Assembly: GCA_030584185.1 (NCBI GenBank)
Contig: CP129495.1
Span: forward strand, 1,789,469-1,853,468
Origin: Acidimicrobiia bacterium
GTDB taxonomy: Bacteria; Actinomycetota; Acidimicrobiia; Spongiisociales; UBA11373
Reading direction: 5' to 3'
DNA length: 64,000 bases
The notes under the pieces: generated by a model
What the model saw: the letters and a program-made list of their open reading frames with translations, nothing else
Database searches by the model: none
What the model was told of the DNA's origin: nothing
In this document: positions 1 through 64,000 of the stretch, one piece after another
Layout: every line of letters starts with the position of its first letter
Numbering within the stretch: position 1 is the first letter of the stretch
Program-made: the position numbers and the translations under genes

Positions 1-725
1 TCGTGGCGTTCCCCGGCGACTACGGCGGCGACTACGCTGCCGGCGCCAAGATCGCCGCCGCTGCACTTGGCTTCGCCGACCCGCTGGAGATCCTGCAGAT
101 CCCCCAGTCGGCCGGCGGTGACTACACCGAGACGATTCCTGTTCTGCTGGCTGCACAGCCGGATCTGATCGTGTTCGTCACCGGTCCCACCGAGATGGCG
201 ACGGTGATCGGCGGGCTGGCCCAGGCCGGCTACATGACCTTCAAGGCCATGGGCGCCGGGCCCACCTGGAACGTGGCCCTGACCCAGAGCCCGGTGTTCC
301 CGGTGCTGGAAGCCGTGTTCTTCCAGACCGTCCCGTGGGGCGGGTGGGGGTACGACAGCGACGGCCACGCCGCACTGCGAGCGGCCGCCGAGGCGAGCGG
401 CCAGTCCCCCAACGGCGGATACATCGCCGGCTGGACCTGGCAGTACCCGATGCTTGCCGTTCTGCAGCAGGCCATCGCCGACAACGACCTGACCAGGGCC
501 AACCTGGCTGCGATCGCCAGGTCGCTGGAGGGCGTCGACTACGCCGGAATGCTGCCCGACCGGTCCTACACCGGGTCGGCGAACGACAACATCGAGCGCA
601 ACACGATCATCAACGTGCCCGATGCGGAGTCGCCCGACGGGTCGAGTGCCGTGACCGAGTTCTTCGTCAGCGAGGTGGCTGCGGAGTACGACATGTCGGC
701 TCCGTGCTACGCACCGAGCAGCTGA
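1..725 (+). CDS. ABC transporter substrate-binding protein (branched-chain amino-acid/LivK-like), 5' partial
   Basis: ORF runs off the window start; periplasmic binding-protein-like sequence; stop TGA at 723-725. Confidence 0.55.
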   Translation, partial: VAFPGDYGGDYAAGAKIAAAALGFADPLEILQIPQSAGGDYTETIPVLLAAQPDLIVFVTGPTEMATVIGGLAQAGYMTFKAMGAGPTWNVALTQSPVFPVLEAVFFQTVPWGGWGYDSDGHAALRAAAEASGQSPNGGYIAGWTWQYPMLAVLQQAIADNDLTRANLAAIARSLEGVDYAGMLPDRSYTGSANDNIERNTIINVPDAESPDGSSAVTEFFVSEVAAEYDMSAPCYAPSS

Positions 726-801
726 TCGACGACGCCTGATCGGATGATGAAGGGGGGAGCGGCCTTAGGGCCGCTCCCCCCTTCTCGATTCCGCTCGCCG
801 A

Positions 802-1395
802 TCACGCCCTGCTGACCACTCCCAGGCCGACCACGTCGTTGAGGGTGTCCAGCGCCGTGCTCAGCGGAAGGCCGGCCCGGCCTTCGAGGTCGGCCCGGAC
901 CACCGCCCACCCGGCCTCGAACAGGACCTCGGCGGCCGCCTCCGGGTCGAGCCCGGGACGGATCGAGCCCTCCCGCCGGCCCTGGGCGAGCACCTCGGCC
1001 ATCAACCCCCGGATGCGGGCTCGCTGCAGTTCGGCCGCCCGTTCCGCCACCGGACCGTCCACCAGGTGATCCTCGCCCATCAGGGAGGAGCGGAGCAGCT
1101 CGTCCTCTCCGTAGTGGGTGGCGGCGACGGCCACCAGGGCGCCGAGCCGGTCGGGTGCAGTGCCCGGTCCCCGCAGGGCCGCCTCCGCCCTGGCCACGAA
1201 CCGCTCCAGCGAGTTCTCGACGACCTCGAAGTAGGCGGCCTCCTTGGAGGGGAAGTGCAGGTAGAAGGATCCCTTCCCCACCTCGGCGGTGCGGGTCATC
1301 TCGTCGACGGTGGCCCTTCGATACCCGAACCGCCGGAAGTGGTGCTCGGCGGCGGCGATCAGGCGATCACGGACCTCGGATGGGGCGGTGGACAA
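802..1395 (-). CDS. TetR family transcriptional regulator
   Basis: N-terminal HTH 'RRATVDEMTRTAEVGKGSFYLHFPSKEA' typical of TetR. Confidence 0.8.
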   Translation of the reverse strand: MSTAPSEVRDRLIAAAEHHFRRFGYRRATVDEMTRTAEVGKGSFYLHFPSKEAAYFEVVENSLERFVARAEAALRGPGTAPDRLGALVAVAATHYGEDELLRSSLMGEDHLVDGPVAERAAELQRARIRGLMAEVLAQGRREGSIRPGLDPEAAAEVLFEAGWAVVRADLEGRAGLPLSTALDTLNDVVGLGVVSRA

Positions 1396-1463
1396 CGGGC
1401 GGCTCCTGTTGCGAACGACTGACCGGAATCCTAGTCTGGTCAGAACTCACCACGGGGGAGACC

Positions 1464-2639
1464 TTGCAGTACCCGCGTCAGCCTTCCCGCTACCTCGACG
1501 AGGACCTCGACCAGTTCCGAACGGTGGTCGCGTCCTTCGTCGATCGGGAGATCCGCCCCAACGCCGACGAGTGGGAGGCGGCCGGGTCCATCCCCATCGA
1601 CCTGTACCGCAAGGCCTCGGCGGCCGGGCTGATCGGGCTGCGTTACGACCCCAGGTGGGGCGGGGGCGGGGGCGGCTACCTGGCCACCTGCGTCCTCTGC
1701 GAAGAACTGGTCAAGGGGGACAGCGTGGGAACCGCCGTCGGTCTCATGGCCCAGTCCGAGTTCGCCATCTCGGTGCTCGCCGACGAGGCCACCGACGACA
1801 TCAAGGAGCGGTTCCTGGCGCCCGCCATTCGCGGCGAGCTGATCGGCGCCATCGGGGTGAGCGAGCCCGACGCCGGCTCCGACGTGGCCGCCATCACCAC
1901 CCGGGCCCGACGCGACGGCGACCACTTCGTCATCTCCGGCCAGAAGACCTACATCACCAACGGGACCCGTGCCGACTTCATCACCCTGGCGGTGCGCACC
2001 GGTGGCGAGGGGAGCGCCGGCATCTCCCTGGTGGCCTTCCCCACCGACACCCCCGGGTTCTCGGTGGGCCGCAACCTCCCCAAGTTGGGATCCCGCGCCT
2101 CGGACACCGGCGAGCTCTTCTTCGACGAGTGCCGGGTGCCGGTCGCCAACCTGGTCGGGGAGGAGGGCCGCGGCATGCGCTACATCCTGTCCCACTTCGC
2201 CGGCGAGCGGCTGGTGATCGCCGCCTTCGCCGTGGGGATCATGGAGCGGCTCATCGAGCTCGGGGTGGAGTACTCCTCCCAGCGCCGGACCTTCGGCCGT
2301 CCCATCGCCTCCTATCAGACCTGGCGGCATCGCTTCGCCGAGATGGCCACCCGTCTGGAGACGACCCGCCTGCTCGCCTACCAGTCGGCCGACCTGCTCG
2401 ACCGGGGAGAGCCGACCGGGGAGATGGCGGTGGCGATGGCCAAGGCCCACGCCGCATCCTCGGTTCAGTTCGTCGCCGCCGAGATCCTGCAGCTCCATGG
2501 CGGGTTCGGGCAGATGGAGGAGTCCCCGATCCCGCGCTACTACCGCGACGTGGCCGGTTTCTCCATCGGGGCCGGCACCACCGAGATCCAGCGGGAGATC
2601 ATCTCCCGCCACCTGATGCGAGGAGAGGAGGCTCCATGA
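1464..2639 (+). CDS. acyl-CoA dehydrogenase
   Basis: ACAD motifs (YITNG, GGxG, C-terminal 'EIQREIISRHL'); N-terminal part of the track ORF is GC-shadow; TTG/GTG start near 1464 is uncertain. Confidence 0.8.
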   Translation: MQYPRQPSRYLDEDLDQFRTVVASFVDREIRPNADEWEAAGSIPIDLYRKASAAGLIGLRYDPRWGGGGGGYLATCVLCEELVKGDSVGTAVGLMAQSEFAISVLADEATDDIKERFLAPAIRGELIGAIGVSEPDAGSDVAAITTRARRDGDHFVISGQKTYITNGTRADFITLAVRTGGEGSAGISLVAFPTDTPGFSVGRNLPKLGSRASDTGELFFDECRVPVANLVGEEGRGMRYILSHFAGERLVIAAFAVGIMERLIELGVEYSSQRRTFGRPIASYQTWRHRFAEMATRLETTRLLAYQSADLLDRGEPTGEMAVAMAKAHAASSVQFVAAEILQLHGGFGQMEESPIPRYYRDVAGFSIGAGTTEIQREIISRHLMRGEEAP

Positions 2640-3490
2640 GCGAGCGAGTGGGTGCGATCGATGCCTGGATGTCCATCATGTCGCCGGAGACCGCCGAGCG
2701 CTGGCCCGACTCCTTCTGGCACATCTTCGGGAAGTACGGCGTCGAGGATCGCTTCCGGCAGGGGTTCACCCTCGATCAGGTGCTCGCCGAGATGGACCAC
2801 GCCGGCGTGGACATAGGTGTGGCTTCGTCGTTCAAGTTCCTCGACACCTGGGTGGTCACCAACGACGAGACCGCCGCCTATGTGACCGAGGCGCCCGACC
2901 GCCTGGTGGGGTGCTTCACCGTCGACATCAGGGACCCGATGCCGGCGATGCGGGAGTTCCGCCGCTGCGTCGAGGAACTGGGGATGCGGATGTTCCGCCT
3001 GGAGCCGTACCAGTTCGGCGATGGCCGCACCTGGGCGTTCCCTCCTACCCATCGCATGTACTGGCCGTTCTACGTCGCCTGCGTGGAGTACGGGATCCCG
3101 ATCGCGCTCCAGGTGGGGCACACCGGGCCCCTGCTCCCCTCCGAGTGCGGCCGTCCCATCCACCTGGACGAGGTGGCGCTCACCTTCCCCGAGCTGGTCA
3201 TCCTGGGCACCCATGTGGGCAACCCGTGGGAGGAGGAGATGATGGTGCTCGCCTGGAAGCATCCCAACGTCTACGTGGAGACCTCGGCGCGACCCGCCCG
3301 CCACTGGCCGCAGCGGTTGAAGGAGTTCGCCGGGGGGTACGGTCAGGACAAGGTGATCTGGGCAACCGACTACCCGCTGCTCCCCTTCGACCGCACCGTG
3401 CAGGACGTTTACGACTGCGGGTTCTCGCCCGAGGCGACCACCAAGATCCTGCGGGGCAACACCGCCCGCATCCTCGGAATCGAGGCCTGA
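2636..3490 (+). CDS. amidohydrolase-2 family metal-dependent hydrolase
   Basis: ATG at 2636 overlaps the upstream stop (ATGA); TIM-barrel amidohydrolase-like sequence 'HVGNPWEEE...WATDYP'. Confidence 0.65.
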   Translation: MSERVGAIDAWMSIMSPETAERWPDSFWHIFGKYGVEDRFRQGFTLDQVLAEMDHAGVDIGVASSFKFLDTWVVTNDETAAYVTEAPDRLVGCFTVDIRDPMPAMREFRRCVEELGMRMFRLEPYQFGDGRTWAFPPTHRMYWPFYVACVEYGIPIALQVGHTGPLLPSECGRPIHLDEVALTFPELVILGTHVGNPWEEEMMVLAWKHPNVYVETSARPARHWPQRLKEFAGGYGQDKVIWATDYPLLPFDRTVQDVYDCGFSPEATTKILRGNTARILGIEA

Positions 3491-3492
3491 TC

Positions 3493-4497
3493 GTGCGCGC
3501 CCTGGTGCTGCACGGCCCCGGCAACCTGGAGGTGACCAGGGTTCCCGAACCGGTGCCGGAACCGGGCGAGGTGCTCATCTCGGTGCGGGCGGCCGGGATC
3601 TGCGGCACCGATCGTCACATCGTCGCCGGCGACCTACCGGTGCCGCCCGGGACCATCCCCGGGCACGAGGTGGCCGGCGTCATCGTGAAAGGCGTGGGGG
3701 AGTGGGAGCCCGGCCGGCGGGTCCTCTCCTACGGCCAGGTGGTGTGCGGTGAGTGCCGATCGTGCCGGGATGGGGCCTCCCATCGCTGCCGCCGCCCCCA
3801 GGTGCTGGGGATGAGCCGCCCGGGCGGCTTCGCCGAGGCCATCGCCGTGCCGGCGTCGCTCCTGGTGGCGGTACCCGACAAGGTCCCCGACGAGATCGCC
3901 GCCGTCACCCCCGATGCCCTGGCGACCCCGTATCACGCCCTCGTGGCGGTGGGGAGGATCACCGCCGGCGAGGCGGTGGTGATCGTGGGCACCGGCGGGG
4001 TCGGCCTGCAGGCGGTGGCGTTGGCCAAACATCTGGGGGCGGGGACCATCGTGGCGGTGGACCCATCGGCCCCGGCGCGTCAGGCTGCCCTCGCCGCCGG
4101 CGCCGACCATGCCGTGGACCCGGCGGACGGTGATGCACCGAAGGCGATTCACGCCGCCACCGGCGGGGCCGATCTGGCGCTGGAGTGTGTCGGCCGGGCC
4201 GAGTCGGTGGAACTGGCCATGGGGACGTTGGCCCCCGGAGGCCGGCTGGTGGTGGTGGGCGTCGGCCACGACCGGCCGCGGCTCCCCCCGCTGCTCCGTT
4301 TCGTCGCCGGTGAGTACGCCGTGCTCGGCTCCTTCGGGTCCACCATCGCCGAGATCGAGCACCTGCTGGCGACGATGGCCTCTGGTGGCCTGGACGTGCC
4401 CCACGCCGTCTCGCGCACCGTCGATCTCGACGACGCCTCGGCAGTGTTCCGTGAGCCGCCGACACCCGGCCGCACAGTGATCCGAATCCCCGAGTGA
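3493..4497 (+). CDS. zinc-dependent alcohol dehydrogenase (MDR family)
   Basis: 'GICGTDRH', 'GHEVAGVI', structural-Zn motif 'CGECRSCRDG', Rossmann 'GTGGVGL'. Confidence 0.85.
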   Translation: MRALVLHGPGNLEVTRVPEPVPEPGEVLISVRAAGICGTDRHIVAGDLPVPPGTIPGHEVAGVIVKGVGEWEPGRRVLSYGQVVCGECRSCRDGASHRCRRPQVLGMSRPGGFAEAIAVPASLLVAVPDKVPDEIAAVTPDALATPYHALVAVGRITAGEAVVIVGTGGVGLQAVALAKHLGAGTIVAVDPSAPARQAALAAGADHAVDPADGDAPKAIHAATGGADLALECVGRAESVELAMGTLAPGGRLVVVGVGHDRPRLPPLLRFVAGEYAVLGSFGSTIAEIEHLLATMASGGLDVPHAVSRTVDLDDASAVFREPPTPGRTVIRIPE

Positions 4498-4498
4498 G

Positions 4499-5284
4499 GT
4501 GATCCAGATGGAAGACGATGTCCTCTTCGACGAGACCGACGGGATCGCCACCGTCACCCTCAACCGGCCCGACCGGCTCAACACACTTGCCATCCCGACC
4601 GTCGACCTGCTGATGGAGGCGCTCGGCGAGGCCGCCGCCTCTCCTGCCCGGGTGGTGGTGCTCGCCGGGAACGGGAGGGTGTTCTGCGCCGGCGCCGACC
4701 AGGGCGAGATGGTGCCCCGGTCATCGGCGGAATGGGAGGCGATCGTGCGCCACTACCTGGACCCGATCCGGGCGCTGGTGGGCATGGACAAGCCGGTGAT
4801 CGCATCGCTCCACGGCGACACCGTCGGTGGCGGCCTCGGCCTGGCCATGGCCTGCGACATCCGGATCGCCGCCACCGGGATCCGCCTCGGGGCCCCATTC
4901 ACCAAGATCGGCCTCGCCGGATGCGACATGTCGGCCGGGTGGTTCCTGCCTCGCCTGATCGGGTTGGGTGCCGCCGCCGAGCTGATGTTCACCGGCCGCC
5001 TGGTGGATGCCGAGGAGGCGCTGGCGATCGGACTGGTCCATCGGGTGGTGGCCGCCGACGACCACGCCGCCGAGGTGCGGCGCTGGGCGGAGCGCATGGC
5101 GGCCGGGCCGCCGATCGCCCACGCCTGGACCAAGCGGGCCCTGCATCGCTCGCTGGGCACCGACATGGACGGCGAGTTCGAGTTCGAGATCTTCGCCCAG
5201 GTGCAGTGCCTGCAGACCGAGGATCACCGCGAGGGGGTGGCCGCCTTCCAGGAGCGGCGCCCGCCGGAGTTCCGCAATGCGTGA
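4499..5284 (+). CDS. enoyl-CoA hydratase/isomerase (crotonase)
   Basis: crotonase fold motifs 'TLNRPDRLN', 'FCAGAD', '[19 protein letters not shown]'. Confidence 0.85.
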   Translation: MIQMEDDVLFDETDGIATVTLNRPDRLNTLAIPTVDLLMEALGEAAASPARVVVLAGNGRVFCAGADQGEMVPRSSAEWEAIVRHYLDPIRALVGMDKPVIASLHGDTVGGGLGLAMACDIRIAATGIRLGAPFTKIGLAGCDMSAGWFLPRLIGLGAAAELMFTGRLVDAEEALAIGLVHRVVAADDHAAEVRRWAERMAAGPPIAHAWTKRALHRSLGTDMDGEFEFEIFAQVQCLQTEDHREGVAAFQERRPPEFRNA

Positions 5285-6422
5285 CACGCCCGAGCGCTCC
5301 CGGTTCCGGGAGGAGGTGGCACGATTCGCCGCCGCCGAGGTGGCGCCGAACCTTCGGGAGTGGGATGAGTCCGACGCCTACCCGCAGCACCTGTTCCCGC
5401 GCCTCGGGGCCTTGGGCTGGCTGGGTGTCGGGATTCCCGAGGAGGTGGGCGGGTCCGGGGGAGGCCCGTTGGATCGCTGCGCCTTGTTCGAGGAGCTGGC
5501 GGCGGTGTCGCCCGGTGTCGCCCTGGGCATCTACGTGCACGCCGTCCTCGCCTCGGGCGCTCTGGCGACCGTCGCCTCACCCGACCTTCGGCAACGGTTC
5601 CTACCCGGTCTGCTCGCCGGCGAGGTGACCGGGGCCTGGGCGTACGCCGAGCCCGAGGCAGGCGCCGACGTGACCCGGGTCCGGCTGGCGGCCCGTCGCC
5701 ACGGGTCCGGCTTCGTGCTCGAGGGGACCAAGCTCTACATCACCAACGGCACCTTCGCCGACCTGATCCTGGTCGTCGCCCGAACCTCGGGAGAGCCGGG
5801 GTCGCTGCGCGGGCTGACCGTGTTCGCCGTCGACGGGGAGTCGCCCGGCCTGTCCCGACGCCCGATGGCCAAGCTGGGCATGCACCCGTCTGAGCTGGCG
5901 GAGCTCCACTTCGACGGCGTGGAGGTCGCCGCCGACCGGGTGCTCGGTGACGACGAGGGAGGCTTCCGGGCCTGCCTGCCGGTGCTCTCCCAGGGTCGCA
6001 TCTTCGGCGGGGTCATGGCGGTCGGCCTCGGCCGGGGCGCCCTCGGCGCCGCCGTGGCCCACGTCGCCGCCCGGGAGCAGTTCGGCGGACCGCTCCACAG
6101 GCAGCAGGTGGTGCGCTTCACGATCGCCGACATGGCGGCACGCCTCGCCGCCGCCCGTGCCCTGGTGTACGGCGCCGCCGCCGACCTCGAGGCGGGACGG
6201 CCGTACGACACGGCGGCGTCGGTGGCCAAGCTGGCCGCCTCCGAGACCGCCACCTGGATGGCGGAGCGGGCCATGCATCTTCACGGCGCCGCCGGCTACG
6301 TCGCCGGAAGTCCGGTGCAGCGGTTCTACCGCGACTGCAAGATCATCGAGTACGGCGAGGGTGCCAACGAGGTGCAGCGGGAGATGATCTTCGAGGCGGC
6401 TGCCAAGGGATGGCGGCCCTGA
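5277..6422 (+). CDS. acyl-CoA dehydrogenase
   Basis: ATG at 5277 overlapping the hydratase end; ACAD motifs (YITNG, 'EYGEGANEVQREMI'). Confidence 0.85.
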   Translation: MRDTPERSRFREEVARFAAAEVAPNLREWDESDAYPQHLFPRLGALGWLGVGIPEEVGGSGGGPLDRCALFEELAAVSPGVALGIYVHAVLASGALATVASPDLRQRFLPGLLAGEVTGAWAYAEPEAGADVTRVRLAARRHGSGFVLEGTKLYITNGTFADLILVVARTSGEPGSLRGLTVFAVDGESPGLSRRPMAKLGMHPSELAELHFDGVEVAADRVLGDDEGGFRACLPVLSQGRIFGGVMAVGLGRGALGAAVAHVAAREQFGGPLHRQQVVRFTIADMAARLAAARALVYGAAADLEAGRPYDTAASVAKLAASETATWMAERAMHLHGAAGYVAGSPVQRFYRDCKIIEYGEGANEVQREMIFEAAAKGWRP

Positions 6423-6429
6423 CGGGGGT

Positions 6430-7617
6430 TCATACGACGCCGCGCCGGCGCAGGTCGGCCACCTCTGCACGCGAGTAGCCGACCTCGGTGAGCACCTCAT
6501 CTGTGTGCTCGCCGATCGTCGGGGGTCGTCTCCTCGGACGGGGGATCGAACCGTCGAAGGAGAGGGGGAGTGCCGCCACCGGGACCTCGCCGGCTCCGGG
6601 GATGGTCATCTCCTCGAAGATGTCGAGGGCCGACACCTGGGGATGGGTGAGCGCCTGTCGCGGCGTCAGCACAGGGCCCGCCGGGATCCCGGCCTCGGCG
6701 AGGTCGTCGAGAGCTGCGGCGGTGCTGCGCTCCTGGCACCACTCGGCCATGCGGCCGCACAGCAGGTCGGCGTGATCGCCCCTTCCGGCGTCGTCGCCGA
6801 ACCTGGGGTCCTCGGACCACGCCGTCTCTTCGACGAGCGCCGCCCAGCGGCGGAACTGGGCGTTCCCCACCACCTGGACGACGATCCAGCCGTCCCGAGT
6901 GGCGAAGACGTCGGCGGGGGCGGCCACCTGGGCGCGGTTCCCGGTGGGGACCCGATCGCATCCGAGCACGGCCTGTTCGGCGAGCACCGGGGCGGCGATG
7001 GCCAGGGCGGTACCCAGGAGGCTCCCCTCGACGGTGCCACCTCTCCCGGTCCGCTCTCGATCCCAGAGGGCGGCCACGGTGCCGAGTGCCGCCATCGTCG
7101 CCGAGGCGAAGTCGACCCACTGCACGTATGACTTGACCGGCGCGCCGGGTCCGCCCGACAGGTGCGCCGCTCCCGACATCACCTGGCCGACGGCGTCGAA
7201 CCCGGGTCGTTCCGCCCAGGGGCCGGCATCGCCGAAGGCGCTGACTGTTGTGAGCACGATGCGGGGGTCGATCGCCTCGAGGGAGGCGGCATCGATCCCC
7301 ATCCTCCGCAGTGCACCGTCCGGGAGGTTGGCCACCACGACGTCGACGGTGGCCAACAGCCGCCGCAGCACCGCGGCTCCCGCCTCGCCGGTGGGGTCCA
7401 GGGTGATCCCTCGCTTGTTGCGGTTCACTTCGAGGAACATCGCCCCGTTGCCTTCGCCCCCGAGGGGCATCAGGTGACGATCCTCGCTGCCGCCCACCCG
7501 GTCGACCCGGATCACGTCGGCGCCGAGGTCACCGAGCATGGCGGCGCACAGCGGGCCGGCCACGTAGCGACCGAAGTCGAGGACCCGGAACCCGTCGAGG
7601 GGCCGGGGAGCCGTCAC
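6430..7617 (-). CDS. CoA-transferase family III (CaiB/BaiF-like)
   Basis: 'FRVLDFGRYVAGPLCAAMLGDLGADVIRV' N-terminus; GTG start at 7617 overlaps the upstream TetR stop (GTGA). Confidence 0.8.
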   Translation of the reverse strand: MTAPRPLDGFRVLDFGRYVAGPLCAAMLGDLGADVIRVDRVGGSEDRHLMPLGGEGNGAMFLEVNRNKRGITLDPTGEAGAAVLRRLLATVDVVVANLPDGALRRMGIDAASLEAIDPRIVLTTVSAFGDAGPWAERPGFDAVGQVMSGAAHLSGGPGAPVKSYVQWVDFASATMAALGTVAALWDRERTGRGGTVEGSLLGTALAIAAPVLAEQAVLGCDRVPTGNRAQVAAPADVFATRDGWIVVQVVGNAQFRRWAALVEETAWSEDPRFGDDAGRGDHADLLCGRMAEWCQERSTAAALDDLAEAGIPAGPVLTPRQALTHPQVSALDIFEEMTIPGAGEVPVAALPLSFDGSIPRPRRRPPTIGEHTDEVLTEVGYSRAEVADLRRRGVV

Positions 7618-8219
7618 GGGGCGAGCGCCCTGGTGAGCAGGGCCAGGGCGGACTCGAGGTCGTCGGCATCGGGATGCTGCGGCGCCCCCAGGTGGGCCCG
7701 CCCCTCGCGCAGCACCATCATCCCGAGGAACGCCGACCACAGGAGGTCGGCCGCCACCCTGGGCTCGGCCACACCCAGGGCCGCCATCAGATCGGAGAGG
7801 CGTCGGAAGTTCTCGCCGGTCCTTCGGATCAGGTCGGTGGCCACCTCGGGGGCCACCTGCTCCGGGCGGGGATGGGCCAGGTAGGTGGAGACGTGCACGT
7901 ACTCGGGGTGTCGCTCCTGCACCTCACCGAAGAACCGCCACAGCCGGTCAAGCTTCTCGGCGGGATCGCCTCCGGCGTCGAGGATGGTGTCGAGGCCTTC
8001 GGCCCAGAACTGCGACGCCTCGCCCAGCAGCGAGATCATGATCTCGTCCTTGCTGGAGAAGTAGATGAACAGGGTCGCCTCCGAGAGCTCGCATCGCTCG
8101 GCGATCTGACGGGTGGTGGTCCCGGCGAACCCATGGCGGCGCACCAGGTGGCGGGTGGCGTCGAGGATCGCCCGCCTCCGCTCCTGGCGTTCCCGCTGCC
8201 GCCGTTCCTGGGTGCCCAT
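7614..8219 (-). CDS. TetR family transcriptional regulator
   Basis: HTH 'TTTRQIAERCELSEATLFIYFSSKDEI'. Confidence 0.8.
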   Translation of the reverse strand: MGTQERRQRERQERRRAILDATRHLVRRHGFAGTTTRQIAERCELSEATLFIYFSSKDEIMISLLGEASQFWAEGLDTILDAGGDPAEKLDRLWRFFGEVQERHPEYVHVSTYLAHPRPEQVAPEVATDLIRRTGENFRRLSDLMAALGVAEPRVAADLLWSAFLGMMVLREGRAHLGAPQHPDADDLESALALLTRALAP

Positions 8220-9097
8220 CAGGCCCTTCTGCCCAAGGCGAGCATCTGGCGCGCCTCGGTGGGGGAGGCCGGCTCGACTCCCAGCTCACCCATGATGCGC
8301 ACCGCCTTCTCCACTATCTGGCCGTTGGAGGAGGCGAGCTCGCCGGGGCCGATGTAGACGTTGTCCTCCATGCCCACCCGCACCTGGCCGCCCATGGCCA
8401 GCACGGCCCCGAGCATGCGGAAGTGGTTGCGGGCCCCTATCGCCGACACCTGCCACACCGCACCGTCGGGGAGTCCGTCGACCAGGAACACCAGGTTCTT
8501 CACCGTCGCCTCGGTGATCTCCCCCGGGATCCCCATGACGAAGTTGATCAGCATCGGATGCTCCAGCACCTCCCGGGCGATCAGGTCGCGCACGTTGTTG
8601 AGCATCCCGGCGTGATACACCTCCAGCTCGGGTCGCACCCCGTTGTCGCGAAACTCCCTGGCCACCCGCTCCAACTCGCCGTGTGATGAGAACAGGGGCA
8701 CGAAGCGGTCGTTCACCCAGGCCCCGGCGGCAGGGTCGTACCGTCCCAACAACGCCCCGCCCCCGACGCTGAAGGAGGCGATCTCGGGTCTCAGCTCGGG
8801 GACGACCCGGATCCGCTCCTCCAGGGGGATCCCGGCGACGGCGCCCCCGGTGGTCAGGTTGAGCACGGCGTCGCAGCCCGCCGCTCGGATCCCGTCGACG
8901 ATGGTTCGGAAGGTCTCGACGTCCGAGGTGGCCTTCCCGGCGGCATCGCGGGCGTGGATGTGGAGGATCGCCGCCCCGGCGTTCCATGCCTCCATCGCCT
9001 GGGCGACGATCTCCTCGGGCTGTTCCGGCAGGGCGGGATTGGCCTCCTTGCCCTGTTGGGCGCCGGTGAGGGCGCAGGTGACGATGGTCCGGTTCAC
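8219..9097 (-). CDS. beta-keto acid cleavage enzyme (BKACE/DUF849, 3-keto-5-aminohexanoate cleavage enzyme-like)
   Basis: 'VNRTIVTCALTGAQQ...' N-terminus typical of the Kce family; GTG start at 9097 preceded by GGAGG; upstream stop overlaps. Confidence 0.65.
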   Translation of the reverse strand: MNRTIVTCALTGAQQGKEANPALPEQPEEIVAQAMEAWNAGAAILHIHARDAAGKATSDVETFRTIVDGIRAAGCDAVLNLTTGGAVAGIPLEERIRVVPELRPEIASFSVGGGALLGRYDPAAGAWVNDRFVPLFSSHGELERVAREFRDNGVRPELEVYHAGMLNNVRDLIAREVLEHPMLINFVMGIPGEITEATVKNLVFLVDGLPDGAVWQVSAIGARNHFRMLGAVLAMGGQVRVGMEDNVYIGPGELASSNGQIVEKAVRIMGELGVEPASPTEARQMLALGRRA

Positions 9098-9876
9098 TTC
9101 TCGCCTCCCTCGAACTCGGCGGGCCGCTTCTCCAGGAACGAGCCCATCCCCTCCTTCTGCTCCCTGGTGAGCCAGTTGAGCACCACGGTGTTGATCGAGA
9201 AGTCGATCGCCGCCTCCAGGTCGGTGGTCATCCACTTGTGGATGATCTCCTTCTGGGTGGCCAGGGCTGGTGCCGGTTTGGAGCCCAGCAGGTCCACCCA
9301 TCGCTCCACCTCCGTGCCCAGATCTGCCTGCGGGACGGCGGCGTGGATCAGCCCCCGTGCCAGGGCCTTGGCGGCATCCCAGCGTGCTCCGGTGTACGCC
9401 AGCTCGCGTGCCCCCTGGATCCCGACCGCCAGGGGCAGGATCGCCGCCTCGACGATGGCGGGGATCCCTCGATCGATGTTGGGCAGCCCGAAGGTGGAGC
9501 GATCGGAGGCGATCATGAAGTCGCAGGAGAGTGCCAGTTCCAGCCCGGCGCCCAGGCACAGCCCGTCGATGGCCGCGACGATCGGCTTCTCGGTGGTGCG
9601 CAGCGCCAGGAAGGTACGGTGCAGCTCCCGGCCCACCTCGCGCACCTCGGGTCCCGACATGTCCCGCACCCAGGCGACGTCGATCCCGGCGCTGAACGCC
9701 CGGTCCGAAGCCGAGTCGATCAGGATCACGCCCACCTCGGGATCGGCGGCAGCCTCCTCCAGGGCGTGTCGGATCTCGGTGAGCATCGTCGCGTCGATGG
9801 CGTTGAGCACCTCCGGACGAGCGAGCGTCATGTGGTAGGTGCGTCGCTGGCGCCTGCAGGCGATGGTCGTGGTCAT
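9094..9876 (-). CDS. enoyl-CoA hydratase/isomerase
   Basis: crotonase motifs 'FSAGIDV', 'AAIDGLCLGAGLELALSCD'. Confidence 0.85.
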   Translation of the reverse strand: MTTTIACRRQRRTYHMTLARPEVLNAIDATMLTEIRHALEEAAADPEVGVILIDSASDRAFSAGIDVAWVRDMSGPEVREVGRELHRTFLALRTTEKPIVAAIDGLCLGAGLELALSCDFMIASDRSTFGLPNIDRGIPAIVEAAILPLAVGIQGARELAYTGARWDAAKALARGLIHAAVPQADLGTEVERWVDLLGSKPAPALATQKEIIHKWMTTDLEAAIDFSINTVVLNWLTREQKEGMGSFLEKRPAEFEGGEK

Positions 9877-9877
9877 C

Positions 9878-10669
9878 TCATCTCCCCTCGAATCTGGGTG
9901 GTCGCTTCTCCTTGAAGGCGGCGAGGCCCTCCTGGACGTCTTCGGTCTGGCGCAGCGGCTCGGCGATCAGCTGCTCGAATCGGAGGCCGTCGGCCAGGGG
10001 GAGGTGGCGTCCACCGCGCACGGCGGTGAGGACCGCCTCGATGGAGAGCGGGGCGTTGGCGGCGATCCGTTCGGCCACACGAATGGCCTCCGGGAGCAGG
10101 TCCCCGGCGGCGACCACCCGGCTCACCAGCCCGCAACGCAGGGCGGTGGCGGCGTCGATGGGGTCGCCGGTGAGCAGCATCTCCATCGCCACCGCCGCCG
10201 GGATCGCCCTGGGGAGCCGCTGGGTGCCGCCCGCCCCCGGCATCAGGCCCCAGCGCACCTCGGGGAGCCCGAAGGTGGCGTTCTCCGCGGCGAGGCGCAG
10301 ATCGCAGGCCAGCGCCATCTCCAGCCCTCCGGCGAGGCAGGCGCCGTTCACGGCGGCGATGATCGGCTTGGCCACCTCAAGGTTGCGGGTGATGCCGCCC
10401 AACCCCGGTTCGGTCTCGGCGTGGCGCCGCCGCTCCATCGGGGTCATCGAGCGGTACCAGTCGCCAACGTGCTTGAGGTCGGCTCCGGCGCAGAAGGCGC
10501 GGTCCCCGGCGCCGGTGAGGACTGCCACCCGCAGGGCGGGATCGGCGGCGAAGCGGCGCCACGCCTCGACGAGATGCCACCCGGTCTCCGGGTCGATGGC
10601 GTTGCGCGCCTCCGGCCGGTCGATGGTGATCACCAGCACGGCATCGTGCCGATCCTCCCTGATGCTCAT
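9878..10669 (-). CDS. enoyl-CoA hydratase/isomerase
   Basis: ATG 'MSIREDRHDAVLVITIDRP' at 10669 overlaps the upstream stop; 'FCAGADL', 'AAVNGACLAGGLEMALACD'. Confidence 0.85.
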   Translation of the reverse strand: MSIREDRHDAVLVITIDRPEARNAIDPETGWHLVEAWRRFAADPALRVAVLTGAGDRAFCAGADLKHVGDWYRSMTPMERRRHAETEPGLGGITRNLEVAKPIIAAVNGACLAGGLEMALACDLRLAAENATFGLPEVRWGLMPGAGGTQRLPRAIPAAVAMEMLLTGDPIDAATALRCGLVSRVVAAGDLLPEAIRVAERIAANAPLSIEAVLTAVRGGRHLPLADGLRFEQLIAEPLRQTEDVQEGLAAFKEKRPPRFEGR

Positions 10670-11076
10670 GGTGTCGCCTCCGTTGGCTCGAATCCGTCGA
10701 TGTCGGTGATGCTGCCGCGGCGTTCGGCGGCGAAGCGGGGGCGAAGGCGGGCGCTGTGACGCCACGACGAGGGTTCGCCGAGCAGGCGGTGAAGCATGTC
10801 GGTTCCGGCACCGTCGAGCCGGATCAGGCCGAAACCGCCGCGCACCGGATCGAAGGTGCGGGCGACGAGCACGCCTTCCGGCCCGACCGGAACCAGGTCG
10901 CCGGTGCGTTCGCCGCACCGCGGGCAGAAAGAACGAGCCGGTGTGACCACGAGGTCGCAGCCGGGGCACCGCGCACCCAGGATCTCGGCACGATCCTGCA
11001 GTGCGGCCAGGAACGCCGATGTCGCCGGGCCTGCGGCGTAGGTGAAGGTCAGGTGGATCGACCCTTCGTGGATCAT
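10666..11076 (-). CDS. DUF35 OB-fold/Zn-ribbon acyl-CoA-associated protein
   Basis: Zn ribbon 'CPGCD...CPRCG' plus OB-fold; ATGA coupling at both ends. Confidence 0.7.
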   Translation of the reverse strand: MIHEGSIHLTFTYAAGPATSAFLAALQDRAEILGARCPGCDLVVTPARSFCPRCGERTGDLVPVGPEGVLVARTFDPVRGGFGLIRLDGAGTDMLHRLLGEPSSWRHSARLRPRFAAERRGSITDIDGFEPTEATP

Positions 11077-11519
11077 CGGATCACCTCGAAGTGGAGTATG
11101 TCGTCCATCGCCCCTCGCCGCTCGGGCCGCCACACCGCCTGCACCCTGTCGCCGATCCGCGGCTCGACACCGTCCGGCAGCTGGAGGTAGTGGTTGAGGG
11201 TGGTGTCGGCGCCGTCGAGCCGGATCAGCCCCATGCCGTAGGGTGAGGGGCGCATCTCGCCGGATCGCCCGTCGCGGATGGGCAGGTGAACCAGGGTCCA
11301 CGCCTCCAGGACGCCCCGGTCCGTCACCGGCACCCACTCCGTGATCGCCAGCCGGCATCGCCCGCAGAACGGGCGCGGCGGCAGGTAGCGCCTCCCACAG
11401 CCGGTGCAGCGCCCCGCCTCCAGGCGGCCCTCGGCCACACCTTCGAGGAACCGCCGCATGGGTGCGGAGGCGGCGTAGCGCCAGGTGAGGTCCATCTCGG
11501 CCGAGACCGACCCGGTCAT
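11073..11519 (-). CDS. DUF35 OB-fold/Zn-ribbon acyl-CoA-associated protein
   Basis: 'CTGCGRRYLPPRPFCGRC' rubredoxin-like Zn ribbon; ATGA coupling. Confidence 0.7.
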   Translation of the reverse strand: MTGSVSAEMDLTWRYAASAPMRRFLEGVAEGRLEAGRCTGCGRRYLPPRPFCGRCRLAITEWVPVTDRGVLEAWTLVHLPIRDGRSGEMRPSPYGMGLIRLDGADTTLNHYLQLPDGVEPRIGDRVQAVWRPERRGAMDDILHFEVIR

Positions 11520-12673
11520 GGCTCCTCCGATCTCATCACGATCACATCGCTCCAGGCGTACACCCCGTACCCGGTGGCGAGGGCGGTGGCCGCCCCGGGA
11601 ACCTGATGCTCTCCGGCGCGGCCCATCAGCTGCGCCGCCGCCTCGGCGACCCGGATCACCCCGGAGGCGCCGACCGGATTGGTGGAGAGCACCCCGCCTG
11701 ACGGGTTCACCGGAAGCGTGCCCTCCATCGAGGTGATGCCCTCGTCGATGAGCCTTCCCGCTTCGCCCTCCGGGCAGAAGCCGAGGGCCTCGTACCACGC
11801 CAGCTCGGCGTAGGTGACCGGCTCGTAGATCTCGGCCACATCGATGTCGGACAGGGGATCGCCGATGGCGGCCTTGGAGTACGCCTCGGCGGCGGCGGAG
11901 CGCAGCGCCTCCATGGTGGCCATGCGACGGTCCAGGTCGCCCAGGTAGGGCTGGTCGTGGCGGGTCGAGGCGGCGTGTACCCAGGCGGCAGGGGTGGCCA
12001 TGTCGCGGGTGGCGCCGGCCGAGGCGACGACGATGGCGGCGGCGCCGTCCGACTGCGGGCACATGTCGAGCATCCGCAGCGGGTGGGCCAGCATGCGCGA
12101 CTCGAGGACCTGCTCCACGGTGAGATCGGGCATCTGCAGGTGGGCGTGGGGGTTGCGGGCGGCGTTGTGGCGCGCCTTCACCGCCACCTGGGCCGCCTGG
12201 CGTTCGGTGACGCCCCGCGCCGCCATGTACTGCGATATGGAGAGGGCGAAGTTGCCCACGGCACCCGACGCCACGGCCCGGTCCCAGAACGGGTCGGTCA
12301 GAGCCATTCCGGTTTGGGTGTGACCTTCGGAGTGTTTCTCGAATCCGACCACCAGCACCAGGTCGAAGGCACCCGAGCCCGCCTGGTGGAACCCGGCGAT
12401 GCAGGCGCTGGTGCCCGAGGTGCCGCCGGTGGCGACCTTGAGGCAGGGCCTGCCCGTGGCGTATGCCGCCTCGCCCACCCACAGCTCGGGATGGAGCCTT
12501 CCCTCGAACAGCTCCATGTTGGAGATGATCACGGCGTCGAGGTCGTCGGGTCGCAGCCCGGCATCGGTGAGGGCGGCGGAGGCGGCCTCTCGCACCAGGT
12601 CGGCCTGCGAGGCGTCGTCGCGGGCGCGGGTGTGCCGGGTCTGACCGGTGCCGATCACCGCCACCGGGTTCAT
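11516..12673 (-). CDS. thiolase (SCP-x/lipid-transfer-protein-type, Ltp-like)
   Basis: thiolase fold, C-terminal 'NPSGG...GASG'; ATG at 12673 overlaps the upstream stop. Confidence 0.75.
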   Translation of the reverse strand: MNPVAVIGTGQTRHTRARDDASQADLVREAASAALTDAGLRPDDLDAVIISNMELFEGRLHPELWVGEAAYATGRPCLKVATGGTSGTSACIAGFHQAGSGAFDLVLVVGFEKHSEGHTQTGMALTDPFWDRAVASGAVGNFALSISQYMAARGVTERQAAQVAVKARHNAARNPHAHLQMPDLTVEQVLESRMLAHPLRMLDMCPQSDGAAAIVVASAGATRDMATPAAWVHAASTRHDQPYLGDLDRRMATMEALRSAAAEAYSKAAIGDPLSDIDVAEIYEPVTYAELAWYEALGFCPEGEAGRLIDEGITSMEGTLPVNPSGGVLSTNPVGASGVIRVAEAAAQLMGRAGEHQVPGAATALATGYGVYAWSDVIVMRSEEP

Positions 12674-13707
12674 CGTCCCTCCACCACTGCCACCGCCTGG
12701 CCCTGGCCCGCCGGCCCCCAGGTCCCGTGGGCCAGGGCCCGTGTATTGGCTCTTCCACCGACAGCTCGTGCCGCCGCCAGCAGCCGGGAGAGCCCGGCAA
12801 CCAGAGGCATCGCCCCGGCGAAGAGCCCGCCGCCGGGCACGAGGGAAGTTCCGGGGCCGACTCCGGTGGCGGCGACGAAGAGGTCCTCCTCGTGCGGGAA
12901 CCGGCATGAGGGGGCGACCAGGGCGATGGCGGTGGCGGGGTCGTCGACTCCGGCCTGGCGGTAGGCGCGTTCGCAGGCGCGGGCCAGTCCGTCCCAGCGC
13001 ACCAACGACCTGTCGGGGTGGTGGGCGGCGAGGTCGTGCCCGACCCCGGTGATCACCGGAGTCGCGTCGTCGGCCGCCCCGTCGAGGATGACGGCGCACG
13101 CTCCGTCGGCGAGGGGTGCCCCGATGGCGGCGGTGATCGGTTCGGCCAGGGGCTCGGCCTCCAGGATCGCCGCCGGGGATCTGCGCACTCCTGCAGTGGC
13201 GAATCTGCGGGCGGCGACGCCGGCCCAGCGGCGCATGGCTGCCTCGGGGTCGTCGCCGGCCACGAGGTCGGCCTGGAGCCCGGAGACGATGGCGAAGTCG
13301 ACACCGAGCGGCTGCAGCAGGATCGGGTCCATCGCCCACGGCGTGAGGTCGCGGTGCGGCGCCATCGACGGCTTGCAGTGGGCCACCACCAACACTCGCC
13401 GGTAGGCGCCGGAACGGATCTGGTGCACGGCGTGAATGGCCGCAGCCAGGCCGTCTGCGGCGATCCGGGTCTCCGGGGCCATGACCCCGCCCACAACTTC
13501 GGTGACGGCGATGTTCGATGCGGTGAGGCCGTCGTAGAGATCGGCGGAGGCGGTGACGGTGGCGTCGAGGTCGTCCCATCCGCAGCCGGCATCGTCGAGG
13601 GCGCCGAGCACCGCCTCGAGGACCATCTCCGGGATGGAGCGGGGGTCCTCGACGACCGGGCCCACCTCGTGACCGCCGAGGACGCCCACCGGTGCTGCCT
13701 GGGGCAT
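12670..13707 (-). CDS. thiolase-like protein (Ltp2-like partner subunit)
   Basis: thiolase-like fold, first gene of a coupled nine-gene operon. Confidence 0.6.
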   Translation of the reverse strand: MPQAAPVGVLGGHEVGPVVEDPRSIPEMVLEAVLGALDDAGCGWDDLDATVTASADLYDGLTASNIAVTEVVGGVMAPETRIAADGLAAAIHAVHQIRSGAYRRVLVVAHCKPSMAPHRDLTPWAMDPILLQPLGVDFAIVSGLQADLVAGDDPEAAMRRWAGVAARRFATAGVRRSPAAILEAEPLAEPITAAIGAPLADGACAVILDGAADDATPVITGVGHDLAAHHPDRSLVRWDGLARACERAYRQAGVDDPATAIALVAPSCRFPHEEDLFVAATGVGPGTSLVPGGGLFAGAMPLVAGLSRLLAAARAVGGRANTRALAHGTWGPAGQGQAVAVVEGR

Positions 13708-13785
13708 GGGGGAAGGATAGCGTTTGGTGATGAACGGCGCTCAGTAGATGAGTGACGTTCAGTATGTGAGAGACGGGGAATGGAG

Positions 13786-13826
13786 GGTGTGGCGCGTCTC
13801 CTCCCCCGCAGGGGGAGGAGACGCGC
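13786..13826. repeat. perfect 17-bp-stem palindrome GGCGCGTCTCCTCCCCC-GCA-GGGGGAGGAGACGCGCC in the bioY/thiolase intergenic region
   Basis: read directly; a second imperfect hairpin follows at about 13880-13910. Confidence 0.7.
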
Positions 13827-13989
13827 CACGTGACAGAGGTTTCGTAGGGTCTGCCCCCTCCCGGCTTCGCCGTGCTTTCCCTGCGGGGGGGAGGAAAGCC
13901 CGACTCGAACGCACAGGGTGCGACAAGGTGTGTGACGCGTCCCCGCCCCCGACCCGGAGGAGATGGTCGCTGCTCGCTACCCTCGGACC

Positions 13990-14568
13990 ATGACCACCGC
14001 ACCAGGCGTCATCGCCGTCCGCATCATTCCCAGGACCCAGATCGCCACCGCCGTCGTCGGGTTCGCTCTGCTCACCGCGGCCGCAGCCCAGGTGACCTTC
14101 CCCCTGTGGTTCACGCCGGTCCCGATCACGGGGCAGACCTTCGTGGTCCTGCTCGCCGGGGCCACCCTCGGGGTGCGCGCCGGCGCCGCCTCCCAGGGGC
14201 TGTATGTGATGCTGGGCGCAATCGGACTTCCGTTCTACGCCGGCGGAGAGGGTGGTTGGTCGGCGGCGACCGGTGCCACCGGCGGGTATCTGGTCGGTTT
14301 CGTCATGGCGGCGGCGCTCGTCGGGGCGCTCGCCGAGAGGGGCCACGACCGCAACCCGCTGACCGCCATTCCCGCCTTCCTCGCCGGGACGGCCGTGATC
14401 TACCTGGTCGGTGTCGCCTGGCTGGCCCGCGTTCTCCAGGTCGGCGCCACCGAGGCCATGGAGCTGGGCATGGTGCCGTTCGTCCTGGGCGATCTGGTCA
14501 AGGTGGCGCTGGCCGGGCTGGCCCTTCCGGCGGTGTGGCGGATGGTGGGGGAGATCCCGAAGGGTTGA
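13990..14568 (+). CDS. bioY: biotin transporter BioY (ECF S component)
   Basis: 'FPLWFTPVPITGQTFVVLLAG' BioY signature, about 5 TM helices. Confidence 0.85.
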   Translation: MTTAPGVIAVRIIPRTQIATAVVGFALLTAAAAQVTFPLWFTPVPITGQTFVVLLAGATLGVRAGAASQGLYVMLGAIGLPFYAGGEGGWSAATGATGGYLVGFVMAAALVGALAERGHDRNPLTAIPAFLAGTAVIYLVGVAWLARVLQVGATEAMELGMVPFVLGDLVKVALAGLALPAVWRMVGEIPKG

Positions 14569-14583
14569 CGGGCCGGGTGCCGC

Positions 14584-15399
14584 CTACTTGGCGGTGAACG
14601 CCCGTGCCATCGCCCCCGCGCCGAAGCCCGTCGGATCCTGCCCGACGGCGTAGCGGTACAGGGCGGTCTGGAAGATCCCGTTGAGGGTGGCCATCACCAG
14701 GCTCACCAGCAGGATCCAACCGATCCCGACGAGCATCAGGATCACCAGGATCGCCCCGCCGGCGGCGACCCCGATGGCGATGGCTGCGGCTGCGGGCAGG
14801 GCGGCGAGGAACCCGAGAAGTCCGAACCCCACCTGGGCGGCCACGTTCTCGCCCCAGGTGCGCTTGAACATCGCCCCGGAGCGGCGGACAGCCTCGCCGA
14901 CACCGACGTCCTCGACGACCAGGACCGGGATCACCAGGAAGGTGACCAGCGCCCAGGCGACTCCGGCGATGGCCGACACCACCTTGCCGAGCATCCCGGC
15001 TCTCTCCTCGATGGCACGCAGGATCAGCGACACCGTGGCGGAGACGATCGCCCAGGGAAGGATGCGGTGCACACGCCCGACCGCCCCCCGTAACGCCGAA
15101 CCGAGGGTCGGGTCGCCTCCGGACATCCGTTCGTGGGCCGCATGGACCAGGGCTGCGTTGAAGAAGATGGTGATGAAGGCCAGTGCCAGGTACATGACGC
15201 CGAGCAGCACGTAGTCGGGTGTGCCCAGGGTGCACTCGGCTTCCAGGTCGCAGCCCGACAGCACGGGGACCAGGAAGGTTGCCGCCACCGCCAGCGTCGC
15301 CAGTAGCGACATCGCCGGCAGCAGGAGCAGCTCCTTGTCCGACTTGAGCACCCGCCAGGATGCGCCCGCCAGTTCGATCGTGTTGGAGATGCGGCTCAT
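14584..15399 (-). CDS. hypothetical polytopic membrane protein
   Basis: ATG at 15399; the rest of the 808-aa track ORF is GC-shadow of opposite-strand genes. Confidence 0.55.
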   Translation of the reverse strand: MSRISNTIELAGASWRVLKSDKELLLLPAMSLLATLAVAATFLVPVLSGCDLEAECTLGTPDYVLLGVMYLALAFITIFFNAALVHAAHERMSGGDPTLGSALRGAVGRVHRILPWAIVSATVSLILRAIEERAGMLGKVVSAIAGVAWALVTFLVIPVLVVEDVGVGEAVRRSGAMFKRTWGENVAAQVGFGLLGFLAALPAAAAIAIGVAAGGAILVILMLVGIGWILLVSLVMATLNGIFQTALYRYAVGQDPTGFGAGAMARAFTAK

Positions 15400-15441
15400 G
15401 ATGACGACTGTACCCGGGACCTCGTTACGATCCCTGGAGCC

Positions 15442-16524
15442 TTGATCGATCCCGTGGAACCCGTCGAACCGGTGGAAGTCGCCACCCGCCGCCTCCCCCG
15501 GTGGCCCTGGGTGATGCTTGCCTCTTTCCTGCTCACCGGGCTCGCCGTGTTCCTTCTCTGGCCGGTGAAACTGCCCTATTACGCCATGTCCCCTGGGCCG
15601 GTGGAGGACGTGGCCGATCTGATCACCGTGACCGACGCCGCGGTGTACGAATCGGAGGGCACCATCTACCTGCTCACCGTCGGCCTGCGCGAGGTGAACG
15701 CCTTCGAGTGGTTCGAGGCAAAATTCATCGACGACCGGGTCGACCTCCTGGATCGCGACGTGGTCCGGCCGCCCGGCGTGTCGCAGGAGCAGGTGACCCG
15801 CACCAACCTGGAGGCGATGAACGAGTCGATCGACACCGCCGTGTACGTGGCTTTGAGCCGGCTCGGGTACGAGGTGGGCTTCTCCGGTGACGGCGTGGAG
15901 GTGCTCCAGGTCGTGGAGGGGGCGCCTGCCGACGGCGTGATCGAGGTCGGGGACCGCTTCCAGGTGGTCGCCGGCCAGAACGTCTCCACGGCGGAGGAGG
16001 CCGCGGCGCTGATCCGCACCTATGCGATCGGCGACACCATCTCCCTCACCGGCACCCGGGGCGACCAGCCTCTCACCGTGTCGGTGACGCTCGGCGCTCA
16101 TCCCGACATCGAGGGGGCTCCCCTGGTGGGGGTGGTGTTCGACACCGTCGGCCTCGAACTCGTGCTGCCGGTGGACGTCGAGGTCGACTCTCGCAACATC
16201 GGCGGTCCCTCGGCCGGCATGACCTACGCCTTGACGATCATCGACCTGCTCACCCCGGGAGACCTCACCGGTGGCCACGTCATCGCCGGCACCGGCACGA
16301 TTCGTTTCGACGAGACCGTGGGTGCGATCGGCGGGGTGCGCCAGAAGGTGTTCGCCGCCCGGGCCGTCGGCGCCGAGGTGGTGTTCGTCCCCACCGCCAA
16401 CTACGAGGATGCTCTCACCGCAGAGGGTGACGGCATCGAAATCGTCCCCGTGGAGACCCTTCAGGACGCCCTCGACTACCTGGCGCTGTTGGAACCGGCC
16501 ACGGTCGAGGCCGCATCGGGCTGA
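15442..16524 (+). CDS. PDZ domain / Lon-type S16 peptidase domain protein (YlbL-like)
   Basis: TM anchor, PDZ, C-terminal Lon protease S/K dyad region 'GPSAGMTYALTI'. Confidence 0.75.
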   Translation: MIDPVEPVEPVEVATRRLPRWPWVMLASFLLTGLAVFLLWPVKLPYYAMSPGPVEDVADLITVTDAAVYESEGTIYLLTVGLREVNAFEWFEAKFIDDRVDLLDRDVVRPPGVSQEQVTRTNLEAMNESIDTAVYVALSRLGYEVGFSGDGVEVLQVVEGAPADGVIEVGDRFQVVAGQNVSTAEEAAALIRTYAIGDTISLTGTRGDQPLTVSVTLGAHPDIEGAPLVGVVFDTVGLELVLPVDVEVDSRNIGGPSAGMTYALTIIDLLTPGDLTGGHVIAGTGTIRFDETVGAIGGVRQKVFAARAVGAEVVFVPTANYEDALTAEGDGIEIVPVETLQDALDYLALLEPATVEAASG

Positions 16525-16547
16525 GATCCCCGACTTCCCCGGGTATC

Positions 16548-18146
16548 GTGCCGGGGATGGGCGACGACGACCTCGGACCCGAGGGTTTCGGGACACGCGG
16601 CATTCCCTCCGCCAGGCGTGGATACGACAAGCGCGTCGTCGACACCCTGGTGTCGGAAGCGGTGGAACGCTGGGGTGAGTTGAAGCGCCTCTACGACGAG
16701 CTGCGTCAGGCGGTGGATGCGTCCGGCGGGCTGGAGAACCTGCAGCGGGACGTCTCGGCGGTCGGCGAGGAGGTGAACCGCATCCTCGAGGCTGCCCGCG
16801 ATGCCGGCGAGGGGATGCGGCTCCGGGCTCTCGCCGACTCGGAACAGCTCGGTCACGAGGCGACCGCCGCCGCCGCCGAGATGATCGCCGAGGCCGAGGC
16901 ACAGGCCTTCGAACTGCGCCGCGAAGCCTGGGAGACCGGCACGGAGCTGCTCGACCTGGTGAGGCAGCTGGCCGGTGAGATCCTTGCGGAGGCCGCCGAC
17001 GAGGCCGCATTGATACGCGCCGAGGCCGAGAAGGAGGCGCACCGTCGCCTCGCCCTGGCCCGCAAGGAGCAGGACGAGATGATTCGCTCGACGCGTTTCG
17101 AGATCGATCGTCATGTGGCGCAGGCCCGCGACCTCGCCGCCGAGATGCTCTCTGGCGAGTCGACCGAGGAGACCATGCTGTCGGCGGAGACGTCGTCGGA
17201 GGAGCGTCGGCGCCGGCTCATGTCCGAGATCGATCGGCTGCGGGCGGCGAAGGGGATCGAGGGCGTGAAGGTGCTCTCGGCCACACCGCCGCCCGAAGAC
17301 GACGAGATCCTGTTTGGGGAGCTCGACCCGCAGGCTCCGGGCCTGAGCGAGGCGCTCGCCGCCGAGGTGGAGCGCCTCTCGGGAGAGCGGCCCGACACAC
17401 GCCCCGTGTCGCCCCCATCGCCCTCCGGGCCGGCGGCGAGACCGGCTCCAGCCACTGGCGACGACCTGGGGACGCTCTTCGAGGCGTTGCGAACCCCGGT
17501 TCAGGGGTCGCTGCAGATGGACGAGCCCAGCGACGCCGTGAGCCTGCGGGAGCGCGTGCTGTTGCCGCTGCACAACGTGGGGGTGAGGGAGATCAAGCGG
17601 CGCGTGGTCGACCTGCAGAACGCCGCCCTGGCCGGACTGCGCCAGGGATCCTGGGTTCCGGACCCCGCCGAGTTCGCCGACGACCTGCACCCCGCCCTGG
17701 AGCCGGCGATCACCAAGGCTGCTGCCGCCGGGCTCGACGCCGCCCGGGTCCTGGCCGGTGTCGAGGGCGCCCGGCCCGGTAGGCCTCGTCGGGCGCACGA
17801 CCTGGTGGTGGCGATGACCCAGGAGCTGGCCTCGCAGCTGCGGGCCGGAATCGCCGGAAACGGCGGCGACCCGTCGTCGCAGGTGAGCCGTGTCTTCCGG
17901 GCCTGGCGGACCGACGAGGCCGAGCGATGGGTGCGCGCCGTCGTCGATGCCGCCTATCACGATCAGCTGCTCGAGGCCCTCGCCGGTGCCGGATTCACCT
18001 CGGTTCGGGCGGTGGCGCCCGGCGCCACCTGCACCGAGTGCCCGGCGGCGGGGGAGATCACCTGGGACCCTGCGGGTGCACCGCCGGACGGTTACCGTCT
18101 CCCCCCGGCACACCCCGGATGCACCTGCACGATCACACCCGCCTGA
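16548..18146 (+). CDS. DivIVA-domain coiled-coil protein
   Basis: N-terminus 'GFGTRGIPSARRGYDKRVVDTLVSEAVERW' DivIVA-like; long coiled coil; C-terminal Cys cluster. Confidence 0.55.
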   Translation: MPGMGDDDLGPEGFGTRGIPSARRGYDKRVVDTLVSEAVERWGELKRLYDELRQAVDASGGLENLQRDVSAVGEEVNRILEAARDAGEGMRLRALADSEQLGHEATAAAAEMIAEAEAQAFELRREAWETGTELLDLVRQLAGEILAEAADEAALIRAEAEKEAHRRLALARKEQDEMIRSTRFEIDRHVAQARDLAAEMLSGESTEETMLSAETSSEERRRRLMSEIDRLRAAKGIEGVKVLSATPPPEDDEILFGELDPQAPGLSEALAAEVERLSGERPDTRPVSPPSPSGPAARPAPATGDDLGTLFEALRTPVQGSLQMDEPSDAVSLRERVLLPLHNVGVREIKRRVVDLQNAALAGLRQGSWVPDPAEFADDLHPALEPAITKAAAAGLDAARVLAGVEGARPGRPRRAHDLVVAMTQELASQLRAGIAGNGGDPSSQVSRVFRAWRTDEAERWVRAVVDAAYHDQLLEALAGAGFTSVRAVAPGATCTECPAAGEITWDPAGAPPDGYRLPPAHPGCTCTITPA

Positions 18147-18192
18147 CCCACCCCGCATCCGCTCTCGCCCACCCCCTTATGATGGGGCGCCA

Positions 18193-21105
18193 ATGATCTC
18201 TCGCGACCCCTCACCCGTCCCGTTCCGTCGTCGCTCTGTCTCGCGCGGGAGGCGGATGCTCATCGTGATCGGTGTGCTCGCCCTGATCCTGCTTCTCTCC
18301 CTGCGCGGGCTGGCCACCTTCTGGACCGACTACCTCTGGTTCGACTCGGTGGGACTGGGTTCGGTGTGGACAACGCTGATCTTGAGCCGGGTGATGCTGG
18401 TCCTGGTGGGCACCGCCGCTGCCTTCGGGCTCATGTTCCTCAACCTGGTGCTCGCCGACCGGCTGGCGCCGCGCACCCCTCTGCTGGCCGGCAGCCCCGA
18501 CGAGGAGCTGGTCGAGCGGTACCAGGAGTGGGTCACCCCGAGGGTTCTCAAGTTCCGGCTGGCCGTGTCGGGCGTCTTTGGACTCCTCATCGGACTCGGC
18601 GCCGGGGGCTGGTGGGAGAACTGGCTGCTCTACTCGAACCGGCAGGCGTTCGGCATCACCGATCCGGTTTTCGGCAACGACGTCGGCTTCTACGTCTTCC
18701 AGGTGCCGCTGTATCGAGACGTATTCGGGTGGGCGTTCCAGTTCTTCCTGATCGCCACGATCGTCGTCGCCGCCCTCCACTACCTGAACGGCGGGATCCA
18801 GTTCACGCCGAGGCGGCCGCTGGTGGCTGCCGGGGTAAAGGTCCACCTCTCGGTGCTGCTGGCGATCATGGCGATCCTCAAGGCCGGTGGCTACTGGCTG
18901 GACCGCTTCGACCTGCTCCACAGCTCGCGTGGCGCCGCCTACGGGGCCACCTACACCGACGTCAACGCCCAGCTTCCGGCGCTCAACCTGCTGATCGGGA
19001 TCTCCCTGGTGGCGGCGGTCCTGTTGCTGGTCAACATCCGGTTCCGGGGCTGGACCCTGCCCGCCGTCGCCTTCGGGCTGTGGTTGGTGACCTCGGTCGC
19101 CCTGGGCGGGATCTGGCCGGCGATGGTGCAGCGCTTCTCGGTCCAGCCCGACGAGATCAACAAGGAGCTGCCGTTCGTGGAGCGCAACATCGCCTTCACC
19201 CGCGAGGCCTACGGGCTGGACGCAGTGGAGGTGCGCGACTTCGCCGCCGACGCTTCCCTGGGCGGTGAGGACCTGGCCGCCAACGGTGACACCATCGACA
19301 ACATCCGGCTGTGGGATCCGACCGTTCTGCTCACCACCTATCGCCAGCTCCAGGAGCTGCGGCCCTTCTATCAGATCAAGGACATCGACGTCGACCGCTA
19401 CGACATCGACGGACTGTTGACCCAGGTGATGCTGGCTTCGCGTGAGCTCGACGACTCCGGGCTCCCCGACAGCGGGTGGGTCAACAAGCACCTGGTGTTC
19501 ACCCACGGATACGGGGCGGTGGTCAGCCCGGCCAACACCGTCACTTCGGAGGGCCAGCCCGCCTTCCTGGTCAAGGACATCGGCGTCGGCAGCTCGGCGT
19601 CGGCTTCGCTCGCCATCGACCAGCCGCGCATCTACTTCGGGGAAGGCGTCGAGCCGGGCTCCTATGTGATCGTGGGCACCAAGGAGCAGGAAGTGGACTT
19701 CCCGCTCGAGTCGGGCGAGGACACGGTCGCCTTCAACTCATACGACGGCGCCGGGGGGATCGAGGTGGGCTCGATATTCCGTCGCGCCGCCTTCGCCCTC
19801 CGCTTCGCCGACGTCAACACGCTGATCTCGGGTCAGATCACCTCGGACAGCCGCGTCCTCATGGTGCGCAACATCCGGGAGATCGTGACCAAGGCGGCGC
19901 CGTTCCTCTACCCGGATTCCGATCCCTACCTGGTGGTGGCCGACGAGCGCCTGGTCTGGATCCAGGACCTGTACACGGTCACCGACCGCTACCCGTACTC
20001 GACTCCGGCGGGCGACGACACATCCACCGCCCAGGAGCGCCCCGCCACCGGCCGACTGAGCGCAGCCAACGCCGCTCTCCCATCCGACTTCAACTACATC
20101 CGCAACTCGGTGAAGGCGACCATCGACGCCTTCGACGGGACCCTGCGGTTCTACGTCGTTGACGAGACCGACCCGATGGTTCGCACCTACCGGTCGATCT
20201 TCCCCGACCTGTTCTCTGCGTTCGCCGAGATGCCGGCCAGCCTGCAGGAGCACCTGCGCTACCCGGAGGACCTGTTCCGCGTGCAGAGCGACGTCTACAC
20301 CCGGTATCACGTCACCGACTCCCGGGTGTTCTTCAACAACAGCGATCCGTGGCAGATCGCACGCGATCCGTCCACGACGCCCCGTGAGGACCTGCGCGTC
20401 GCCTTCACCGCCGACAACAGGCCGATGGTCCCCTACTACCTCCTGATGCGGCTCCCCGGCGAGGAGGACCAGTCCTACCTGGCCCTGCAGGCGTTCACCG
20501 CCGCCACCAGGCCGAACATGGTCTCCTTCCTCGTGGCCAAGTCGGACGTGGCCGAGTACGGCGATCTCATCGACTTCGAGCTGCCCCGCGACTCGTTCGT
20601 GGATGGGCCCGGCCAGATCGGTGCCCGCATCAACCAGGACCCGGACATCTCGCGCGAGTTCACCCTGCTCGGGCAGGAGGGCTCGGAGGTGATCCAGGGC
20701 AACATGCTGGTGGTGCCCATCGAGCAGTCGATCCTCTATGTGCAGCCGATCTACCTGAGTGCCCGAACCAACGGCGGTTCCGAGCTCGTCGCCCTTCCCG
20801 AGTTCAAGCGGGCCATCGTCGTGTTCGGCGACAGCATCGAGATGCGCGACACCCTCGCCGAGGCACTGGCCGCGGTGTTCGGGGACACCCCGGGGGTCGA
20901 ACCCGATCCCGACGATCCCAGCCTTCCCGACGAGGTGACCGAGGCGGTCGCCGAGCTCCTCGCCCGGGCCGACGAGGCTTTCGCCCGGGCCGACGTGGCT
21001 CTGCGCGGCGCTGATCTGGCCACATTCCAGTCGGAGGTGGCCGAGGCGCAGCGGCTGATCGCCCAGGCTCAGGTGCTCCTCGAAGAGGCCCTGGCCGAGG
21101 GCTGA
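18193..21105 (+). CDS. UPF0182 family membrane protein
   Basis: ATG 'MISRDPSP' at 18193; multi-TM N-terminus plus large extracytoplasmic domain; conserved neighbour of the PDZ-Lon gene in actinobacteria. Confidence 0.75.
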   Translation: MISRDPSPVPFRRRSVSRGRRMLIVIGVLALILLLSLRGLATFWTDYLWFDSVGLGSVWTTLILSRVMLVLVGTAAAFGLMFLNLVLADRLAPRTPLLAGSPDEELVERYQEWVTPRVLKFRLAVSGVFGLLIGLGAGGWWENWLLYSNRQAFGITDPVFGNDVGFYVFQVPLYRDVFGWAFQFFLIATIVVAALHYLNGGIQFTPRRPLVAAGVKVHLSVLLAIMAILKAGGYWLDRFDLLHSSRGAAYGATYTDVNAQLPALNLLIGISLVAAVLLLVNIRFRGWTLPAVAFGLWLVTSVALGGIWPAMVQRFSVQPDEINKELPFVERNIAFTREAYGLDAVEVRDFAADASLGGEDLAANGDTIDNIRLWDPTVLLTTYRQLQELRPFYQIKDIDVDRYDIDGLLTQVMLASRELDDSGLPDSGWVNKHLVFTHGYGAVVSPANTVTSEGQPAFLVKDIGVGSSASASLAIDQPRIYFGEGVEPGSYVIVGTKEQEVDFPLESGEDTVAFNSYDGAGGIEVGSIFRRAAFALRFADVNTLISGQITSDSRVLMVRNIREIVTKAAPFLYPDSDPYLVVADERLVWIQDLYTVTDRYPYSTPAGDDTSTAQERPATGRLSAANAALPSDFNYIRNSVKATIDAFDGTLRFYVVDETDPMVRTYRSIFPDLFSAFAEMPASLQEHLRYPEDLFRVQSDVYTRYHVTDSRVFFNNSDPWQIARDPSTTPREDLRVAFTADNRPMVPYYLLMRLPGEEDQSYLALQAFTAATRPNMVSFLVAKSDVAEYGDLIDFELPRDSFVDGPGQIGARINQDPDISREFTLLGQEGSEVIQGNMLVVPIEQSILYVQPIYLSARTNGGSELVALPEFKRAIVVFGDSIEMRDTLAEALAAVFGDTPGVEPDPDDPSLPDEVTEAVAELLARADEAFARADVALRGADLATFQSEVAEAQRLIAQAQVLLEEALAEG

Positions 21106-21124
21106 GTCCCTCGATCCGCCTGTC

Positions 21125-21916
21125 CTAGGCCTGCCCTTCCGAGCCGCGGGTCAACCGTGTCGCCAGCACGATGGGGATGAAGGTGATCGCCACCACCGCC
21201 AGGGCCACCACGTTGGTGATCGGGCGCTGCCGCGGCCGCACCAGCGAGGAGAACATCCAGATCGGCAGGGTCTGCTGGTTCCCGGCGGTGAAGGTGGTGA
21301 CGATGATCTCGTCGAAGGAGAGGGCGAAGGCCAGCATCCCCCCGGCGATCAGGGCGGGGCGGATCTGGGGGAGCAGCACGTGGCGGAAGGTCTGCCAGCC
21401 GTTGGCCCCCAGGTCGGCCGATGCCTCCAGCAGCGAGGTGGAGGTGCGCCGCATCCGGGCCACCACGTTGTTGTAGGCGATGGCCACGGCGAAGGTGGCG
21501 TGCCCGATGACGATCGTCCAGAACGAGAAGGGGATCCCCCCGATGGAGATCGCCGAACGCAGGGCGATCCCGGTGACGATGCCGGGGAGGGCGATGGGGA
21601 GCACGATGAACAGCGAAACCGCCTCCCGGCCGAAGAACCTGCGTCGCCACACCGCCGCCGCCGCCATCGAGCCCATCACCAGGGCGATGGCGGTGGCGGT
21701 GGCCGCCACCCGCATCGACAGCCACATGGCGTCGCGGACGTCGCCGTTGTTCCATGCCACTCCGAACCAGTCCAGGGTGAATCCGGGGGGCGGGAAGGTG
21801 AACGCCGACGACTCGGTGGTGAAGGCGTAGAGGAAGACGATCAGGATCGGGATGTGCAGGAAACCGATCACCGCCCAGGTGGAGACCTGCAACCCGAGGT
21901 GGCGACGCTCCGACAT
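21125..21916 (-). CDS. ABC transporter permease (PotC-like)
   Basis: 'EASADLGA...[12 protein letters not shown]' EAA loop; ATGA coupling. Confidence 0.8.
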
Positions 21917-22848
21917 CACAGTGCCTCGAAGGCGCCGGCGCGCCTGGCGATGTAGAGGTAGATGCCCATGATCACGATCGGGAAGAAGGTGAACGCCGCC
22001 GCCAGCGGCAGGTTCCCGGCGACGCCCTGGTAGGAGTAGATGGCGAGCCCGACGAACGGCGACGAGTCGCCGATGATGGTCGGGATGATGTAGTCCCCCA
22101 GGGTGAGCGAGAAGGTGAAGATCGACCCGGCGGCGATCCCGGGGATCGCCAGCGGCCAGGTGACGGTGCGGAAGGTCTGGATGGGCCGGGCTCCGAGATC
22201 GGCAGAAGCCTCCAGGTAGGAGCGGGGCACGCGGTCCAGGGCGGCGTGGATCGGCAGGATCATGTAGGGCAGCCAGATGTAGACGAAGACGATGAACTGG
22301 CCGAGCGCCGATGCGGAGAGCGACGGGCCTCCGATGACCGGTGTCGCCAGGGCGGCGTCGAGCAGGACGTTGAGGTGCAGCTTGTCGATGAACCAGAAGA
22401 GGATCCCCTCCCGGGCCAGGATCAGCTTCCAGGAGTACACGCGCACCAGGTACGAAGACCACAGGGGGATGAGGATCAGCACGAAGAACAGCGCCCGCAG
22501 CCGCTTCCCGGCGTAGCGCACCGCGTAGTAGGCGATGGGGAAGGCGATGATCGCCGACCCGATGGTGACCGCCGTGGCCATCAGCGTGGTGCGGATGGCG
22601 ATGGAGATGTTGGAGTCGGTGAACAGGTCGCCCCAGGTGTCCAGGGTGAGGGTGTGGTCGACGGTCCCGGAGAAGTCGTCGAGGCTGAAGAACGACTGGG
22701 AGAGCAGGGCGATCAGCGACCCGCCGTACACGCCCACCACCCACAGCATCGGCAGGCCGAGCAGCAGGGCGAGCCGCAGCCGGGGCCGCCGGTGGAGGGC
22801 CACCGAGATGCGCGTGGTGAGTCGGGTGGCCCGGGCGTCGGTGGTCAT
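21916..22848 (-). CDS. ABC transporter permease (PotB-like)
   Basis: '[21 protein letters not shown]' EAA loop. Confidence 0.8.
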
Positions 22849-22897
22849 GGGAGGAGGGTGCCGGGGGCCCGAAGGCCCCCGGCACGATCCGCATGCG

Positions 22898-24079
22898 TCA
22901 TCTGCCGCCGATCACGGCGACCGATGCGGTCACCCACTCGTGATAGGGGACGCACTCCCCTCCGAGGCCGAAGCAGTCCGCCTGAGGCGTCTTCCAGAAG
23001 TGGATCTGGTCGAAGTTCCCCAGGCCGTTGGTCTCGCAACCCCCTTCGCCGAGGAGCTCGTTGCCGGTGCATGCCTCGAGGTTCGAGGGCACCGAGCCGA
23101 ACCACGCCGCCAGGTCACCCTGGAGGTTCGGGTTCAGCGACCATTCCAGCCACATGTAGGCGCAGTTCGGGTGCTGGGCGTTGGCGTGCATCATCGTGGT
23201 GTCGGCCCAGCCGGTCGCCCCCTCCTCGGGGAGGACGCTGGCGACCGGGACCCCGGTGAACTGCCCGTAGTTGACCTGGAACGGCCACGAAGTGGCTGCG
23301 GCCACGCCCTCGTTGGCGAAGTCGTCCAGCTGCACGAATGCGTCGTGCCAGTACCGGAACACCAGCTCGCGTTGCTGGCGCATCAGATCGAGGGCGGCGT
23401 TGAACTGGTCACGGTTCAGGGCGTAGGGGTCGGTGATCCCCAGCTCCGGCTGGTGATGCATCAGGTAGAGGGCGGCGTCGGCGATGTAGATCGGGCCGTC
23501 ATAGGCCTCGATCCGGCCCTTGTTGCTCTCACCGTCGGGCAGCGTCTGCTCCTCCCAGACCACGTTCCACGAGGTCGGCGGGGTGTCGCCGAAGACGTCG
23601 GTGCGGTACATCAGCACGTTGGAGCCCCACTGGTAGGGGACGCCGTAGTGCTTGTCGTCGACGAAGTGCCACGGCGCCTCCTTGAGGCGGTCGTCCACCT
23701 TGCTCCACGACTCGATGAGGTCGGTGTTGATCTCCTGCACCGTGCCGCCGGCGATGAGCCGGAGGCTGGCGTCTCCCGAGGCGGTCACCAGGTCGTACTC
23801 GTTGGAGCCCTGCATCAGGGCCACCATCTCGTCCGAGGTGGCGGCCACCTTGACCTCGACGGCGCATCCGGTCTCCTCCTCGAATCCGGTCACCCAGTCG
23901 AATGCGGGGTCGGTCTCGCCCCGCTCGATGTAGCCGGCCCAGGCGACGATCACGACCTTGCCCTCGCCGTCGCCGATCTCGGTCATCGGGCCGCCAGGGT
24001 CACCGGCGTCGTCGTCCCCACACGCCGCTGCCACCAGGGCCAGCAGCGTCACGAGCGCCCACCATCGGCGCTTGGTCAT
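22898..24079 (-). CDS. ABC transporter substrate-binding lipoprotein (spermidine/putrescine PotD-like)
   Basis: ATG at 24079 with GGAGG; signal peptide plus lipobox 'LVAAACG'. Confidence 0.75.
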   Translation of the reverse strand: MTKRRWWALVTLLALVAAACGDDDAGDPGGPMTEIGDGEGKVVIVAWAGYIERGETDPAFDWVTGFEEETGCAVEVKVAATSDEMVALMQGSNEYDLVTASGDASLRLIAGGTVQEINTDLIESWSKVDDRLKEAPWHFVDDKHYGVPYQWGSNVLMYRTDVFGDTPPTSWNVVWEEQTLPDGESNKGRIEAYDGPIYIADAALYLMHHQPELGITDPYALNRDQFNAALDLMRQQRELVFRYWHDAFVQLDDFANEGVAAATSWPFQVNYGQFTGVPVASVLPEEGATGWADTTMMHANAQHPNCAYMWLEWSLNPNLQGDLAAWFGSVPSNLEACTGNELLGEGGCETNGLGNFDQIHFWKTPQADCFGLGGECVPYHEWVTASVAVIGGR

Positions 24080-25134
24080 GGCATACCTCCTTGTTGTCCC
24101 TCCGTGTCCGCACCGAGGCGCCGGCACGAGCTCGAAGCCCATTGCAGGTGGACCGGGGCTCCGAGGAGCCCCCGTTCCCTATGGGGGGCGTCGAGGTTCT
24201 GCCGCACCACCTCGAGCGTGGTGTCGTGTCCCACCTCGACGGCATATCTGGTGAACATGCCGAGGTAGACCACGTCGACCACCGTTCCGCCGACGTCACA
24301 GGTGGAAGCGTCCGCAGGCGGCGCCTCTCCGGTGTGCAGCGAGATCTTCTCCGGGCGAACCGTGAACGCCGCGGCGGTCCCGGTGAGCGCCTCGGCCAGG
24401 GGTGCCGGCACGATGTTGGAGATCCCGACGAACCCGGCGACGAACTCGCTTCGGGGCGCCTCGTACACCTCCTGGGGTGGTCCCACCTGCTCCACCCGGC
24501 CCTGGTTGAACACGGCGAGGCGGTCGCTCATGTTGAGCGCCTCCTCCTGGTCGTGGGTGACGTAGATGAATGTGATCCCCACGTCGCGCTGGATCGACTT
24601 CAGCTCCACCTGCATGGCGTGGCGCAGCTTGAGGTCGAGGGCGCCCAGGGGCTCGTCGAGGAGAACCACCCGGGGGCGGTTGATGAGTGCCCGGGCCAGG
24701 GCCACCCGCTGCCGCTGGCCGCCGGAGAGCTGACCCGGCTTGCGATCCCCGAACCCGGCGAGGTGGACCAGGTCCAGGGCCTCGTCGACCCGCCGTTCCA
24801 GTTCGGGTCGAGGGGTGCCCTTCACCATCAGCCCGTAGCCGACGTTGTGGCGCACCGTCAGGTGGGGGAAGAGGGCGTAGTCCTGGAACACGGTGTTGAC
24901 GTCGCGCTGGTAGGGGGCGAGGCCGGTGACGTCCTCGCCGTGGAGGAGCACTCGGCCTGCGGTCGGTGTCTCGAACCCGGCGATCATCCGCAGGCAGGTG
25001 GTCTTGCCCGAGCCGGAAGGGCCGAGGAGGGAGAAGAACTCGCCGTCGGCGATCTCCAGATCGATGTGGTCGACGGCGACCACCCGGTCGAAATGCTTGG
25101 AGATCCCGGAGAGGGTCACGGCGGCCGTGGTCAA
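24076..25134 (-). CDS. ABC transporter ATP-binding protein (PotA-like)
   Basis: Walker A 'GPSGSGKTT', signature 'LSGGQRQRVALARAL', Walker B 'LLLDEP'. Confidence 0.9.
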   Translation of the reverse strand: MTTAAVTLSGISKHFDRVVAVDHIDLEIADGEFFSLLGPSGSGKTTCLRMIAGFETPTAGRVLLHGEDVTGLAPYQRDVNTVFQDYALFPHLTVRHNVGYGLMVKGTPRPELERRVDEALDLVHLAGFGDRKPGQLSGGQRQRVALARALINRPRVVLLDEPLGALDLKLRHAMQVELKSIQRDVGITFIYVTHDQEEALNMSDRLAVFNQGRVEQVGPPQEVYEAPRSEFVAGFVGISNIVPAPLAEALTGTAAAFTVRPEKISLHTGEAPPADASTCDVGGTVVDVVYLGMFTRYAVEVGHDTTLEVVRQNLDAPHRERGLLGAPVHLQWASSSCRRLGADTEGQQGGMP

Positions 25135-25334
25135 GCCGGCCCTCCGAGGCGGACATCATCGAGGCGACCGGAGTCGCAAGTCTTCCTGTGGTGCCAGCCG
25201 AACACGGTCATGGCCAACCCTGCCAGAGAGCCCCCTCCCCGAGACCGGCAACGCTAGCGGGGCGCCCCCGGGCCGCGCCTTCCAAACCGAGCGGGGATTT
25301 CGCCGGGTTCCGGCATCCAGCCGCAGGTGGGAAG

Positions 25335-26450
25335 ATGGGTGTGACCGCGATACGGGAGGTCCCCTTGGACATCGTCGATCCGTCCGCCATCGACTCGCTG
25401 GTCACCGCCACCGAGTCGCCCGCCGTCTCCATATACATGCCCGCCCATCGTGCCGGGCCCGGGATCCAGCAGGATCCGATCCGCCTGAAGAATCTGACCG
25501 CCGAGGCCGAGGCGGCGCTGGTGGAGCGGGGGATGAGAGCGCCAGACGTCGCTGACCTCTTGGCACCGGTGAGGGAACTGGTGGACGACGCCGGGTTCTG
25601 GCAGCACCAGGAGGATGGGCTGGCCGTGTTCCGCTCCCCGGAGCGGTTCGCCCACTATCGGGTGCCGCTCTCGTTCCAGCCGCTGGCGGTGGTGGAGGAT
25701 GCGTTCTTCGTGTCGCCGCTGCTGCCGGTGATGAGCCGGGGGGAGCGCTTCCATGTGCTCGCCCTCAGCGAGAACCAGGTGCGGCTGCTGTGGGGGAGCA
25801 GGTTCCGGGTGGGGGAGGTGGATCTCGGCGACGACGTCCCGGCAAGCCTGGCCGAGGCGCTGTGGTTCGAGGACCCGGAGCGGCAGTTGCAGTTCTTCCA
25901 GGCGGGCCGGGTGGGGGCGGGACGGATGACCGCCACCTTCTTCGGTCACGGCGGGGGGAAGGAGGACACCCAGGACCGGCTGGAGAGGTTCTACCGGGCG
26001 GTGGACAAGGGACTGCAGAGCCTGATCCCCAACGGCTCGCCGGTGGTGCTCGCCGGGGTGGAGCGGATGATCGCCGGCTACCGGGCGATCACCCGGTTGG
26101 AGGGGGTGCTGCCGGTGGGGGTGGAGGGGAACCCGGAGCACGCCACCGCCGAGTGGCTGCACCAGCAGGCTTGGCCCCTGGTGGAGCCCGTGTTCGCCGC
26201 CGACAGGGGAGCAGCCGCCGAGGACTTCCTGGCGGCACGCCACCCGGTGACCGCCGACGTGGACGAGACGGTGCGGATGGCCGAGGAGGGTCGGGTGGCG
26301 GCGGCGTTCATCCCCAGGGGATTGCCCGCCGCCGATCACCGGCTGGACCGGGCGGCCGCCGCCATCTGGCGCACCAAGGGGGATGTCTGGATCGTGTCCC
26401 CCGAGGAGGTCCCGGGTGGCGGTCCGGTGGCGGCGGTGCTGCGCTACTGA
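25335..26450 (+). CDS. hypothetical protein, possibly eRF1-like (baeRF-type) fold
   Basis: ATG at 25335; no confident motif, the family guess rests on weak recall. Confidence 0.4.
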   Translation: MGVTAIREVPLDIVDPSAIDSLVTATESPAVSIYMPAHRAGPGIQQDPIRLKNLTAEAEAALVERGMRAPDVADLLAPVRELVDDAGFWQHQEDGLAVFRSPERFAHYRVPLSFQPLAVVEDAFFVSPLLPVMSRGERFHVLALSENQVRLLWGSRFRVGEVDLGDDVPASLAEALWFEDPERQLQFFQAGRVGAGRMTATFFGHGGGKEDTQDRLERFYRAVDKGLQSLIPNGSPVVLAGVERMIAGYRAITRLEGVLPVGVEGNPEHATAEWLHQQAWPLVEPVFAADRGAAAEDFLAARHPVTADVDETVRMAEEGRVAAAFIPRGLPAADHRLDRAAAAIWRTKGDVWIVSPEEVPGGGPVAAVLRY

Positions 26451-26484
26451 GGAACCGCAGGTTCGCCCAATCCGTCGAAGGGGT

Positions 26485-26910
26485 ATGAGGTCGCGTCTGC
26501 TCCCGGTGTTGCTGGTGGTCGCCGCCTGTGGCGGGACGGCCACGGCCACCACCACGGTGCCTGGCGGCCTCTCCGGTTCGATCCGGGTGAGCGGCGGGAT
26601 CGCCGGGATCGACGAGACCTGGGGTTTGGCATCCGACGGGATGGTGAACGGGCCGCTCGGGAGGTCGGGGAGCCTCACCCCCGACCAGGTCGAGGAGTTG
26701 GCCGATGCCGTGGTCGACGCCGGGTTCTTCGACCTCGATCCCGAGTACCTGCCCGAGGATCGGTGCTGTGACAGGTTCACCTACGAGTTGACCATCACCC
26801 AGGGCGGGCGCACCCACACCGTGACCACCATCGACGCCGCCGACGCCCCCGATGGGCTGTTCGCCCTGATCGGGTCATGGCTGGACGCAATGCGGGGGTC
26901 GGTGGGCTGA
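26485..26910 (+). CDS. lipoprotein, hypothetical
   Basis: signal peptide plus lipobox 'LLVVAACGG'. Confidence 0.6.
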   Translation: MRSRLLPVLLVVAACGGTATATTTVPGGLSGSIRVSGGIAGIDETWGLASDGMVNGPLGRSGSLTPDQVEELADAVVDAGFFDLDPEYLPEDRCCDRFTYELTITQGGRTHTVTTIDAADAPDGLFALIGSWLDAMRGSVG

Positions 26911-26960
26911 CCCCGGCATTGCGCAGCCGCCGGGCCTCCCGTACACTCGGGGTCCAACGA

Positions 26961-27037
<77 letters not shown>

Positions 27038-27040
27038 CCG

Positions 27041-27068
27041 AAAAACCCTTGCACCGCAAGGGTTTTTC
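27041..27068 (+). terminator. rho-independent terminator after the tRNA
   Basis: AAAAACCCTTGC-ACCG-CAAGGGTTTTT perfect hairpin. Confidence 0.75.
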
Positions 27069-27104
27069 GCTTGTCAGGCCCCTGTCTCAACCTGGCTCTT
27101 GAGG

Positions 27105-27130
27105 GCTCCATCGCACATCCATCGCACACG
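27105..27130. repeat. 'CCATCGCACATCCATCGCACA' motif, copy 1 (att-arm-like)
   Basis: same motif at 30787 and 59106. Confidence 0.6.
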
Positions 27131-27324
27131 CCGATCACAACGAGACGTGCCAAGGCGCAGCGGGTGGGCTCCTTAGAGAGGTCTGTAACTCGGAGGTTGT
27201 GAGGGCTCCCAAGGTCCTCAGTGGGGAGGGTGGCTACCCTTGGCACGTGACTGGATCACTTCTTCGGACTCTTGCCACGCAGCGTGAGCCGTCCGAACCG
27301 ATCAGCGTTCGGTACGACGAGGCG

Positions 27325-27441
27325 ATGAAGATCAGCCTCGTCTACGAGGACGACCGGTGGGTACCGAGCTGGGAGTCACGGAAGGTCCAGAACACCAAGA
27401 AGTGCGACCACGAGACGGGTGAGGACCAGAAGGGCGCTTGA
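27325..27441 (+). CDS. candidate graspetide precursor peptide (small ORF; alternative start at 27199)
   Basis: small ORF directly upstream of, and overlapping the start of, the ATP-grasp gene; C-terminus 'NTKKCDHETGEDQKGA' rich in T/K/D/E. Confidence 0.3.
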   Translation: MKISLVYEDDRWVPSWESRKVQNTKKCDHETGEDQKGA

Positions 27442-28367
27442 GGACATCCACGGCTGCCATCCTCACGAACGAACGGGACTTCGCTGCCGATGTCGTTGTC
27501 CATCGGCTCCACGAGCTCGGAGTTGAGGTTCACCGAATCAATTACGAGGCTGCACGCACAAGCGAAGTCCCACCCTGGAGCCCATCGACGTCGGATCGCG
27601 ACGGCGAGCCCATGCCGAGCGTCGTGTGGTGGCGGCAGTTCGAGACCGATGAGAGCCCAGAAACCTTGCAGGACGTGGACGATCTCTTGGTCGAGCGGAC
27701 TCAGTGGCGGGCATGGGTTGCCACGCTTGCATCACCGAACAGCACCTGGATGAACGACCTCTGGGCTGCCCGGCGTGCCGAGAACAAGGTCGAACAGCTC
27801 CGCGTGGCGAAGTCGGTGGGGTTCAATGTCCCGCCGACTCTCATCACGAACGATCGGTTCAGGGCGATTGAATTCGAACAAGCCGTCGGCCCAGCGGTGG
27901 TCAAGACACTCTCCGCCGCCTATTTCTCGTTCTCTGACAAGTCGTTCGTATTCACCGAGCGCCTCGATCAAGCCACCGCCCTGCCAGCCGAAGCCTGGCA
28001 TGCCGCGCCGGTCGTCATCCAACAGCTCATCGAAGGCGGACTCGACGCAAGGGTCGTGTCTCTCGCTGGCCGCTGCTTCGCAGGCCGGTGCCGGAGCCGC
28101 GGACTTGACTGGCGGAAGACACCCTTCGATCCGGAGCTCTGGGAGCCATGGAATGCGCCTGAGCAGATTGTGCATGCGTGCGAGTCCTATCGCGCAAGGC
28201 TTGGCCTGGAGTTCGCCGCCTTCGATTTCATGATCACCTCGGAGTCCATCTTCTTCTTGGAGGCCAATCAAGCTGGAGAGTGGCTGTTCCTCGACAGGGC
28301 ACTCGACCTCGGCGTCGGCCTCGCGATCGCAGACCGGCTCGTCTCGCTGGGCAGTACTCGTGACTGA
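27438..28367 (+). CDS. ATP-grasp enzyme, MdnC/MvdD-like (RiPP graspetide maturase-like)
   Basis: pre-ATP-grasp N-terminus 'AAILTNERDFAADVVVHRLHELGVEVHRIN', ATP-grasp core 'FLEANQAGEWLF'; lower GC than its surroundings. Confidence 0.6.
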   Translation: MRTSTAAILTNERDFAADVVVHRLHELGVEVHRINYEAARTSEVPPWSPSTSDRDGEPMPSVVWWRQFETDESPETLQDVDDLLVERTQWRAWVATLASPNSTWMNDLWAARRAENKVEQLRVAKSVGFNVPPTLITNDRFRAIEFEQAVGPAVVKTLSAAYFSFSDKSFVFTERLDQATALPAEAWHAAPVVIQQLIEGGLDARVVSLAGRCFAGRCRSRGLDWRKTPFDPELWEPWNAPEQIVHACESYRARLGLEFAAFDFMITSESIFFLEANQAGEWLFLDRALDLGVGLAIADRLVSLGSTRD

Positions 28368-29154
28368 CGAAGTCGCTCCGGACGAGGGCAACGCCGCAAG
28401 ATCTTCGAGCGAATCGAAAACCGCCTACAGCCCTTCGGTGGTGATGCGGTTGAATCGCTCTCTGAGCCCAGTGTTCGGCCTGTGCCGGTCTTTCTGGTTC
28501 AACTCGAGGATCCGGATTCCTGAACGGGAGACCCTCGTGGCCGATTGGTCGACTGCGCTCGACACCAAGGAGGCTCAGGCCAGGCGAGCCGTCACAATCG
28601 GACGCGCCTACGACGACGCGGTAACCAGAGGTATCCGCGTCGAGGCAAAGGCAGTCGGCCTCCTCCAGGTCATTGCGATCGCCTTCGCCGTGGTCACCCT
28701 CGTGTTGAGTCGGCAGGACCTCGTGATCCGCGGTGTAGCGCTAGCAGCGCTCGTCTTTCTCACCTCAGCCACGTGGGGCGCACTGGAGGCACTCCGCGCT
28801 CGACCGCGACCGCAGGCCCTGGTGCGGACTGCGCTAACAGCCTCCGACGGACTCGTGGAGACAGCGGCCGCGGCCGAGCAACTCGAGTCCCTTCACCTGT
28901 ACTCATCCAACTTCCTCGCGGGCGTGGTACGAGATCTGGCCGTCGGTGGAGCAATCGCCCTACTGGCGTTGGTACTCGTCGGACTTGGGAGAGGAGATGC
29001 GGAACCCGTGCCGCTGCCAGCACAGACGACGACGATTCCAACCTCTACGACGGAGGCCGGTGCTCTTGGCGGCGACCATGGCGAGGTCGGCCAGCTCGGC
29101 CCCCTGGAACTCGCCGGAGAGGCTCAACCCGTGTTGGCGGTCACGGTTCGGTGA
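28360..29154 (+). CDS. hypothetical membrane protein
   Basis: GTG start overlapping the ATP-grasp stop; about 3 TM helices. Confidence 0.45.
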   Translation: MTDEVAPDEGNAARSSSESKTAYSPSVVMRLNRSLSPVFGLCRSFWFNSRIRIPERETLVADWSTALDTKEAQARRAVTIGRAYDDAVTRGIRVEAKAVGLLQVIAIAFAVVTLVLSRQDLVIRGVALAALVFLTSATWGALEALRARPRPQALVRTALTASDGLVETAAAAEQLESLHLYSSNFLAGVVRDLAVGGAIALLALVLVGLGRGDAEPVPLPAQTTTIPTSTTEAGALGGDHGEVGQLGPLELAGEAQPVLAVTVR

Positions 29155-29486
29155 GCCACGACCAGACGAACTCGCAACGCCATGATCTCCATCCAGGTGA
29201 TGGGCCGTAGGATTCGGTGCCCCGCGTGACAGGTCCATTCGACATGGCTCATGGGTTGAACGAGTTCTCAATCGCCGGAAAGCGCTACCTGCTCGTCGGT
29301 GTTTCCGCCAGCCACCTTGCGGGTCTCGCCGGTGGCGACGTGCCGGGGCGTGGCGCACTGGCGGAATGGCGCACCGGGGTGGAACCCTGGGCCGCCTCGT
29401 ACAATCTCGATTCGCTCCGGGATCCGATCTGGAACCTGAACCTCCCCGGGTTTCTTGGAGGCTCCGACCTTTGGGAGGATGGAGCC

Positions 29487-29813
29487 ATGACACGGAGACA
29501 GCAGGGGAAGTATCCGAACGAGGTGCGCCGTCGGACGGTGCGTCTGGTGTTGGAGCATCGTGACGAGTACGCCTCGGAGTGGGCGGCGATCACGTCGATA
29601 GCGGCCAAGTCGGGGATGACGGCTGAGACGTTGCGCAAGTGGGTGCGCCAGGTCGAGGTCGATGAGGGCCGGCGGCCGGGGGTGACGTCGGAGGAGTCGG
29701 TGCGGGTCCGGGAGCTGCAGCGCGAGAACCGGGAGCTGCGTCGGGCGAATGAGATCCTCAAGGCGGCGTCGGCTTTCTTCGCGGCGGAGCTCGACCGCCC
29801 ACAGCAGAGATGA
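29487..29813 (+). CDS. IS3-family transposase OrfA (HTH)
   Basis: '[21 protein letters not shown]' plus leucine-zipper region; RBS GGAGG. Confidence 0.85.
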
Positions 29814-30721
29814 TCGGGTTCATCGACGCTCACAAGGGGCGTCGCACTGAGGGTCTTGTTTGGGGAGTCGAGCCGATCTGCGCGGTGTTGCCGATCGCTT
29901 CTCAGACCTACTACGCGGCCCGGTCCCGGCCGGCTTCGGCGAGACGGCTGCGCGACGAGGCCCTCGAGGCCGAGGTGCTGCGGGTATGGGAGCAGAACTA
30001 CTCGGTGTATGGGGCCCCGAAGATCTGGGCGCAGCTGAACCGAGAAGGCATCATCGTGGCCCGTTGCACGGTGGAGCGTCTCATGCGCCGGTTGGGTATT
30101 CGCGGCGCCATCCGTGGCGGAGGACCCCGGACCACGAGAAGCGACCCGGCCGATGAGCGTCCCGCCGACCTGGTGGATCGGGACTTCACCGCCGAGGCTC
30201 CCGACACCAAGTGGGTGGCGGACTTCACCTATGTGCGCACCCGTTCGGGGTTCGTGTATGCGGCGTTTGTCATCGACTGCTACGCACGAGCCATCGTGGG
30301 CTGGAACGTGGCGCGGCGCATGACCACCGACCTGGTACTCACCGCACTCGAACAGGCCATCTGGGACCGACTCGGAGCCGGCGTCGTGGCCGGTCTCGTC
30401 TGCCACACCGACGCCGGAGCGCAGTACTTGTCGATTCGTCACACCGAACGACTCGCTCAAGCCGGCATCGACCCGTCGGTGGGATCCATCGGCGACAGCT
30501 ATGACAATGCCCTGGCGGAGTCGATCATCGGGCTCTACAAGACCGAGCTCGTCTCGAACCTAGGACCCTGGCACGGCTGCGACGATCTCGAACTCGAGAC
30601 CCTGCTCTGGGTCGACTGGTGGAACCACCGTCGACTCATGGGCACCTCCACCCCCGACGAAAAGGAGGCCACCTACTACCTTCAGAACACCACCATCGAA
30701 GCGATGACACTCAAGACATGA
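29810..30721 (+). CDS. IS3-family transposase OrfB (DDE integrase core)
   Basis: DDE residues in 'VADFTYV', 'HTDAGAQY', 'YKTE'; ATG overlaps the orfA stop (ATGA), in the -1 frame. Confidence 0.85.
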
Positions 30722-30770
30722 AGCCTCTACCAAACCCGGGGAGGTTCATCGAGGCTCGGCAGTGCCCACC

Positions 30771-30930
30771 CCTCCGATTCCCCTCCATCGCACATCCATC
30801 GCACAAGAGAGTGTGATGGGACGGTGGAGAACGCGAAATGACGCGAACCAAGAACGCCGTCTGAGCAGGCATTTCGCCCGTTTCCCCAGGTCGGCGGCTA
30901 ACCCGGACTCGGGCTCATAATTCGAAGAGG
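30771..30930. repeat. ~130-nt island-boundary repeat (copy 2) ending in a degenerate tRNA-Met fragment (30903-30920)
   Basis: about 80% identical to 59101-59240; contains hairpin CCATCGCACAAGAGAGTGTGATGG. Confidence 0.65.
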
Positions 30931-30941
30931 TGCTGTTGGGG

Positions 30942-31280
30942 TCACCCGGCTGCGCGGGGCGCGTACATGATGACGGCGACACCGATGAGACAGATGCCCG
31001 CTCCGATGATGTCGTATCGGTCGGGCCGGAATCCGTCGAAGATGATCCCCCAGGCGAGGCTGCCAGCGACGAAGACTCCGCCGTAGGCGGCAAGGATCCG
31101 CCCGAAGTGGGGGCTGGGCTGGAGGGTGGCGACGAACCCGTACAGGCCGAGAGCGATCACGCCGGCCCCGACGAACACGAGGCCCCGTTTCTCGCGCACT
31201 CCCTGCCAGACGAGCCAGGCACCGCCAATCTCGGCGATGGCGGCGAGGACGAACAGGCCAATAGAGGTGAGGACGGTCAT
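30942..31280 (-). CDS. ynfA: YnfA/UPF0060 family small membrane protein
   Basis: 4-TM 112-aa protein ending '[20 protein letters not shown]'. Confidence 0.7.
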
Positions 31281-31497
31281 GATGTCGACTCTATGGTCGG
31301 GGCATCCTGTGCGTTCTGTTTAGATCATTTCGGGGGATTGGCCGTCGAGTAGGCTTTGTGCGTCCTCTCTGAGGACTACTCCGAGCAGGTTCCCTTGTGG
31401 TGTTGCGGCGATGACCATTTGTGTCGGACGGGGCTCCATCCGTTGCACAAGCTTGTCGAGGGCACCGTTTGGTCCTCCGGTATCTTGGAGGACGACG

Positions 31498-31836
31498 TCA
31501 CCTGTCGAGCCGGTAGTTGGGGCACAGCTCGATCTTCTGACCTGATAGGGCCAGCAGCTCTTCGGCGGACCGTAACGCTGCCACCACTTCGGGGGCGGAG
31601 ATCCGGTAGAAGATTTGTCGCCCTTCGGGGCGGTCATCCACTAGCCCACAGTCCTTGAGGCAGGCCACATGTCCCGAGATGTTCGACTGTGATCCGCCCA
31701 GCCGGTCGACTAGGTCCTTGACCCGCAGTTCGCCCGCTTCGGCTAGTTCTTCGAGGATTGACAGACGTGTCGGGTCGCCAAAGCCCCGGAACAGTTTCGC
31801 GGCGAGCTGCACTTCCATCCTGGTCTCAACACCCAC
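31498..31836 (-). CDS. ArsR/SmtB family metalloregulator
   Basis: 'FGDPTRLSILEELAEAGELRVKDLVDRLGGSQSNISGHVACLKDCGLV' wHTH. Confidence 0.8.
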   Translation of the reverse strand: MGVETRMEVQLAAKLFRGFGDPTRLSILEELAEAGELRVKDLVDRLGGSQSNISGHVACLKDCGLVDDRPEGRQIFYRISAPEVVAALRSAEELLALSGQKIELCPNYRLDR

Positions 31837-31996
31837 GGTGTGACGTCTCCTCTTCTGAACGGCCGGGAGCGATAATAGCTGTGGTCGGCGATATCGGGCT
31901 GGGCTGCGTGTCCACTCTCTGTTGTCGAATGCGACTCGGTGGCATCTGCCTACACATTGCTGAGAGCCTTGATTGATGCGGGTTCAGAGGTCGGCT

Positions 31997-33964
31997 TCAT
32001 AAGTGTGACTCGTGATGGGTTGGTGGGGGTGGGGCCGGGTTTCGGGCGCGGAGTCCGTTGAGGACGGCGATGATTTCGGAGACTTCGTGGACGAGAACGG
32101 CTCCGGCGATGGAGAGCCACCCGGTGACGGCGGATGGTATGAGGACTGCGAGGATGAGCACGGAGAACACGATGTTCTGACGGCTGATGTGCCGCGTTTT
32201 GCGTCCGAGGGCTACGGCGTATGGAAGGGTGCGGAGGTCGTCTCCCATCAGTGCCACGTCGGCGGCTTCGATGGCGGCGTCGGTGCCGGCCGTTCCCATG
32301 GCGATCCCGACGGTGGCGGTCGCCAGGGCGGGTGCGTCGTTGATTCCGTCGCCAACCATCGCCACTGGGCCGAGGGTGGTCTGTAGTTCGGTGACGGCCC
32401 GGCTCTTGTCGGCTGGTTTCAGTTCGGCGCGGACCTGGTCGATGCCGAGATGACCGGCGATGGCGGCGGCGGTGCGGGTGTTGTCGCCGGTGAGCATCAC
32501 GATGTCGCGGATCCCGCTGTGGTGGAGACCCTGTATGGCTTGGGGTGCCTCGGGGCGGTATTCGTCGCGGAGGGCGACGAGGCCGATCACCTGGTCGGGG
32601 TGCCCGACCAGGACCACGGTCTTGCCTTCTTCTTGCAGCCCATCGATGATCCCGCGTTTGTCTTCGATGGCGGCTCCAATGTCTGCGAACAGGGTGGCAC
32701 TGCCCACGTAGACGTCCTTTCCGTTGAGTTGGGCGCGGGCGCCGGCGCCGGTGAGGGCTTCGAAGGTGTCGGCCCGGCGCACCACGATGCCGTCGGCTTC
32801 GGCCCGCCGCACGATGGCTTGGGCCAGGGGATGTTCCGAGGAGGCCTCCACCGCGGCCGCGACGCGCAGCAACTCTTCTGGGTCGCTTGTGGCGAATGGG
32901 ATCAGGTCGGTGACTTGGGGTGTCCCCCGGGTCAGGGTGCCGGTCTTGTCCATCGCCAGAACATGGACCAGGCCCAGGTTCTCGAGGTGGATCCCTCCTT
33001 TGATTAGCACCCCTCGCTTGCCGGCGGAACCGATTGCTGCGGCGACCGCGACCGGGGTGGACATGACCAAGGCACAGGGGGCGCCGGCCACCGCCAGGGT
33101 GACGGCCCGCCGAACCCACACCGACGGGTCACCACCAAGCAGCGTCGGCACTACCGCCAGCAGGGCGGCGCCGGCGAGGATGGCGGGGCTGTAGTAGGCG
33201 CCGAAACGGTCGATGAGCCGTTGTGTCTGGGTCTTTTCCTCTTGGGCTTCATCGACCAGGTGGATGATTTGGGACAGGGTGTTGTCGGCGAATGTCCGGG
33301 TCACGGTGACCTCGACCGCTCCGGTCAGGTTCAGTGTGCCGGCGAACACGTCGCTACCGGGTCCCTTCTCCACCGGTACCGATTCGCCGGTTACCGGGGA
33401 TTCGTCCAGGCTCGTTGCACCGGAGAGGATCGTTCCGTCGGTGGCCAGGCTCTCACCTGGTCGCACCAGCATCACATCGCCAACGGCGAGCTCTTCTGCG
33501 GGCACGATGGTCTCGACACCGTTGCGGACCACGGTGGCTTCCTTGGGGGCCAGGTCGAGCAACGCTCGGATCGCGCCTCGGGTGCGGTCGTAGGTGAACT
33601 CTTCCAGACCCTCGGCGGCCCCGTACAGGAACGCCAAGAACGCGGCCTCCTCCCACAGACCCAACGCGGCAGAGCCAACGGTGGCGACTGCCATCAGCAC
33701 GTCGATGTTGACCCGGGGTCTGGCAATCGCCTCGACCGCCTCGCGGCCCCAATGCGACGCCCCCAACAACGCAGCCACCACATACAGGCCGATCGCGATT
33801 CCCACCGGGATGACCTCGATGCGCTCCAGCACAAACGCCGTCGCCAGTACCAGACCAGAGATCAGAGCGTTGCGCAACGGCGGGAAGGCCCACCACCGAC
33901 CCCGATACGGCTCCTCGTGCTCTGCGGTGTCGTCGTGTCCGGCTGCGTCCGGTTGCGTCATCAC
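31997..33964 (-). CDS. heavy-metal P1B-type ATPase (Zn/Co/Cd-type, P1B-4-like; no N-terminal metal-binding domain)
   Basis: [21 protein letters not shown]; TM4 'APC' motif; TM6 'HEVSE'. Confidence 0.8.
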   Translation of the reverse strand: MMTQPDAAGHDDTAEHEEPYRGRWWAFPPLRNALISGLVLATAFVLERIEVIPVGIAIGLYVVAALLGASHWGREAVEAIARPRVNIDVLMAVATVGSAALGLWEEAAFLAFLYGAAEGLEEFTYDRTRGAIRALLDLAPKEATVVRNGVETIVPAEELAVGDVMLVRPGESLATDGTILSGATSLDESPVTGESVPVEKGPGSDVFAGTLNLTGAVEVTVTRTFADNTLSQIIHLVDEAQEEKTQTQRLIDRFGAYYSPAILAGAALLAVVPTLLGGDPSVWVRRAVTLAVAGAPCALVMSTPVAVAAAIGSAGKRGVLIKGGIHLENLGLVHVLAMDKTGTLTRGTPQVTDLIPFATSDPEELLRVAAAVEASSEHPLAQAIVRRAEADGIVVRRADTFEALTGAGARAQLNGKDVYVGSATLFADIGAAIEDKRGIIDGLQEEGKTVVLVGHPDQVIGLVALRDEYRPEAPQAIQGLHHSGIRDIVMLTGDNTRTAAAIAGHLGIDQVRAELKPADKSRAVTELQTTLGPVAMVGDGINDAPALATATVGIAMGTAGTDAAIEAADVALMGDDLRTLPYAVALGRKTRHISRQNIVFSVLILAVLIPSAVTGWLSIAGAVLVHEVSEIIAVLNGLRARNPAPPPPTHHESHL

Positions 33965-34323
33965 GTGGTCCTCGCCGATCGGCTCGCCAATATCAAACTG
34001 TCAGAAGCGATGATATCGGAAACTGCCGAACAATCGTGTCCTTCGCCGGACCGCCAGGGGCGAGATCGTCGACGGAGCGGAAGGGGAGTACGCCGACTCG
34101 ACTCCGCTACTTCGGACCCGACCACGGCGCCAAGTTCCGCGACCACGCCAATGCCAACTTCAAAGGCATGGCCCGCATCAGGGTCAAACCCGACTGGGTC
34201 GAACTCATCGACCTTCAAACCGATATCCCAGCACCTAATGAGGCCCAGAAGCCAGGGTCGGCCGAGAGGATATCCGAATATCTGAGCTTGTATTCAGATG
34301 TTCGAAGTCATACTCTGGACAAG

Positions 34324-34680
34324 GTGGAATCTCGAGCTCCCGACTCTCATGGGCATGGCCCCCTGCCGGAAAGGCTGTTGGGTCTGGATGAGGCGCAACA
34401 CCTCGCTGAGCGGTTCAAGCTGTTGGCGGATCCGAGCCGGCTGCGGATGATCTACGCGCTCTTGGAGGCGGGGGAGGTGTGTGTCAGCGACCTGGCCCGC
34501 CTGGTGGAGGTGAGCGAGTCGGCCACCAGCCACCAGCTTCGGCAGCTGCGGTTGGCGGGGCTGGTCCGGGCCCGCAAGCAGGGCAGGGAGGTGTTCTATC
34601 GGGTGGCCGACACCCACGTGCGGCTTCTTCTGGATGTGGCGGTCGAGCACTACCTCCACGGCCACGGCACAGACAGATGA
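34324..34680 (+). CDS. ArsR/SmtB family metalloregulator
   Basis: 'LADPSRLRMIYALLEAGEVCVSDLARLVEVSESATSHQLRQLRLAGLV'; the start is uncertain (GTG near 34324; the track ORF begins at 34036). Confidence 0.7.
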   Translation: MESRAPDSHGHGPLPERLLGLDEAQHLAERFKLLADPSRLRMIYALLEAGEVCVSDLARLVEVSESATSHQLRQLRLAGLVRARKQGREVFYRVADTHVRLLLDVAVEHYLHGHGTDR

Positions 34681-35579
34681 CCGCGGCTCACACCCATGTG
34701 CCCCGGGCGGGGCGTCGTCATCTCCGACCACTCGCCATCGCCTTCGGGCTGGTAGTCGTGTTCATGGTGGTCGAAGCCGTGGCCGGGTTCCTCACCGGGT
34801 CGTTGGCGTTGGTCTCCGACGCCGGGCACATGGCAACCGACGCACTCGGCCTTGGTATGGCGTTGGCGGCGATCGTCGCCGCCGACCGGACTTCAGCAGG
34901 GAACGGACGCACCTACGGTCTCTACCGGTTGGAGATCCTCGCCGCACTGGCCAACGCGGTGCTGCTGTTCGCCGTCGCCGGGTACGTCCTCTACGAGGCC
35001 GTCCAGCGCTTTCGGGAGCCGCCCGATGTAGCGACTGTGCCGATGCTGGCAGTGGCGGTCGCCGGGCTCGTCGTCAACATCATCGGATGGCGGCTCCTCC
35101 GCACCGGTGCCCAAGAGTCGCTCAACGTCAAGGGCGCCTACCTCGAGGTGCTGGCCGACCTAGCAGGGTCGGTCGGAGTCATCGCCGCCGCGCTGATCAT
35201 GATCTCCACCGGCTGGGCATACGCCGATCCGCTCTTCGCTGCTCTCATCGGCCTCTTCATCCTTCCCCGGGCCTGGCGGCTCGGACACCAAGCCCTCCGC
35301 ATCCTCGTCCAGGCTGCACCGCCCGGCCTCGATCTCGACCGGCTCCAATCCGAACTCGGCTCAATCCCAGGAGTGGTCGACGTGCACGACCTCCACGTGT
35401 GGACACTCACCTCCGAGATGGATGTCGCCACCGTCCACCTCATGACTACCGCCACCACAGATCCCCACTCGGTTCTCGACCAAGCCCGCGGCCTCCTTCA
35501 AGACGACTACCGGATCGACCACGCCACCCTCCAGGTGGAACCCGACACCCATCAAGGCTGCTCCGAAGTCAGCTGGTAG
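34677..35579 (+). CDS. cation diffusion facilitator (CzcD-like) efflux protein
   Basis: ATG overlaps the arsR stop; 'GSLALVSDAGHMATD', 6 TM, C-terminal 'DVHDLHVW'. Confidence 0.85.
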   Translation: MTAAHTHVPRAGRRHLRPLAIAFGLVVVFMVVEAVAGFLTGSLALVSDAGHMATDALGLGMALAAIVAADRTSAGNGRTYGLYRLEILAALANAVLLFAVAGYVLYEAVQRFREPPDVATVPMLAVAVAGLVVNIIGWRLLRTGAQESLNVKGAYLEVLADLAGSVGVIAAALIMISTGWAYADPLFAALIGLFILPRAWRLGHQALRILVQAAPPGLDLDRLQSELGSIPGVVDVHDLHVWTLTSEMDVATVHLMTTATTDPHSVLDQARGLLQDDYRIDHATLQVEPDTHQGCSEVSW

Positions 35580-35798
35580 AGGGGGGCGAAACACACGGAC
35601 CCTGATTGGGCAGGCGAACCTTGGCTATCAGTCGTGGTTGCCTTGCAGGCCTCTCTGCCTTCTCGAAGCACCAGATAGGCGATGCCCAGCGCGGCTATGG
35701 GATCGGCCCACAACCAGCCGAGCGTCGTTTTGAGAACCAACCGTCCCGGGAGGACCGCGGACAGCCAGGCGCAAAGAAACGTCTCGGCCGAGTCGGCG

Positions 35799-36401
35799 TC
35801 AGGGTCGCTCCTCGATCAGTTCGGTGTCGGGTCGGAAGGTCGACCAGGAGAACCAAAAGGTCCTGAGGTGGGTGATCGGCTCCAGAGTCTCACCGGTGAG
35901 AGGGCCGTCTGTGGCTTCACCGAGAATGTTCCAGGTGCTGCCGGTCTCCTCGTCGATGAAGCTGTCGCCTTCTGCCTGGAAGGTGAGCGTCTGGTCCTCG
36001 ACGACGGGCGAGAAGACTCCTACGGTTCCCACTTCGCGTCCGCTCGCCACCGATGAGGTTTCGAGGGCGGACGCTTGTCCGGGCTTCCAGAATATGACGA
36101 TCGGTTCACCGGCGAACTCGCCGACCGTCACGGTGGCCGTGTCTTCGTCTTCCCGGAGCGAGTCGAGGGTCCAAGCGACAGCGTCGTCTCCTTTCTCCAT
36201 CGCCACCACTCGTTGCATTGCCTTCGCCCGCACGTCGACGTCACCGCGGAAGAGGAAGGGTTGGCCGTCGGGGTCGTCGAGCCCGGTGTATGGGTTGGTT
36301 CCGTAGGCCCGTTGAGCTCCGGTGCGGTTTCTGTCGAGGACCTTGGCATCGGGTTTCGACTCTTTGAAGTCGCCCCAGGCGACCATTCCCGATGGGATGA
36401 A
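35799..36401 (-). pseudogene. DUF3179-family gene fragment, 5' end lost at the IS insertion
   Basis: reading frame continues up to the IS left end at 36402 with no N-terminal region. Confidence 0.5.
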
Positions 36402-36428
36402 TGAACCTCCCCGGGTTTGGTAGAGGCT

Positions 36429-37340
36429 TCATGTCTTGAGTGTCATCGCTTCGATGGTGGTGTTCTGAAGGTAGTAGGTGGCCTCCTTCTCGGTGGGGGT
36501 GGAGGTGCCCATGAGTCGACGGTGGTTCCACCAGTCGACCCAGAGCAGGGTCTCGAGTTCGAGATCGTCGCAGCCGTGCCAGGGTCCTAGGTTCGAGACG
36601 AGCTCGGTCTTGTAGAGCCCGATGATCGACTCCGCCAGGGCATTGTCATAGCTGTCGCCGATGGATCCCACCGACGGGTCGATGCCGGCTTGAGCGAGTC
36701 GTTCGGTGTGACGAATCGACAAGTACTGCGCTCCGGCGTCGGTGTGGCAGACGAGACCGGCCACGACGCCGGCTCCGAGTCGGTCCCAGATGGCCTGTTC
36801 GAGTGCGGTGAGTACCAGGTCGGTGGTCATGCGCCGCGCCACGTTCCAGCCCACGATGGCTCGTGCGTAGCAGTCGATGACAAACGCCGCATACACGAAC
36901 CCCGAACGGGTGCGCACATAGGTGAAGTCCGCCACCCACTTGGTGTCGGGAGCCTCGGCGGTGAAGTCCCGATCCACCAGGTCGGCGGGACGCTCATCGG
37001 CCGGGTCGCTTCTCGTGGTCCGGGGTCCTCCGCCACGGATGGCGCCGCGAATACCCAACCGGCGCATGAGACGCTCCACCGTGCAACGGGCCACGATGAT
37101 GCCTTCTCGGTTCAGCTGCGCCCAGATCTTCGGGGCCCCATACACCGAGTAGTTCTGCTCCCATACCCGCAGCACCTCGGCCTCGAGGGCCTCGTCGCGC
37201 AGCCGTCTCGCCGAAGCCGGCCGGGACCGGGCCGCGTAGTAGGTCTGAGAAGCGATCGGCAACACCGCGCAGATCGGCTCGACTCCCCAAACAAGACCCT
37301 CAGTGCGACGCCCCTTGTGAGCGTCGATGAACCCGATCAT
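36429..37340 (-). CDS. IS3-family transposase OrfB
   Basis: 303-aa protein identical to 29810..30721. Confidence 0.85.
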
Positions 37341-37663
37341 CTCTGCTGTGGGCGGTCGAGCTCCGCCGCGAAGAAAGCCGACGCCGCCTTGAGGATCTCA
37401 TTCGCCCGACGCAGCTCCCGGTTCTCGCGCTGCAGCTCCCGGACCCGCACCGACTCCTCCGACGTCACCCCCGGCCGCCGGCCCTCATCGACCTCGGCCT
37501 GGCGCACCCACTTGCGCAACGTCTCAGCCGTCATCCCCGACTTGGCCGCTATCGACGTGATCGCCGCCCACTCCGAGGCGTACTCGTCACGATGCTCCAA
37601 CACCAGACGCACCGTCCGACGGCGCACCTCGTTCGGGTACTTCCCCTGCTGTCTCCGTGTCAT
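37337..37663 (-). CDS. IS3-family transposase OrfA
   Basis: identical to copy 1 orfA. Confidence 0.8.
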
Positions 37664-37713
37664 GGCTCCATCCTCCCAAAGGTCGGAGCCTCCAAGAAAC
37701 CCGGGGAGGTTCA

Positions 37714-38818
37714 CTGCTTCAGCCTGCATCCCGGGGAGGATGTGCTGATAGGTGGCCATGGTGAAGGCGGGACTGGAGTGCCCGAGTCGTTCCGATACCA
37801 CCTTGAGTGGCACTCCGGCCTTGAGGAGGAGACTGGCGTGGGTGTGTCTGAGGTCGTGGAGGCTGATCCGGGGCAGCGTGGTCTTTGCGACCGCCCGTTC
37901 GAACGCCTGGGACAGTGAGTGGGGATGCATGACGGTCCCGTCCGGTTTGGTGAACACGGGCCCTTCCTGGTCGTGGCCTCCGGTTTCGTTCTGCTGGTGG
38001 TGTTGCCACCTCACAAGCATTTCGATGGTGTTCGGATCCAGGTCGACGGTGCGCCGCGAGCTCCGGGTCTTGCCGGGACTCTCATGGACCTCGTATCCGA
38101 TGGAGACGACGGACCGGCAAACCGACAGGCGACCGGCGTCGAAGTCGACCTGACCCCACCGCAAGCCGAGGATCTCGGATCGTCGCATACCAGTGTGGGA
38201 GGCGAGCCAGAACGTGGGGTGGTGCCGTAGCCCAGAGGTCTGTTGGAGGAAGCAGCGGAGTTGTGCGGCGGTCCACACCCGGTGTGCTCTGTTCGTGTTG
38301 CGTCGGTGTTTGGGGGCGTTGGCGGCAGAGGCCGGGTTGTCCCGCAGTAGGTGTTTGCGTACCGCGTCCCCGAAGGCGGCTCGCAGGATGACGTGGATTT
38401 CGAGGACTGTCTTCGGTGAGAGTCCTCCTCTGTGGTCGGACCGTCCCTCTTCGAGGAGCAGGTTGTAGAGCTGTTCGAGCTGGTCGGGTTGCAGCTTCCG
38501 TAGCACCACGTCTCCGATGTGGGGGATCACGTGGAGGCGAACCATCCGCTGGTATCCGGCGAAGGTGACCGGTGCGAGTTGGAGCTGTTTGGCGGGCAGC
38601 CAGTAACGGAGGAGGAACCCGGCGACGGTCATCTGCGATCTGCGACCCGATCTCCGTTCCTCCTCTCTGGCTCCGAGTTGTGCCGCAAGCGCTTCAGCCT
38701 CGGCGCGGTCGGTGCCGGCCGGCACCCAGCGTCGACGCTCCTTGCCGGTCTCGGGATCGACACCTTCGTAGACCACCGCATACCAGCGGTGACCTTTTCG
38801 AGCTATGTAGCCGTTCAT
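37714..38818 (-). pseudogene. int: tyrosine-type site-specific integrase, 3' end disrupted by IS insertion
   Basis: '[12 protein letters not shown]' and '[10 protein letters not shown]' catalytic region; the ORF reads through into the IS end ('...MQAEA|VNLPGFLGG'). Confidence 0.8.
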
Positions 38819-39001
38819 CCCTGTCTCCTTTCCTTGTTGATGGGGAAGGCGGCGACGCTATGAGGCGCCGGGCGTCTTCGGGTTGGTGACCGCGTCACTC
38901 TTGATGCGACGCGTGTCCTCGACCGAGGCTGAGTGGATGCGGCCCGGAGGCATCTGGAGGCGGTGGCCCGGTCTCGATGGTGGGCGTGTTCTGAGGGGCG
39001 G

Positions 39002-39601
39002 CTAGTGGATCTTCTCCAACAGCTCGAGGAGAGCGACTACCGGGTCGGAGAACTGTGTGACTCGATACAGATCGTGGTGGGCGTGGAGGTGGCTACGGAT
39101 GAAAAGGGCCGTGTCCCCAAGATGGATCGTCAGTGCTCGTGTCTCGTGTCCGTGTCCGGCGAAGACGACCAGCCGTACTCGAGCAGTCGGGGTGGTCGAT
39201 GACCCCTCGGCGATCAGCTGGTCGACCACTTGGTCGAGAGGTGTGGTGTAGAGGTCCCCGGTGCGGCGGAGGGCGGCGTGGAGGGCCCCGGGGGTGCGTA
39301 GCGCGGGGTTGAGTTCGGCTTCGGCGGTCTTGACTTCGCCGACAATGACGTCGAATCGGCTGGTGTCGACGTCGAGCCCGGTGTCGACGTCGGTGACGAT
39401 GAGGCATTCCTCGACTCCCTGACCGAGACGATGGTGGTCCGGTCCGGGAGCTGTGGGTGGTCGTAGGGCGAGGATGTCGATATCGGTGAGGGTCCGGTAC
39501 CCGGCGGACTCCCGGATGTGGAGTTCTTGTTCGGTGAGGAGGAAATACCCGTTGAGACGCAGGTAGGCGACGGCCAGGGCGAGGGCGGGATCAGCGGACA
39601 T
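39002..39601 (-). CDS. hypothetical protein (possible PD-(D/E)xK-like)
   Basis: 'DIDILAL...DVIVGEVK' D...ExK-like spacing; weak. Confidence 0.35.
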   Translation of the reverse strand: MSADPALALAVAYLRLNGYFLLTEQELHIRESAGYRTLTDIDILALRPPTAPGPDHHRLGQGVEECLIVTDVDTGLDVDTSRFDVIVGEVKTAEAELNPALRTPGALHAALRRTGDLYTTPLDQVVDQLIAEGSSTTPTARVRLVVFAGHGHETRALTIHLGDTALFIRSHLHAHHDLYRVTQFSDPVVALLELLEKIH

Positions 39602-39607
39602 CGTTGA

Positions 39608-41101
39608 TCATGCGTTCCGTGGCGCCGAGGCGCGGTGGAAGATGGCTGCGGCGGCGGCACCGAGACCAAGGAGCCACACCAGGGCGAGCGCGAGGCCGCC
39701 GAACTCGTCGAAGGTGGGAGTGAAGGCTCCGTCGATCAGGACCCGGACCGCGCCGTGGGCGGGCATCCAGACCGCCCAGGCGGGTGGAGCGGCGTCGAAC
39801 ATGATGTTCTGGGCGAGGCCGACGTCGAGGAAGGGGAGGAGGAACATCAGGTAGAGGCCGCCGAGTCTTCCGACGAGTGGCCCCAGGATCACCCCGATCA
39901 TGGCATACGTGATCGCGATGGTCAGGGTCGCTGCAGCGAAGGTGACCCACACCGATGGACTGAAGCTGAAGGCAGTGACGGCGAGGGAGACGGCACTGAC
40001 CAGTACGGCGGCGAGGGTGATGACGCCGAGGCGGGAGGCGAGGACTTCCCTCGGTTTGAACCCGGCGAGGACGAGGCGGCGGTCGGCTTCGGCGGAGCCG
40101 AGGACGACGAACAGTCCGGCGAGGCCGGCGAGGAAGGCGACGGTGATGGCGACCATGATCGCCCCGTGGACGTCGGTCATCGACAGGATGGAGATGCCTG
40201 CCTTTCCGCTCTCGACCAGCTCGACGGGCGCCGGGTCGTCGGGGGTGACCGCGATGGACAGGGTGATGAAGAAGAGGGGGAGCCCGACCAGCAGGACCCA
40301 GAGGGCGATGTTGCGCCGGTACTCCTTCCAGGCGTAGTCCAGCCCGGTCCGGGTTCGACCCCAACCGCCGATCGCCCCGGTGTGGTGCCCGTTTCGGACG
40401 GGCCGGGTGGTCACTAGAAGTGACAGGGCGGCGACGGCGAGCACACCGACCGTCCACGCCAGCGACGCTCCCATGTCGCCGAGAGGTCCGGCGTGGGTGG
40501 TGGTGGCGTCCAGCATGACCAGCGTGGGGAAATGGGAAGGGAAGAACCGGGTGAGGAGTGACTCGGTGCGTCCCATGGCCGGACCGAGGAACACGTCGAA
40601 CATCCAGATGAAGATGATCAGCAGCGACCCGTTGACTTCGGAACGGACCCAGGCGCCGACGGTGACCCCGATCGCCAGGTAGATGACGGCGAACATGATG
40701 GTTGAGCCGACGGCTCTCCCCGGGTCGGTGAGGTCGGTGCGGACTGCGAGGGCGAGCAGAGCTCCGGCCGACGCCACGACGGCCAGTACGGCTGAGGACG
40801 ACATGCGGGCGGCAACCACCCGGATGGTGTTCGACCCGGCGGCGGCGAGACGCCGGTCGGGGTCCCGGGAGCCGGTGACGTGGAAGAACCCGGCGACGCC
40901 GGCGAGGAACGCCGCGGCCCACCCGGCGGTGGCGGCTTCGAGCTGGCCAAGGCTGGATTCGCCGCCGAGGATGCGGGCGAAGTCTGCGATGGCACCGGCC
41001 GACAGGGCGACGAAGACGACGGGTACAACGGCGAGCAGCACGAGGTTGAGGGGCCGCCGGGCGTACTCGGTCAGGTAGCGCCAGGTGAGCACGCCGGTCA
41101 T
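39608..41101 (-). CDS. ABC-2-type transporter permease (polytopic)
   Basis: ATG at 41101 overlaps the ATPase stop; about 12 TM helices. Confidence 0.65.
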   Translation of the reverse strand: MTGVLTWRYLTEYARRPLNLVLLAVVPVVFVALSAGAIADFARILGGESSLGQLEAATAGWAAAFLAGVAGFFHVTGSRDPDRRLAAAGSNTIRVVAARMSSSAVLAVVASAGALLALAVRTDLTDPGRAVGSTIMFAVIYLAIGVTVGAWVRSEVNGSLLIIFIWMFDVFLGPAMGRTESLLTRFFPSHFPTLVMLDATTTHAGPLGDMGASLAWTVGVLAVAALSLLVTTRPVRNGHHTGAIGGWGRTRTGLDYAWKEYRRNIALWVLLVGLPLFFITLSIAVTPDDPAPVELVESGKAGISILSMTDVHGAIMVAITVAFLAGLAGLFVVLGSAEADRRLVLAGFKPREVLASRLGVITLAAVLVSAVSLAVTAFSFSPSVWVTFAAATLTIAITYAMIGVILGPLVGRLGGLYLMFLLPFLDVGLAQNIMFDAAPPAWAVWMPAHGAVRVLIDGAFTPTFDEFGGLALALVWLLGLGAAAAAIFHRASAPRNA

Positions 41102-41814
41102 CGCGGCACCGTCCTGCCGTCGACCAGGTCGTAGATCCGGTCGAACCGGTCGGCGTCGGTGATGAAATGACTGATGATCAACAGACTCCTGCCGCGATCG
41201 CGCCGTTCCCGGGTCAGCTCCCAGAACCGCTGGTAGGTGTCCCAGTCGAACCCGGCGTACGGCTCGTCGAGGAGGAGCAGGTCGGGGTCGGGCAGCAGCG
41301 CCAGACCGAGGTTGAGTTTGGCTCGGGTACCCCCGGACAGTTCCTCGACCCGCGCATCCCGCCATTCGCCGAACCCGAGCGTCTCATAGATCTCGTCCCG
41401 GGCATCGGCAACCCTTTGATCGGTCATGCCGTAGGCCCGGCCGAACAGCTCGAAATGCTCGTCGCAGGTGAGCCGTTCGTAGAGGATCGGGTCCTGGGGG
41501 CAGTAGCCGACGGAGCCCGACTTGGTGATTGAGCCTTGGTCACGATCGATGCTTCCGACGAGGATCTTCATCAGCGTCGACTTTCCCGAGCCGTTCTCCC
41601 CGACGAGTCCCACGATCTCCCCGGGTTGGAGTACCAGGGCGGCGCCGCGGAGGACGGGCAGGGAGCGTCTACGGGGCCACAGTCCCCGCCGGTACGTCTT
41701 GGCGATCTCGGAGGCGGCCAGGAGGTGGCCTACCGGATCGTGGACAACCTCTCTTCCGGGTCCGTCGTCGACGGCCTGGCTGGAGCCATCGGGCTGTTGG
41801 GTGATCGTCTCCAT
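41098..41814 (-). CDS. ABC transporter ATP-binding protein
   Basis: Walker A 'GENGSGKST', signature 'LSGGTRAKLNL', 'LLLDEP'. Confidence 0.85.
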   Translation of the reverse strand: METITQQPDGSSQAVDDGPGREVVHDPVGHLLAASEIAKTYRRGLWPRRRSLPVLRGAALVLQPGEIVGLVGENGSGKSTLMKILVGSIDRDQGSITKSGSVGYCPQDPILYERLTCDEHFELFGRAYGMTDQRVADARDEIYETLGFGEWRDARVEELSGGTRAKLNLGLALLPDPDLLLLDEPYAGFDWDTYQRFWELTRERRDRGRSLLIISHFITDADRFDRIYDLVDGRTVPR

Positions 41815-41850
41815 CGTCGACCTCGATTCCGATGCTGGTCTCATGTCACC

Positions 41851-41882
41851 AACGTACGCCTTCCAGTCGGCTGGAAGGTCAA
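41851..41882 (-). promoter_or_regulatory. MerR/CueR-type promoter: TTGACC-[19 bp incl. palindrome TTCCAGCCGACTGGAAGG]-GTACGTT
   Basis: 19-bp spacer with dyad; upstream of the ABC exporter. Confidence 0.6.
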
Positions 41883-41981
41883 TAGGGTCAAAGGTCCCGA
41901 TCGGTCAGGGCACCTGCCGGTGAGCGGAGGGCCCCGATCTGGCCGGGCGGGGGGAGGAGGGGCCAGATCGGGGCTGACGTT

Positions 41982-42224
41982 TCAGCGGCTCGGCCGACGC
42001 CTCACCTGGTCGATGAGCCGGTCGGTGGTGCGTGCGGTGTGTGCGTCGAGCCAGAAGGCGGCTCCGCACACTGCCAGACAGACCACGACCAGGGCACCGA
42101 TGGTGTATCCGGCGATGCGAGGGTCGAGGCGGTAGACGGCGACTATGGCGAGGACCATGAAGGCGACTCCGATCGCCGCCCACATCACCGGGCTGAACCG
42201 GCGGTGCTGCGAATCCGGGTTCAT
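41982..42224 (-). CDS. small membrane protein, hypothetical
   Basis: 2 TM helices; coupled to the cupredoxin gene. Confidence 0.4.
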   Translation of the reverse strand: MNPDSQHRRFSPVMWAAIGVAFMVLAIVAVYRLDPRIAGYTIGALVVVCLAVCGAAFWLDAHTARTTDRLIDQVRRRPSR

Positions 42225-42592
42225 GACACGACGACCTTGCCTCGAAGCATTCCCATCTGGCAGGCGAACTCGTATTCACCTGGCTCGGTGGGGGTGAACT
42301 CGATTGGGACGTTGGAGCCTTCGGGGAGGTCGGCGGAGACGCCGAAGGCGTCGAAGACGACCTTCTCCGAGCAGGGATCGGCCTCCTGGCGGTTGAAGAC
42401 CAGCTTGACCGGTCTGCCGGCTTCGACCCTGATGGTGTCGGGGGTATAACCGCCCTTGACGACGATGAACGCTTCCTGCTTGCCCCCGGCACCGACCGCA
42501 GCCGGCGCTCCTTGGGGTTTGGAGAGCCAGAAGTACCACACGATGAGCCCGATGAGGGCCAGACCGACCAGGTTGACGATGAGGACGGTCAT
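42221..42592 (-). CDS. cupredoxin-like copper-binding protein
   Basis: TM anchor; type-1 Cu ligands '...[10 protein letters not shown]'. Confidence 0.65.
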
Positions 42593-45063
42593 GCGGTTCC
42601 TCCTTTTCCACCAGACGGTTTCCAGCGGCGAAGCCGGTTGGCGTTGGAGACGACGGTGACCGAGGAGAAGGCCATCGCCGCCCCGGCGAGCATCGGGGAG
42701 AGCAGGATCCCGAAGAACGGGTAGAGAATCCCGGCGGCGACGGGGATACCGAGGGTGTTGTAGGCGAAGGCGCCCACCAGGTTCTGGTGGACGTTTCTGA
42801 TGGTTGCGTTGGACAGCTCGATGGCAGTGACGATCCCGCTGAGGCTGCCTTTGACCAGGGTGACGTCGCCGGATTCCATGGCGACGTCGGTGCCGGTGCC
42901 CATCGCCATCCCGACGTCGGCTTGGGCGAGGGCGGGGGCGTCGTTGATCCCGTCCCCGACCATGGCCACCTTCTTGCCTTCCGCTTGGAGCAGTCTGACC
43001 TGGGTTGCCTTGTCTTCGGGGAGGACCTCGGCGAGGACCCGGTCGATGCCGACCTGGCGGGCGATGGCTTCGGCGGTGCGTTGGTTGTCGCCGGTGATCA
43101 TCACCACCTGGAGGTCGAGTTCGTGGAGACGGCGGATGGCGGCGGCGGAGTCGTCTTTGACGGTGTCGGCGACGGCGATGGCTCCGGCCAGCTCGCCGTC
43201 GATACCGATGACCATGGCGGTCTTGCCTTCGTCGGCGAGTCGCGCCAGGGTCTCCTCTGAGGGGCCGGCGGCGATGCCGCGGTCGGCCATGAACTTCAGG
43301 TTGCCCAACACCACGTGCCGGCTGTTCACGGTGGCTTCGATGCCGTGGCCGGGAACCGCATCGAAGTCAGCGGCTTCGGCCACCTCGAGGTTCCGGGTTC
43401 GAGCGCCGGTGACGATCGCCTCACCGAGCGGGTGCTCAGAACCGGACTCGGCCGCCGCAGCGAGGGACAGCACCTCGCCTTCATCGAAGCCGTTGAAGGC
43501 GACGACGTCGGTGAGCGCCGGTTCACCCTTGGTGACGGTGCCGGTCTTGTCCAAAACCACGGTGTCTATCCGGTGGGCGGTTTCCAGGGCGTCGCCCGAC
43601 TTGATCAGGATCCCGTTCTCAGCTCCTTTGCCGATGCCGACCATGAGCGAGGTGGGAGTGGCCAGGCCGAGAGCGCATGGGCAGGCGATGACGAGGACGG
43701 TCACCGCGGTGATCACTGCATACACCAACGCCGGGGTCGGCCCGAAGGTGAACCACACCATGAAGGTGAGCACGGCGGCGATCATCACGGCTGGCACGAA
43801 GTAGGCGGCCACCTTGTCCACGGTCCGCTGGATCGGCGCCTTCGACCCTTGCGCGTCCCGCACCATTTCGATGATCTGGGCCAACATGGTGTCCCGACCC
43901 ACCCGGGTGGCTCGGAAACGGAAGAAGCCGGTCTTGTTGATGGTGGCGCCGATGACGGTGTCACCTTCGGACTTCTCCGACGGGATCGGTTCCCCGGTGA
44001 CCATCGACTCGTCCACCGCGGACACTCCGGAGACGACGATGCCGTCGACAGGGATCTTCTCCCCAGGCCGAACCACCACGATGTCGTCGACTGCGACCTG
44101 TTCGAAGGGGAGCTCCACTTCGGAGCCGTCGCGGAGCACCCGGGCGGTCTTTGCCTGGAGTCCGATGAGCTTCTTCAGCGCCTCCGAGGTGCGGGCCCGA
44201 GCCCGGATCTCCAGCGCCGATCCCAGGACGACGAAAGCGGTGACCACGGTGGTGACGTCGAAGAACACGTCACGCAGCTGCGCTTCGGGGAAGAACCCGG
44301 GGAACAACAACGCCACCGTCGAGTACAGCCACGCTGCGGAGATGCCGATGGCGATCAGCGTGTACATGTTCGCCGCCCGATGCTTGAAGGCGGCCCAGGC
44401 GCCAGTAAAGAACTGCGAACCGGAATAGATCATCACCGCCAGGGAGGCCACCGCCATCGCACCCCAGATCAGATCCAACTCGGACGACCCCTTCTCCGGC
44501 ACACCGGGGAAGATCTCCGGGTAGGAGAAGTAGATGATCGGCAGCGACACGATGGCGGCGAACCAGAACTTGCGGAGCAGACCGCGATACAGCCGCTCTC
44601 TCCCCTCCTGCTCGGCGTCGCCTGAATCGTCGGCGAGGGGGTGCGCCGAGTAGCCGGCCGCCGACACCGCTGTCATCAGAGCCTCAGAGGTGACCGGCCC
44701 TCCCACGTCGACGGTGGCCTCGTCGGTGGCCAGGTTGACCCGAGCGTCGACGACGCCGGGGACCGACGTCAGCGCCGACTCCACCCTGGAGACACAGGAG
44801 GCGCAGGTCATCCCCTCGACGCCGAGGCGTACCGTCGAAGTCGCCACTCCACCGGATCGGCCCGGCACCGCCAAGTGTTCGGCTTCTTCGTCGTCCTCGT
44901 CGCCCTCGCCGTCCGACGCTTCACCGCCGCCGGGGGTGGTGTAACGCTGCGGGTCGGCGAGGAAGCTCTGCCGGCAGTGCTCGGAACAGAACCCGAAGTC
45001 CGGGTACCCATCCACCCGTAGCGCGTCTGGTCCGACGGTCATCCCACATACCGGGTCTCGCAT
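42589..45063 (-). CDS. copA: copper-translocating P-type ATPase (CopA/CtpA-like) with N-terminal YHS/TRASH plus HMA domains
   Basis: 'DPVCGM' TRASH, '[12 protein letters not shown]' HMA, 'CPC' TM motif, [15 protein letters not shown]. Confidence 0.9.
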
Positions 45064-45101
45064 CTCGACTCCTTTCAGTAGCGGTGCCATGTCACAACAC
45101 C

Positions 45102-45133
45102 ACCGTACGCCTTCCAGTCGACTGGAATGTCAA
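45102..45133 (-). promoter_or_regulatory. MerR/CueR-type promoter-operator: TTGACA-[TTCCAGTCGACTGGAAGGC]-GTACGGT
   Basis: perfect 16-bp palindrome TTCCAGTCGACTGGAA between copA and the merR-family gene. Confidence 0.65.
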
Positions 45134-45152
45134 GGGGGGTAGAGTCAGGGAT

Positions 45153-45620
45153 ATGCAGATCGGAGAACTGGCGCGACGCACCGGTGTTCCCACCAAGACG
45201 ATCCGGTACTACGAGGAGATCGGTGTGCTCCCCGAACCCGAACGCGACCACAACGACTACCGGAACTACCCCGACGACGCGGTCGATCGGCTCGAGTTCA
45301 TCCGGGAGGCTCAGGCCACGGGGCTGACGCTCACCGAGATCGGCTCCATCCTCGACCTGCGTAGCCAGGGTGAAGCTACCTGCCGACACGTCGTCGACCT
45401 GTTGGAGCGCCACCTCGACGCCCTCGACCGCCACATCACCTCCCTGCGGCGGACTCGCCGCAAACTGGCGTCGCTCACCGAACGGGCCCGCAACCTCGAC
45501 CCGGCCGACTGTCGGGACCCGAACCGGTGCCAGACCATCTCTGGCGCCGATGTCGCCGAGCTGGGATCGGTGAAGACGGGACGCCACCTGCACGCCGCCC
45601 CATCCGGCCACCACCACTGA
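45153..45620 (+). CDS. MerR-family (CueR-like) transcriptional regulator
   Basis: 'MQIGELARRTGVPTKTIRYYEEIGVLPEPERDHNDYRNY' HTH; Cys-containing C-terminus. Confidence 0.8.
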   Translation: MQIGELARRTGVPTKTIRYYEEIGVLPEPERDHNDYRNYPDDAVDRLEFIREAQATGLTLTEIGSILDLRSQGEATCRHVVDLLERHLDALDRHITSLRRTRRKLASLTERARNLDPADCRDPNRCQTISGADVAELGSVKTGRHLHAAPSGHHH

Positions 45621-45630
45621 CCATGGAGGT

Positions 45631-46239
45631 TCAGGCTCCGGCGGCGGCGTCGAGCTCGGCGAGCAGCGCATCGGCGGGGACGAACATCTCGGCATAGTGC
45701 CGTACCCACGCCACTTCGCCGTTCTGGCGGACTAGGGCGAAGCTGTGGCTGGGCCGGTCGCCGTGCCCGTAGATCCCCATCATCCCGTAAGCGTCGGACA
45801 CGTCACGGTCGGAGTCGATGAGGATGGGACGGGTGATGCCGAAGCGGGCGGCTTCGGTGTCGACCGTCTGGGCCGGGTCGACCATGATCGGTACCAGGTT
45901 GATGCCGCGCTCGGCCAGCAACGGCTCCAGTTCGGGGATCTGGGCGAAACAACCGTCGCAGCCGACCCCCATCGAGAAGTACAAGAGGGCGTCACCTTGC
46001 GCCAGGGTCTGGTCAAGGGACACCGTGGACCCGTCGCTGGCGGCCAGTTGGAACGGTGGTGCTTGGCTGATGGTGGTTTCGTCGGTGGGGGTGAACGATC
46101 CGACGGTGACGACGGCGACGAGGACAGCGGGAACGGCGATGAATCCGATCCACTTCCACATCGAGCCGCGCCGCCGCTTACTGGCCTGGGCTCGCTGCGA
46201 TGTTCGCTTGTTCGTGGCCGGTTTCTTGGTGGTGGTCAT
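45631..46239 (-). CDS. thiol-disulfide oxidoreductase (redoxin/TlpA-like), secreted
   Basis: TM/signal anchor; thioredoxin fold with 'GCDGC'. Confidence 0.6.
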   Translation of the reverse strand: MTTTKKPATNKRTSQRAQASKRRRGSMWKWIGFIAVPAVLVAVVTVGSFTPTDETTISQAPPFQLAASDGSTVSLDQTLAQGDALLYFSMGVGCDGCFAQIPELEPLLAERGINLVPIMVDPAQTVDTEAARFGITRPILIDSDRDVSDAYGMMGIYGHGDRPSHSFALVRQNGEVAWVRHYAEMFVPADALLAELDAAAGA

Positions 46240-47131
46240 GGCAGGCAGGTTCTCCTTGTTGTTGAGATGCGGTGTGGTGTCGACGACGCACTGACAGGTA
46301 GATGGCCCCGGCGGCGACAGCGATGAGCAGCGCACCGATCACCGGGTCGGGGATCCATGCCAGACCGCTCACCAGTCCGGCCAGGCTGTCCTCGATGCGG
46401 GCCCCGACGCTGGCGGTGAAAGCGGGTGCCAGCGAGGAGCCGGTGACGGCGACGACGGCGAGCACGCCGGCCATGACGAGGAACATCAGGCCTGCCGCAG
46501 CGCCGGCGACGGTGGTGGCGACCCGGATCCGACCGATCCCGAACGACACCTTCCTCGATCCGAGCTGGGTCTTCTGCGGGCCGAGCCGGTCCCATGCCAC
46601 GGTGAGCACGACGAGGGGGAACACCATCCCGAACACGTAGGCGAGGCCGATGCCGACGCCGCCGATCAGGCCCGGGGAGATGGCGGACAGGGTGAGGACC
46701 CCGGCGAGGACCGGCGCACAGCACGCCGATGCGGCGCCGGAGAAGACACCGAGGGCGTAGACCCCGGCTGAGTCGGTGCGGGAGATGTCCGGTGAACCCT
46801 GCAAGAACGGCAACGACCAGTTCCGTCCGGTCAGAGAGAGCACCGCCAAACCCAACAAAAGGGCAGCTCCGATCCCGTACACCGCGGTATGGAACCGGAG
46901 CAGGCTCTCGGTGAGCAAACCGAGCCCGAGGGTCACCGGGACGAGGACGGTGGCCACCCCCGCAGCGAAGATGAACGTCAGCGGGACCAGACGCCACCGA
47001 TGGTTCCGCACCGCAGCGGCGAGGAACGACGGGAACATGACGACGATGCAACAGGGTGCGAACAGGGCGACCGCCCCGGCGACGAACGCCGCCAGCAGCG
47101 ACCCTCCGAGGAATAGCCCCTCCACGTTCAT
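46178..47131 (-). CDS. ccdA: cytochrome c biogenesis protein CcdA/DsbD transmembrane domain
   Basis: paired Cys in TM1 'FAPCC' and 'SACCAPV'. Confidence 0.75.
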   Translation of the reverse strand: MNVEGLFLGGSLLAAFVAGAVALFAPCCIVVMFPSFLAAAVRNHRWRLVPLTFIFAAGVATVLVPVTLGLGLLTESLLRFHTAVYGIGAALLLGLAVLSLTGRNWSLPFLQGSPDISRTDSAGVYALGVFSGAASACCAPVLAGVLTLSAISPGLIGGVGIGLAYVFGMVFPLVVLTVAWDRLGPQKTQLGSRKVSFGIGRIRVATTVAGAAAGLMFLVMAGVLAVVAVTGSSLAPAFTASVGARIEDSLAGLVSGLAWIPDPVIGALLIAVAAGAIYLSVRRRHHTASQQQGEPACHDHHQETGHEQANIAASPGQ

Positions 47132-47430
47132 CCCTCCCCGACCGAAGCGGCTCGTTGGGTGAGGCGACGCTCCAACTTCTTGAGGCTGATCCGACCGAAC
47201 CCGAAGAACTCGCCGTCGACGATGACGAGCGGCGGGAACCCTGCCCGGTGGGTCACCATGAGCGCCAGACCTTCGTCTGATGACAGGTCCACGGTGGTCA
47301 CCGCAAGCGGCACCGTTTCACCAAGCGTGTCGAGAACCTGTTGTGCGTGGTCGCAGTAGTGACAGCCGGCGGCGGTGACCACGACCACGCTGACCGGTTC
47401 GGATTCAGACACCAGCGGCGACTCCGGCAT
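47128..47430 (-). CDS. glutaredoxin/thioredoxin-like protein
   Basis: 'VVVTAAGCHYCD' CxxC. Confidence 0.6.
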   Translation of the reverse strand: MPESPLVSESEPVSVVVVTAAGCHYCDHAQQVLDTLGETVPLAVTTVDLSSDEGLALMVTHRAGFPPLVIVDGEFFGFGRISLKKLERRLTQRAASVGEG

Positions 47431-47734
47431 GCGTCGCCTCGTCGTGGCACCGATGTCCGGCTCGGCCGGAGGTCGGAGCGGACCCGAAGGTGGCGGCGAG
47501 CAGTTCGTCGACGACGTCGTCGACCCGGCCCTCAGCGACCGCTTCGGGGACGCAGCCTCGCAGGTGCGCTTCGAGGATCTGGCGGCGCACACTCTCGAGG
47601 GCGCCTTGCACCGCGGAGAGCTGGTGGAGCACGTCGATGCAGTAGCGGTCGTCGTCGACCATGCGGATCACCCCTTCGAGGTGACCGACGGCAGACCGGA
47701 GGCGGAACGCCACCGCGGTGGACTCCGCTCTCAT
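47405..47734 (-). CDS. csoR: CsoR/RcnR-family metal-sensing repressor
   Basis: 'RLRSAVGHLEGVIRMVDDDRYCIDVLHQLSAVQGALESV' with conserved Cys/His. Confidence 0.8.
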   Translation of the reverse strand: MRAESTAVAFRLRSAVGHLEGVIRMVDDDRYCIDVLHQLSAVQGALESVRRQILEAHLRGCVPEAVAEGRVDDVVDELLAATFGSAPTSGRAGHRCHDEATHAGVAAGV

Positions 47735-47967
47735 CGCCTTATCTCCGGATCTTCGACGAGCAGGGCGCGCCGGGCCTCGAACTCGTCACGGTCGATCTCG
47801 CCTGCGGCGAAGCGACGCTCCAAGATGTCGAGCGCACCAGAGCGGCTCTCCGAGGGGCGGGTCCTCGTGGAGCGGATCGCCCACACCGCCAGGGCGACGA
47901 CCGCACCCCAGAAGACGACCATCATCGTCCAACCGAAGAACCCCATCGTGTTCCAGTCACACCACAT
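47731..47967 (-). CDS. SHOCT-domain small membrane protein
   Basis: TM helix plus 'LDILERRFAAGEIDRDEFEARRALL'. Confidence 0.65.
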   Translation of the reverse strand: MWCDWNTMGFFGWTMMVVFWGAVVALAVWAIRSTRTRPSESRSGALDILERRFAAGEIDRDEFEARRALLVEDPEIRR

Positions 47968-48067
47968 GACGTATCACCTCGACGGGATCTTCCCCCACCC
48001 CGGGTGGGGTGGGCCAGGGTCGAAAGACCCTGGCCTGTGGGGCGTCCGGCACGACCCGGCGCGCCGG

Positions 48068-48559
48068 TCAGTCGTCGCTCGGGGTCTCCTGCCAGGTGAC
48101 CTGCCATTGGAACGCCCGTTCTTCGGGGCCCCACGTGGTCTTCAGGTACTCGACGATAGAGAGCACCTGCTCGACGCTGAGATCAGAGAACGTCGGCATC
48201 CGACTCTGCTCGAAGCCCGAACCGTTGCGGACGATGTCGACGAGCAGCCGGTCGGAGTGGTGCCAGGTGTGACCCGTCGAGTCGTGCGGCGGTGGCGGAT
48301 ATGACCCGTCCGGATTCGGGGTCTTCCAGTGGGGATCACCCGCCAGGTCGGCACCGTGGCAGGAGGCGCAGCGTTCGGCGTAGAGGACCTCTCCGACCGC
48401 GACACGGTCGCTGTCGAGGTCGGGCGGTGCCGGAGCGTTGCCGAGATCGCCGATCCTGGGCGGAGTCTGGCCGCTGCTGCTGGCAGCGTCCGAGCATGCC
48501 GAGCTCAGCGCCGCCAGCACGGCGATCAGGGCAACGCCCTTACGGAGCGCAGTCACGAC
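48068..48559 (-). CDS. c-type cytochrome lipoprotein
   Basis: lipobox 'ALSSACS'; heme motif 'CASCH'. Confidence 0.7.
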   Translation of the reverse strand, partial: VVTALRKGVALIAVLAALSSACSDAASSSGQTPPRIGDLGNAPAPPDLDSDRVAVGEVLYAERCASCHGADLAGDPHWKTPNPDGSYPPPPHDSTGHTWHHSDRLLVDIVRNGSGFEQSRMPTFSDLSVEQVLSIVEYLKTTWGPEERAFQWQVTWQETPSDD

Positions 48560-49050
48560 CCGACTGTGACCGTGCCCTTCATCCCGGCCGCGTAGTGACC
48601 TGGCTGGTGGCATCCGATGAGAACCGGCCCCTCCTCGGTGAATCGCCATGTCAGCTCTTTGGTTTCGCCGGCGGCGATGGCGACAGCGTTGGCCTCGTCG
48701 TCCATCATCATCCCGCCCATCTCCGCCATTTCCTCGTCGTGTTCGTCTTGAGTGGCTTGGTCTCCTAGCGTGAAGTCGTGGGGAACCTGGCCCGCGTTGA
48801 CGATCCTGAAGGTGATCGTCTCGCCGACGTCGACGGTCACGGCGTCCGGCGTGAACCGGAAGTCGTCGCTGGCGACGATCTCCACGACTCGGTCGGCGTC
48901 GCCGGCATCGGCCGGCTCCCCGAACCCGAACTCCATCGGATGGTCATCGCTGATTGTGGTGGTGGTGGCGGCCCCTGAATCGCTGCAGGCAGCCAGAAGT
49001 AATGCTGCTGCGACGGCGATCGGCGCAGCCTGACGAAGACTGAAAAACAT
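48553..49050 (-). CDS. cupredoxin (plastocyanin-like) copper-binding lipoprotein
   Basis: lipobox 'LLAACS'; type-1 Cu ligands 'VPHDF', 'IGCHQPGHYAAGM'. Confidence 0.75.
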   Translation of the reverse strand: MFFSLRQAAPIAVAAALLLAACSDSGAATTTTISDDHPMEFGFGEPADAGDADRVVEIVASDDFRFTPDAVTVDVGETITFRIVNAGQVPHDFTLGDQATQDEHDEEMAEMGGMMMDDEANAVAIAAGETKELTWRFTEEGPVLIGCHQPGHYAAGMKGTVTVGS

Positions 49051-49100
49051 GGGCGTCCTCCTGGACTCTCCGGTGAATGAACCGCGGGAGAAGGCCAGGC

Positions 49101-49445
49101 TCAGGTTCGAAGGACGCAGAGTTCGAAGAGTCGGAGCCTGCCCGACGAAACCCAGGCGGCGTCGATCGCTCCTGGGATCGTCGCGGACATCGCGGCTCGA
49201 GGGTGGTGTCGTGGCCGGGACCGGCGCCCGCCATCGACCATGGCGACGATGCTCATCACGAAGACACAAAGGCCGACCAGCCCGTGGATCCCCTCCGAAT
49301 CCACGGGCGAGGCGTTGTGATGCGCCGACCCGACGATATCGGCGGCGGCAGCGTCGAGTCCGTGCATGAGGACCACACCGGCGACGGCGAGGGCTGCCAG
49401 AAAGGTCGTCCACGCAAGGCGTCGCGGTTCGGTGATCGTCCTCAT
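49101..49445 (-). CDS. hypothetical membrane protein
   Basis: 2-3 TM helices; in the copper cluster. Confidence 0.4.
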   Translation of the reverse strand: MRTITEPRRLAWTTFLAALAVAGVVLMHGLDAAAADIVGSAHHNASPVDSEGIHGLVGLCVFVMSIVAMVDGGRRSRPRHHPRAAMSATIPGAIDAAWVSSGRLRLFELCVLRT

Positions 49446-49537
49446 CGCTTGGCGGCTCACTGTATCGACCGGCATAGGGCACCGCCATCGCCTGGCGACC
49501 AGTGCGGTCGGCTGTCCGACGGCCGGCAGCGACCGCG

Positions 49538-50650
49538 CTAGGACCGCTGCGGGCGCGATCCTTGAGGAACCGTCAGGACGAACGTCGAACCGTGCCCGAT
49601 GCCAGGGGAGGATGCAGTGACATCACCGCCTTGGAGACGGGCGAGGCTGCGGGCAATGGTGAGCCCGATCCCGGTGCCGCCGACGGCGGTGCGGTCGACC
49701 CGGTAGAAACGATCGAACACCAGCTCGAGCTGGTCCGCGGAGAGGCCGCGACCGGTGTCGCTCACCTCGATATGAGCGGTATCCGCCGCCCGAGCCGCCG
49801 TGATCCGGACTCGACCTCCCGGCGGGGTGTAGGTCAGGGCGTTGCCTACGAGGTTGGTCAACACCTGCGCCATCCTGTCCCGGTCCACCAACACCGGCAA
49901 TGACGGGCCCGCTTCGATGTCGAGGTGGACTTCCTGAGCATTGAACTGGGGGCGAAGCCGTTCGGCGGCGTCGCGGGCCAGCTGCGCCAGATCGGCTTCT
50001 TCGAGGTGGAGCTCGACCCGGCCTTCCTCGGCCCGGGACAGTGCCGAGAGGTCGTCGGCGAGTCGTTCCATGCGACGCGCTTCGCCGATGGCGGAGGCCA
50101 ACGTTTCGGTGTCGGGTTCGAACACGCCGTCGAGGAGACCCTCCAGGTAGCCCGTGAGTGTGGCCACCGGCGTGCGCAGTTCATGAGCCACCTCGGAGAC
50201 GAGGCGAAGGCGGCGCTGCTCGGTCGCCTCGAGGGCGGCGGCGAGCTCGTTGACGTCGCTGGCGAGCGCGGCGAGTTCCTCCTCCTCGGGCAAGGGGACC
50301 CGCTCGTGGTAGGAGCCGCCGGCGAGCCGTCGAGCCACGCGTCTCACGTCTTCCAGGGGCCGCAGCAGCCGCAGAGCGGCGAAGGTCGAGACGGCCACGG
50401 CCACCGCACCGCTGATGATGGCCGCCACCACCAGTGCCCGGTTGAACGCTGCGGTGATCCCCTCCTCGAGCTGGCCCGCTTCTGCTGCCGACATGCCACC
50501 CATCATGTGGTTCATGGAACGCAGGTGATCGTGGATGAAGACATCCCCGAGGCTGCGACCGGCGACGAGCAACACCACCACCCCAACCGCGACCACGGCC
50601 AGGTGTGAGAGGAGGAGCCGACTTCGAAGCGTGCCGAACGGTCGTCTCAT
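49538..50650 (-). CDS. sensor histidine kinase (CopS/CusS-like)
   Basis: H-box 'VAHELRTPVATL', N/G1/G2 boxes. Confidence 0.85.
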   Translation of the reverse strand: MRRPFGTLRSRLLLSHLAVVAVGVVVLLVAGRSLGDVFIHDHLRSMNHMMGGMSAAEAGQLEEGITAAFNRALVVAAIISGAVAVAVSTFAALRLLRPLEDVRRVARRLAGGSYHERVPLPEEEELAALASDVNELAAALEATEQRRLRLVSEVAHELRTPVATLTGYLEGLLDGVFEPDTETLASAIGEARRMERLADDLSALSRAEEGRVELHLEEADLAQLARDAAERLRPQFNAQEVHLDIEAGPSLPVLVDRDRMAQVLTNLVGNALTYTPPGGRVRITAARAADTAHIEVSDTGRGLSADQLELVFDRFYRVDRTAVGGTGIGLTIARSLARLQGGDVTASSPGIGHGSTFVLTVPQGSRPQRS

Positions 50651-51348
50651 CGTGGTTCTGCCACGAACTTGTATCCGACTCCGCGGACCGTAGCGATGAA
50701 CCGCGGGTTGGAGGCGTCGTCACTTAGCGCCTTGCGAAGGTTTCCGACGTGGACGTCGACCACGCGATCGGCTCCGAAGTAATCCCAGCCCCACACCCGC
50801 TCCAACAGCTGAGCACGAGTGAACACTCGTCCCGGCGCTGACGCCAGTGCGGCGAGGAGGTCGAACTCGAGGGTGCTCACCCCGACGGTCCCCGATTCGG
50901 TGACGACCTGGCGACCCGCCAGGTCGACGCTGATCCCGTCGAATTCCAGCACATCGGCAGCGCTGCGGGTCTGTCCGCCACGTCGCAGCACCGCACGGAT
51001 CCGTGCGACCAGCTCCCGGGGACTGAACGGCTTGGTGACGTAGTCGTCGGCGCCGATACTGAGACCCACGACGCGGTCCACCTCCTCGGTACGTGCGGTG
51101 AGCATGATCACTGGAACGTCGGAGTGGCGGCGGATCTCTTGGAGCACCTCGAATCCGTCGATGCCCGGCATGGCGACGTCGAGCACGACCAGATCAGGGG
51201 TCGAACCGCCCAATCGGGACAACGCATCGCGTCCATCGCTCGCCTCGACGACCTCGAAGCCCTCGGCTTGCAGATAGCGGCGAACCATCCGCCTCAGTTC
51301 AGGCTCGTCGTCGACAAGGAGAATCCGTCGCAGATCCACCTCAGCCAT
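50647..51348 (-). CDS. OmpR-family response regulator (CopR/CusR-like)
   Basis: receiver 'ILLVDDEP...VLDVAMPG' plus winged-helix 'TVRGVGYKF'. Confidence 0.9.
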   Translation of the reverse strand: MAEVDLRRILLVDDEPELRRMVRRYLQAEGFEVVEASDGRDALSRLGGSTPDLVVLDVAMPGIDGFEVLQEIRRHSDVPVIMLTARTEEVDRVVGLSIGADDYVTKPFSPRELVARIRAVLRRGGQTRSAADVLEFDGISVDLAGRQVVTESGTVGVSTLEFDLLAALASAPGRVFTRAQLLERVWGWDYFGADRVVDVHVGNLRKALSDDASNPRFIATVRGVGYKFVAEPR

Positions 51349-51396
51349 GGTAAAGAGGCACCCGGCCGGCACACGTGTCCGGCCGTCGCACGGCGA

Positions 51397-51714
51397 TCAC
51401 CTACCTGGCGATCCGCCCATCATCCCGTTGCCGCCCATCATGTTCCCTGAGCCCATCATGTTCCCTGAGCCCATCATCCCAAGGTGAGCCGACATCGAGC
51501 TGTGCATGGCCGATTGGTCCGCAGACGCCATCCAGTCATGGTGCTGCGCCGAACCCATCCCGTCGGCCATGTCGTCGTGCGGCATAACCGCGGAGTCGTG
51601 GTACGGGCATGCCACCTCCGGGCCGGGTTGCGGGTCTTGCGCCAAGGCCGGGACGGCAGCCAGGACGGCCACCCCGAGCGCAGCAGCGACCACAGCGATC
51701 GTGATTCGTTTCAT
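51397..51714 (-). CDS. secreted Met/His-rich copper-binding protein
   Basis: signal peptide; 'MGSGNMMGSGNMMGGNGMMGG'; 18-nt tandem DNA repeat at 51426-51470. Confidence 0.6.
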   Translation of the reverse strand: MKRITIAVVAAALGVAVLAAVPALAQDPQPGPEVACPYHDSAVMPHDDMADGMGSAQHHDWMASADQSAMHSSMSAHLGMMGSGNMMGSGNMMGGNGMMGGSPGR

Positions 51715-51740
51715 TATCAGTCCTTTCCCATCGCGCACCG

Positions 51741-51950
51741 TCATCGACCGGCCAGTTCTCTGCGGCGCGCAGTGAACTCGTCGGCGTCGACCTCGCCGCG
51801 GGCAAAGCGCTCTTCGAGGATGCTCAACGCGCTGGGTGGGCTCTGCGGTCGGTCGCTGCCCTCTCGCACAGCCCAGACCACGAGCAGGATCACTCCGACC
51901 CAGAACAACGCCATCCACAGAAATCCGAATCCTTCGAAACCCCACATCAT
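51741..51950 (-). CDS. SHOCT-domain small membrane protein
   Basis: TM helix plus 'LSILEERFARGEVDADEFTARRREL'. Confidence 0.65.
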   Translation of the reverse strand: MMWGFEGFGFLWMALFWVGVILLVVWAVREGSDRPQSPPSALSILEERFARGEVDADEFTARRRELAGR

Positions 51951-52064
51951 GGGGACTATCTCCTTTCCTTACCTGAGCACAGTCAACGACAGCGGCATCA
52001 AGGCTGGTTGCTCGCCCATATCAAGCTTCTGTGAAGATCACACACCCCTGTACCGGTCCGGGGC

Positions 52065-52097
52065 TTGACATTCCACCCGACTGGAAGGAGTAGAAGT
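52065..52097 (+). promoter_or_regulatory. MerR/CueR-type promoter: TTGACA-[TTCCACCCGACTGGAAGGA]-GTAGAAGT
   Basis: 19-bp spacer with imperfect dyad about 70 bp upstream of the second P-type ATPase. Confidence 0.6.
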
Positions 52098-52164
52098 CTC
52101 CTGAACAAGCAGGAGACGACCGGAGGAGTGAGTCGATGACCAATACAACAGGGAAGCGCCGCCG

Positions 52165-54513
52165 ATGACCCACACCCACACCCACACCCAGGAACGCCAC
52201 GACACGGTGGTCCTCCAGGTCGGAGGGATGCAGTTCGCTTCCGAGAAGAACAAGGTCGAGTCGTTCCTCGGCCGCATGAACGGGGTGGTCGCCGTCGACG
52301 CCAACCCGGTGGCGCAGACAGCGACGGTCACGTTCGATCCTTCTGTCGCGACCGCCGAGCAGCTGCGGGAGTGTGTCATCGAATGCGGATACCACTGCGC
52401 CGGCGAGTCGGTCCCCGCCCACGTCTGCTACGAGGAGGCGCCCCAGGCCCATCCCGGCGAGGAACGATCACCCCATGCGGTGATGGGCCACGGCAGCCAC
52501 GGCGAGATGTCGATGGACGCCATGGTCACCGACATGCGCAACCGCTTCCTGGTGGCGTTGCTCTTCACCATCCCCATCGTCTTGTACTCACCATTGGGAC
52601 GCGACACCCTCGGCTTCACTCTGGGCACCCCGTTCGGACTGCGCGACGACGTGTTCGCCCTGCTCCTCAGCCTTCCGGTGGTCTTCTGGGCGGGATGGAT
52701 CTTCTTCGACGGCGCTGCCGCCGCGCTGCGTCGTCGCACCCTCGACATGATGGTTCTCGTCGCCGTCGCCATCGGCGCCGGATGGCTCTACTCCCTGGCG
52801 GTCACCCTCACCGGAGGGGGCGAGGTGTTCTACGAGGCGGCGGCGATGCTCGCCGTGTTCGTCCTCCTCGGCCACTGGTTCGAGATGCGGGCCCGGGGCG
52901 GCGCCAACGACGCCATCCGAACCCTGATGAGCCTGGCACCACCAATGGCCCTCGTGATCCGCGACGGAGCCGAGGTCGAGATCCCGACTGCCGACGTCGT
53001 CGTGGGTGACCTGCTGTTGATCCGACCCGGTGCCCGCATCCCGGTTGACGGCGCTGTCGTCGAAGGCGAATCCGAGGTCGACGAGTCGATGGTCACCGGC
53101 GAGAGCCTCCCCGTGGCCAAACGTACCGGGAGCGAGGTGGTTGGCGCGACCATCAACACCACAGGCACCCTTCGAGTCGAAGCCACCCGGGTTGGTGCGG
53201 ACACCGCCCTCGCCCAGATCGTCGATCTCGTCCAGGAGGCACAGAACTCCAAAGCGCCCGGACAGCGCCTCGCCGACCGCGCCGCCTTCTGGCTCGTCCT
53301 CGTCGCCCTGCTCGGTGGTGCCCTCACCCTCGCCGGCTGGATGATCGCCGGCGAGGACTTCTCCACCGCGCTCCTGTTTGCCATCACCGTGGTGGTGATC
53401 ACCTGCCCAGACGCCCTCGGCCTGGCCACCCCCACCGCGGTCATGGTCGGGACCGGCATGGGCGCCCGCCGCGGGGTGCTGTTCAAGAACGCCACCGCCA
53501 TCGAGACCGCCGCCCGCATCGACACCGTGGTCATGGACAAGACCGGCACCCTCACCAAAGGCGAACCGGAGGTGACCGACTTCATCACCATCGGCCAACC
53601 ATCTGATGCGTTGCGGCTCGTCGCAGCAGTAGAACGAGAGTCGGAACACCCGCTCGCCCGGGCCGTCGTCCGCTACGCCGAAACCCAGGGCGTCGACGCC
53701 GCCGCGGCGGAACGTTTCGAAAACGTCCCCGGTCACGGTGCCATCGCCACCGTCGACGGACACCGAGTGGCGGTGGGCAACGTCCGGTTCATGGAGCGAG
53801 AAGGCGTCCACCTCGGCAGCCTCGGTACGAGCCGCGCGGAGATCGCCGCCGGTGGCCGCACCGCGGTGCTCGCCGCCGTCGACGGGGCGGCAGTCGCGGT
53901 GATCGGCCTCGCCGACGCGCCCCGGGACACGTCCGCTGAGGCGATTCGCGACCTCCACGATCTCGGTATCGAGGTGGTCATGCTCACCGGCGACAACCAG
54001 GCCACCGCCGACCGTATCGCCGCCCAGCTCGGCATCGACACCGTCATCGCCGAGGTCCTTCCCGAAGACAAGGCCGCGAAGATCAGCGAGCTCCAAGCCC
54101 AGGGCAAGACGGTGGCCATGGTCGGGGACGGAGTCAACGATGCACCGGCCCTGGCCACGGCCGACCTCGGTATCGCCATCGGAGCCGGGACCGACGTCGC
54201 CATCGAGACCGCCGACCTCGTCCTGATGAGATCCGACCCGCTCGATGTGCCCATCGCCATCCGTATCGGCCGAGGCACCCTGCGCAAGATGCGTCAGAAC
54301 CTGGGATGGGCCGTCGGTTACAACAGCCTGGCTCTTCCTATCGCCGCCGGCCTCCTCTACCCGTCCCTCGGTGTGGTGCTCCGACCCGAGTGGGCCGCCC
54401 TCTCCATGTCCGGCTCCAGCTTCCTCGTCGCCACCAACGCCGTACTCCTCAAACGACTCCGTCTCCCCAGCGAGGGAGACAGCGCGAAACCAACCAGTGG
54501 CGGCCCAACGTGA
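52165..54513 (+). CDS. copper P1B-type ATPase with His-rich N-terminus and atypical 'CPD' transmembrane motif (CopB-like)
   Basis: 'MTHTHTHTQ', HMA-like fold lacking CxxC ('[10 protein letters not shown]'), '[12 protein letters not shown]', [15 protein letters not shown]. Confidence 0.8.
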
Positions 54514-54617
54514 CGATCGGGCAGCCGACGACGAACACACGGCCGGTACTCTCGCCGACGGTGCCTAGCTTGCTCACTACGAGGACAGGGAGACGGCAAC
54601 CCGTGCGGACAAGCCGT

Positions 54618-54998
54618 ATGGCTGCTGTCGTCGTGCTGACGTTGTCCGTGGTGCTGGCGGCGTGTGGGGGCGACAGCTCAGAAGGAGGCATTCCGACCCA
54701 GGATCCCGACCTGGTGGCCGCCGGTGCCGACCTCTACGCCGCCAACTGCGCCGAATGCCACGGAACGGACCTGCGAGGCACCGACAAGGGCCCGTCACAT
54801 CTCTCCGAGGTGTACGAACCAAACCACCACGCCGACGGGGCCTTCCTCTTTGCCGTCCAGGCCGGTTCTCGCGCCCACCATTGGCGTTTCGGCGACATGC
54901 CCCCCGTCGAAGGGCTCTCCACCGAAGACGTCGAGGCCATCGTCGCCTTCGTCCGTGAACAGCAACGCATCGAAGGCTTCGAGCCATATCCACCCTGA
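54618..54998 (+). CDS. c-type cytochrome lipoprotein
   Basis: lipobox 'VLAACGG'; 'CAECH'. Confidence 0.7.
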   Translation: MAAVVVLTLSVVLAACGGDSSEGGIPTQDPDLVAAGADLYAANCAECHGTDLRGTDKGPSHLSEVYEPNHHADGAFLFAVQAGSRAHHWRFGDMPPVEGLSTEDVEAIVAFVREQQRIEGFEPYPP

Positions 54999-55034
54999 AC
55001 TCGCGGAGACGCCGCACCGAACCGCGACCCACGG

Positions 55035-55421
55035 TCAATGGGCCCGGCCCAGCTCCTTCGAGACTCCAAGCTGGATTGTGTTGAGATGGGTCAGCGCATT
55101 GGCGTACAGCGGCATCCGCAGCGGGGCACAACACCCCACCTGGAGGCGACCGATCGCCGCACCGACCTCCTCGGCGCCCCGCAGCGCCCGACCGAGCGAT
55201 CCCTGGTCCTCGGAGTCGAGGTCGCGACGAACCTCGATCAACGCCTGCTCGATGGCGGCCATGCGCGGACTGCGTTCGGGGTCACAGCACATCTTGTGCA
55301 AGCGGTCAACCACGGTCTGGCACTGGGCGATAGCCGATCGTGCGTCGACGAGCGCTGAATCTGACACGCTGCGAGGGTACGACACGCGGAGGCTCACCGG
55401 ATCGCAGGTTCCACTCGGCAT
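55035..55421 (-). CDS. hypothetical Cys-pair protein, possibly the frameshifted C-terminal part of a MerR-family gene
   Basis: overlaps the MerR-HTH ORF in another frame; contains 'CC' pairs. Confidence 0.35.
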   Translation of the reverse strand: MPSGTCDPVSLRVSYPRSVSDSALVDARSAIAQCQTVVDRLHKMCCDPERSPRMAAIEQALIEVRRDLDSEDQGSLGRALRGAEEVGAAIGRLQVGCCAPLRMPLYANALTHLNTIQLGVSKELGRAH

Positions 55422-55600
55422 CGCGGCAGGACGAGCTGCTCCATCGCGCGAGAGGGTGCGATGGGATGGTCAAGACGCGAGATGACGCGAACCAGGGCGG
55501 TCGGCTTCGGAACCACCACGCCCTCTTTCTCGTAGAAACGCAGCGCTGACACCGTGAACCCGGTGTCTCGGGCCGCTTCGGAGATCTTCAAACCATCCAT
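55394..55600 (-). CDS. MerR-family HTH fragment
   Basis: 'LKISEAARDTGFTVSALRFYEKEGVV' HTH only; no dimerisation or metal-binding region in frame. Confidence 0.45.
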   Translation of the reverse strand: MDGLKISEAARDTGFTVSALRFYEKEGVVVPKPTALVRVISRLDHPIAPSRAMEQLVLPRCRVEPAIR

Positions 55601-55635
55601 ACCAGCCACCCTAAACTCTCGACTCGGGTCGAAGG

Positions 55636-56391
55636 TCAAGTGGCTTTCTCAACGGTCGCCCATCGCCCAGGGCAGCAGTCACAGTCCCGCCAGATCCGCT
55701 GGGGCGGCTCACCAGCGAGCAGTCGGTCCGCCTCGTCTCGGACCAGTATCCCGATAAGTCTGCCCTGCGGTGTTGTGACGATCACATTGGGTGCGTTTCG
55801 TCGGTGCATGCGTTCCACCAGTGGCTGTAGCTGCTGGTCTGGTCGGACGGTGCTCGGACCGGGCTCCATCACCTCGACGGCCCGCATGTCTCCGTCGGTG
55901 TCGAGTTCTTTCCCGCGGATGCGGCCGACGGCCATCCCGTCACAGTCGAGGACCACACACACATCCCAGCCTGCGTCGACCACGGTGGATCTGATCTGAC
56001 CGATGGTGTCGTCGAGCTGGCAAGTGGGCACGTCGGATCGGGTGGCGTCGATGACACGCTGGCCGAGCTCCGCGTTGCCTTCGATAGCCAGTCCGGCTGC
56101 CTTCCAGTCTGCGATGCCATCCACATAGTCGAAAACCCGAAAGCCGATAGCTTCGAGCCGGCACGCGGCTCGTGGTGACATGTCTCACAATCCGTCGTGG
56201 CAGTAGACCACCACCGGTCGGGATATGTCGAGGACGCCTGCAGCCTTGGCGGTGAGCTGTTTCAACGGAATATTCACCGCATCAGGGAGGTGAGCCTCGG
56301 TGTAATCGGGTTCGGGGAGAACGTCGACGATCTGGGCGTCCTCAGCTTCGATGAGATCCAGCAGTTCGGTGCGGTCGATACCGGTGACCAT
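55636..56391 (-). pseudogene. rhodanese-CBS domain gene interrupted by an in-frame TGA (56185-56187)
   Basis: the two track ORFs are in the same frame and separated only by TGA-GAC; the stop falls inside the rhodanese active-site loop ('VVVYCHDGL*DMSPRAA'). Confidence 0.55.
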
Positions 56392-56394
56392 GGT

Positions 56395-56706
56395 TCAGCT
56401 CCTCTGTTCTGCGGAGGCGATGACGGCTCGTAGCTGGTCGAGGGACGGCGACCCGGCGTAACCGTCTTCGGTCTGATATACCCGACAGGCCAGCCCCACT
56501 GGCGCGTCGTCTTCGGAGAAGGCGTCGACGCCGTCGATGAGAACGGTGGGTGACCCGTGAAAGTTTCGGGCGACGGCCAGCTCGTGGGTGTCGATCAGCT
56601 CGTAGTCGATGGTGGCGTCCAACCCCTCGCCGACCAGGGTGTTGAGGTGTGCGGCTGTGGTCTTCCAGTTGGGACAGTCGTCGAAGTACTGGATCGTGAT
56701 CTCCAT
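56395..56706 (-). CDS. thioredoxin-like small protein (MerB-associated)
   Basis: 'IQYFDDCPNW' plus a second Cys; directly downstream of merB. Confidence 0.45.
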   Translation of the reverse strand: MEITIQYFDDCPNWKTTAAHLNTLVGEGLDATIDYELIDTHELAVARNFHGSPTVLIDGVDAFSEDDAPVGLACRVYQTEDGYAGSPSLDQLRAVIASAEQRS

Positions 56707-57380
56707 CAGCGTCGACCTCCGTCGACATCGTCCAGAATCGCTCCCATACGGAGACGGTTGGTGACCTGGCCCAGATGGAACGCCTCGTCAACGGTGACGT
56801 GAAACAGTCCCGGTCGGCCGTCGATCCACGGTTCGGCTGACTCGGGTGAGGCGAAGAAGTGGACCTTGTGGCAGAACCGTTGGATGGCGTCGTCGGTGAG
56901 ACCATCCTCGGGGAGCAGCAGCGAGACCACGACGTCGGGTGGGTCGATTCTGACCACTCCCTCGGGCGTGACGGTAAGACTGATCGGCGTTTCTTGGTGG
57001 GGGTCGGTGGAGTTGATCTCTGTCTGTCGGCCGAGGATCTCTGTGATGAACAGGGTGTCCCAGGCGCACCGGGCGTAGACCGTGGTCCCGTCCATTTCGA
57101 TAGCGTGGGTGGGCGCGATGTGGTTGGCGTGGATCCCCCAGAACCCGACCACACGATCCTGGTCGTCCCAGAGCACCAGCGGCCAGGAGTGGAGACTCTC
57201 CTCGACCCTGTCCGGAGAGACGCCGGTGGTGTCGGCGATCTGGGCGGCGGTCACCGGCTCTGCGTTGGCGGCTATCAGGTGATAGATCTGTAGAGCGATC
57301 CGCTGCTGATCGTGGTCCAGGCTCGGCGTCGCTGCGGCGAGTTGGTTGGCCCAGTCCTCGATCTTGGCGTCGATGGTCAT
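56706..57380 (-). CDS. merB: organomercurial lyase MerB
   Basis: catalytic triad context 'YARCAWD' (Cys...Asp) and 'RFCHKVHFF' (second Cys). Confidence 0.75.
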   Translation of the reverse strand: MTIDAKIEDWANQLAAATPSLDHDQQRIALQIYHLIAANAEPVTAAQIADTTGVSPDRVEESLHSWPLVLWDDQDRVVGFWGIHANHIAPTHAIEMDGTTVYARCAWDTLFITEILGRQTEINSTDPHQETPISLTVTPEGVVRIDPPDVVVSLLLPEDGLTDDAIQRFCHKVHFFASPESAEPWIDGRPGLFHVTVDEAFHLGQVTNRLRMGAILDDVDGGRR

Positions 57381-57411
57381 GTCTTCTCCTGGGTGGAACG
57401 GTTGTGACAGG

Positions 57412-57443
57412 AACGTACAGCTTCAAGTACGGTTGAAGGTCAA
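57412..57443 (-). promoter_or_regulatory. MerR-type promoter: TTGACC-[TTCAACCGTACTTGAAGCT]-GTACGTT
   Basis: 19-bp spacer with dyad CTTCAA/TTGAAG, between merB and the MerR-family gene. Confidence 0.55.
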
Positions 57444-57459
57444 GTGGTAATCTGGCCTC

Positions 57460-57861
57460 ATGCAGATAGGTGAAGTCGCCCAAAAGATCGGTATGGCCAC
57501 TTCGGCGATCCGCTTCTACGAAGAGAAAGGTCTCATCCCTGAACCGGATCGCACCGATTCCGGCTATCGGGACTATGACCCGGCAGTAGTGGACCGGATC
57601 CGCTTCATCCGAGCCGGTCAGACAGTCGGTCTCACTCTCCGCGAACTGAACCAGGTTCTGCAGATCCGAGACCGAGGCGAGTCGCCTTGTCGACATGTCG
57701 CAGACTTGTTGGACACCAGAATTCACGACGTTGACCAGCGGATCGAAGAGCTTCGACGTCTGCGGCGCGACTTGACCGCCATGCGACGAAGCGCCAGCCG
57801 CCTCGACCCGGCCGACTGTCCACCCGAGGGCGTTTGTCGGATCGTCACTGAGACCGGGTGA
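57460..57861 (+). CDS. merR: MerR-family transcriptional regulator
   Basis: 'MQIGEVAQKIGMATSAIRFYEEKGLIPEPDRTDSGYRDY'; C-terminal Cys residues. Confidence 0.8.
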   Translation: MQIGEVAQKIGMATSAIRFYEEKGLIPEPDRTDSGYRDYDPAVVDRIRFIRAGQTVGLTLRELNQVLQIRDRGESPCRHVADLLDTRIHDVDQRIEELRRLRRDLTAMRRSASRLDPADCPPEGVCRIVTETG

Positions 57862-58082
57862 TCGGGACGCGCCGAGAACGAGAAGGATGCACCCGTGATC
57901 CCGTTCGCCGGCGGGCGAAGGCGGCATAGTGATGACAACGAGATTCTCGGTATCACCGGAACCCTGTTCGACGGCCTCTACGCCTGGCTGCACCGACGGC
58001 ACGGGTGACAGACACGCTTGATTGACAAATGCGAGCCGGTGGCAACTTCTCTGCGCCATTGGCCGTAGTTACCGTCCGTCTC

Positions 58083-59100
58083 ATGAGCGACGGCGCGCAA
58101 CCCGACCATGGTGGAGAACGTAGGTCGCATGGTCTGTGGCATCGACTCGTCCATCTGTTGAGCCACGACCATGACCACGGTTCGGCGCACAAGGTGTTGG
58201 ATGCGGGAGCCGAAGGCATCCGCGCCACCAAGATCTCGCTGGTTGGTCTCGGACTTACGGCTCTCTTGCAGGCGCTCGTTGTTGTTCTCAGCGGCTCGGT
58301 TGCCCTGGCTTCCGACACCCTCCACAATCTCGGCGACGCCCTAACCGCAATCCCCCTCTGGATCGCCTTCTCCCTGGGCAGACGCAGCCCCACCCGCAGC
58401 TACACCTACGGCTACCACCGCGCCGAAGATGTCGCCGGAGTCGTCATCGTCCTCGCCATCGGCGCCTCCGCCGCGCTCATCATCTGGGAATCGGTGCAGC
58501 GTCTCCTCGAGCCGCGACTCATCGATTACATCCCCTGGGTGATCGCAGCCGGTCTCATCGGCGCCGCCGGAAACGAGCTTGTAGCCCGATACAGGATCCG
58601 AGTGGGCAGACGGATCGGATCAGAGGCGCTGGTCGCCGACGGTCAGCACGCCCGCACCGACGCCCTCACCTCGCTCACCGTCGTGGTCGCCGGAATCGGC
58701 GCCGCCTTCGGAGCAGCCTGGGTGGACCCTGTTGCCGGGCTCGTTGTCGCCCTGGTGATCCTGCGGCTGTTGTTCCGATCGGCACGGTCGATCACGCGGC
58801 GTCTCCTCGATGCTGTCGACCCGGAGCTGGTCGACGGGACCGAGAAGATCATCGCCGGGGTGGATGGGGTGCTAGCCGTTACCGATCTGAGGCTTCGTTG
58901 GCACGGACACCAGCTTCACGTTTCCGCGTGTGTGGCCGTCGATGCCGACCTCACCGTGGCCGCCTGGCCACGAAACCGCTCACGAAGTCGAACACGCACT
59001 CCACCACGCCTACAGCTTCCCGGTAATCACAATGATCCACATCGACCCAGAGGGCCAGACGAGCGCCCACGACGCCACCGCCCACCACCGGCATTGAGTA
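58083..59100 (+). pseudogene. cation diffusion facilitator with frameshift near 58960
   Basis: CDF motifs up to 'VAVDADLTVA'; the conserved C-terminus 'GHETAHEVEHALHHAY...HIDPEG' continues in the +1 frame to TGA at 59098-59100. Confidence 0.6.
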
Positions 59101-59282
59101 GGTTCCATCGCACATCCATCGCACAAGAGAGTGCGATGGGACCGTCAAGAACGCGAAATGACGCGAAGCGAAAATGCCGTCTGAACAGGCGTTTCGCGGA
59201 TTTGCCCTGGTCAGTGGACACCCCGGACTCGGGCTCATAACCCGAAGGTCGCGGGTTCAAATCCCGCCCCCGCTACTACCGA
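59101..59282. repeat. ~130-nt island-boundary repeat (copy 3) plus 46-nt tRNA-Met 3' fragment (59231-59276)
   Basis: 59231-59276 is identical to tRNA positions 26990-27035; upstream part about 80% identical to 30781-30910. Confidence 0.8.
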
Positions 59283-59332
59283 AGGTCCTGGTCAGAGCGA
59301 TTTCTGGCCAGGGCCTTGTCGCGCTGACGGCC

Positions 59333-59355
59333 ATTCTTCTAACGGATCTTCTAAC
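59333..59355. repeat. 23-nt direct repeat CTTCTAACGGATCTTCTAACGGA (left copy)
   Basis: identical copy at 61318-61340. Confidence 0.75.
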
Positions 59356-59414
59356 GGACGCGTCCGAAGGAGTCCGTCCTGGAGATGCGACCGGGATCGT
59401 CCCCTGCTGCGAGA

Positions 59415-59669
59415 TCACAACGGACGACCCAACCGAGTCGGCGCGCAGGATCGCCCGTCGATATGGCCAGGCGGAGATGCCCCTTGACGACGACGCGCCA
59501 AAGGAGCTGCCTCAAGACGCATCCTGTCCGGGTCGCTATATATCACCTTCGCGCCGGCGACTGGGGCTCGTTGGTCGATCGCCATCCCGAGGGCACTGGT
59601 CACCAGCGTGGCAGTGGCCGATGAGTCGATCGACCATCCGACGACGCGGCGGCTGAACGTGTCCAACAC
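59415..59669 (-). pseudogene. IS3-family transposase (OrfB) remnant
   Basis: 'LDTFSRRVVGWSIDSSATATLVTSALGMAIDQR' aligns with '[33 protein letters not shown]' of the intact OrfB. Confidence 0.55.
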
Positions 59670-59718
59670 GACGGCGCAGTAGACCTTGCCTTCGCGCGTG
59701 CGCCGCTCGTCATTCGGA

Positions 59719-60576
59719 CTACCTCGGTTCGCTCCGGGCGCTGGCCCAGAACGCTCGGAGGATGATCATCGCCTGGTCGACGGTGGCTTCGGCAAGCCCG
59801 AGTTCGTCGGCGAAGGCGGGATAGTCCTCGGTCCAGAAGAGGGGCGGATCGGGCAGCTCGTCCGGAACCGGGTGGGTGGCCCGTACCGAGAAGACGTGTT
59901 GGGTCGCACTCATGGCTCTTCCTGCGTCGAGGCCTCCATGGATGAAGGCGACCATGTCGGCCAGGTCTTTGACCCTGGTGTTGTCTCGAGCGTCCCATGG
60001 TCGAGTCATGGCGTGGACCTTCTCGGCGAACTGCTGGGCGACGTCGGTCGCTTCGACTTCGAAGTCCTCGAACCCGGCGAAGGACAGGAGAGAGGTCAGC
60101 GGCAGCATCTCGGTGCTGGTCAGCTCATCGGTCCTGGCGACCACGTCGACCCGAACCGTGGCGAAGTTCCTGCCCGCCAGGTCGGCGGAGACACTGAAGC
60201 GCCACCCTGGCCGACCTGCCTGGTCTGTCTCGAGAGCGGTCGGTTCCGACACGTCGAACAGGAAGCCGTCACCTGCCGGATCGATCGAAACGGCAGCGGT
60301 AAGGCGCTCATGGGCTTCGATCGCACCTTCCGCGTCGGTGCGAAGGTTGAGGTCGAGGTCCTTGGTCATCCGGGCCGAGTCACCGATGCGAAGCTCGACG
60401 GCCATGCCGCCCTTGACCACCCACATCCCCGGCTGACTGGTGATCAGGCGGAGCAGGATTCGTTCGAACACCACCCGACGGCGGAGCCGATTGAGGTCCG
60501 TGCCCGTCTCGCGGGCCTGGTTGAGCAGTCGTTGCTCCAGGGCCTGGCGGAAGGCGCCGACGGACTCATAGGTCAC
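59719..60576 (-). CDS. abiEii: AbiEii/AbiGii-family nucleotidyltransferase toxin (type IV TA)
   Basis: 285-aa protein with conserved N-terminal motifs of the family; overlaps the AbiEi-like gene. Confidence 0.7.
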   Translation of the reverse strand: MTYESVGAFRQALEQRLLNQARETGTDLNRLRRRVVFERILLRLITSQPGMWVVKGGMAVELRIGDSARMTKDLDLNLRTDAEGAIEAHERLTAAVSIDPAGDGFLFDVSEPTALETDQAGRPGWRFSVSADLAGRNFATVRVDVVARTDELTSTEMLPLTSLLSFAGFEDFEVEATDVAQQFAEKVHAMTRPWDARDNTRVKDLADMVAFIHGGLDAGRAMSATQHVFSVRATHPVPDELPDPPLFWTEDYPAFADELGLAEATVDQAMIILRAFWASARSEPR

Positions 60577-61172
60577 AGCACACCTGCTTGGCGGAGAGCT
60601 CGTTCCATTCGCAGGGCCTCGCGGTGTCCTCGGTGTTCGGCCTCCCGTCGTAGTTGCTGCGGGGCAGTGTGAGGAGCAAGGTTGGAGACGTTCTTCACCA
60701 CCTCGGTGAGTTGTTCCAAGCTGAGATCGCTCGCTGCGGAATCGATGGCGGTTCGGAATGGGGTTGTGATCCGATACCCCTCACGATCCCACACGTCGCC
60801 GTCGGCCAGCTCCCCGTGGTGGAGGACGACCCCCTTTGCTCTGGCGCGGAAGCCCGGCGGAACCGTGAGGTGCACCCGGCTGGGGTTCACGTCGGCGAGG
60901 TCGTGGATCGAGATGGCGGTGTCGTGGGAGACCACCCCGAGACCTCGGCTCCAGAGCGTCCACCTGACGAGGTCGTCGTGATCACCGACCGGCCACTCGG
61001 GGAGCCGGTAGATGCCGCGGGCGACACGCTGCCAGTTGCCTCTTTGCGTGTGATAGCTCTGGGCGGGGTAGGAGTAACCGAGGTCGAGCGCCTGGCCGGC
61101 GGAGAAGTAGCCGCTCTGGATGGCGGCCAGACGACGAAGCTTGTGCTGGACATCACGGCGATCGGTCGACAT
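60573..61172 (-). CDS. abiEi: AbiEi-family antitoxin/transcriptional regulator
   Basis: 199-aa protein, N-terminal winged-helix 'LRRLAAIQSGYFSAGQALDLGYS'; ATGA overlap with the toxin. Confidence 0.65.
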   Translation of the reverse strand: MSTDRRDVQHKLRRLAAIQSGYFSAGQALDLGYSYPAQSYHTQRGNWQRVARGIYRLPEWPVGDHDDLVRWTLWSRGLGVVSHDTAISIHDLADVNPSRVHLTVPPGFRARAKGVVLHHGELADGDVWDREGYRITTPFRTAIDSAASDLSLEQLTEVVKNVSNLAPHTAPQQLRREAEHRGHREALRMERALRQAGVL

Positions 61173-61317
61173 CCCGGGTCACCTTCGTTGAAGTTTGGTG
61201 CGTCATTATTGCACAAACCTTCAACTCTTTTGAAGGATTCTGCGGTTCAGACCGCCTGCCGGGTGGCGACCTCAGGCGCCACCAGGCATAGTGCCGAGAA
61301 ACCGATCGATCCCGGAC

Positions 61318-61340
61318 TTCTAACGGATCTTCTAACGGAT
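61318..61340. repeat. 23-nt direct repeat CTTCTAACGGATCTTCTAACGGA (right copy)
   Basis: identical to 59333-59355. Confidence 0.75.
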
Positions 61341-61445
61341 GGGACGTCACGAGGGGTTACCCACAGGCATCAGCCATCACGCCGATTCCGCGAAAGCCCA
61401 GGTAGTGAGCACCATTGAGCATCAGCGAGAACCAACCAGAACCCC

Positions 61446-61488
61446 CGGCGAGGAACTCATAACCCGAAGGTCGCGGGTTCAAATCCCG
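61446..61488. repeat. 43-nt tRNA-Met 3' fragment (attR-like core, copy 4)
   Basis: identical to tRNA 26993-27035. Confidence 0.8.
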
Positions 61489-61490
61489 CC

Positions 61491-61530
61491 CCCGCTACGG
61501 AGCAAGGACCCAGGCCGTGCCTGGGTCCTT
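61491..61530 (+). terminator. hairpin GGAGCAAGGACCCAGG-CCGTG-CCTGGGTCCTTGCTCC
   Basis: perfect 16-bp stem immediately after the tRNA fragment. Confidence 0.55.
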
Positions 61531-61819
61531 GCTCCGTCGACACCGGTCAGTCAATCTCACCGGCTCCGCCGAACCGGCAAGACCTCCCCCTATCCGGTGC
61601 CGGTTGACCAGTCTCCTCACCTCGCGTCAGGACTTCCTTGGCCGTTGCCCCCACGTCCACGCTCGCGGCGGGTGTCGGCGCCCCCGCCCAGACCGGCGGC
61701 GTCGCGGCACATGATCGAACCGAGCAGCAGCTTGGCCGCGTAGCATGCGCCACGACCTGGAACGCCTCCAACCGTGGCGGCTGGGGCGAGCCTGGATCGG
61801 CGCCGACCAGGAGGGCACC

Positions 61820-62284
61820 TCATCGGCGCGGTCGTCGTGCGCTCCCCGTCATCGTGTCGTAGAGGTACTCGAAGCTCTCGTAGAGCCGAGGGTCGTCTGA
61901 ACGGGCACGCGCCTCCGCCACGACGGGGGCAACCTTCTCCCAGAGCTGGCGCGCCGAGTTCCCCAGGAGCATCTCGACCAGATCCCGCTCGATCAGACCT
62001 CGTCGCAGGAGGATGCCGACCTGATCGTAGAAGGTGAAGAGATAGGTCCCGATGTGTCTCTGACCCCCTAGGACCTTCATGAGGGAGTCGTAGCCGTCGA
62101 AATCGGCCCAGTAGACCCGGTGGAACGCCTCCTGGAATTCGAGTGAGTCGAACGTCGCGTACAGTCGCATGACCAGGTCGGCCCGGCGCACCCTGGTCTG
62201 GTTCCAGATCTGGAAGCTGTAGAAGATGCTCGCCGCGATGACGCTCGCCGCGGCGATGATCACCGAGACGGTCGCCACGCTCAC
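61820..62284 (-). CDS. hypothetical N-terminally membrane-anchored protein
   Basis: GTG start around 62284 ('VSVATVSVIIAAASVIAASIFY'); the longer track ORF has an Arg-rich, implausible N-terminus. Confidence 0.35.
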   Translation of the reverse strand: MSVATVSVIIAAASVIAASIFYSFQIWNQTRVRRADLVMRLYATFDSLEFQEAFHRVYWADFDGYDSLMKVLGGQRHIGTYLFTFYDQVGILLRRGLIERDLVEMLLGNSARQLWEKVAPVVAEARARSDDPRLYESFEYLYDTMTGSARRPRR

Positions 62285-62529
62285 TCGAGCGGCTCCGGCG
62301 GTCGGCTGGCACGGGTACCGTCGCTCATGCCGCGCGACTCTAGATCGACGACCACGCCCTGGCCTGCCAGGACACTCCCGTCGACCCTCACCCTCCAGGG
62401 TCTTGTCGCTCTCGACCAACACCGACCCCGGGCGCCGGCGCGGGCCCGCCCGATGGCGGCGAACCAAACGATCCTTCTGCTCAGGCCTGCTCCTCTAGCC
62501 TTGCACCGGGTCGCAATCGGGGGTGGCCG

Positions 62530-64000
62530 GTGATCGTGGACGGGAGGGGTGTTGCTCCGGGGACGGTGATCGCAACCGGAGTCTGCATCGTGGGCGGTGG
62601 GGCGGCGGGGATCGCCATCGCCATGCACCTGGCGGGGCGCGGACACCAGGTGACCATTCTCGAAAGCGGGGGCCTCGACTTCGACGCCCGCACCAACGCC
62701 CTCAACCAGGGGGAACTGGCCGGCGAGGACATGACCTTCCTCGGCACCCCGCGCCCCCTGGATGCCACCAGGCAGCGGTTCCTCGGTGGCTCCACCAACT
62801 GCTGGTTTGGATGGTGCCGTCCCCTCGATCCGTGGGACTTCGTGGAGCGCCCCTGGGTGGCCCACAGCGGATGGCCGATACCCCGCAGCGAGATCGAGCC
62901 CTGGTTCCCCGATGCCGCCGCCCTGGTGCAGATCGGCCCTCCCGACTTCGGCGCCCAGTCGTGGGAGGCGCTCGGTGGAGGTCCGGTGATCGTCGACACC
63001 CCACTGATGACCACCACGATGTTCCAGTTCAGCGCTCCCACGCGGTTCGGTTCCGTCTACCGCGACGCCCTGGAGTCGAACCCCGGGATCGAGGTCTACC
63101 TGTGGTCGAACGCCGTCAACCTAGATGCCGCCCCGGCGGGCGAGCGTGTCACCGGGGTCGACGTCGCCACGCTCGACGGGGGCCGATTCCGGGTCGAGGC
63201 CGACACGGTGATCCTCGCCACGGGCGGGGTGGAGGTGCCGCGCTTGTTGCTCGCCTCCAACAACGTCGCCACGGCAGGCCTGGGAAACCAGAACGGGCTC
63301 GTGGGGCGGTTCTTCATGGAGCACCCGTACATGGTGGCGGGATACGCCCTCTTCGACCGTCCCGCCGATGCGTTGCGGCTCTATGCCATCAGCCCCTACG
63401 GCCTACCGGGTTCGGATCGAGAGGTGGCAGCCGTCGGATCGATCGTTCCCACCCTGGAGGGCCAGGCCCAGGTCGGCAGCCTCAACGTGGGGGCCATGCT
63501 CTACGAGGTCGATCCCGACACACCGGTCGACCGGGATGGTGACCTGGTGAGCCCGGCGCAGATGCGTGCCATGCTCGGCGCCCTCGAGGGTGCCGGCGAC
63601 TTCACCCTGGTCGCCATCCACCTTGCCGCCGAGCAGGTGCCCAACCCCGAGTCACGGGTGATGCTGCTGTCGGACACCGACGAGCTGGGGATGCCCCGCG
63701 TCGCCGTGGATTGGCGCCACTCGGCCCTGGACCGCGACAGCCTGGCGTCGTGCCTGGGGCTGCTCGGCGGGGAGCTCGGCCGCCTCGGCCTGGGGAGGGT
63801 CCTCGTCGAGCCCGAGGGTGTGGGGCCGTGGGGGCGAGACTTCAGCGTCTCCAGCCATCACATGGGAACGGCGCGGATGTCCGCCGATCCTTCGTCGGGA
63901 GTGGTCGATGCCAACTGCCGGGTGCACGGCGTGGAGAACCTCTATGTGGCCGGGAGCGCCGTGTTTCCGACGGTGGGGAGCGCCAACCCCACATTCACGA
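62530..64000 (+). CDS. GMC-family FAD-dependent oxidoreductase, 3' partial
   Basis: open frame to the window end, not in the ORF track; 'CIVGGGAAGIAIAMHL' FAD fold, 'GGSTNCW' GMC signature; the track ORF 62523..63542 is the wrong frame. Confidence 0.7.
   Translation, partial: MIVDGRGVAPGTVIATGVCIVGGGAAGIAIAMHLAGRGHQVTILESGGLDFDARTNALNQGELAGEDMTFLGTPRPLDATRQRFLGGSTNCWFGWCRPLDPWDFVERPWVAHSGWPIPRSEIEPWFPDAAALVQIGPPDFGAQSWEALGGGPVIVDTPLMTTTMFQFSAPTRFGSVYRDALESNPGIEVYLWSNAVNLDAAPAGERVTGVDVATLDGGRFRVEADTVILATGGVEVPRLLLASNNVATAGLGNQNGLVGRFFMEHPYMVAGYALFDRPADALRLYAISPYGLPGSDREVAAVGSIVPTLEGQAQVGSLNVGAMLYEVDPDTPVDRDGDLVSPAQMRAMLGALEGAGDFTLVAIHLAAEQVPNPESRVMLLSDTDELGMPRVAVDWRHSALDRDSLASCLGLLGGELGRLGLGRVLVEPEGVGPWGRDFSVSSHHMGTARMSADPSSGVVDANCRVHGVENLYVAGSAVFPTVGSANPTFT

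Follow-up and report, generated by a model that had tools for sequence, protein, structure and literature searches.

The gene at 52165..54513 of the window, the 64,000-nucleotide stretch of an Acidimicrobiia bacterium (contig CP129495.1) analysed here, encodes an intact P1B-type ATPase with a CPD motif in membrane helix M4. In neighbor-joining trees, the CPD pumps form a clade of their own, which is sister to the CPH (CopB) pumps. The CPD pump is probably a functional CopB-related P1B exporter, most likely of Cu(I) and perhaps of Ag(I), that would act in the copper-stress response in parallel to a CopA pump encoded 7 kb away.

The classes of P1B pumps and their substrates are largely predicted from the three-residue motif in M4. 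This rule has already failed once, as CopB was long assumed to transport Cu(II) but is currently considered to pump Cu+ (PMC10654040); the label "Cu(II)/CopB-type", used in an earlier note on this DNA, is thus outdated. For the large family of pumps bearing Asp in the motif, we found no substrate assignment in the searchable literature. The characterization of one CPD member would tell whether Cu(I) can be bound at this site by Cys, His, or Asp alike or whether Asp switches selectivity, and would also mend the annotation of many genomes.

Catalytic core and M4 signature of the CPD pump

The core features of the pump gene, in window positions, are as follows.
52165..54513, + strand: gene of the CPD-type P1B ATPase (782 aa), from the open reading frame, translation, and Pfam and NCBIfam matches
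52870..52887, + strand: GHWFEM (aa 236-241), where M2 ends on the cytoplasmic side, a motif characteristic of the CopB-type clade, from the alignment
53404..53412, + strand: M4 signature C414-P415-D416 (TGC CCA GAC), from the sequence, alignment, and homologues
53536..53550, + strand: phosphorylation motif D458-KTGT, from the sequence, invariant in alignment A1
54319..54339, + strand: M5 motif Y719-N720-(x)4-P725, from the sequence and alignment
54406..54420, + strand: M6 motif M748-S-G-S-S752, a CopA-like MxxSS and not the MSxST of CopB

The open reading frame contains no internal stops. The Pfam HMA model matches residues 16-77 with 36.6 bits (cutoff 24.8), and the E1-E2_ATPase and Hydrolase models match as well. 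The NCBIfam models TIGR01511 (copper P1B ATPase) and TIGR01525 score 600 and 613 bits, the latter against a cutoff of 346. The catalytic motifs of class 1B P-type ATPases, T311-GES, D458-KTGT, S493-EHP, and G654-DGVNDAP, are all present and are invariant or nearly invariant in alignment A1. In the AF2 model, the protein has eight membrane helices (MA, MB, and M1-M6) formed by residues 117-140, 161-189, 195-216, 223-255, 365-394, 399-413/416-435, 694-727, and 741-763. Helix M4 is broken between residues 413 and 416, and the xPx motif is positioned at the break. Foldseek identified the copper-pump entries 4bbj, 7r0g, and 3rfu as the top matches of the model, and the best relatives of solved structure are the Cu+ pumps LpCopA (3rfu, E 1e-164) and AfCopA.

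The pump retains copper-type ligands in M5 (Y719 and N720, within the string GYNSLALP) and in M6 (M748, S751, and S752). The combination of YN in M5 and MxxSS in M6 is that of P1B-1 pumps. The counterparts of the CopA entry residues are M195, together with E240 and D371 at the aligned positions.

Nucleotides 53395-53433 read GTG ATC ACC TGC CCA GAC GCC..., in which GAC is the codon of D416. The CPD motif superimposes exactly on the CPC motif of LpCopA (3rfu) in the alignment, and likewise on that of the CopA encoded in the window. The pump therefore has neither the CPC of P1B-1 pumps nor the CPH of P1B-3 pumps, which is present in 119/119 fetched Bacillota CopB-type proteins. The strings quoted in the earlier note were all found in the translation (MTHTHTHTQ at aa 1-9, an HMA segment at aa 20-29, and ITCPDALG at aa 412-419), and its reading of M4 as CPD is confirmed by the codons, the alignments, and the 120 best homologues (69-100% identity), all of which have CPD.

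A single base change separates the codon GAC (Asp) from CAC (His), as would be expected if CPD were a sequencing error; alternatively, the gene could have decayed and the pump be inactive. A near-identical protein (P0001) is present in an independent data set, the open reading frame is intact, and its catalytic motifs are all invariant. Because the 120 best homologues all have CPD, and because 83 diverse CPD sequences, from many phyla, form a clade even without alignment column 416, the motif is not due to chance or a sequencing error. We regard an artefact or decayed gene as already refuted by this conservation, with next to no probability left to it.

Family of CPD pumps and their N-terminal region

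A pattern scan of species genomes identified at least 120 CPD loci. Among the 80 titles listed, these belong to at least 10 phyla and include Rhodococcus, Nocardia, Mycolicibacterium, Streptomyces, and Ralstonia. The genes are often plasmid-borne and are annotated only as "heavy metal translocating P-type ATPase".

The phylogeny was reconstructed by neighbor joining only, with a small sample of CPH pumps, and a second tree was calculated with alignment column 416 excluded. The clade of 83 diverse CPD sequences is recovered in 94/100 bootstraps with column 416 removed, and the clade joining CPD and CPH pumps against CPC (CopA) pumps in 95-98/100 (95/100 without column 416). The first tree suggested that CPH pumps are nested inside the CPD family, but the second left a single outlier, P0124, with the motif CPDALALATP. 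Twenty-two conserved positions separate CPD from CPC pumps, and 16 of the 22 are common to CPD and CPH pumps. The GHWxEM motif is present in 81/83 CPD pumps and 119/119 Bacillota CPH pumps, and H237 in 0% of the CPC pumps compared. GHWxEM, S(D/N)PxD, and the position in the neighbor-joining tree are those of P1B-3 pumps. The M6 motif of the CPD pump is MSGSS, as opposed to MS[LFVIM]ST in 119/119 CPH pumps, and differs from the MSxST of P1B-3. The description of the pump as CopB-like is borne out by the joint clade and by the 16 shared positions with GHWxEM and S(D/N)PxD. Alignment with the P1B-1 and P1B-3 families, which the earlier note had recommended, shows a CopB-related pump that is neither CPC nor CPH.

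The earlier note suspected an uncharacterised subgroup of P1B pumps. The subgroup has been noticed before: Cubillas et al. 2017 (PMC5552934) described, in silico, a "novel CPD motif" subtype, P1B-3a or clade VIc, from three rhizobial plasmid genes of Xanthobacter autotrophicus Py2, Nitrobacter hamburgensis X14, and Bradyrhizobium sp. (BTAi1). The subtype is defined by CPD in M4, YN(x)4P, MSGSS, few N-terminal His residues, and a length exceeding that of CopB by about 80 residues (PMC5552934), and the 782-aa pump has all of these features. In tblastn searches, its N-terminal domain matches N. hamburgensis X14, X. autotrophicus Py2, and Bradyrhizobium BTAi1 with E values of 9e-16, 5e-12, and 2e-14, respectively. 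The full-length identity is 51% to the Nitrobacter and 53% to the Xanthobacter protein, which have the same motifs; the Bradyrhizobium protein was compared by the N-terminal domain match only. In the searchable literature, the CPD motif was found only in Cubillas 2017 (elsewhere, CPD stood for unrelated terms such as critical point drying), and neither a biochemical study nor transport or binding data for a CPD pump were found, nor was any characterised CPD homologue. CopB of Corynebacterium glutamicum (cg3281), which is copper-induced and belongs to the CopRS regulon (PMC3140484), was considered as a possible characterised member; no Corynebacterium is among the plasmid matches listed for the CPD N-terminal domain.

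The N-terminal region contains three elements.
52201..52383, + strand: HMA-like domain (aa 13-73) without the CxxC pair, G21-M-Q-F24-A-S-E27, from the Pfam HMA match
52384..52428, + strand: conserved Cys/His cluster C74-G-Y-H77-C78-x-G-x3-P-x-H86-x-C88, from alignment A1
52474..52527, + strand: Met/His-rich motif H104..M107-G-H-G-x-H112-x2-M115-S-M117-x2-M120, directly before helix MA (DMRNRF)

The HMA-like domain is predicted by AF2 to have a β-α-β-β-α fold, with pLDDT of 65-85 for the block. In the alignment to AfCopA and the CopA encoded in the window, GMQFASE falls on GMTCxxC, with F24 and E27 replacing both metal-binding cysteines. The fold of P1B-1 pumps is thus present without their GMxCxxC site. 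An HMA fold lacking CxxC, pointed out in the earlier note, is a family trait: the domain is present in 60/83 diverse CPD members, and GMxCxxC in only 1/83. In the Cys/His cluster, C74, G75, Y76, C78, G80, P84, and C88 are invariant in alignment A1. The full motif, CGYHCxGxxxPxHxC, is found in 43/83 diverse members; these come from several phyla, and the plasmid genes of Nitrobacter and Xanthobacter are among them. The Met/His motif MGHGxHxxMSMxxM (aa 104-121) is conserved in the close CPD family, with MGH[GASD] in 55/83 members, and aligns with the His-rich stretch of CPH pumps. The N-terminal tip, MTHTHTHT, contains four His among the first 12 residues, but homologues vary freely there. The His-rich N-terminus of the earlier note therefore exists but is a weak character given this variation; the His/Met element that is conserved is the one at aa 104-121. 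P1B-3 pumps have a His-rich tail without an HMA domain, whereas the CPD pump combines a short variable His tip, the conserved His/Met motif, and the HMA-like domain.

Gene neighbourhood and shared operator

The neighbourhood and regulatory features are as follows.
49538..51372, - strand: OmpR-type response regulator (50647..51372) and HAMP histidine kinase (49538..50650)
51397..51714, - strand: secreted Met/His-rich protein (105 aa, signal peptide, MMGSGNMMGSGNMMGG tail), from the translation
51741..51950, - strand: small membrane protein with a SHOCT domain, encoded by the first gene of the divergent operon, from Pfam SHOCT
52065..52096, + strand: MerR-type promoter with -35 TTGACA, 20-bp spacer containing the dyad TTCCA-N6-TGGAA(GG), and -10-like TAGAAG
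54618..54998, + strand: lipoprotein cytochrome c (126 aa, lipobox LAAC, CAECH), 105 nt downstream of the CPD pump
45110..45133, - strand: second copy of the operator/promoter core, located 19 nt before the start codon of copA
41859..41882, - strand: third copy of the core, upstream of an ABC-transporter ATPase gene (start 41844)
42589..45090, - strand: canonical CopA (YHS domain, HMA with GMTCASC, CPC, YN, MAFSS), from the translation and domains
45153..45593, + strand: MerR-family metal regulator (146 aa; C77, C120, C126), divergent from copA, from tblastn and translation

In the orthologous locus L124 and the P0002 contig, the SHOCT gene is at the same position, a small gene occupies the place of the Met/His-rich protein, and the response regulator and histidine kinase are syntenic. 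Other genes of the window encode a CopI-like cupredoxin, a RicR/CsoR-like repressor, a Met-rich secreted protein, and a CDF transporter accompanied by a second MerR regulator with Cys at the position of the CueR Ser. In the 120 loci listed, the neighbours of the pump include HMA proteins or CopA (26), CsoR-family regulators (11), multicopper oxidases (9), SHOCT proteins (9), and RND proteins (6). Eight of the 11 CsoR-family neighbours, those outside Patescibacteria, carry the C-H-C signature.

The neighbourhood bears on the possibility that the pump transports the same ion for another job, namely that it is a slow, high-affinity Cu(I) pump of the CopA2/FixI type supplying extracytoplasmic cuproproteins such as the CopI-like cupredoxin, oxidases, and multicopper oxidase, unlike a pump for bulk detoxification. 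The lipoprotein cytochrome c follows the pump here and in the P0002 contig, the cupredoxin gene lies in the same island, multicopper oxidase genes are recurrent neighbours, and the pump is a second one beside a resistance-type CopA. However, neither the cytochrome c nor the cupredoxin is a conserved neighbour in the family as a whole, and the stress-type promoter is common to the CPD pump and CopA. CPD genes are often plasmid-borne and often found in metal-resistance islands together with RND, CsoR, and DUF305 genes, a setting that suggests a role in resistance. We consider a supply role quite unlikely. The cytochrome c was rejected as a conserved functional partner, as it is present only in the closest relatives of the CPD pump.

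The 24-nt core of the promoter, TTGACNTTCCANNCGACTGGAAGG, occurs three times in the window versus zero times in 100 shuffles (0 expected). Identical copies precede the CPD pump, the canonical CopA, and the ABC exporter. The operator is preserved in L124 between diverged flanks, and related sites precede the CPD pump in both L103 and L125; in L125, such a site is also found before the CopA of that genome. The dyad within the 20-bp spacer and the nearby MerR gene are characteristic of MerR-type promoters. A simple sigma-70 scan with spacers of 16-18 nt found no promoter upstream of the CPD pump; the 20-bp spacer of the MerR-type site is outside this range. CopA is probably co-regulated with the CPD pump, since both have the same operator, which also offers a ready reporter for the inducing metal. 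A role of the two-component system as the regulator of the pump is not directly supported, as the conserved element in the pump's promoter is the MerR-type dyad; no regular direct repeat was found in the conserved blocks nearer the SHOCT gene.

The MerR-family regulator is a candidate activator of the three operator-bearing promoters, and its pairing with the operator is suggested by position and conservation. A homologue is encoded directly upstream of the CPD pump in L103. The NCBIfam scores of the regulator are all below threshold (CadR/PbrR 102 bits, MerR 92, CueR 90), and it was not assignable to CueR, CadR, ZntR, or MerR. Its Cys77, where CueR has Ser, and the best sub-threshold match to CadR/PbrR and not CueR weaken the case for Cu(I) as the metal sensed. 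Near several proteobacterial and patescibacterial CPD pumps, the regulators are of other types, MerR with Cys at the same position or CsoR/RcnR-family proteins with C-H-H, which likewise counts against the Cu(I) reading. MerR genes with Cys at the equivalent of position 77 lie near the pump in L006, L035, and L103. Boxes matching the streptomycete CsoR consensus, ATATACCCCTNAGGGGTATAT (PMC3902906), closely precede the CPD pump or the operon that contains it in 11 actinobacterial loci (1.97 vs 0.31 per 10 kb).

Substrate, mechanism, and comparison with known systems

The earlier note left the substrate specificity unclear. It can be narrowed, as the regulatory evidence from the shared operator and the CsoR boxes points to a copper(I) stress response. 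Cu(I) is the most likely substrate because the MerR-type operator is common to CopA and the ABC exporter, and because boxes for CsoR, a Cu(I) sensor, are found at 11 actinobacterial homologues. We hypothesize that D416 supplies an oxygen ligand where CopA has a thiolate and CopB an imidazole, and that the transport site approximates Cys-S, Met-S, and Asp-O. Metal binding at loop 1 of the Cys-less HMA-like domain would be lost, and metal capture or regulation may have shifted to the CGYHCxGxxxPxHxC cluster and the MGHGxHxxMSMxxM motif beside the membrane entry platform. The regulator encoded at 45153..45593 would activate transcription through the dyad operator in the over-long 20-bp spacer.

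Cu(I) is not usually bound by a carboxylate, which would be better suited to harder, divalent ions; this counts against the Cu(I) reading. It is possible, if unlikely, that the Asp in place of Cys or His in M4 retunes the pump for such an ion, with Cu(II), Zn(II), Cd(II), Pb(II), Co(II), and Ni(II) as candidates, and that the pump complements CopA rather than duplicates it. D416 follows the M4 proline, where P2-type pumps have their gating glutamate (PEGL). The cysteines C77, C120, and C126 of the regulator include the position that is Cys in divalent-ion and Hg sensors and Ser in CueR, and its best score is to CadR/PbrR. MerR genes with Cys at the same position in three other loci, as well as the CDF transporter with its own such MerR in the window, point in the same direction. 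CopA and the CPD pump are frequently kept side by side, as would fit complementary substrates. On the other side, YN in M5 and MxxSS in M6 are a Cu(I)-type signature, the CPCALVISTP of Zn/Cd/Pb-type pumps is absent from M4, and we saw no match of M5 and M6 to the signatures of Zn/Cd/Pb- or Co-type pumps. The operator is also that of a canonical Cu(I)-type CopA, boxes of the Cu(I)-specific CsoR system precede 11 homologues, and the sister CopB pumps are now regarded as Cu(I) pumps (PMC10654040). Export of Cu(I) thus remains our preferred reading. The adjacency of two copper pumps with a common operator raises the question of why both are kept, which weighs against Cu(I).

More speculatively, and with a low probability in our estimate, CPD pumps may be a distinct functional class of P1B pumps. 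The Asp in M4 would change the cargo or the coupling, for example to Cu(II), or to Cu(I) in obligatory exchange for protons, which would pass through the carboxylate as with the PEGL glutamate of P2-type pumps, and the CGxHCxGxxxPxHxC cluster on a Cys-less HMA would be a new cytosolic metal-sensing module.

The E. coli copA promoter is activated in MerR fashion by CueR through the operator CCTTCC-N7-GGAAGG in a 19-bp spacer. The promoter of the CPD pump similarly has a dyad, (C)CTTCCA-N6-TGGAAGG, between -35 and -10 in an over-long spacer, and the regulator gene is likewise divergent from copA. Here, however, the spacer is 20 bp long and the dyad arms are one base further apart, and the regulator, unlike CueR, has Cys at position 77 and a Cx5C loop.

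The Nitrobacter and Xanthobacter P1B-3a proteins share GHWxEM, SDPxD, CGFHCxGxxxPxHxC, and MGHG with the pump. P1B-3a was defined from rhizobial sequences only, whereas the present pump is from Acidimicrobiia, in line with its best matches, and has its own regulatory setting. Neither the HMA-like domain without Cys nor the Cys/His cluster features in the description of P1B-3a, which also assigns no function (PMC5552934).

The CPD pump resembles CopB-type P1B-3 pumps, with CopB of Enterococcus hirae, Archaeoglobus fulgidus, and Sphaerobacter thermophilus as examples, in GHWxEM, S(D/N)PxD, YN in M5, and a His/Met-rich stretch right before helix MA. It differs from them in having Asp for His in M4, MSGSS for MSxST in M6, and an HMA-like domain with a Cys/His cluster, where the examined CPH pumps lack a Pfam HMA match and carry a His-rich tail alone. 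The pump has about 45% identity to the closest solved structures, those of CopA (LpCopA 3rfu/4bbj and AfCopA 7r0g). It shares with these and with the CopA of the window the eight-helix topology, YN, MxxSS, entry-residue counterparts, and an N-terminal HMA fold, and with the latter the identical operator. Unlike CopA, it has Asp for the second Cys of CPC, an HMA domain without both cysteines, and different residues at the 22 conserved positions.

Sequence and predicted fold of the CPD pump

The CPD pump is encoded by an uninterrupted ORF (52165..54513, +) of 782 residues. Its N-terminal tip reads MTHTHTHTQ, the HMA string quoted in the earlier note is located at residues 20-29, and the M4 string spans residues 412-423, in which C414-P415-D416 are encoded by TGC CCA GAC. 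The protein contains a Pfam HMA domain (residues 16-77, 36.6 bits, cutoff 24.8), an E1-E2 ATPase domain, and a HAD hydrolase domain, and matches the copper P1B subfamily TIGR01511 of NCBIfam at 600 bits. Among solved structures, its closest relatives are LpCopA (3rfu, E 1e-164) and AfCopA, both Cu(I) pumps, and in the alignment with solved Cu(I) pumps CPD superimposes exactly on CPC. The copper-type ligands of M5 and M6 are kept, as is M195, equivalent to the entry methionine of CopA. E240 and D371 align with the presumed positions of the two acidic entry residues of CopA.

The AlphaFold model (42 homologues, mean pLDDT 74.9) has a β-α-β-β-α arrangement at residues 13-73, disorder at residues 75-114, and eight long membrane helices, of which M4 is interrupted between residues 413 and 416. 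Copper pumps score best among its structural matches. The GMQFASE segment aligns with GMTCAMC of the AfCopA HMA domain and GMTCASC of CopA in the window; therefore, F24 and E27 occupy the positions of the two metal-binding cysteines. The catalytic apparatus is intact, and P1B topology and clade membership are shown. The feature is real and had been described correctly.

The His-rich N-terminus noted earlier is present, but its tip is not conserved, as homologues vary freely there. An HMA-like domain is found in 60 of 83 diverse CPD members, and GMxCxxC in only one of the 83. The domain is directly followed by the Cys/His cluster CG(Y/F)HCxGxxxPxHxC. Within the close family, its residues C74, G75, Y76, C78, G80, P84, and C88 do not vary; the cluster is complete in 43/83 members, among them proteins from Chloroflexota, Gemmatimonadota, and alpha-, beta-, and gamma-proteobacteria. 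The Met/His motif MGHGxHxxMSMxxM adjoins helix MA (MGH[GASD] in 55/83). CPD pumps of Patescibacteria and part of Chloroflexota have CPMHPE-type metal-binding N-termini instead. We add here the Cys-less HMA domain and the CGxHCxGxxxPxHxC and MGHG motifs as family-wide traits of CPD pumps.

At three Patescibacteria loci (L036, L044, L075), CPD pumps with CPMHPE-type N-termini lack the HMA-like domain, and the neighboring CsoR/RcnR-family genes encode C-H-H, not C-H-C. The sensed metal may therefore differ in these lineages.

Relationship to CopB and spread of the family

A search of 1.84 billion cluster representatives ranks CPD proteins first, followed by one CPH protein (49% identity) and then CPC proteins. 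In a joint alignment, three features are common to CPD and CPH pumps and missing from CPC pumps: GHWxEM where M2 ends, S(D/N)PxD, and a His/Met-rich stretch right before the DMRNRF/DFKKRF helix. At 22 positions, a residue that is at least 85% conserved among CPD pumps is seldom found in CPC pumps; CPH pumps have the CPD residue at 16 of these. Each of the 119 CopB-type proteins fetched from Bacillota contains CPH, GHWxEM, MSxST, and S(D/N)PxD. In neighbor-joining trees of 625 core columns, CPD and CPH pumps form one clade in 98/100 bootstraps. With column 416 removed, support is 95/100 for this clade, 94/100 for the CPD clade (83 sequences), and 100/100 for the CPH clade, and the lone outlier, the homologue P0124 (CPDALALATP), groups with CPH pumps. 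The proposed alignment with P1B-1 and P1B-3 families places CPD on CPC and the CPD pumps in their own clade. The clade support (95-98/100) and the 16 positions common with CPH bear out the term CopB-like; we add here, with this quantification, the sister relationship of CPD pumps to CopB.

CPD is present in all 120 best homologues (69-100% identity) in a collection of 5.8 billion proteins, with source names indicating Acidimicrobiia and other Actinomycetota (e.g. Lentzea, Amycolatopsis, Actinomadura, Nonomuraea); the nearest of them keep GGMQFASEK. This conservation excludes chance, sequencing error, or a pseudogene as the source of the motif. A genome scan with a degenerate DNA pattern for a 10-residue protein string, using one genome per species, identified at least 120 loci. 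The 80 titles listed belong to Actinomycetota (27), Pseudomonadota (27), Chloroflexota (10), Patescibacteria (6), Gemmatimonadota, Armatimonadota, and Dormibacterota (2 each), and Acidobacteriota, Bacteroidota, Myxococcota, and unclassified (1 each). A plasmid collection contains 42 records with a relative of 60-80% identity, including Rhodococcus jostii RHA1 pRHL3, Nocardia farcinica pNF1, Mycolicibacterium gilvum pMSPYR101, and Streptomyces plasmids; where annotated, the product is always a 'heavy metal translocating P-type ATPase'. The gene belongs to a large family that is broadly distributed and often carried on plasmids.

A CPD pump recurs with an adjoining MFS transporter and often a phosphoketolase in Actinomycetota and Alphaproteobacteria (9 of 120 loci and the plasmid loci L127 on M. 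gilvum pMSPYR101, L128 on N. hamburgensis plasmid 2, and L129 on X. autotrophicus pXAUT01). This grouping is frequently plasmid-borne, which suggests a cassette moving between phyla.

The CPD subtype has been reported once in the literature searched, as P1B-3a (Cubillas et al., 2017, PMC5552934). A search with the N-terminal domain of the pump retrieves exactly the three plasmid genes of that study (E 5e-12 to 9e-16). The Nitrobacter and Xanthobacter proteins (51% and 53% full-length identity) resemble the pump in CPD, GHWLEM, YN(x)4P, SDPxD, CGFHCxGxxxPxHxC, and MGHG. Since the subtype is already named and the family is widespread, the suggested novelty of the subgroup is reduced. The description as uncharacterized stands, as the same literature yielded no report on transport, binding, or genetics of CPD pumps.

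Operators, regulators, and neighboring genes

The pump promoter consists of TTGACA, a 20-bp spacer containing the dyad TTCCAcCCGACTGGAAGG, and TAGAAG. A dyad within an over-long spacer is a hallmark of MerR-type activation. The 24-nt core TTGACNTTCCANNCGACTGGAAGG has three copies in the window and none in 100 shuffles, and all three are correctly oriented closely 5' of a gene.

Copies of the operator core in the window
52065-52088, +, upstream of the CPD pump
45133-45110, -, 19 nt 5' of the CopA start codon
41882-41859, -, upstream of the ABC-2 exporter operon

CopA is canonical, with a YHS domain, an HMA domain containing GMTCASC, CPC, YN, and MAFSS. A MerR-family gene (45153..45593) is divergent from copA. 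A close homologue of it lies directly 5' of the CPD pump in the relative's locus L103, and the promoter of that pump contains a site of the same type, TTGACC-TTACATCCGGATGGAAGG. The orthologous locus L124 (83% identical) keeps the operator site while its flanks diverge, and in L125 related sites are found upstream of the CPD pump and also of the CopA encoded by the same genome.

The ABC-2 operon encodes an ATPase and a permease (41098..41844 and 39608..41365, -). As it has the operator/promoter of both P1B pumps, a small metal regulon may include a non-P-type exporter. Start codons follow the core by 19 nt in copA (45110-45090) and 14 nt in the ABC-ATPase gene (41859-41844); these transcripts probably have little or no leader, and the leader of the pump transcript is roughly 60 nt.

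A second MerR-family regulator (57460..57861, +) is located directly upstream of a CDF transporter (58029..59240, +). It is 46% identical to the 45153 regulator, with a Cys at the corresponding helix position and a Cx5C loop; no 24-nt operator copy was found at these two genes. An 81-aa ORF (55394..55639, -) contains a MerR helix-turn-helix alone and overlaps by 28 nt, in another frame, a 128-aa ORF (55035..55421, -) with two Cys-Cys pairs (HKMCCDPE, QVGCCAPL) and no family match. They may represent either one regulator split by a frameshift or two distinct genes. In the contig of the homologue P0002, a 128-aa gene lacking a family match also follows a cytochrome c gene.

In 11 loci, of Nocardia, Actinomadura, Kineosporia, Solirubrobacterales, Gaiellales, and others, the CPD pump or the operon containing it is immediately preceded by boxes (e.g. 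ATACCCCCTAGGGGTAT and ATACCCCCAAGGGGTAT) that conform to the streptomycete CsoR consensus ATATACCCCTNAGGGGTATAT and to the copZA operators of S. lividans (PMC3902906). This is a six-fold enrichment relative to the loci as a whole. We add here, from promoter sequences, a putative regulatory link to copper through the operator common to CopA and the CsoR boxes elsewhere.

A harder, divalent substrate appears unlikely, given the Cu-type M5/M6 motifs, the operator common to a CPC pump, and the CsoR boxes upstream of homologues. In its favor, Asp is a poor Cu(I) ligand, and D416 corresponds in position to the gating glutamate of P2-type pumps. The candidate MerR regulator has three Cys, including C77 (Ser in CueR), and scores highest, below threshold, against CadR/PbrR.

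Among 120 loci, pump neighbors include HMA proteins or CopA pumps (26), two-component systems (13), CsoR-family genes (11, of which the 8 outside Patescibacteria have the C-H-C signature), multicopper oxidases (9), SHOCT proteins (9), and RND pumps (6); the island on the RHA1 plasmid typifies this setting. The window further encodes two SHOCT genes, a secreted Met/His-rich protein, and a redoxin. A CsoR/RicR-like repressor (C-H-C) is followed by the second SHOCT-domain membrane protein (47408..47734 and 47731..47967, -), a pair also found in L124 and the P0002 contig. Downstream of two-component system genes, on the same strand, is a 311-aa cupredoxin (48553..49488, -) with a sub-threshold best NCBIfam match to the copper-resistance cuproprotein CopI. 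Nearby cytochrome c and cupredoxin genes would fit export of Cu(I) for metallation of secreted cuproproteins; these neighbors are not kept across the family, and plasmid and resistance-island settings also make this role quite improbable.

An ICMT/PEMT-like membrane methyltransferase gene is near the pump, always on the same strand, in 11 of the 120 loci (e.g. L075 4933..5586), and immediately 3' in about half of these (median gap 3 nt). A conserved protein of ~130 aa (FMPHMHD, CEM) is encoded beside the pump on the same strand in four proteobacterial loci and one Acidobacteriota locus (L007, L009, L028, L074, L107), upstream in 4/5.

Proposed Cu(I) export and comparison with CopA and CopB

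Three independent lines of genomic context, namely the MerR-type operator, the CsoR boxes, and the neighbors, point to a probable role in copper(I) stress. We hypothesize that the pump exports Cu(I), and consider the following steps, taken jointly, somewhat probable. The MerR-type regulator would turn on the pump jointly with copA. Cu(I) would arrive at the entry platform and pass to a site made up of C414, M748, and the D416 carboxylate; phosphorylation of D458 would precede release outside. An alternative cytosolic capture or regulatory module may be provided by the Cys-less HMA-like domain, its CGYHC...H.C cluster, and the Met/His motif.

The ligand equivalent to D416 is a second thiolate in CopA and an imidazole in CopB, whereas a carboxylate is proposed for the CPD pump. 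M6 of CPD pumps contains MSGSS, resembling the MxxSS of CopA, in contrast to MSxST of CopB, and the HMA-like domain also sets CPD pumps apart from CopB.

Follow-up and report, generated by a model that had tools for sequence, protein, structure and literature searches.

[quoted passage not shown] This core string gave no match in 100 shuffled sequences. One copy is located inside a complete tRNA-Met(CAT) gene, and the other two, for which Rfam gave sub-threshold tRNA matches only (E up to 1), flank a short islet at 59277-61498. The ORFs supported between these two distal cores are abiEi, abiEii and a scrap of rve, so that the content described in the earlier note, a transposase remnant plus the abiEi-abiEii pair and nothing else, was confirmed. 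That note had placed the islet between two att-like cores, and both the bounds and the two flanking cores stood; the second core, however, lies at 61456-61498 and not at 61446-61488 (a difference of 10 nt), and the third core, within a real tRNA gene 32 kb upstream, had been left out.

Table 1. Features of the tRNA-Met locus, the inner island and the islet in the window
Feature	Position	Strand	Basis
tRNA-Met(CAT), complete, putatively of initiator type	26961-27037	+	ARAGORN
Core copy 1, inside tRNA-Met gene (attL of array)	26993-27035		exact match
Metal-resistance island, 32 kb, inner unit(s) of array	27038-59233		repeat families D2, D3, D16, I1; Pfam scans
Core copy 2, junction (attI) between 32-kb island and islet	59234-59276	+	exact match
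Terminator-like hairpin, from P' arm of islet	59282-59317	+	-30.5 kcal/mol, z = -4.1
23-mer, P'-arm copy	59336-59358	+	starts 60 nt after core end 59276
Spacer	59359-59532	.	without similarity to integrases or related loci (blastx, blastn)
IS3-family transposase remnant (rve core fragment)	59533-59672	-	Pfam rve and comparison with L126
abiEii, nucleotidyltransferase toxin of type IV toxin-antitoxin, 285 aa	59719-60576	-	PF08843, PADLOC
abiEi, putative antitoxin and autorepressor, 199 aa	60573-61172	-	Pfam AbiEi_4 and AbiEi_1, PADLOC
Putative abiE promoter with operator-like inverted repeats I1, I2	61187-61243	-	repeat and promoter scan
23-mer, P-arm copy	61317-61339	+	136 nt from its end to core T-loop
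Rest of P arm of islet	61340-61455	+	alignment of 62 P arms
Core copy 3, attR of islet and of whole array	61456-61498	+	exact match
Perfect 19-bp hairpin	61497-61537	+	-40.9 kcal/mol, z = -9.0

The assignment of the two genes to the AbiEi/AbiEii type IV toxin-antitoxin system was borne out by both Pfam and PADLOC. The abiEii product matched PF08843 at 2.6e-28, above the curated cut-off, and the PADLOC AbiEii model at 6.3e-80, while the abiEi product, composed of an N-terminal winged helix and a C-terminal AbiEi domain, matched PF13338 at 5.9e-9 and PF09407 at 2.6e-6, both above cut-off, and the PADLOC AbiEi model at 1.1e-63. AbiEii was also matched at near full length (residues 9-276, 5e-14) to the structures of Mycobacterium tuberculosis Rv1045/MenT3; for AbiEi, nothing significant was found among solved structures. 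In the alignment with MenT3 (6y5u), the AbiEii blocks VKGGmavELR, tKDlDl, aeKvHAmT and KDLaDm correspond to VKGGsslELR, sKDfDt, aqKlHAvT and hDLvDl, and it is among these blocks that the catalytic role presumably resides, as we take it from MenT3. The abiEi gene is located upstream of abiEii, its stop overlapping the start of abiEii by 4 nt (GTGA, 60573-60576). The only sigma-70-like site of the region (61205-61234, minus strand) overlaps the inverted repeats, and the entire block of inverted repeats and promoter is conserved in the closest relative, L063, which shares 83% DNA identity with the islet over abiEii, abiEi and the P arm. Against this relative, dN/dS was 0.16 for abiEii and 0.10 for abiEi at dS of 0.5-0.6, and these low ratios show purifying selection on the pair. 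The islet carries an intact AbiE type IV toxin-antitoxin pair, and this pair would most likely explain the survival of the islet through post-segregational addiction, possibly with phage defence in addition.

The transposase remnant is of the IS3 family. Pfam rve was matched at 1.4e-6 on residues 1-46 of the ORF at 59415-59669, and in one strain contig (L126) this ORF runs on as a full rve C-terminus past 59532, by which the extent of the remnant was narrowed to that given in Table 1; most metagenome contigs end at 59673. The place of the adjacent spacer is taken in relatives by the 3' end of an integrase gene. A search for integrase traces in 59340-59740 by blastx and blastn against 920 ORFs and all related loci detected only the rve scrap, and tblastn with four family integrases found none in the islet. 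With the same four queries, the only integrase locus of the window was located at about 37714-38818 on the minus strand, interrupted by an IS and lying within the 32-kb island; an integrase of the matching class is absent from the 64-kb window. Because the matching integrase is missing from both the islet and the window, the islet should represent an att-site remnant rather than a functional recombination module, and be unable to move on its own. An integron cassette was rejected as an explanation, the boundaries being tRNA-derived cores with arms and IntI being absent from the window, and a MITE was rejected on the anatomy.

At the tRNA-Met gene, integrated elements stand in a tandem array, of which the islet forms the outermost unit. 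The GGG/CCC anticodon stem and the C1xU72 mismatch, as read from the sequence, suggest that this tRNA is of the initiator type. The core at the junction extends to 55 nt at 98% over 59229-59283, and a different strong hairpin follows on the 3' side of each of the three cores. The hairpin in the P' arm of the islet, kept at the same place in 18 P' arms, would come after the rebuilt 3' end of the tRNA, and the perfect hairpin at the outer end of the array is probably the original terminator of the tRNA gene, from which the chromosomal flank begins. Apart from the tRNA matches mentioned above, Rfam (E up to 1) gave only spurious miRNA matches on the terminator hairpin. In contigs of related strains (L121-L124), the islet is followed by the same chromosomal flank as in the window, and the third core carries two substitutions.

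The inner part of the array is occupied by the metal-resistance island, with a GC content of 0.62-0.68 vs 0.69-0.73 in the flanks. This island has tandem 11-mers of its own (TCCATCGCACA repeated twice) at 27107-27128 (P' side), 30784-30805 and 59104-59125 (P side), and contains two inverted copies of an IS3-family element. For an IS-mediated inversion proposed within the island, target-site duplications were detected in neither arrangement, so that the proposal has as its support only that the DUF3179 halves and the integrase tail rejoin in frame. No conjugation genes were identified in the island or in the islet. The region from 27 to 61.5 kb of the window is altogether explained as one accreted array at a tRNA gene, which accounts for the odd tRNA fragments and for the 23-mers; the tandem array including the 32-kb island, the initiator type of the tRNA and the class-wide conservation of the 23-mer were all missing from the earlier note.

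The 23-mer (CTTCTAACGGATCTTCTAACGGA) is present in exactly two copies in the window, identical as described before and located just inside each end of the islet; a search of the window allowing up to 3 mismatches revealed no further copy, and 100 shuffles gave none. It is indeed a tandem, in which the 11-mer CTTCTAACGGA is repeated twice at a 12-nt period, and the two 23-mers are direct repeats in the same orientation on both arms. A search for the 23-mer beside tRNA-Met in other genomes, as proposed in the earlier note, identified at least 120 genome stretches, nearly all from Acidimicrobiia, in which the geometry is as in the window: the motif precedes a tRNA T-loop fragment by about 136 nt or begins 57-73 nt past the end of a complete tRNA-Met gene. 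Among the related loci with the motif ahead of a T-loop fragment, 136 nt is the commonest spacing, and the best P-arm match to the window among the at least 120 stretches was 92%. When 62 P arms and 18 P' arms were aligned, the conservation ended sharply at the outer side of the motif, and the homology of all related loci to the window started at 61311-61317. The 23-mers mark the outer edges of an attP of roughly 290 bp.

Both arms of the islet are complete and agree with the family consensus. Within the P arm, TTACCCACA (61357-61365) differs by one mismatch from a consensus box, TTATCCACA, which is conserved in 30 of the 62 P arms, and given this second box, further factors probably bind the P arm. 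The P arm is 79% identical to that of L063 vs 59-72% at neutral sites, the value of 59% being that of the adjacent unconstrained spacer. That both 23-mers are perfect and the P arm is better conserved than neutral counts against a dead remnant, and is slightly unexpected if the remnant is old. Elements bounded by CTTCTAACGGA elsewhere hold related integrases, mostly fragments or frameshifted, and an intact integrase clearly belonging with such arms was not found among the related elements. The neighbouring island and sister elements in other genomes share this layout, but with different tandem direct repeats, each about 9-11 nt long (TCCATCGCACA, GTTCCTCCGG, CTTCTACCGG, GTCTACCGG); in the other genomes, these directly abut the integrase gene. 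On the basis of its fixed distance from the tRNA-Met core and its location at the outer edges of attP, the 23-mer is likely to be the arm-type integrase-binding site of an element family; as the integrase genes of the family are mostly fragments or frameshifted, this binding is predicted from position and analogy. A viral origin was rejected, since the 23-mer had no match in 2.9 million viral contigs, and so was a role of the 23-mer as the AbiEi operator, as the motif flanks unrelated cargo in most loci.

Bounded islets in which the integrase is lacking or decayed recur among the relatives (L082, L026, L001, L034). L063 carries a C-terminally truncated integrase 1.1 kb from its AbiE pair and a truncated core, and integrase fragments remain in the bounded islets L026 and L107; the truncated or fragmented integrases of these three relatives favour decay from a self-integrating element. 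Throughout the family, the slot beside the P arm usually holds toxin-antitoxin or defence genes, and conjugation or mobilisation genes were seen in no relative. Tandem P-core-P' junctions flanked by toxin-antitoxin genes were identified in three JGI contigs and in L060 and L102. The search for circular forms in JGI metagenomes by a two-motif pattern yielded three contigs, all tandem and without terminal overlap.

We consider it likely that 59277-61498 represents a CIME-like decayed integrative element, devoid of an integrase, standing as the outermost unit of the array and retained through its AbiE module. A decayed island was one of the options offered in the earlier note, the other being a minimal integrative cassette, and it gained strong support from the two att sites with their arms, the lack of an integrase, the IS scrap and the integrase fragments of L063, L026 and L107. 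The ancestor would have been a self-integrating element run by a heterobivalent tyrosine integrase, which would have recombined an attP of roughly 290 bp with the tRNA gene, each insertion supplying a replacement 3' half of the tRNA together with a terminator hairpin; the tandem 11-mers, which bound the P' and P arms on their outer sides, would have served as the arm-type integrase-binding sites. The integrase and other cargo would then have been lost, probably via insertion of an IS3-family element and subsequent deletions, leaving attL, a junk spacer, the IS scrap, abiEii-abiEi and attR. The remaining AbiE pair is intact and under purifying selection, and is predicted to be self-regulated, with AbiEii as a MenT3-like nucleotidyltransferase toxin and AbiEi as a winged-helix antitoxin and repressor. 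The 32-kb metal-resistance island, whose arm repeats have another sequence, would have been inserted later, separating the islet from the tRNA gene. This order of the insertion events is the one we infer; it is not provable from one genome.

Alternatively, the islet might still be mobile as an integrase-less cassette, for which a family integrase, encoded elsewhere in the genome or on an incoming element, would carry out excision and re-integration in trans, and the tRNA-Met locus of Acidimicrobiia might be an array of exchangeable toxin-antitoxin cassettes. The intact arms and 23-mers, the conservation of the P arm above neutral, the recurrence of the four bounded islets listed above and the toxin-antitoxin genes at the tandem junctions of the JGI contigs, L060 and L102 all agree with such mobility, as does the metagenome contig L125, in which 59673-61498 of the window is joined to 59277-59578, the attP junction expected of a 2222-nt circle. 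The match of L125 to the circularised islet counts against a remnant, but is not decisive: the contig was obtained from an assembly at k=31, and since the repeat is 43 nt long, a low-coverage mis-join is sufficient to explain it. Moreover, of the 13 distinct contigs that were examined (L121-L133), L125 alone is of this kind, and the three junctions in the JGI assemblies, made with larger k, are tandem and not circular. No matching integrase exists in the window, in L063, the closest relative, the core is truncated and the integrase dead, and the integrase fragments in several islets indicate decay and not an integrase-less design. Continued mobility of the islet is accordingly rated as unlikely, and so is an array of exchangeable cassettes at this locus. 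Equally improbable, or slightly more so, is an integron-like array at the initiator tRNA-Met of Acidimicrobiia, in which short units with an attP-like site of roughly 290 bp and CTTCTAACGGA arms would be excised, shuffled and re-inserted by an integrase acting in trans, the islet being live and L125 being its circle. The units so considered carry little but a toxin-antitoxin or abortive-infection module (AbiE variants, Fic/Doc, MNT-like, RES and XRE pairs).

For the decayed element preferred here, the identity of the protein that bound the 23-mer was also considered. The motif might belong to the att site and yet be bound by something other than the arm-binding domain of an integrase, such as an excisionase or directionality factor, a host nucleoid protein, or AbiEi in the manner of an S. 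suis ICE, the antitoxins of which are reported to bind att or oriT sites (PMC11062541). The link between integrase and motif in the related elements is positional, and the presence of the second box in 30 of the 62 P arms could be read in the same direction. However, the motif stands beside unrelated cargo (Fic, MNT-like, RES and other AbiE types) in most loci, which makes binding by a protein tied to one cargo, such as this AbiEi, unlikely; the occurrence of the motif on both arms, in the same orientation and at the conserved outer edges of attP, is the classic position of arm-type sites, and the sister elements have different repeats at the same position, abutting their integrase genes. Binding by another protein is therefore judged very doubtful. 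The earlier note had raised the concern that the repeats could be common genome-wide and unrelated to the ends of the island, as would be the case if repeats and cores were due to chance or to dispersed sequences (REP- or MITE-like, or IS ends). Only the short length of the repeats speaks for this. Neither pattern appeared in 100 shuffles, the 23-mer occurs only twice in 64 kb and at the two islet ends, the repeats are direct and not inverted, their distance to the tRNA-Met core is fixed in the related stretches, of which 62 P arms and 18 P' arms were alignable, and the 2.9 million viral contigs gave no match; chance or dispersal is already refuted by the shuffles, the copy count and the fixed geometry, and retains almost no credibility.

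In the literature searched, no description of tRNA-Met integrative elements in Acidimicrobiia was found. The elements described here represent an undescribed family, with a sharply defined attP, spread across a lineage that has been little studied and of which most members are uncultured. Such elements may be a source of defence systems, and genetic tools for Acidimicrobiia might be developed from their integrases and attP.

The CIME and the accretion model were defined for Streptococcus ICEs and IMEs at tRNA or other 3'-end targets, with three steps of integration, decay and integration of a second element (PMC5704250). The islet is similar in that it keeps attL and attR with exact 43-nt cores and complete arms and shares its target gene with a second integrated element arranged in tandem, and the three-step model fits. 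It is different with respect to the host, which belongs to a high-GC actinobacterial lineage, the Acidimicrobiia, and not to the Firmicutes, and to the neighbouring island, which has other arm repeats (TCCATCGCACA) and an IS-interrupted integrase; because these arm repeats differ, mobilisation of the islet in cis by the integrase of the neighbour is doubtful. The attP of Cluster J mycobacteriophages includes a 44-bp tRNA core from the anticodon loop, flanked by pairs of 10-bp direct repeats as arm-type sites (PMC3706429). Heterobivalent attP sites of this lambda/L5 type resemble that of the islet: the core, about 43-44 bp long, begins in the anticodon loop and covers the tRNA up to its 3' end, both arms bear pairs of 10-11-bp direct repeats, and the total size is about 250-300 bp. 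Unlike the phages, the islet has no phage genes, its motif is absent from viral contigs and its integrase gene is missing, and arm binding is proposed by analogy.

The AbiE systems of Streptococcus agalactiae and of M. tuberculosis (MenA3-MenT3, Rv1044-Rv1045) share with the islet pair the antitoxin-first bicistronic operon with overlapping genes, an AbiEi with winged helix and C-terminal domain, a DUF1814 nucleotidyltransferase AbiEii and an inverted-repeat promoter, putative in the islet, but their sequence identity to it is low. Toxin-antitoxin cassettes also occur in chromosomal integron arrays; the islet differs from these in having tRNA-derived attP-like sites instead of attC and no integron integrase. 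Islands at a small-RNA gene are similar in site-specific integration at such a gene; these islands are reportedly arranged in tandem, and most of them retain an integrase of their own, with metabolic genes as cargo.

On ICESsuHN105, an AbiE system was found together with SezAT, and a stabilising effect of AbiE on an ICE was demonstrated; attL and oriT of the S. suis ICE are bound by antitoxins (PMC11062541). The islet is similar to ICESsuHN105 in carrying a toxin-antitoxin pair on an integrated element, but different in that the pair is essentially the only cargo left, and for this reason AbiE should stabilise itself, and possibly the array. Within this comparison the toxin-antitoxin pair is the part that persists, and the islet illustrates cleanly how a toxin-antitoxin module can outlive the mobile element by which it was delivered.

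The 2.2-kb islet between the two distal cores is a remnant resembling a cis-mobilizable element (CIME), and ends an accretion array at a tRNA-Met gene that appears to be of the initiator type. Of the supported genes, only abiEii, abiEi and a fragment of an rve-domain transposase lie between these cores, and the cores, the paired 23-mers, the AbiE pair and the transposase remnant, from which the earlier note had recognized the islet, were all found. The 43-nt core CTCATAACCCGAAGGTCGCGGGTTCAAATCCCGCCCCCGCTAC spans the tRNA from the anticodon loop to the acceptor 3' strand and is present in exactly three copies in the window, but in none of 100 shuffles. The earlier note had placed the first islet core correctly, while the second, although it exists, had been set 10 nt too low. 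A GGG/CCC anticodon stem (three G-C pairs) and a C1xU72 mismatch, both present in the target tRNA, are hallmarks of bacterial initiator tRNA, and as judged from its sequence the target would be an initiator and not an elongator. Downstream of every core stands a hairpin of its own, highly stable in all three cases (-21, -30.5 and -40.9 kcal/mol; z -4 to -9), indicating that each inserted element supplied a replacement tRNA 3' half together with a terminator; the rightmost hairpin (-40.9 kcal/mol) is probably the original terminator.

Features of the tRNA-Met array, with positions in the window
Feature	Position	Strand	Remark
tRNA-Met(CAT) gene	26961-27037	plus	single tRNA gene in the window (ARAGORN)
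43-nt core, first copy	26993-27035		within the tRNA gene
43-nt core, second copy	59234-59276		98% identical to the tRNA gene over 55 nt (59229-59283)
43-nt core, third copy	61456-61498
Metal-resistance island	27038-59233		32 kb
P-type ATPase-like genes, three			in the island; assigned by reading ORFs
Cation-efflux (CDF) genes, two			in the island; Pfam scans
ArsR, MerR and CsoR-type regulators; MerB; two-component system; ABC transporter genes			in the island; Pfam scans
Island tandem 11-mer TCCATCGCACATCCATCGCACA	27107-27128, 30784-30805, 59104-59125		TCCATCGCACA twice
IS3-family copies	29437-30749, 36401-37713		1313 nt, inverted, 100% identical
IS flanks	29217-29436, 35799-36386, 37714-38818
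Extra island P arm	30781-30927		85% identical to 59104-59247; includes an 11-mer copy
Tyrosine integrase locus	37714-38818	minus	in the island; sole locus in the window
Remnant of island P arm	55440-55475		36 nt
CDF gene next to second core	58029-59097		plausible C-terminus in another frame, 58930-59097
23-mer CTTCTAACGGATCTTCTAACGGA, P'-arm copy	59336-59358		starts 60 nt past the core end
Filler	59359-59532		174 nt
rve-domain transposase scrap	59533-59672		140 nt; Pfam
abiEii	59719-60576	minus	PF08843, 2.6e-28
abiEi	60573-61172	minus	PF13338 and PF09407
Sigma-70-like site	61205-61234	minus	the only one of the region
12-bp inverted repeat TGCCGGGTGGCG / CGCCACCAGGCA	61257-61288		between abiE promoter and P-arm 23-mer
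23-mer, P-arm copy	61317-61339		116 nt before the next core; 136 nt to its T-loop
TTACCCACA	61357-61365		in the P arm

The 23-mer consists of an 11-mer repeated with a period of 12 nt, and no copies other than the two of the islet were found in the window when up to three mismatches were allowed. By scanning one genome per species with the motif CTTCTAACGGANCTTCTAACGGA, at least 120 matching stretches were obtained, and those listed are almost all from Acidimicrobiia MAGs, including Microthrix, Ilumatobacteraceae, Iamiaceae and Acidimicrobiaceae. The earlier note had proposed a search for the 23-mer beside tRNA-Met in other genomes, and in these mostly acidimicrobial stretches it indeed stands there at consistent distances. 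Among the matches listed, the motif of P-side loci (62 alignable) precedes a tRNA T-loop fragment by 124-147 nt, most commonly by exactly 136 nt, and at the P'-side loci (about 22, of which 18 are alignable) the T-loop lies 80-105 nt upstream of the motif; a complete tRNA-Met(CAT) gene ending 57-73 nt before the motif was detected by ARAGORN at nine of the roughly 22, and a tRNA-Val gene instead at one. The spacings in the window agree with those of the other genomes. In alignments of the 62 P arms and 18 P' arms, the sequence is conserved between motif and core, conservation drops sharply beyond the outer side of the motif, and the homology of the listed loci to the window always begins at 61311-61317, indicating that the two motifs bound an attP of about 290 bp. 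Elements adjoining such sites elsewhere are arranged in the order core, hairpin and short direct repeats particular to them (about 9-11 nt; GTTCCTCCGG, CTTCTACCGG and GTCTACCGG), with a minus-strand integrase gene directly after. [quoted passage not shown] The motif gave no match in 2.9 million viral contigs, and thus the element family is not recognisably phage.

Apart from motif and core, the best-conserved 9-mer of the 62 listed P arms is TTATCCACA, an E. coli-type DnaA-box sequence that is found exactly 17 nt past the 23-mer in 29 of them and at 16 nt in one more; TTACCCACA takes its place in the window. An excisionase or a host factor may bind at this box. The 23-mer, here with A as its spacer base, also turns up in a low-GC Firmicute contig from a Lachnospiraceae MAG (L118, DBDJ01000051.1, oriented 4650-5558): a tRNA-Val(GAC) gene ends 84 nt upstream of its start, and the 3' end of a tyrosine integrase gene lies 14 nt downstream, reflecting either independent use of the arm motif with another tRNA target or chance.

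AbiEii matches the PADLOC AbiEii (6e-80), and its residues 9-276 align with the structures of M. tuberculosis Rv1045 (MenT3; 5e-14) with conserved blocks in register; AbiEi contains both AbiEi domains (PADLOC, 1e-63), and the two genes overlap by GTGA. The sigma-70-like site is overlapped by two imperfect inverted repeats, as would be expected for an autorepressed AbiE operon. The hairpin between this site and the P-arm 23-mer, similar to one in L063 (GGTGGCGACC...TCGCCACC), may shield the operon against transcription entering from its surroundings. L063 (JAUXCV010000116.1, an Acidimicrobiia MAG) is the nearest relative among the matches listed, being 83% identical to 59733-61474, a span reaching from abiEii through abiEi and the promoter region to the 23-mer and the P arm. 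Its core is cut after CTCATAACCCGAAGGTCGC, and a tyrosine integrase gene about 1.1 kb beyond abiEii stops before the catalytic Tyr block. Between L063 and the window, abiEii has a dN/dS of 0.16 and abiEi one of 0.10 at dS of 0.5-0.6, and the gene lengths are identical, indicating that the abiE genes have been under purifying selection despite the decay of the surrounding elements.

The filler downstream of the P'-arm 23-mer occupies the slot where relatives carry the 3' end of the integrase, and is similar to nothing searched. In a strain contig (L126), the transposase ORF of the islet extends into a full rve C-terminus; together with the layout of filler and scrap, this suggests that an IS of the IS3 family inserted and that two or more deletions then ensued, which probably removed the integrase and any other cargo. 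In view of the two att sites and the IS scrap of the islet and the lack of an integrase of the matching class in the 64-kb window, the suggestion of the earlier note that a decayed island has kept its addiction module gains support. AbiE stabilises an ICE in Streptococcus suis (PMC11062541), and the islet likely persists through addiction, perhaps with phage defence as well.

Where the sequence reached far enough (47 of the listed loci), the P arm is most often adjoined by a gene of a toxin-antitoxin pair: about 12 carry an AbiEi_2-like protein of about 355 aa with a nucleotidyltransferase-like partner of about 270 aa, seven carry AbiEii, and the others include Fic/Doc, MNT-like, XRE, RES and DUF3024 proteins. 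From these counts, the slot looks like a hotspot for toxin-antitoxin or defence cargo. Units bounded by both motifs and cores in other genomes include L082 (4.1 kb, an AbiEi_2-like and nucleotidyltransferase pair and a DUF6880 gene without integrase), L026 (3.3 kb, integrase fragments and the same kind of pair), L107 (4.1 kb, a split integrase), and L001 and L034 (about 7 kb each). Units of the same class stand in tandem in L026, L060, L102 and L134-L136, where junctions of P arm, core and P' arm have toxin-antitoxin genes on both sides (AbiE and then Fic in L135).

What separates the tRNA gene from the islet is an integrated element in its own right, the metal-resistance island. The GC content drops from 0.69-0.73 to 0.62-0.68 across about 27.0-62.0 kb, and the tandem 11-mer of the island begins about 70 nt past the first core and ends about 108 nt ahead of the second, mirroring the geometry of the islet 23-mer. 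The island integrase is interrupted by an IS copy about 10 codons before its end, keeping the catalytic Tyr but with about the last ten residues replaced. The second IS copy borders a DUF3179 gene without its N-terminal part; inverting the inter-IS segment rejoins the DUF3179 halves in frame, and likewise reunites the integrase with its tail, which adjoins the arm remnant at 30750; this suggests an IS-mediated inversion, for which no target-site duplications were found. The extra P arm ends in a truncated core, TCGGGCTCATAA, diverging straight after the anticodon loop, and both arm remnants (30781 and 55440) suggest that the island underwent further accretion, secondary-site recombination or deletion. 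The CDF gene just before the second core seems frameshifted, with Pfam domains stopping near residue 311 of a long ORF, owing either to decay into a pseudogene or to an error in sequencing.

It is unlikely that the islet is still mobile in trans. In SRA-derived assemblies (Logan, k=31), about 40 blocks encode exactly these AbiE proteins; most contigs break off at the IS edge (59673) and, as this k would predict, 30 nt into the core (61485). In one contig (L125, logan:DRR859398_279753, 2128 nt), 59673-61498 is joined exactly to 59277-59578, a circular permutation of the islet through the core that equals the attP junction of a 2222-nt circle. An excised circle, a tandem copy or an assembly mis-join could each give such a contig; since k is shorter than the 43-nt repeat, a mis-join at low coverage is enough to account for it, and it is the only one of its type among 13 distinct contigs (L121-L133). 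In JGI metagenomes, pairs of motifs spaced by 205-235 nt were found in three contigs, all of them tandem junctions flanked by cargo (e.g., AbiE then Fic, or an AbiEi_2-like gene then a transposase) and none circular. The P arm is 79% identical between the window and L063, against 69-72% at third codon positions and 59% in the adjacent spacer, but this reflects past constraint and not present activity, and the window is without an integrase of the matching class. Logan contigs of close strains (L121-L124, 98.7-99.5% identical to 59673-64000) continue past the core into the right flank seen in the window and thus hold the same islet at the same chromosomal junction; their P arm is that of the window over 156 nt (61300-61455), and their attR core has two T-arm substitutions, GTCGTGGGTTCAAGTCCCGC.

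Three points are moderately new: the 23-nt arm motif is conserved class-wide, the slot beside the P arm looks like a toxin-antitoxin hotspot, and there is an unproven hint of a circular islet form. The islet fits the three-step accretion model (PMC5704250). In Cluster J mycobacteriophages, a 44-bp core from the anticodon loop is flanked by paired 10-bp direct-repeat arm-type sites, and the attP layout of the islet and its family is that published for heterobivalent tyrosine integrases at tRNA genes (PMC3706429).
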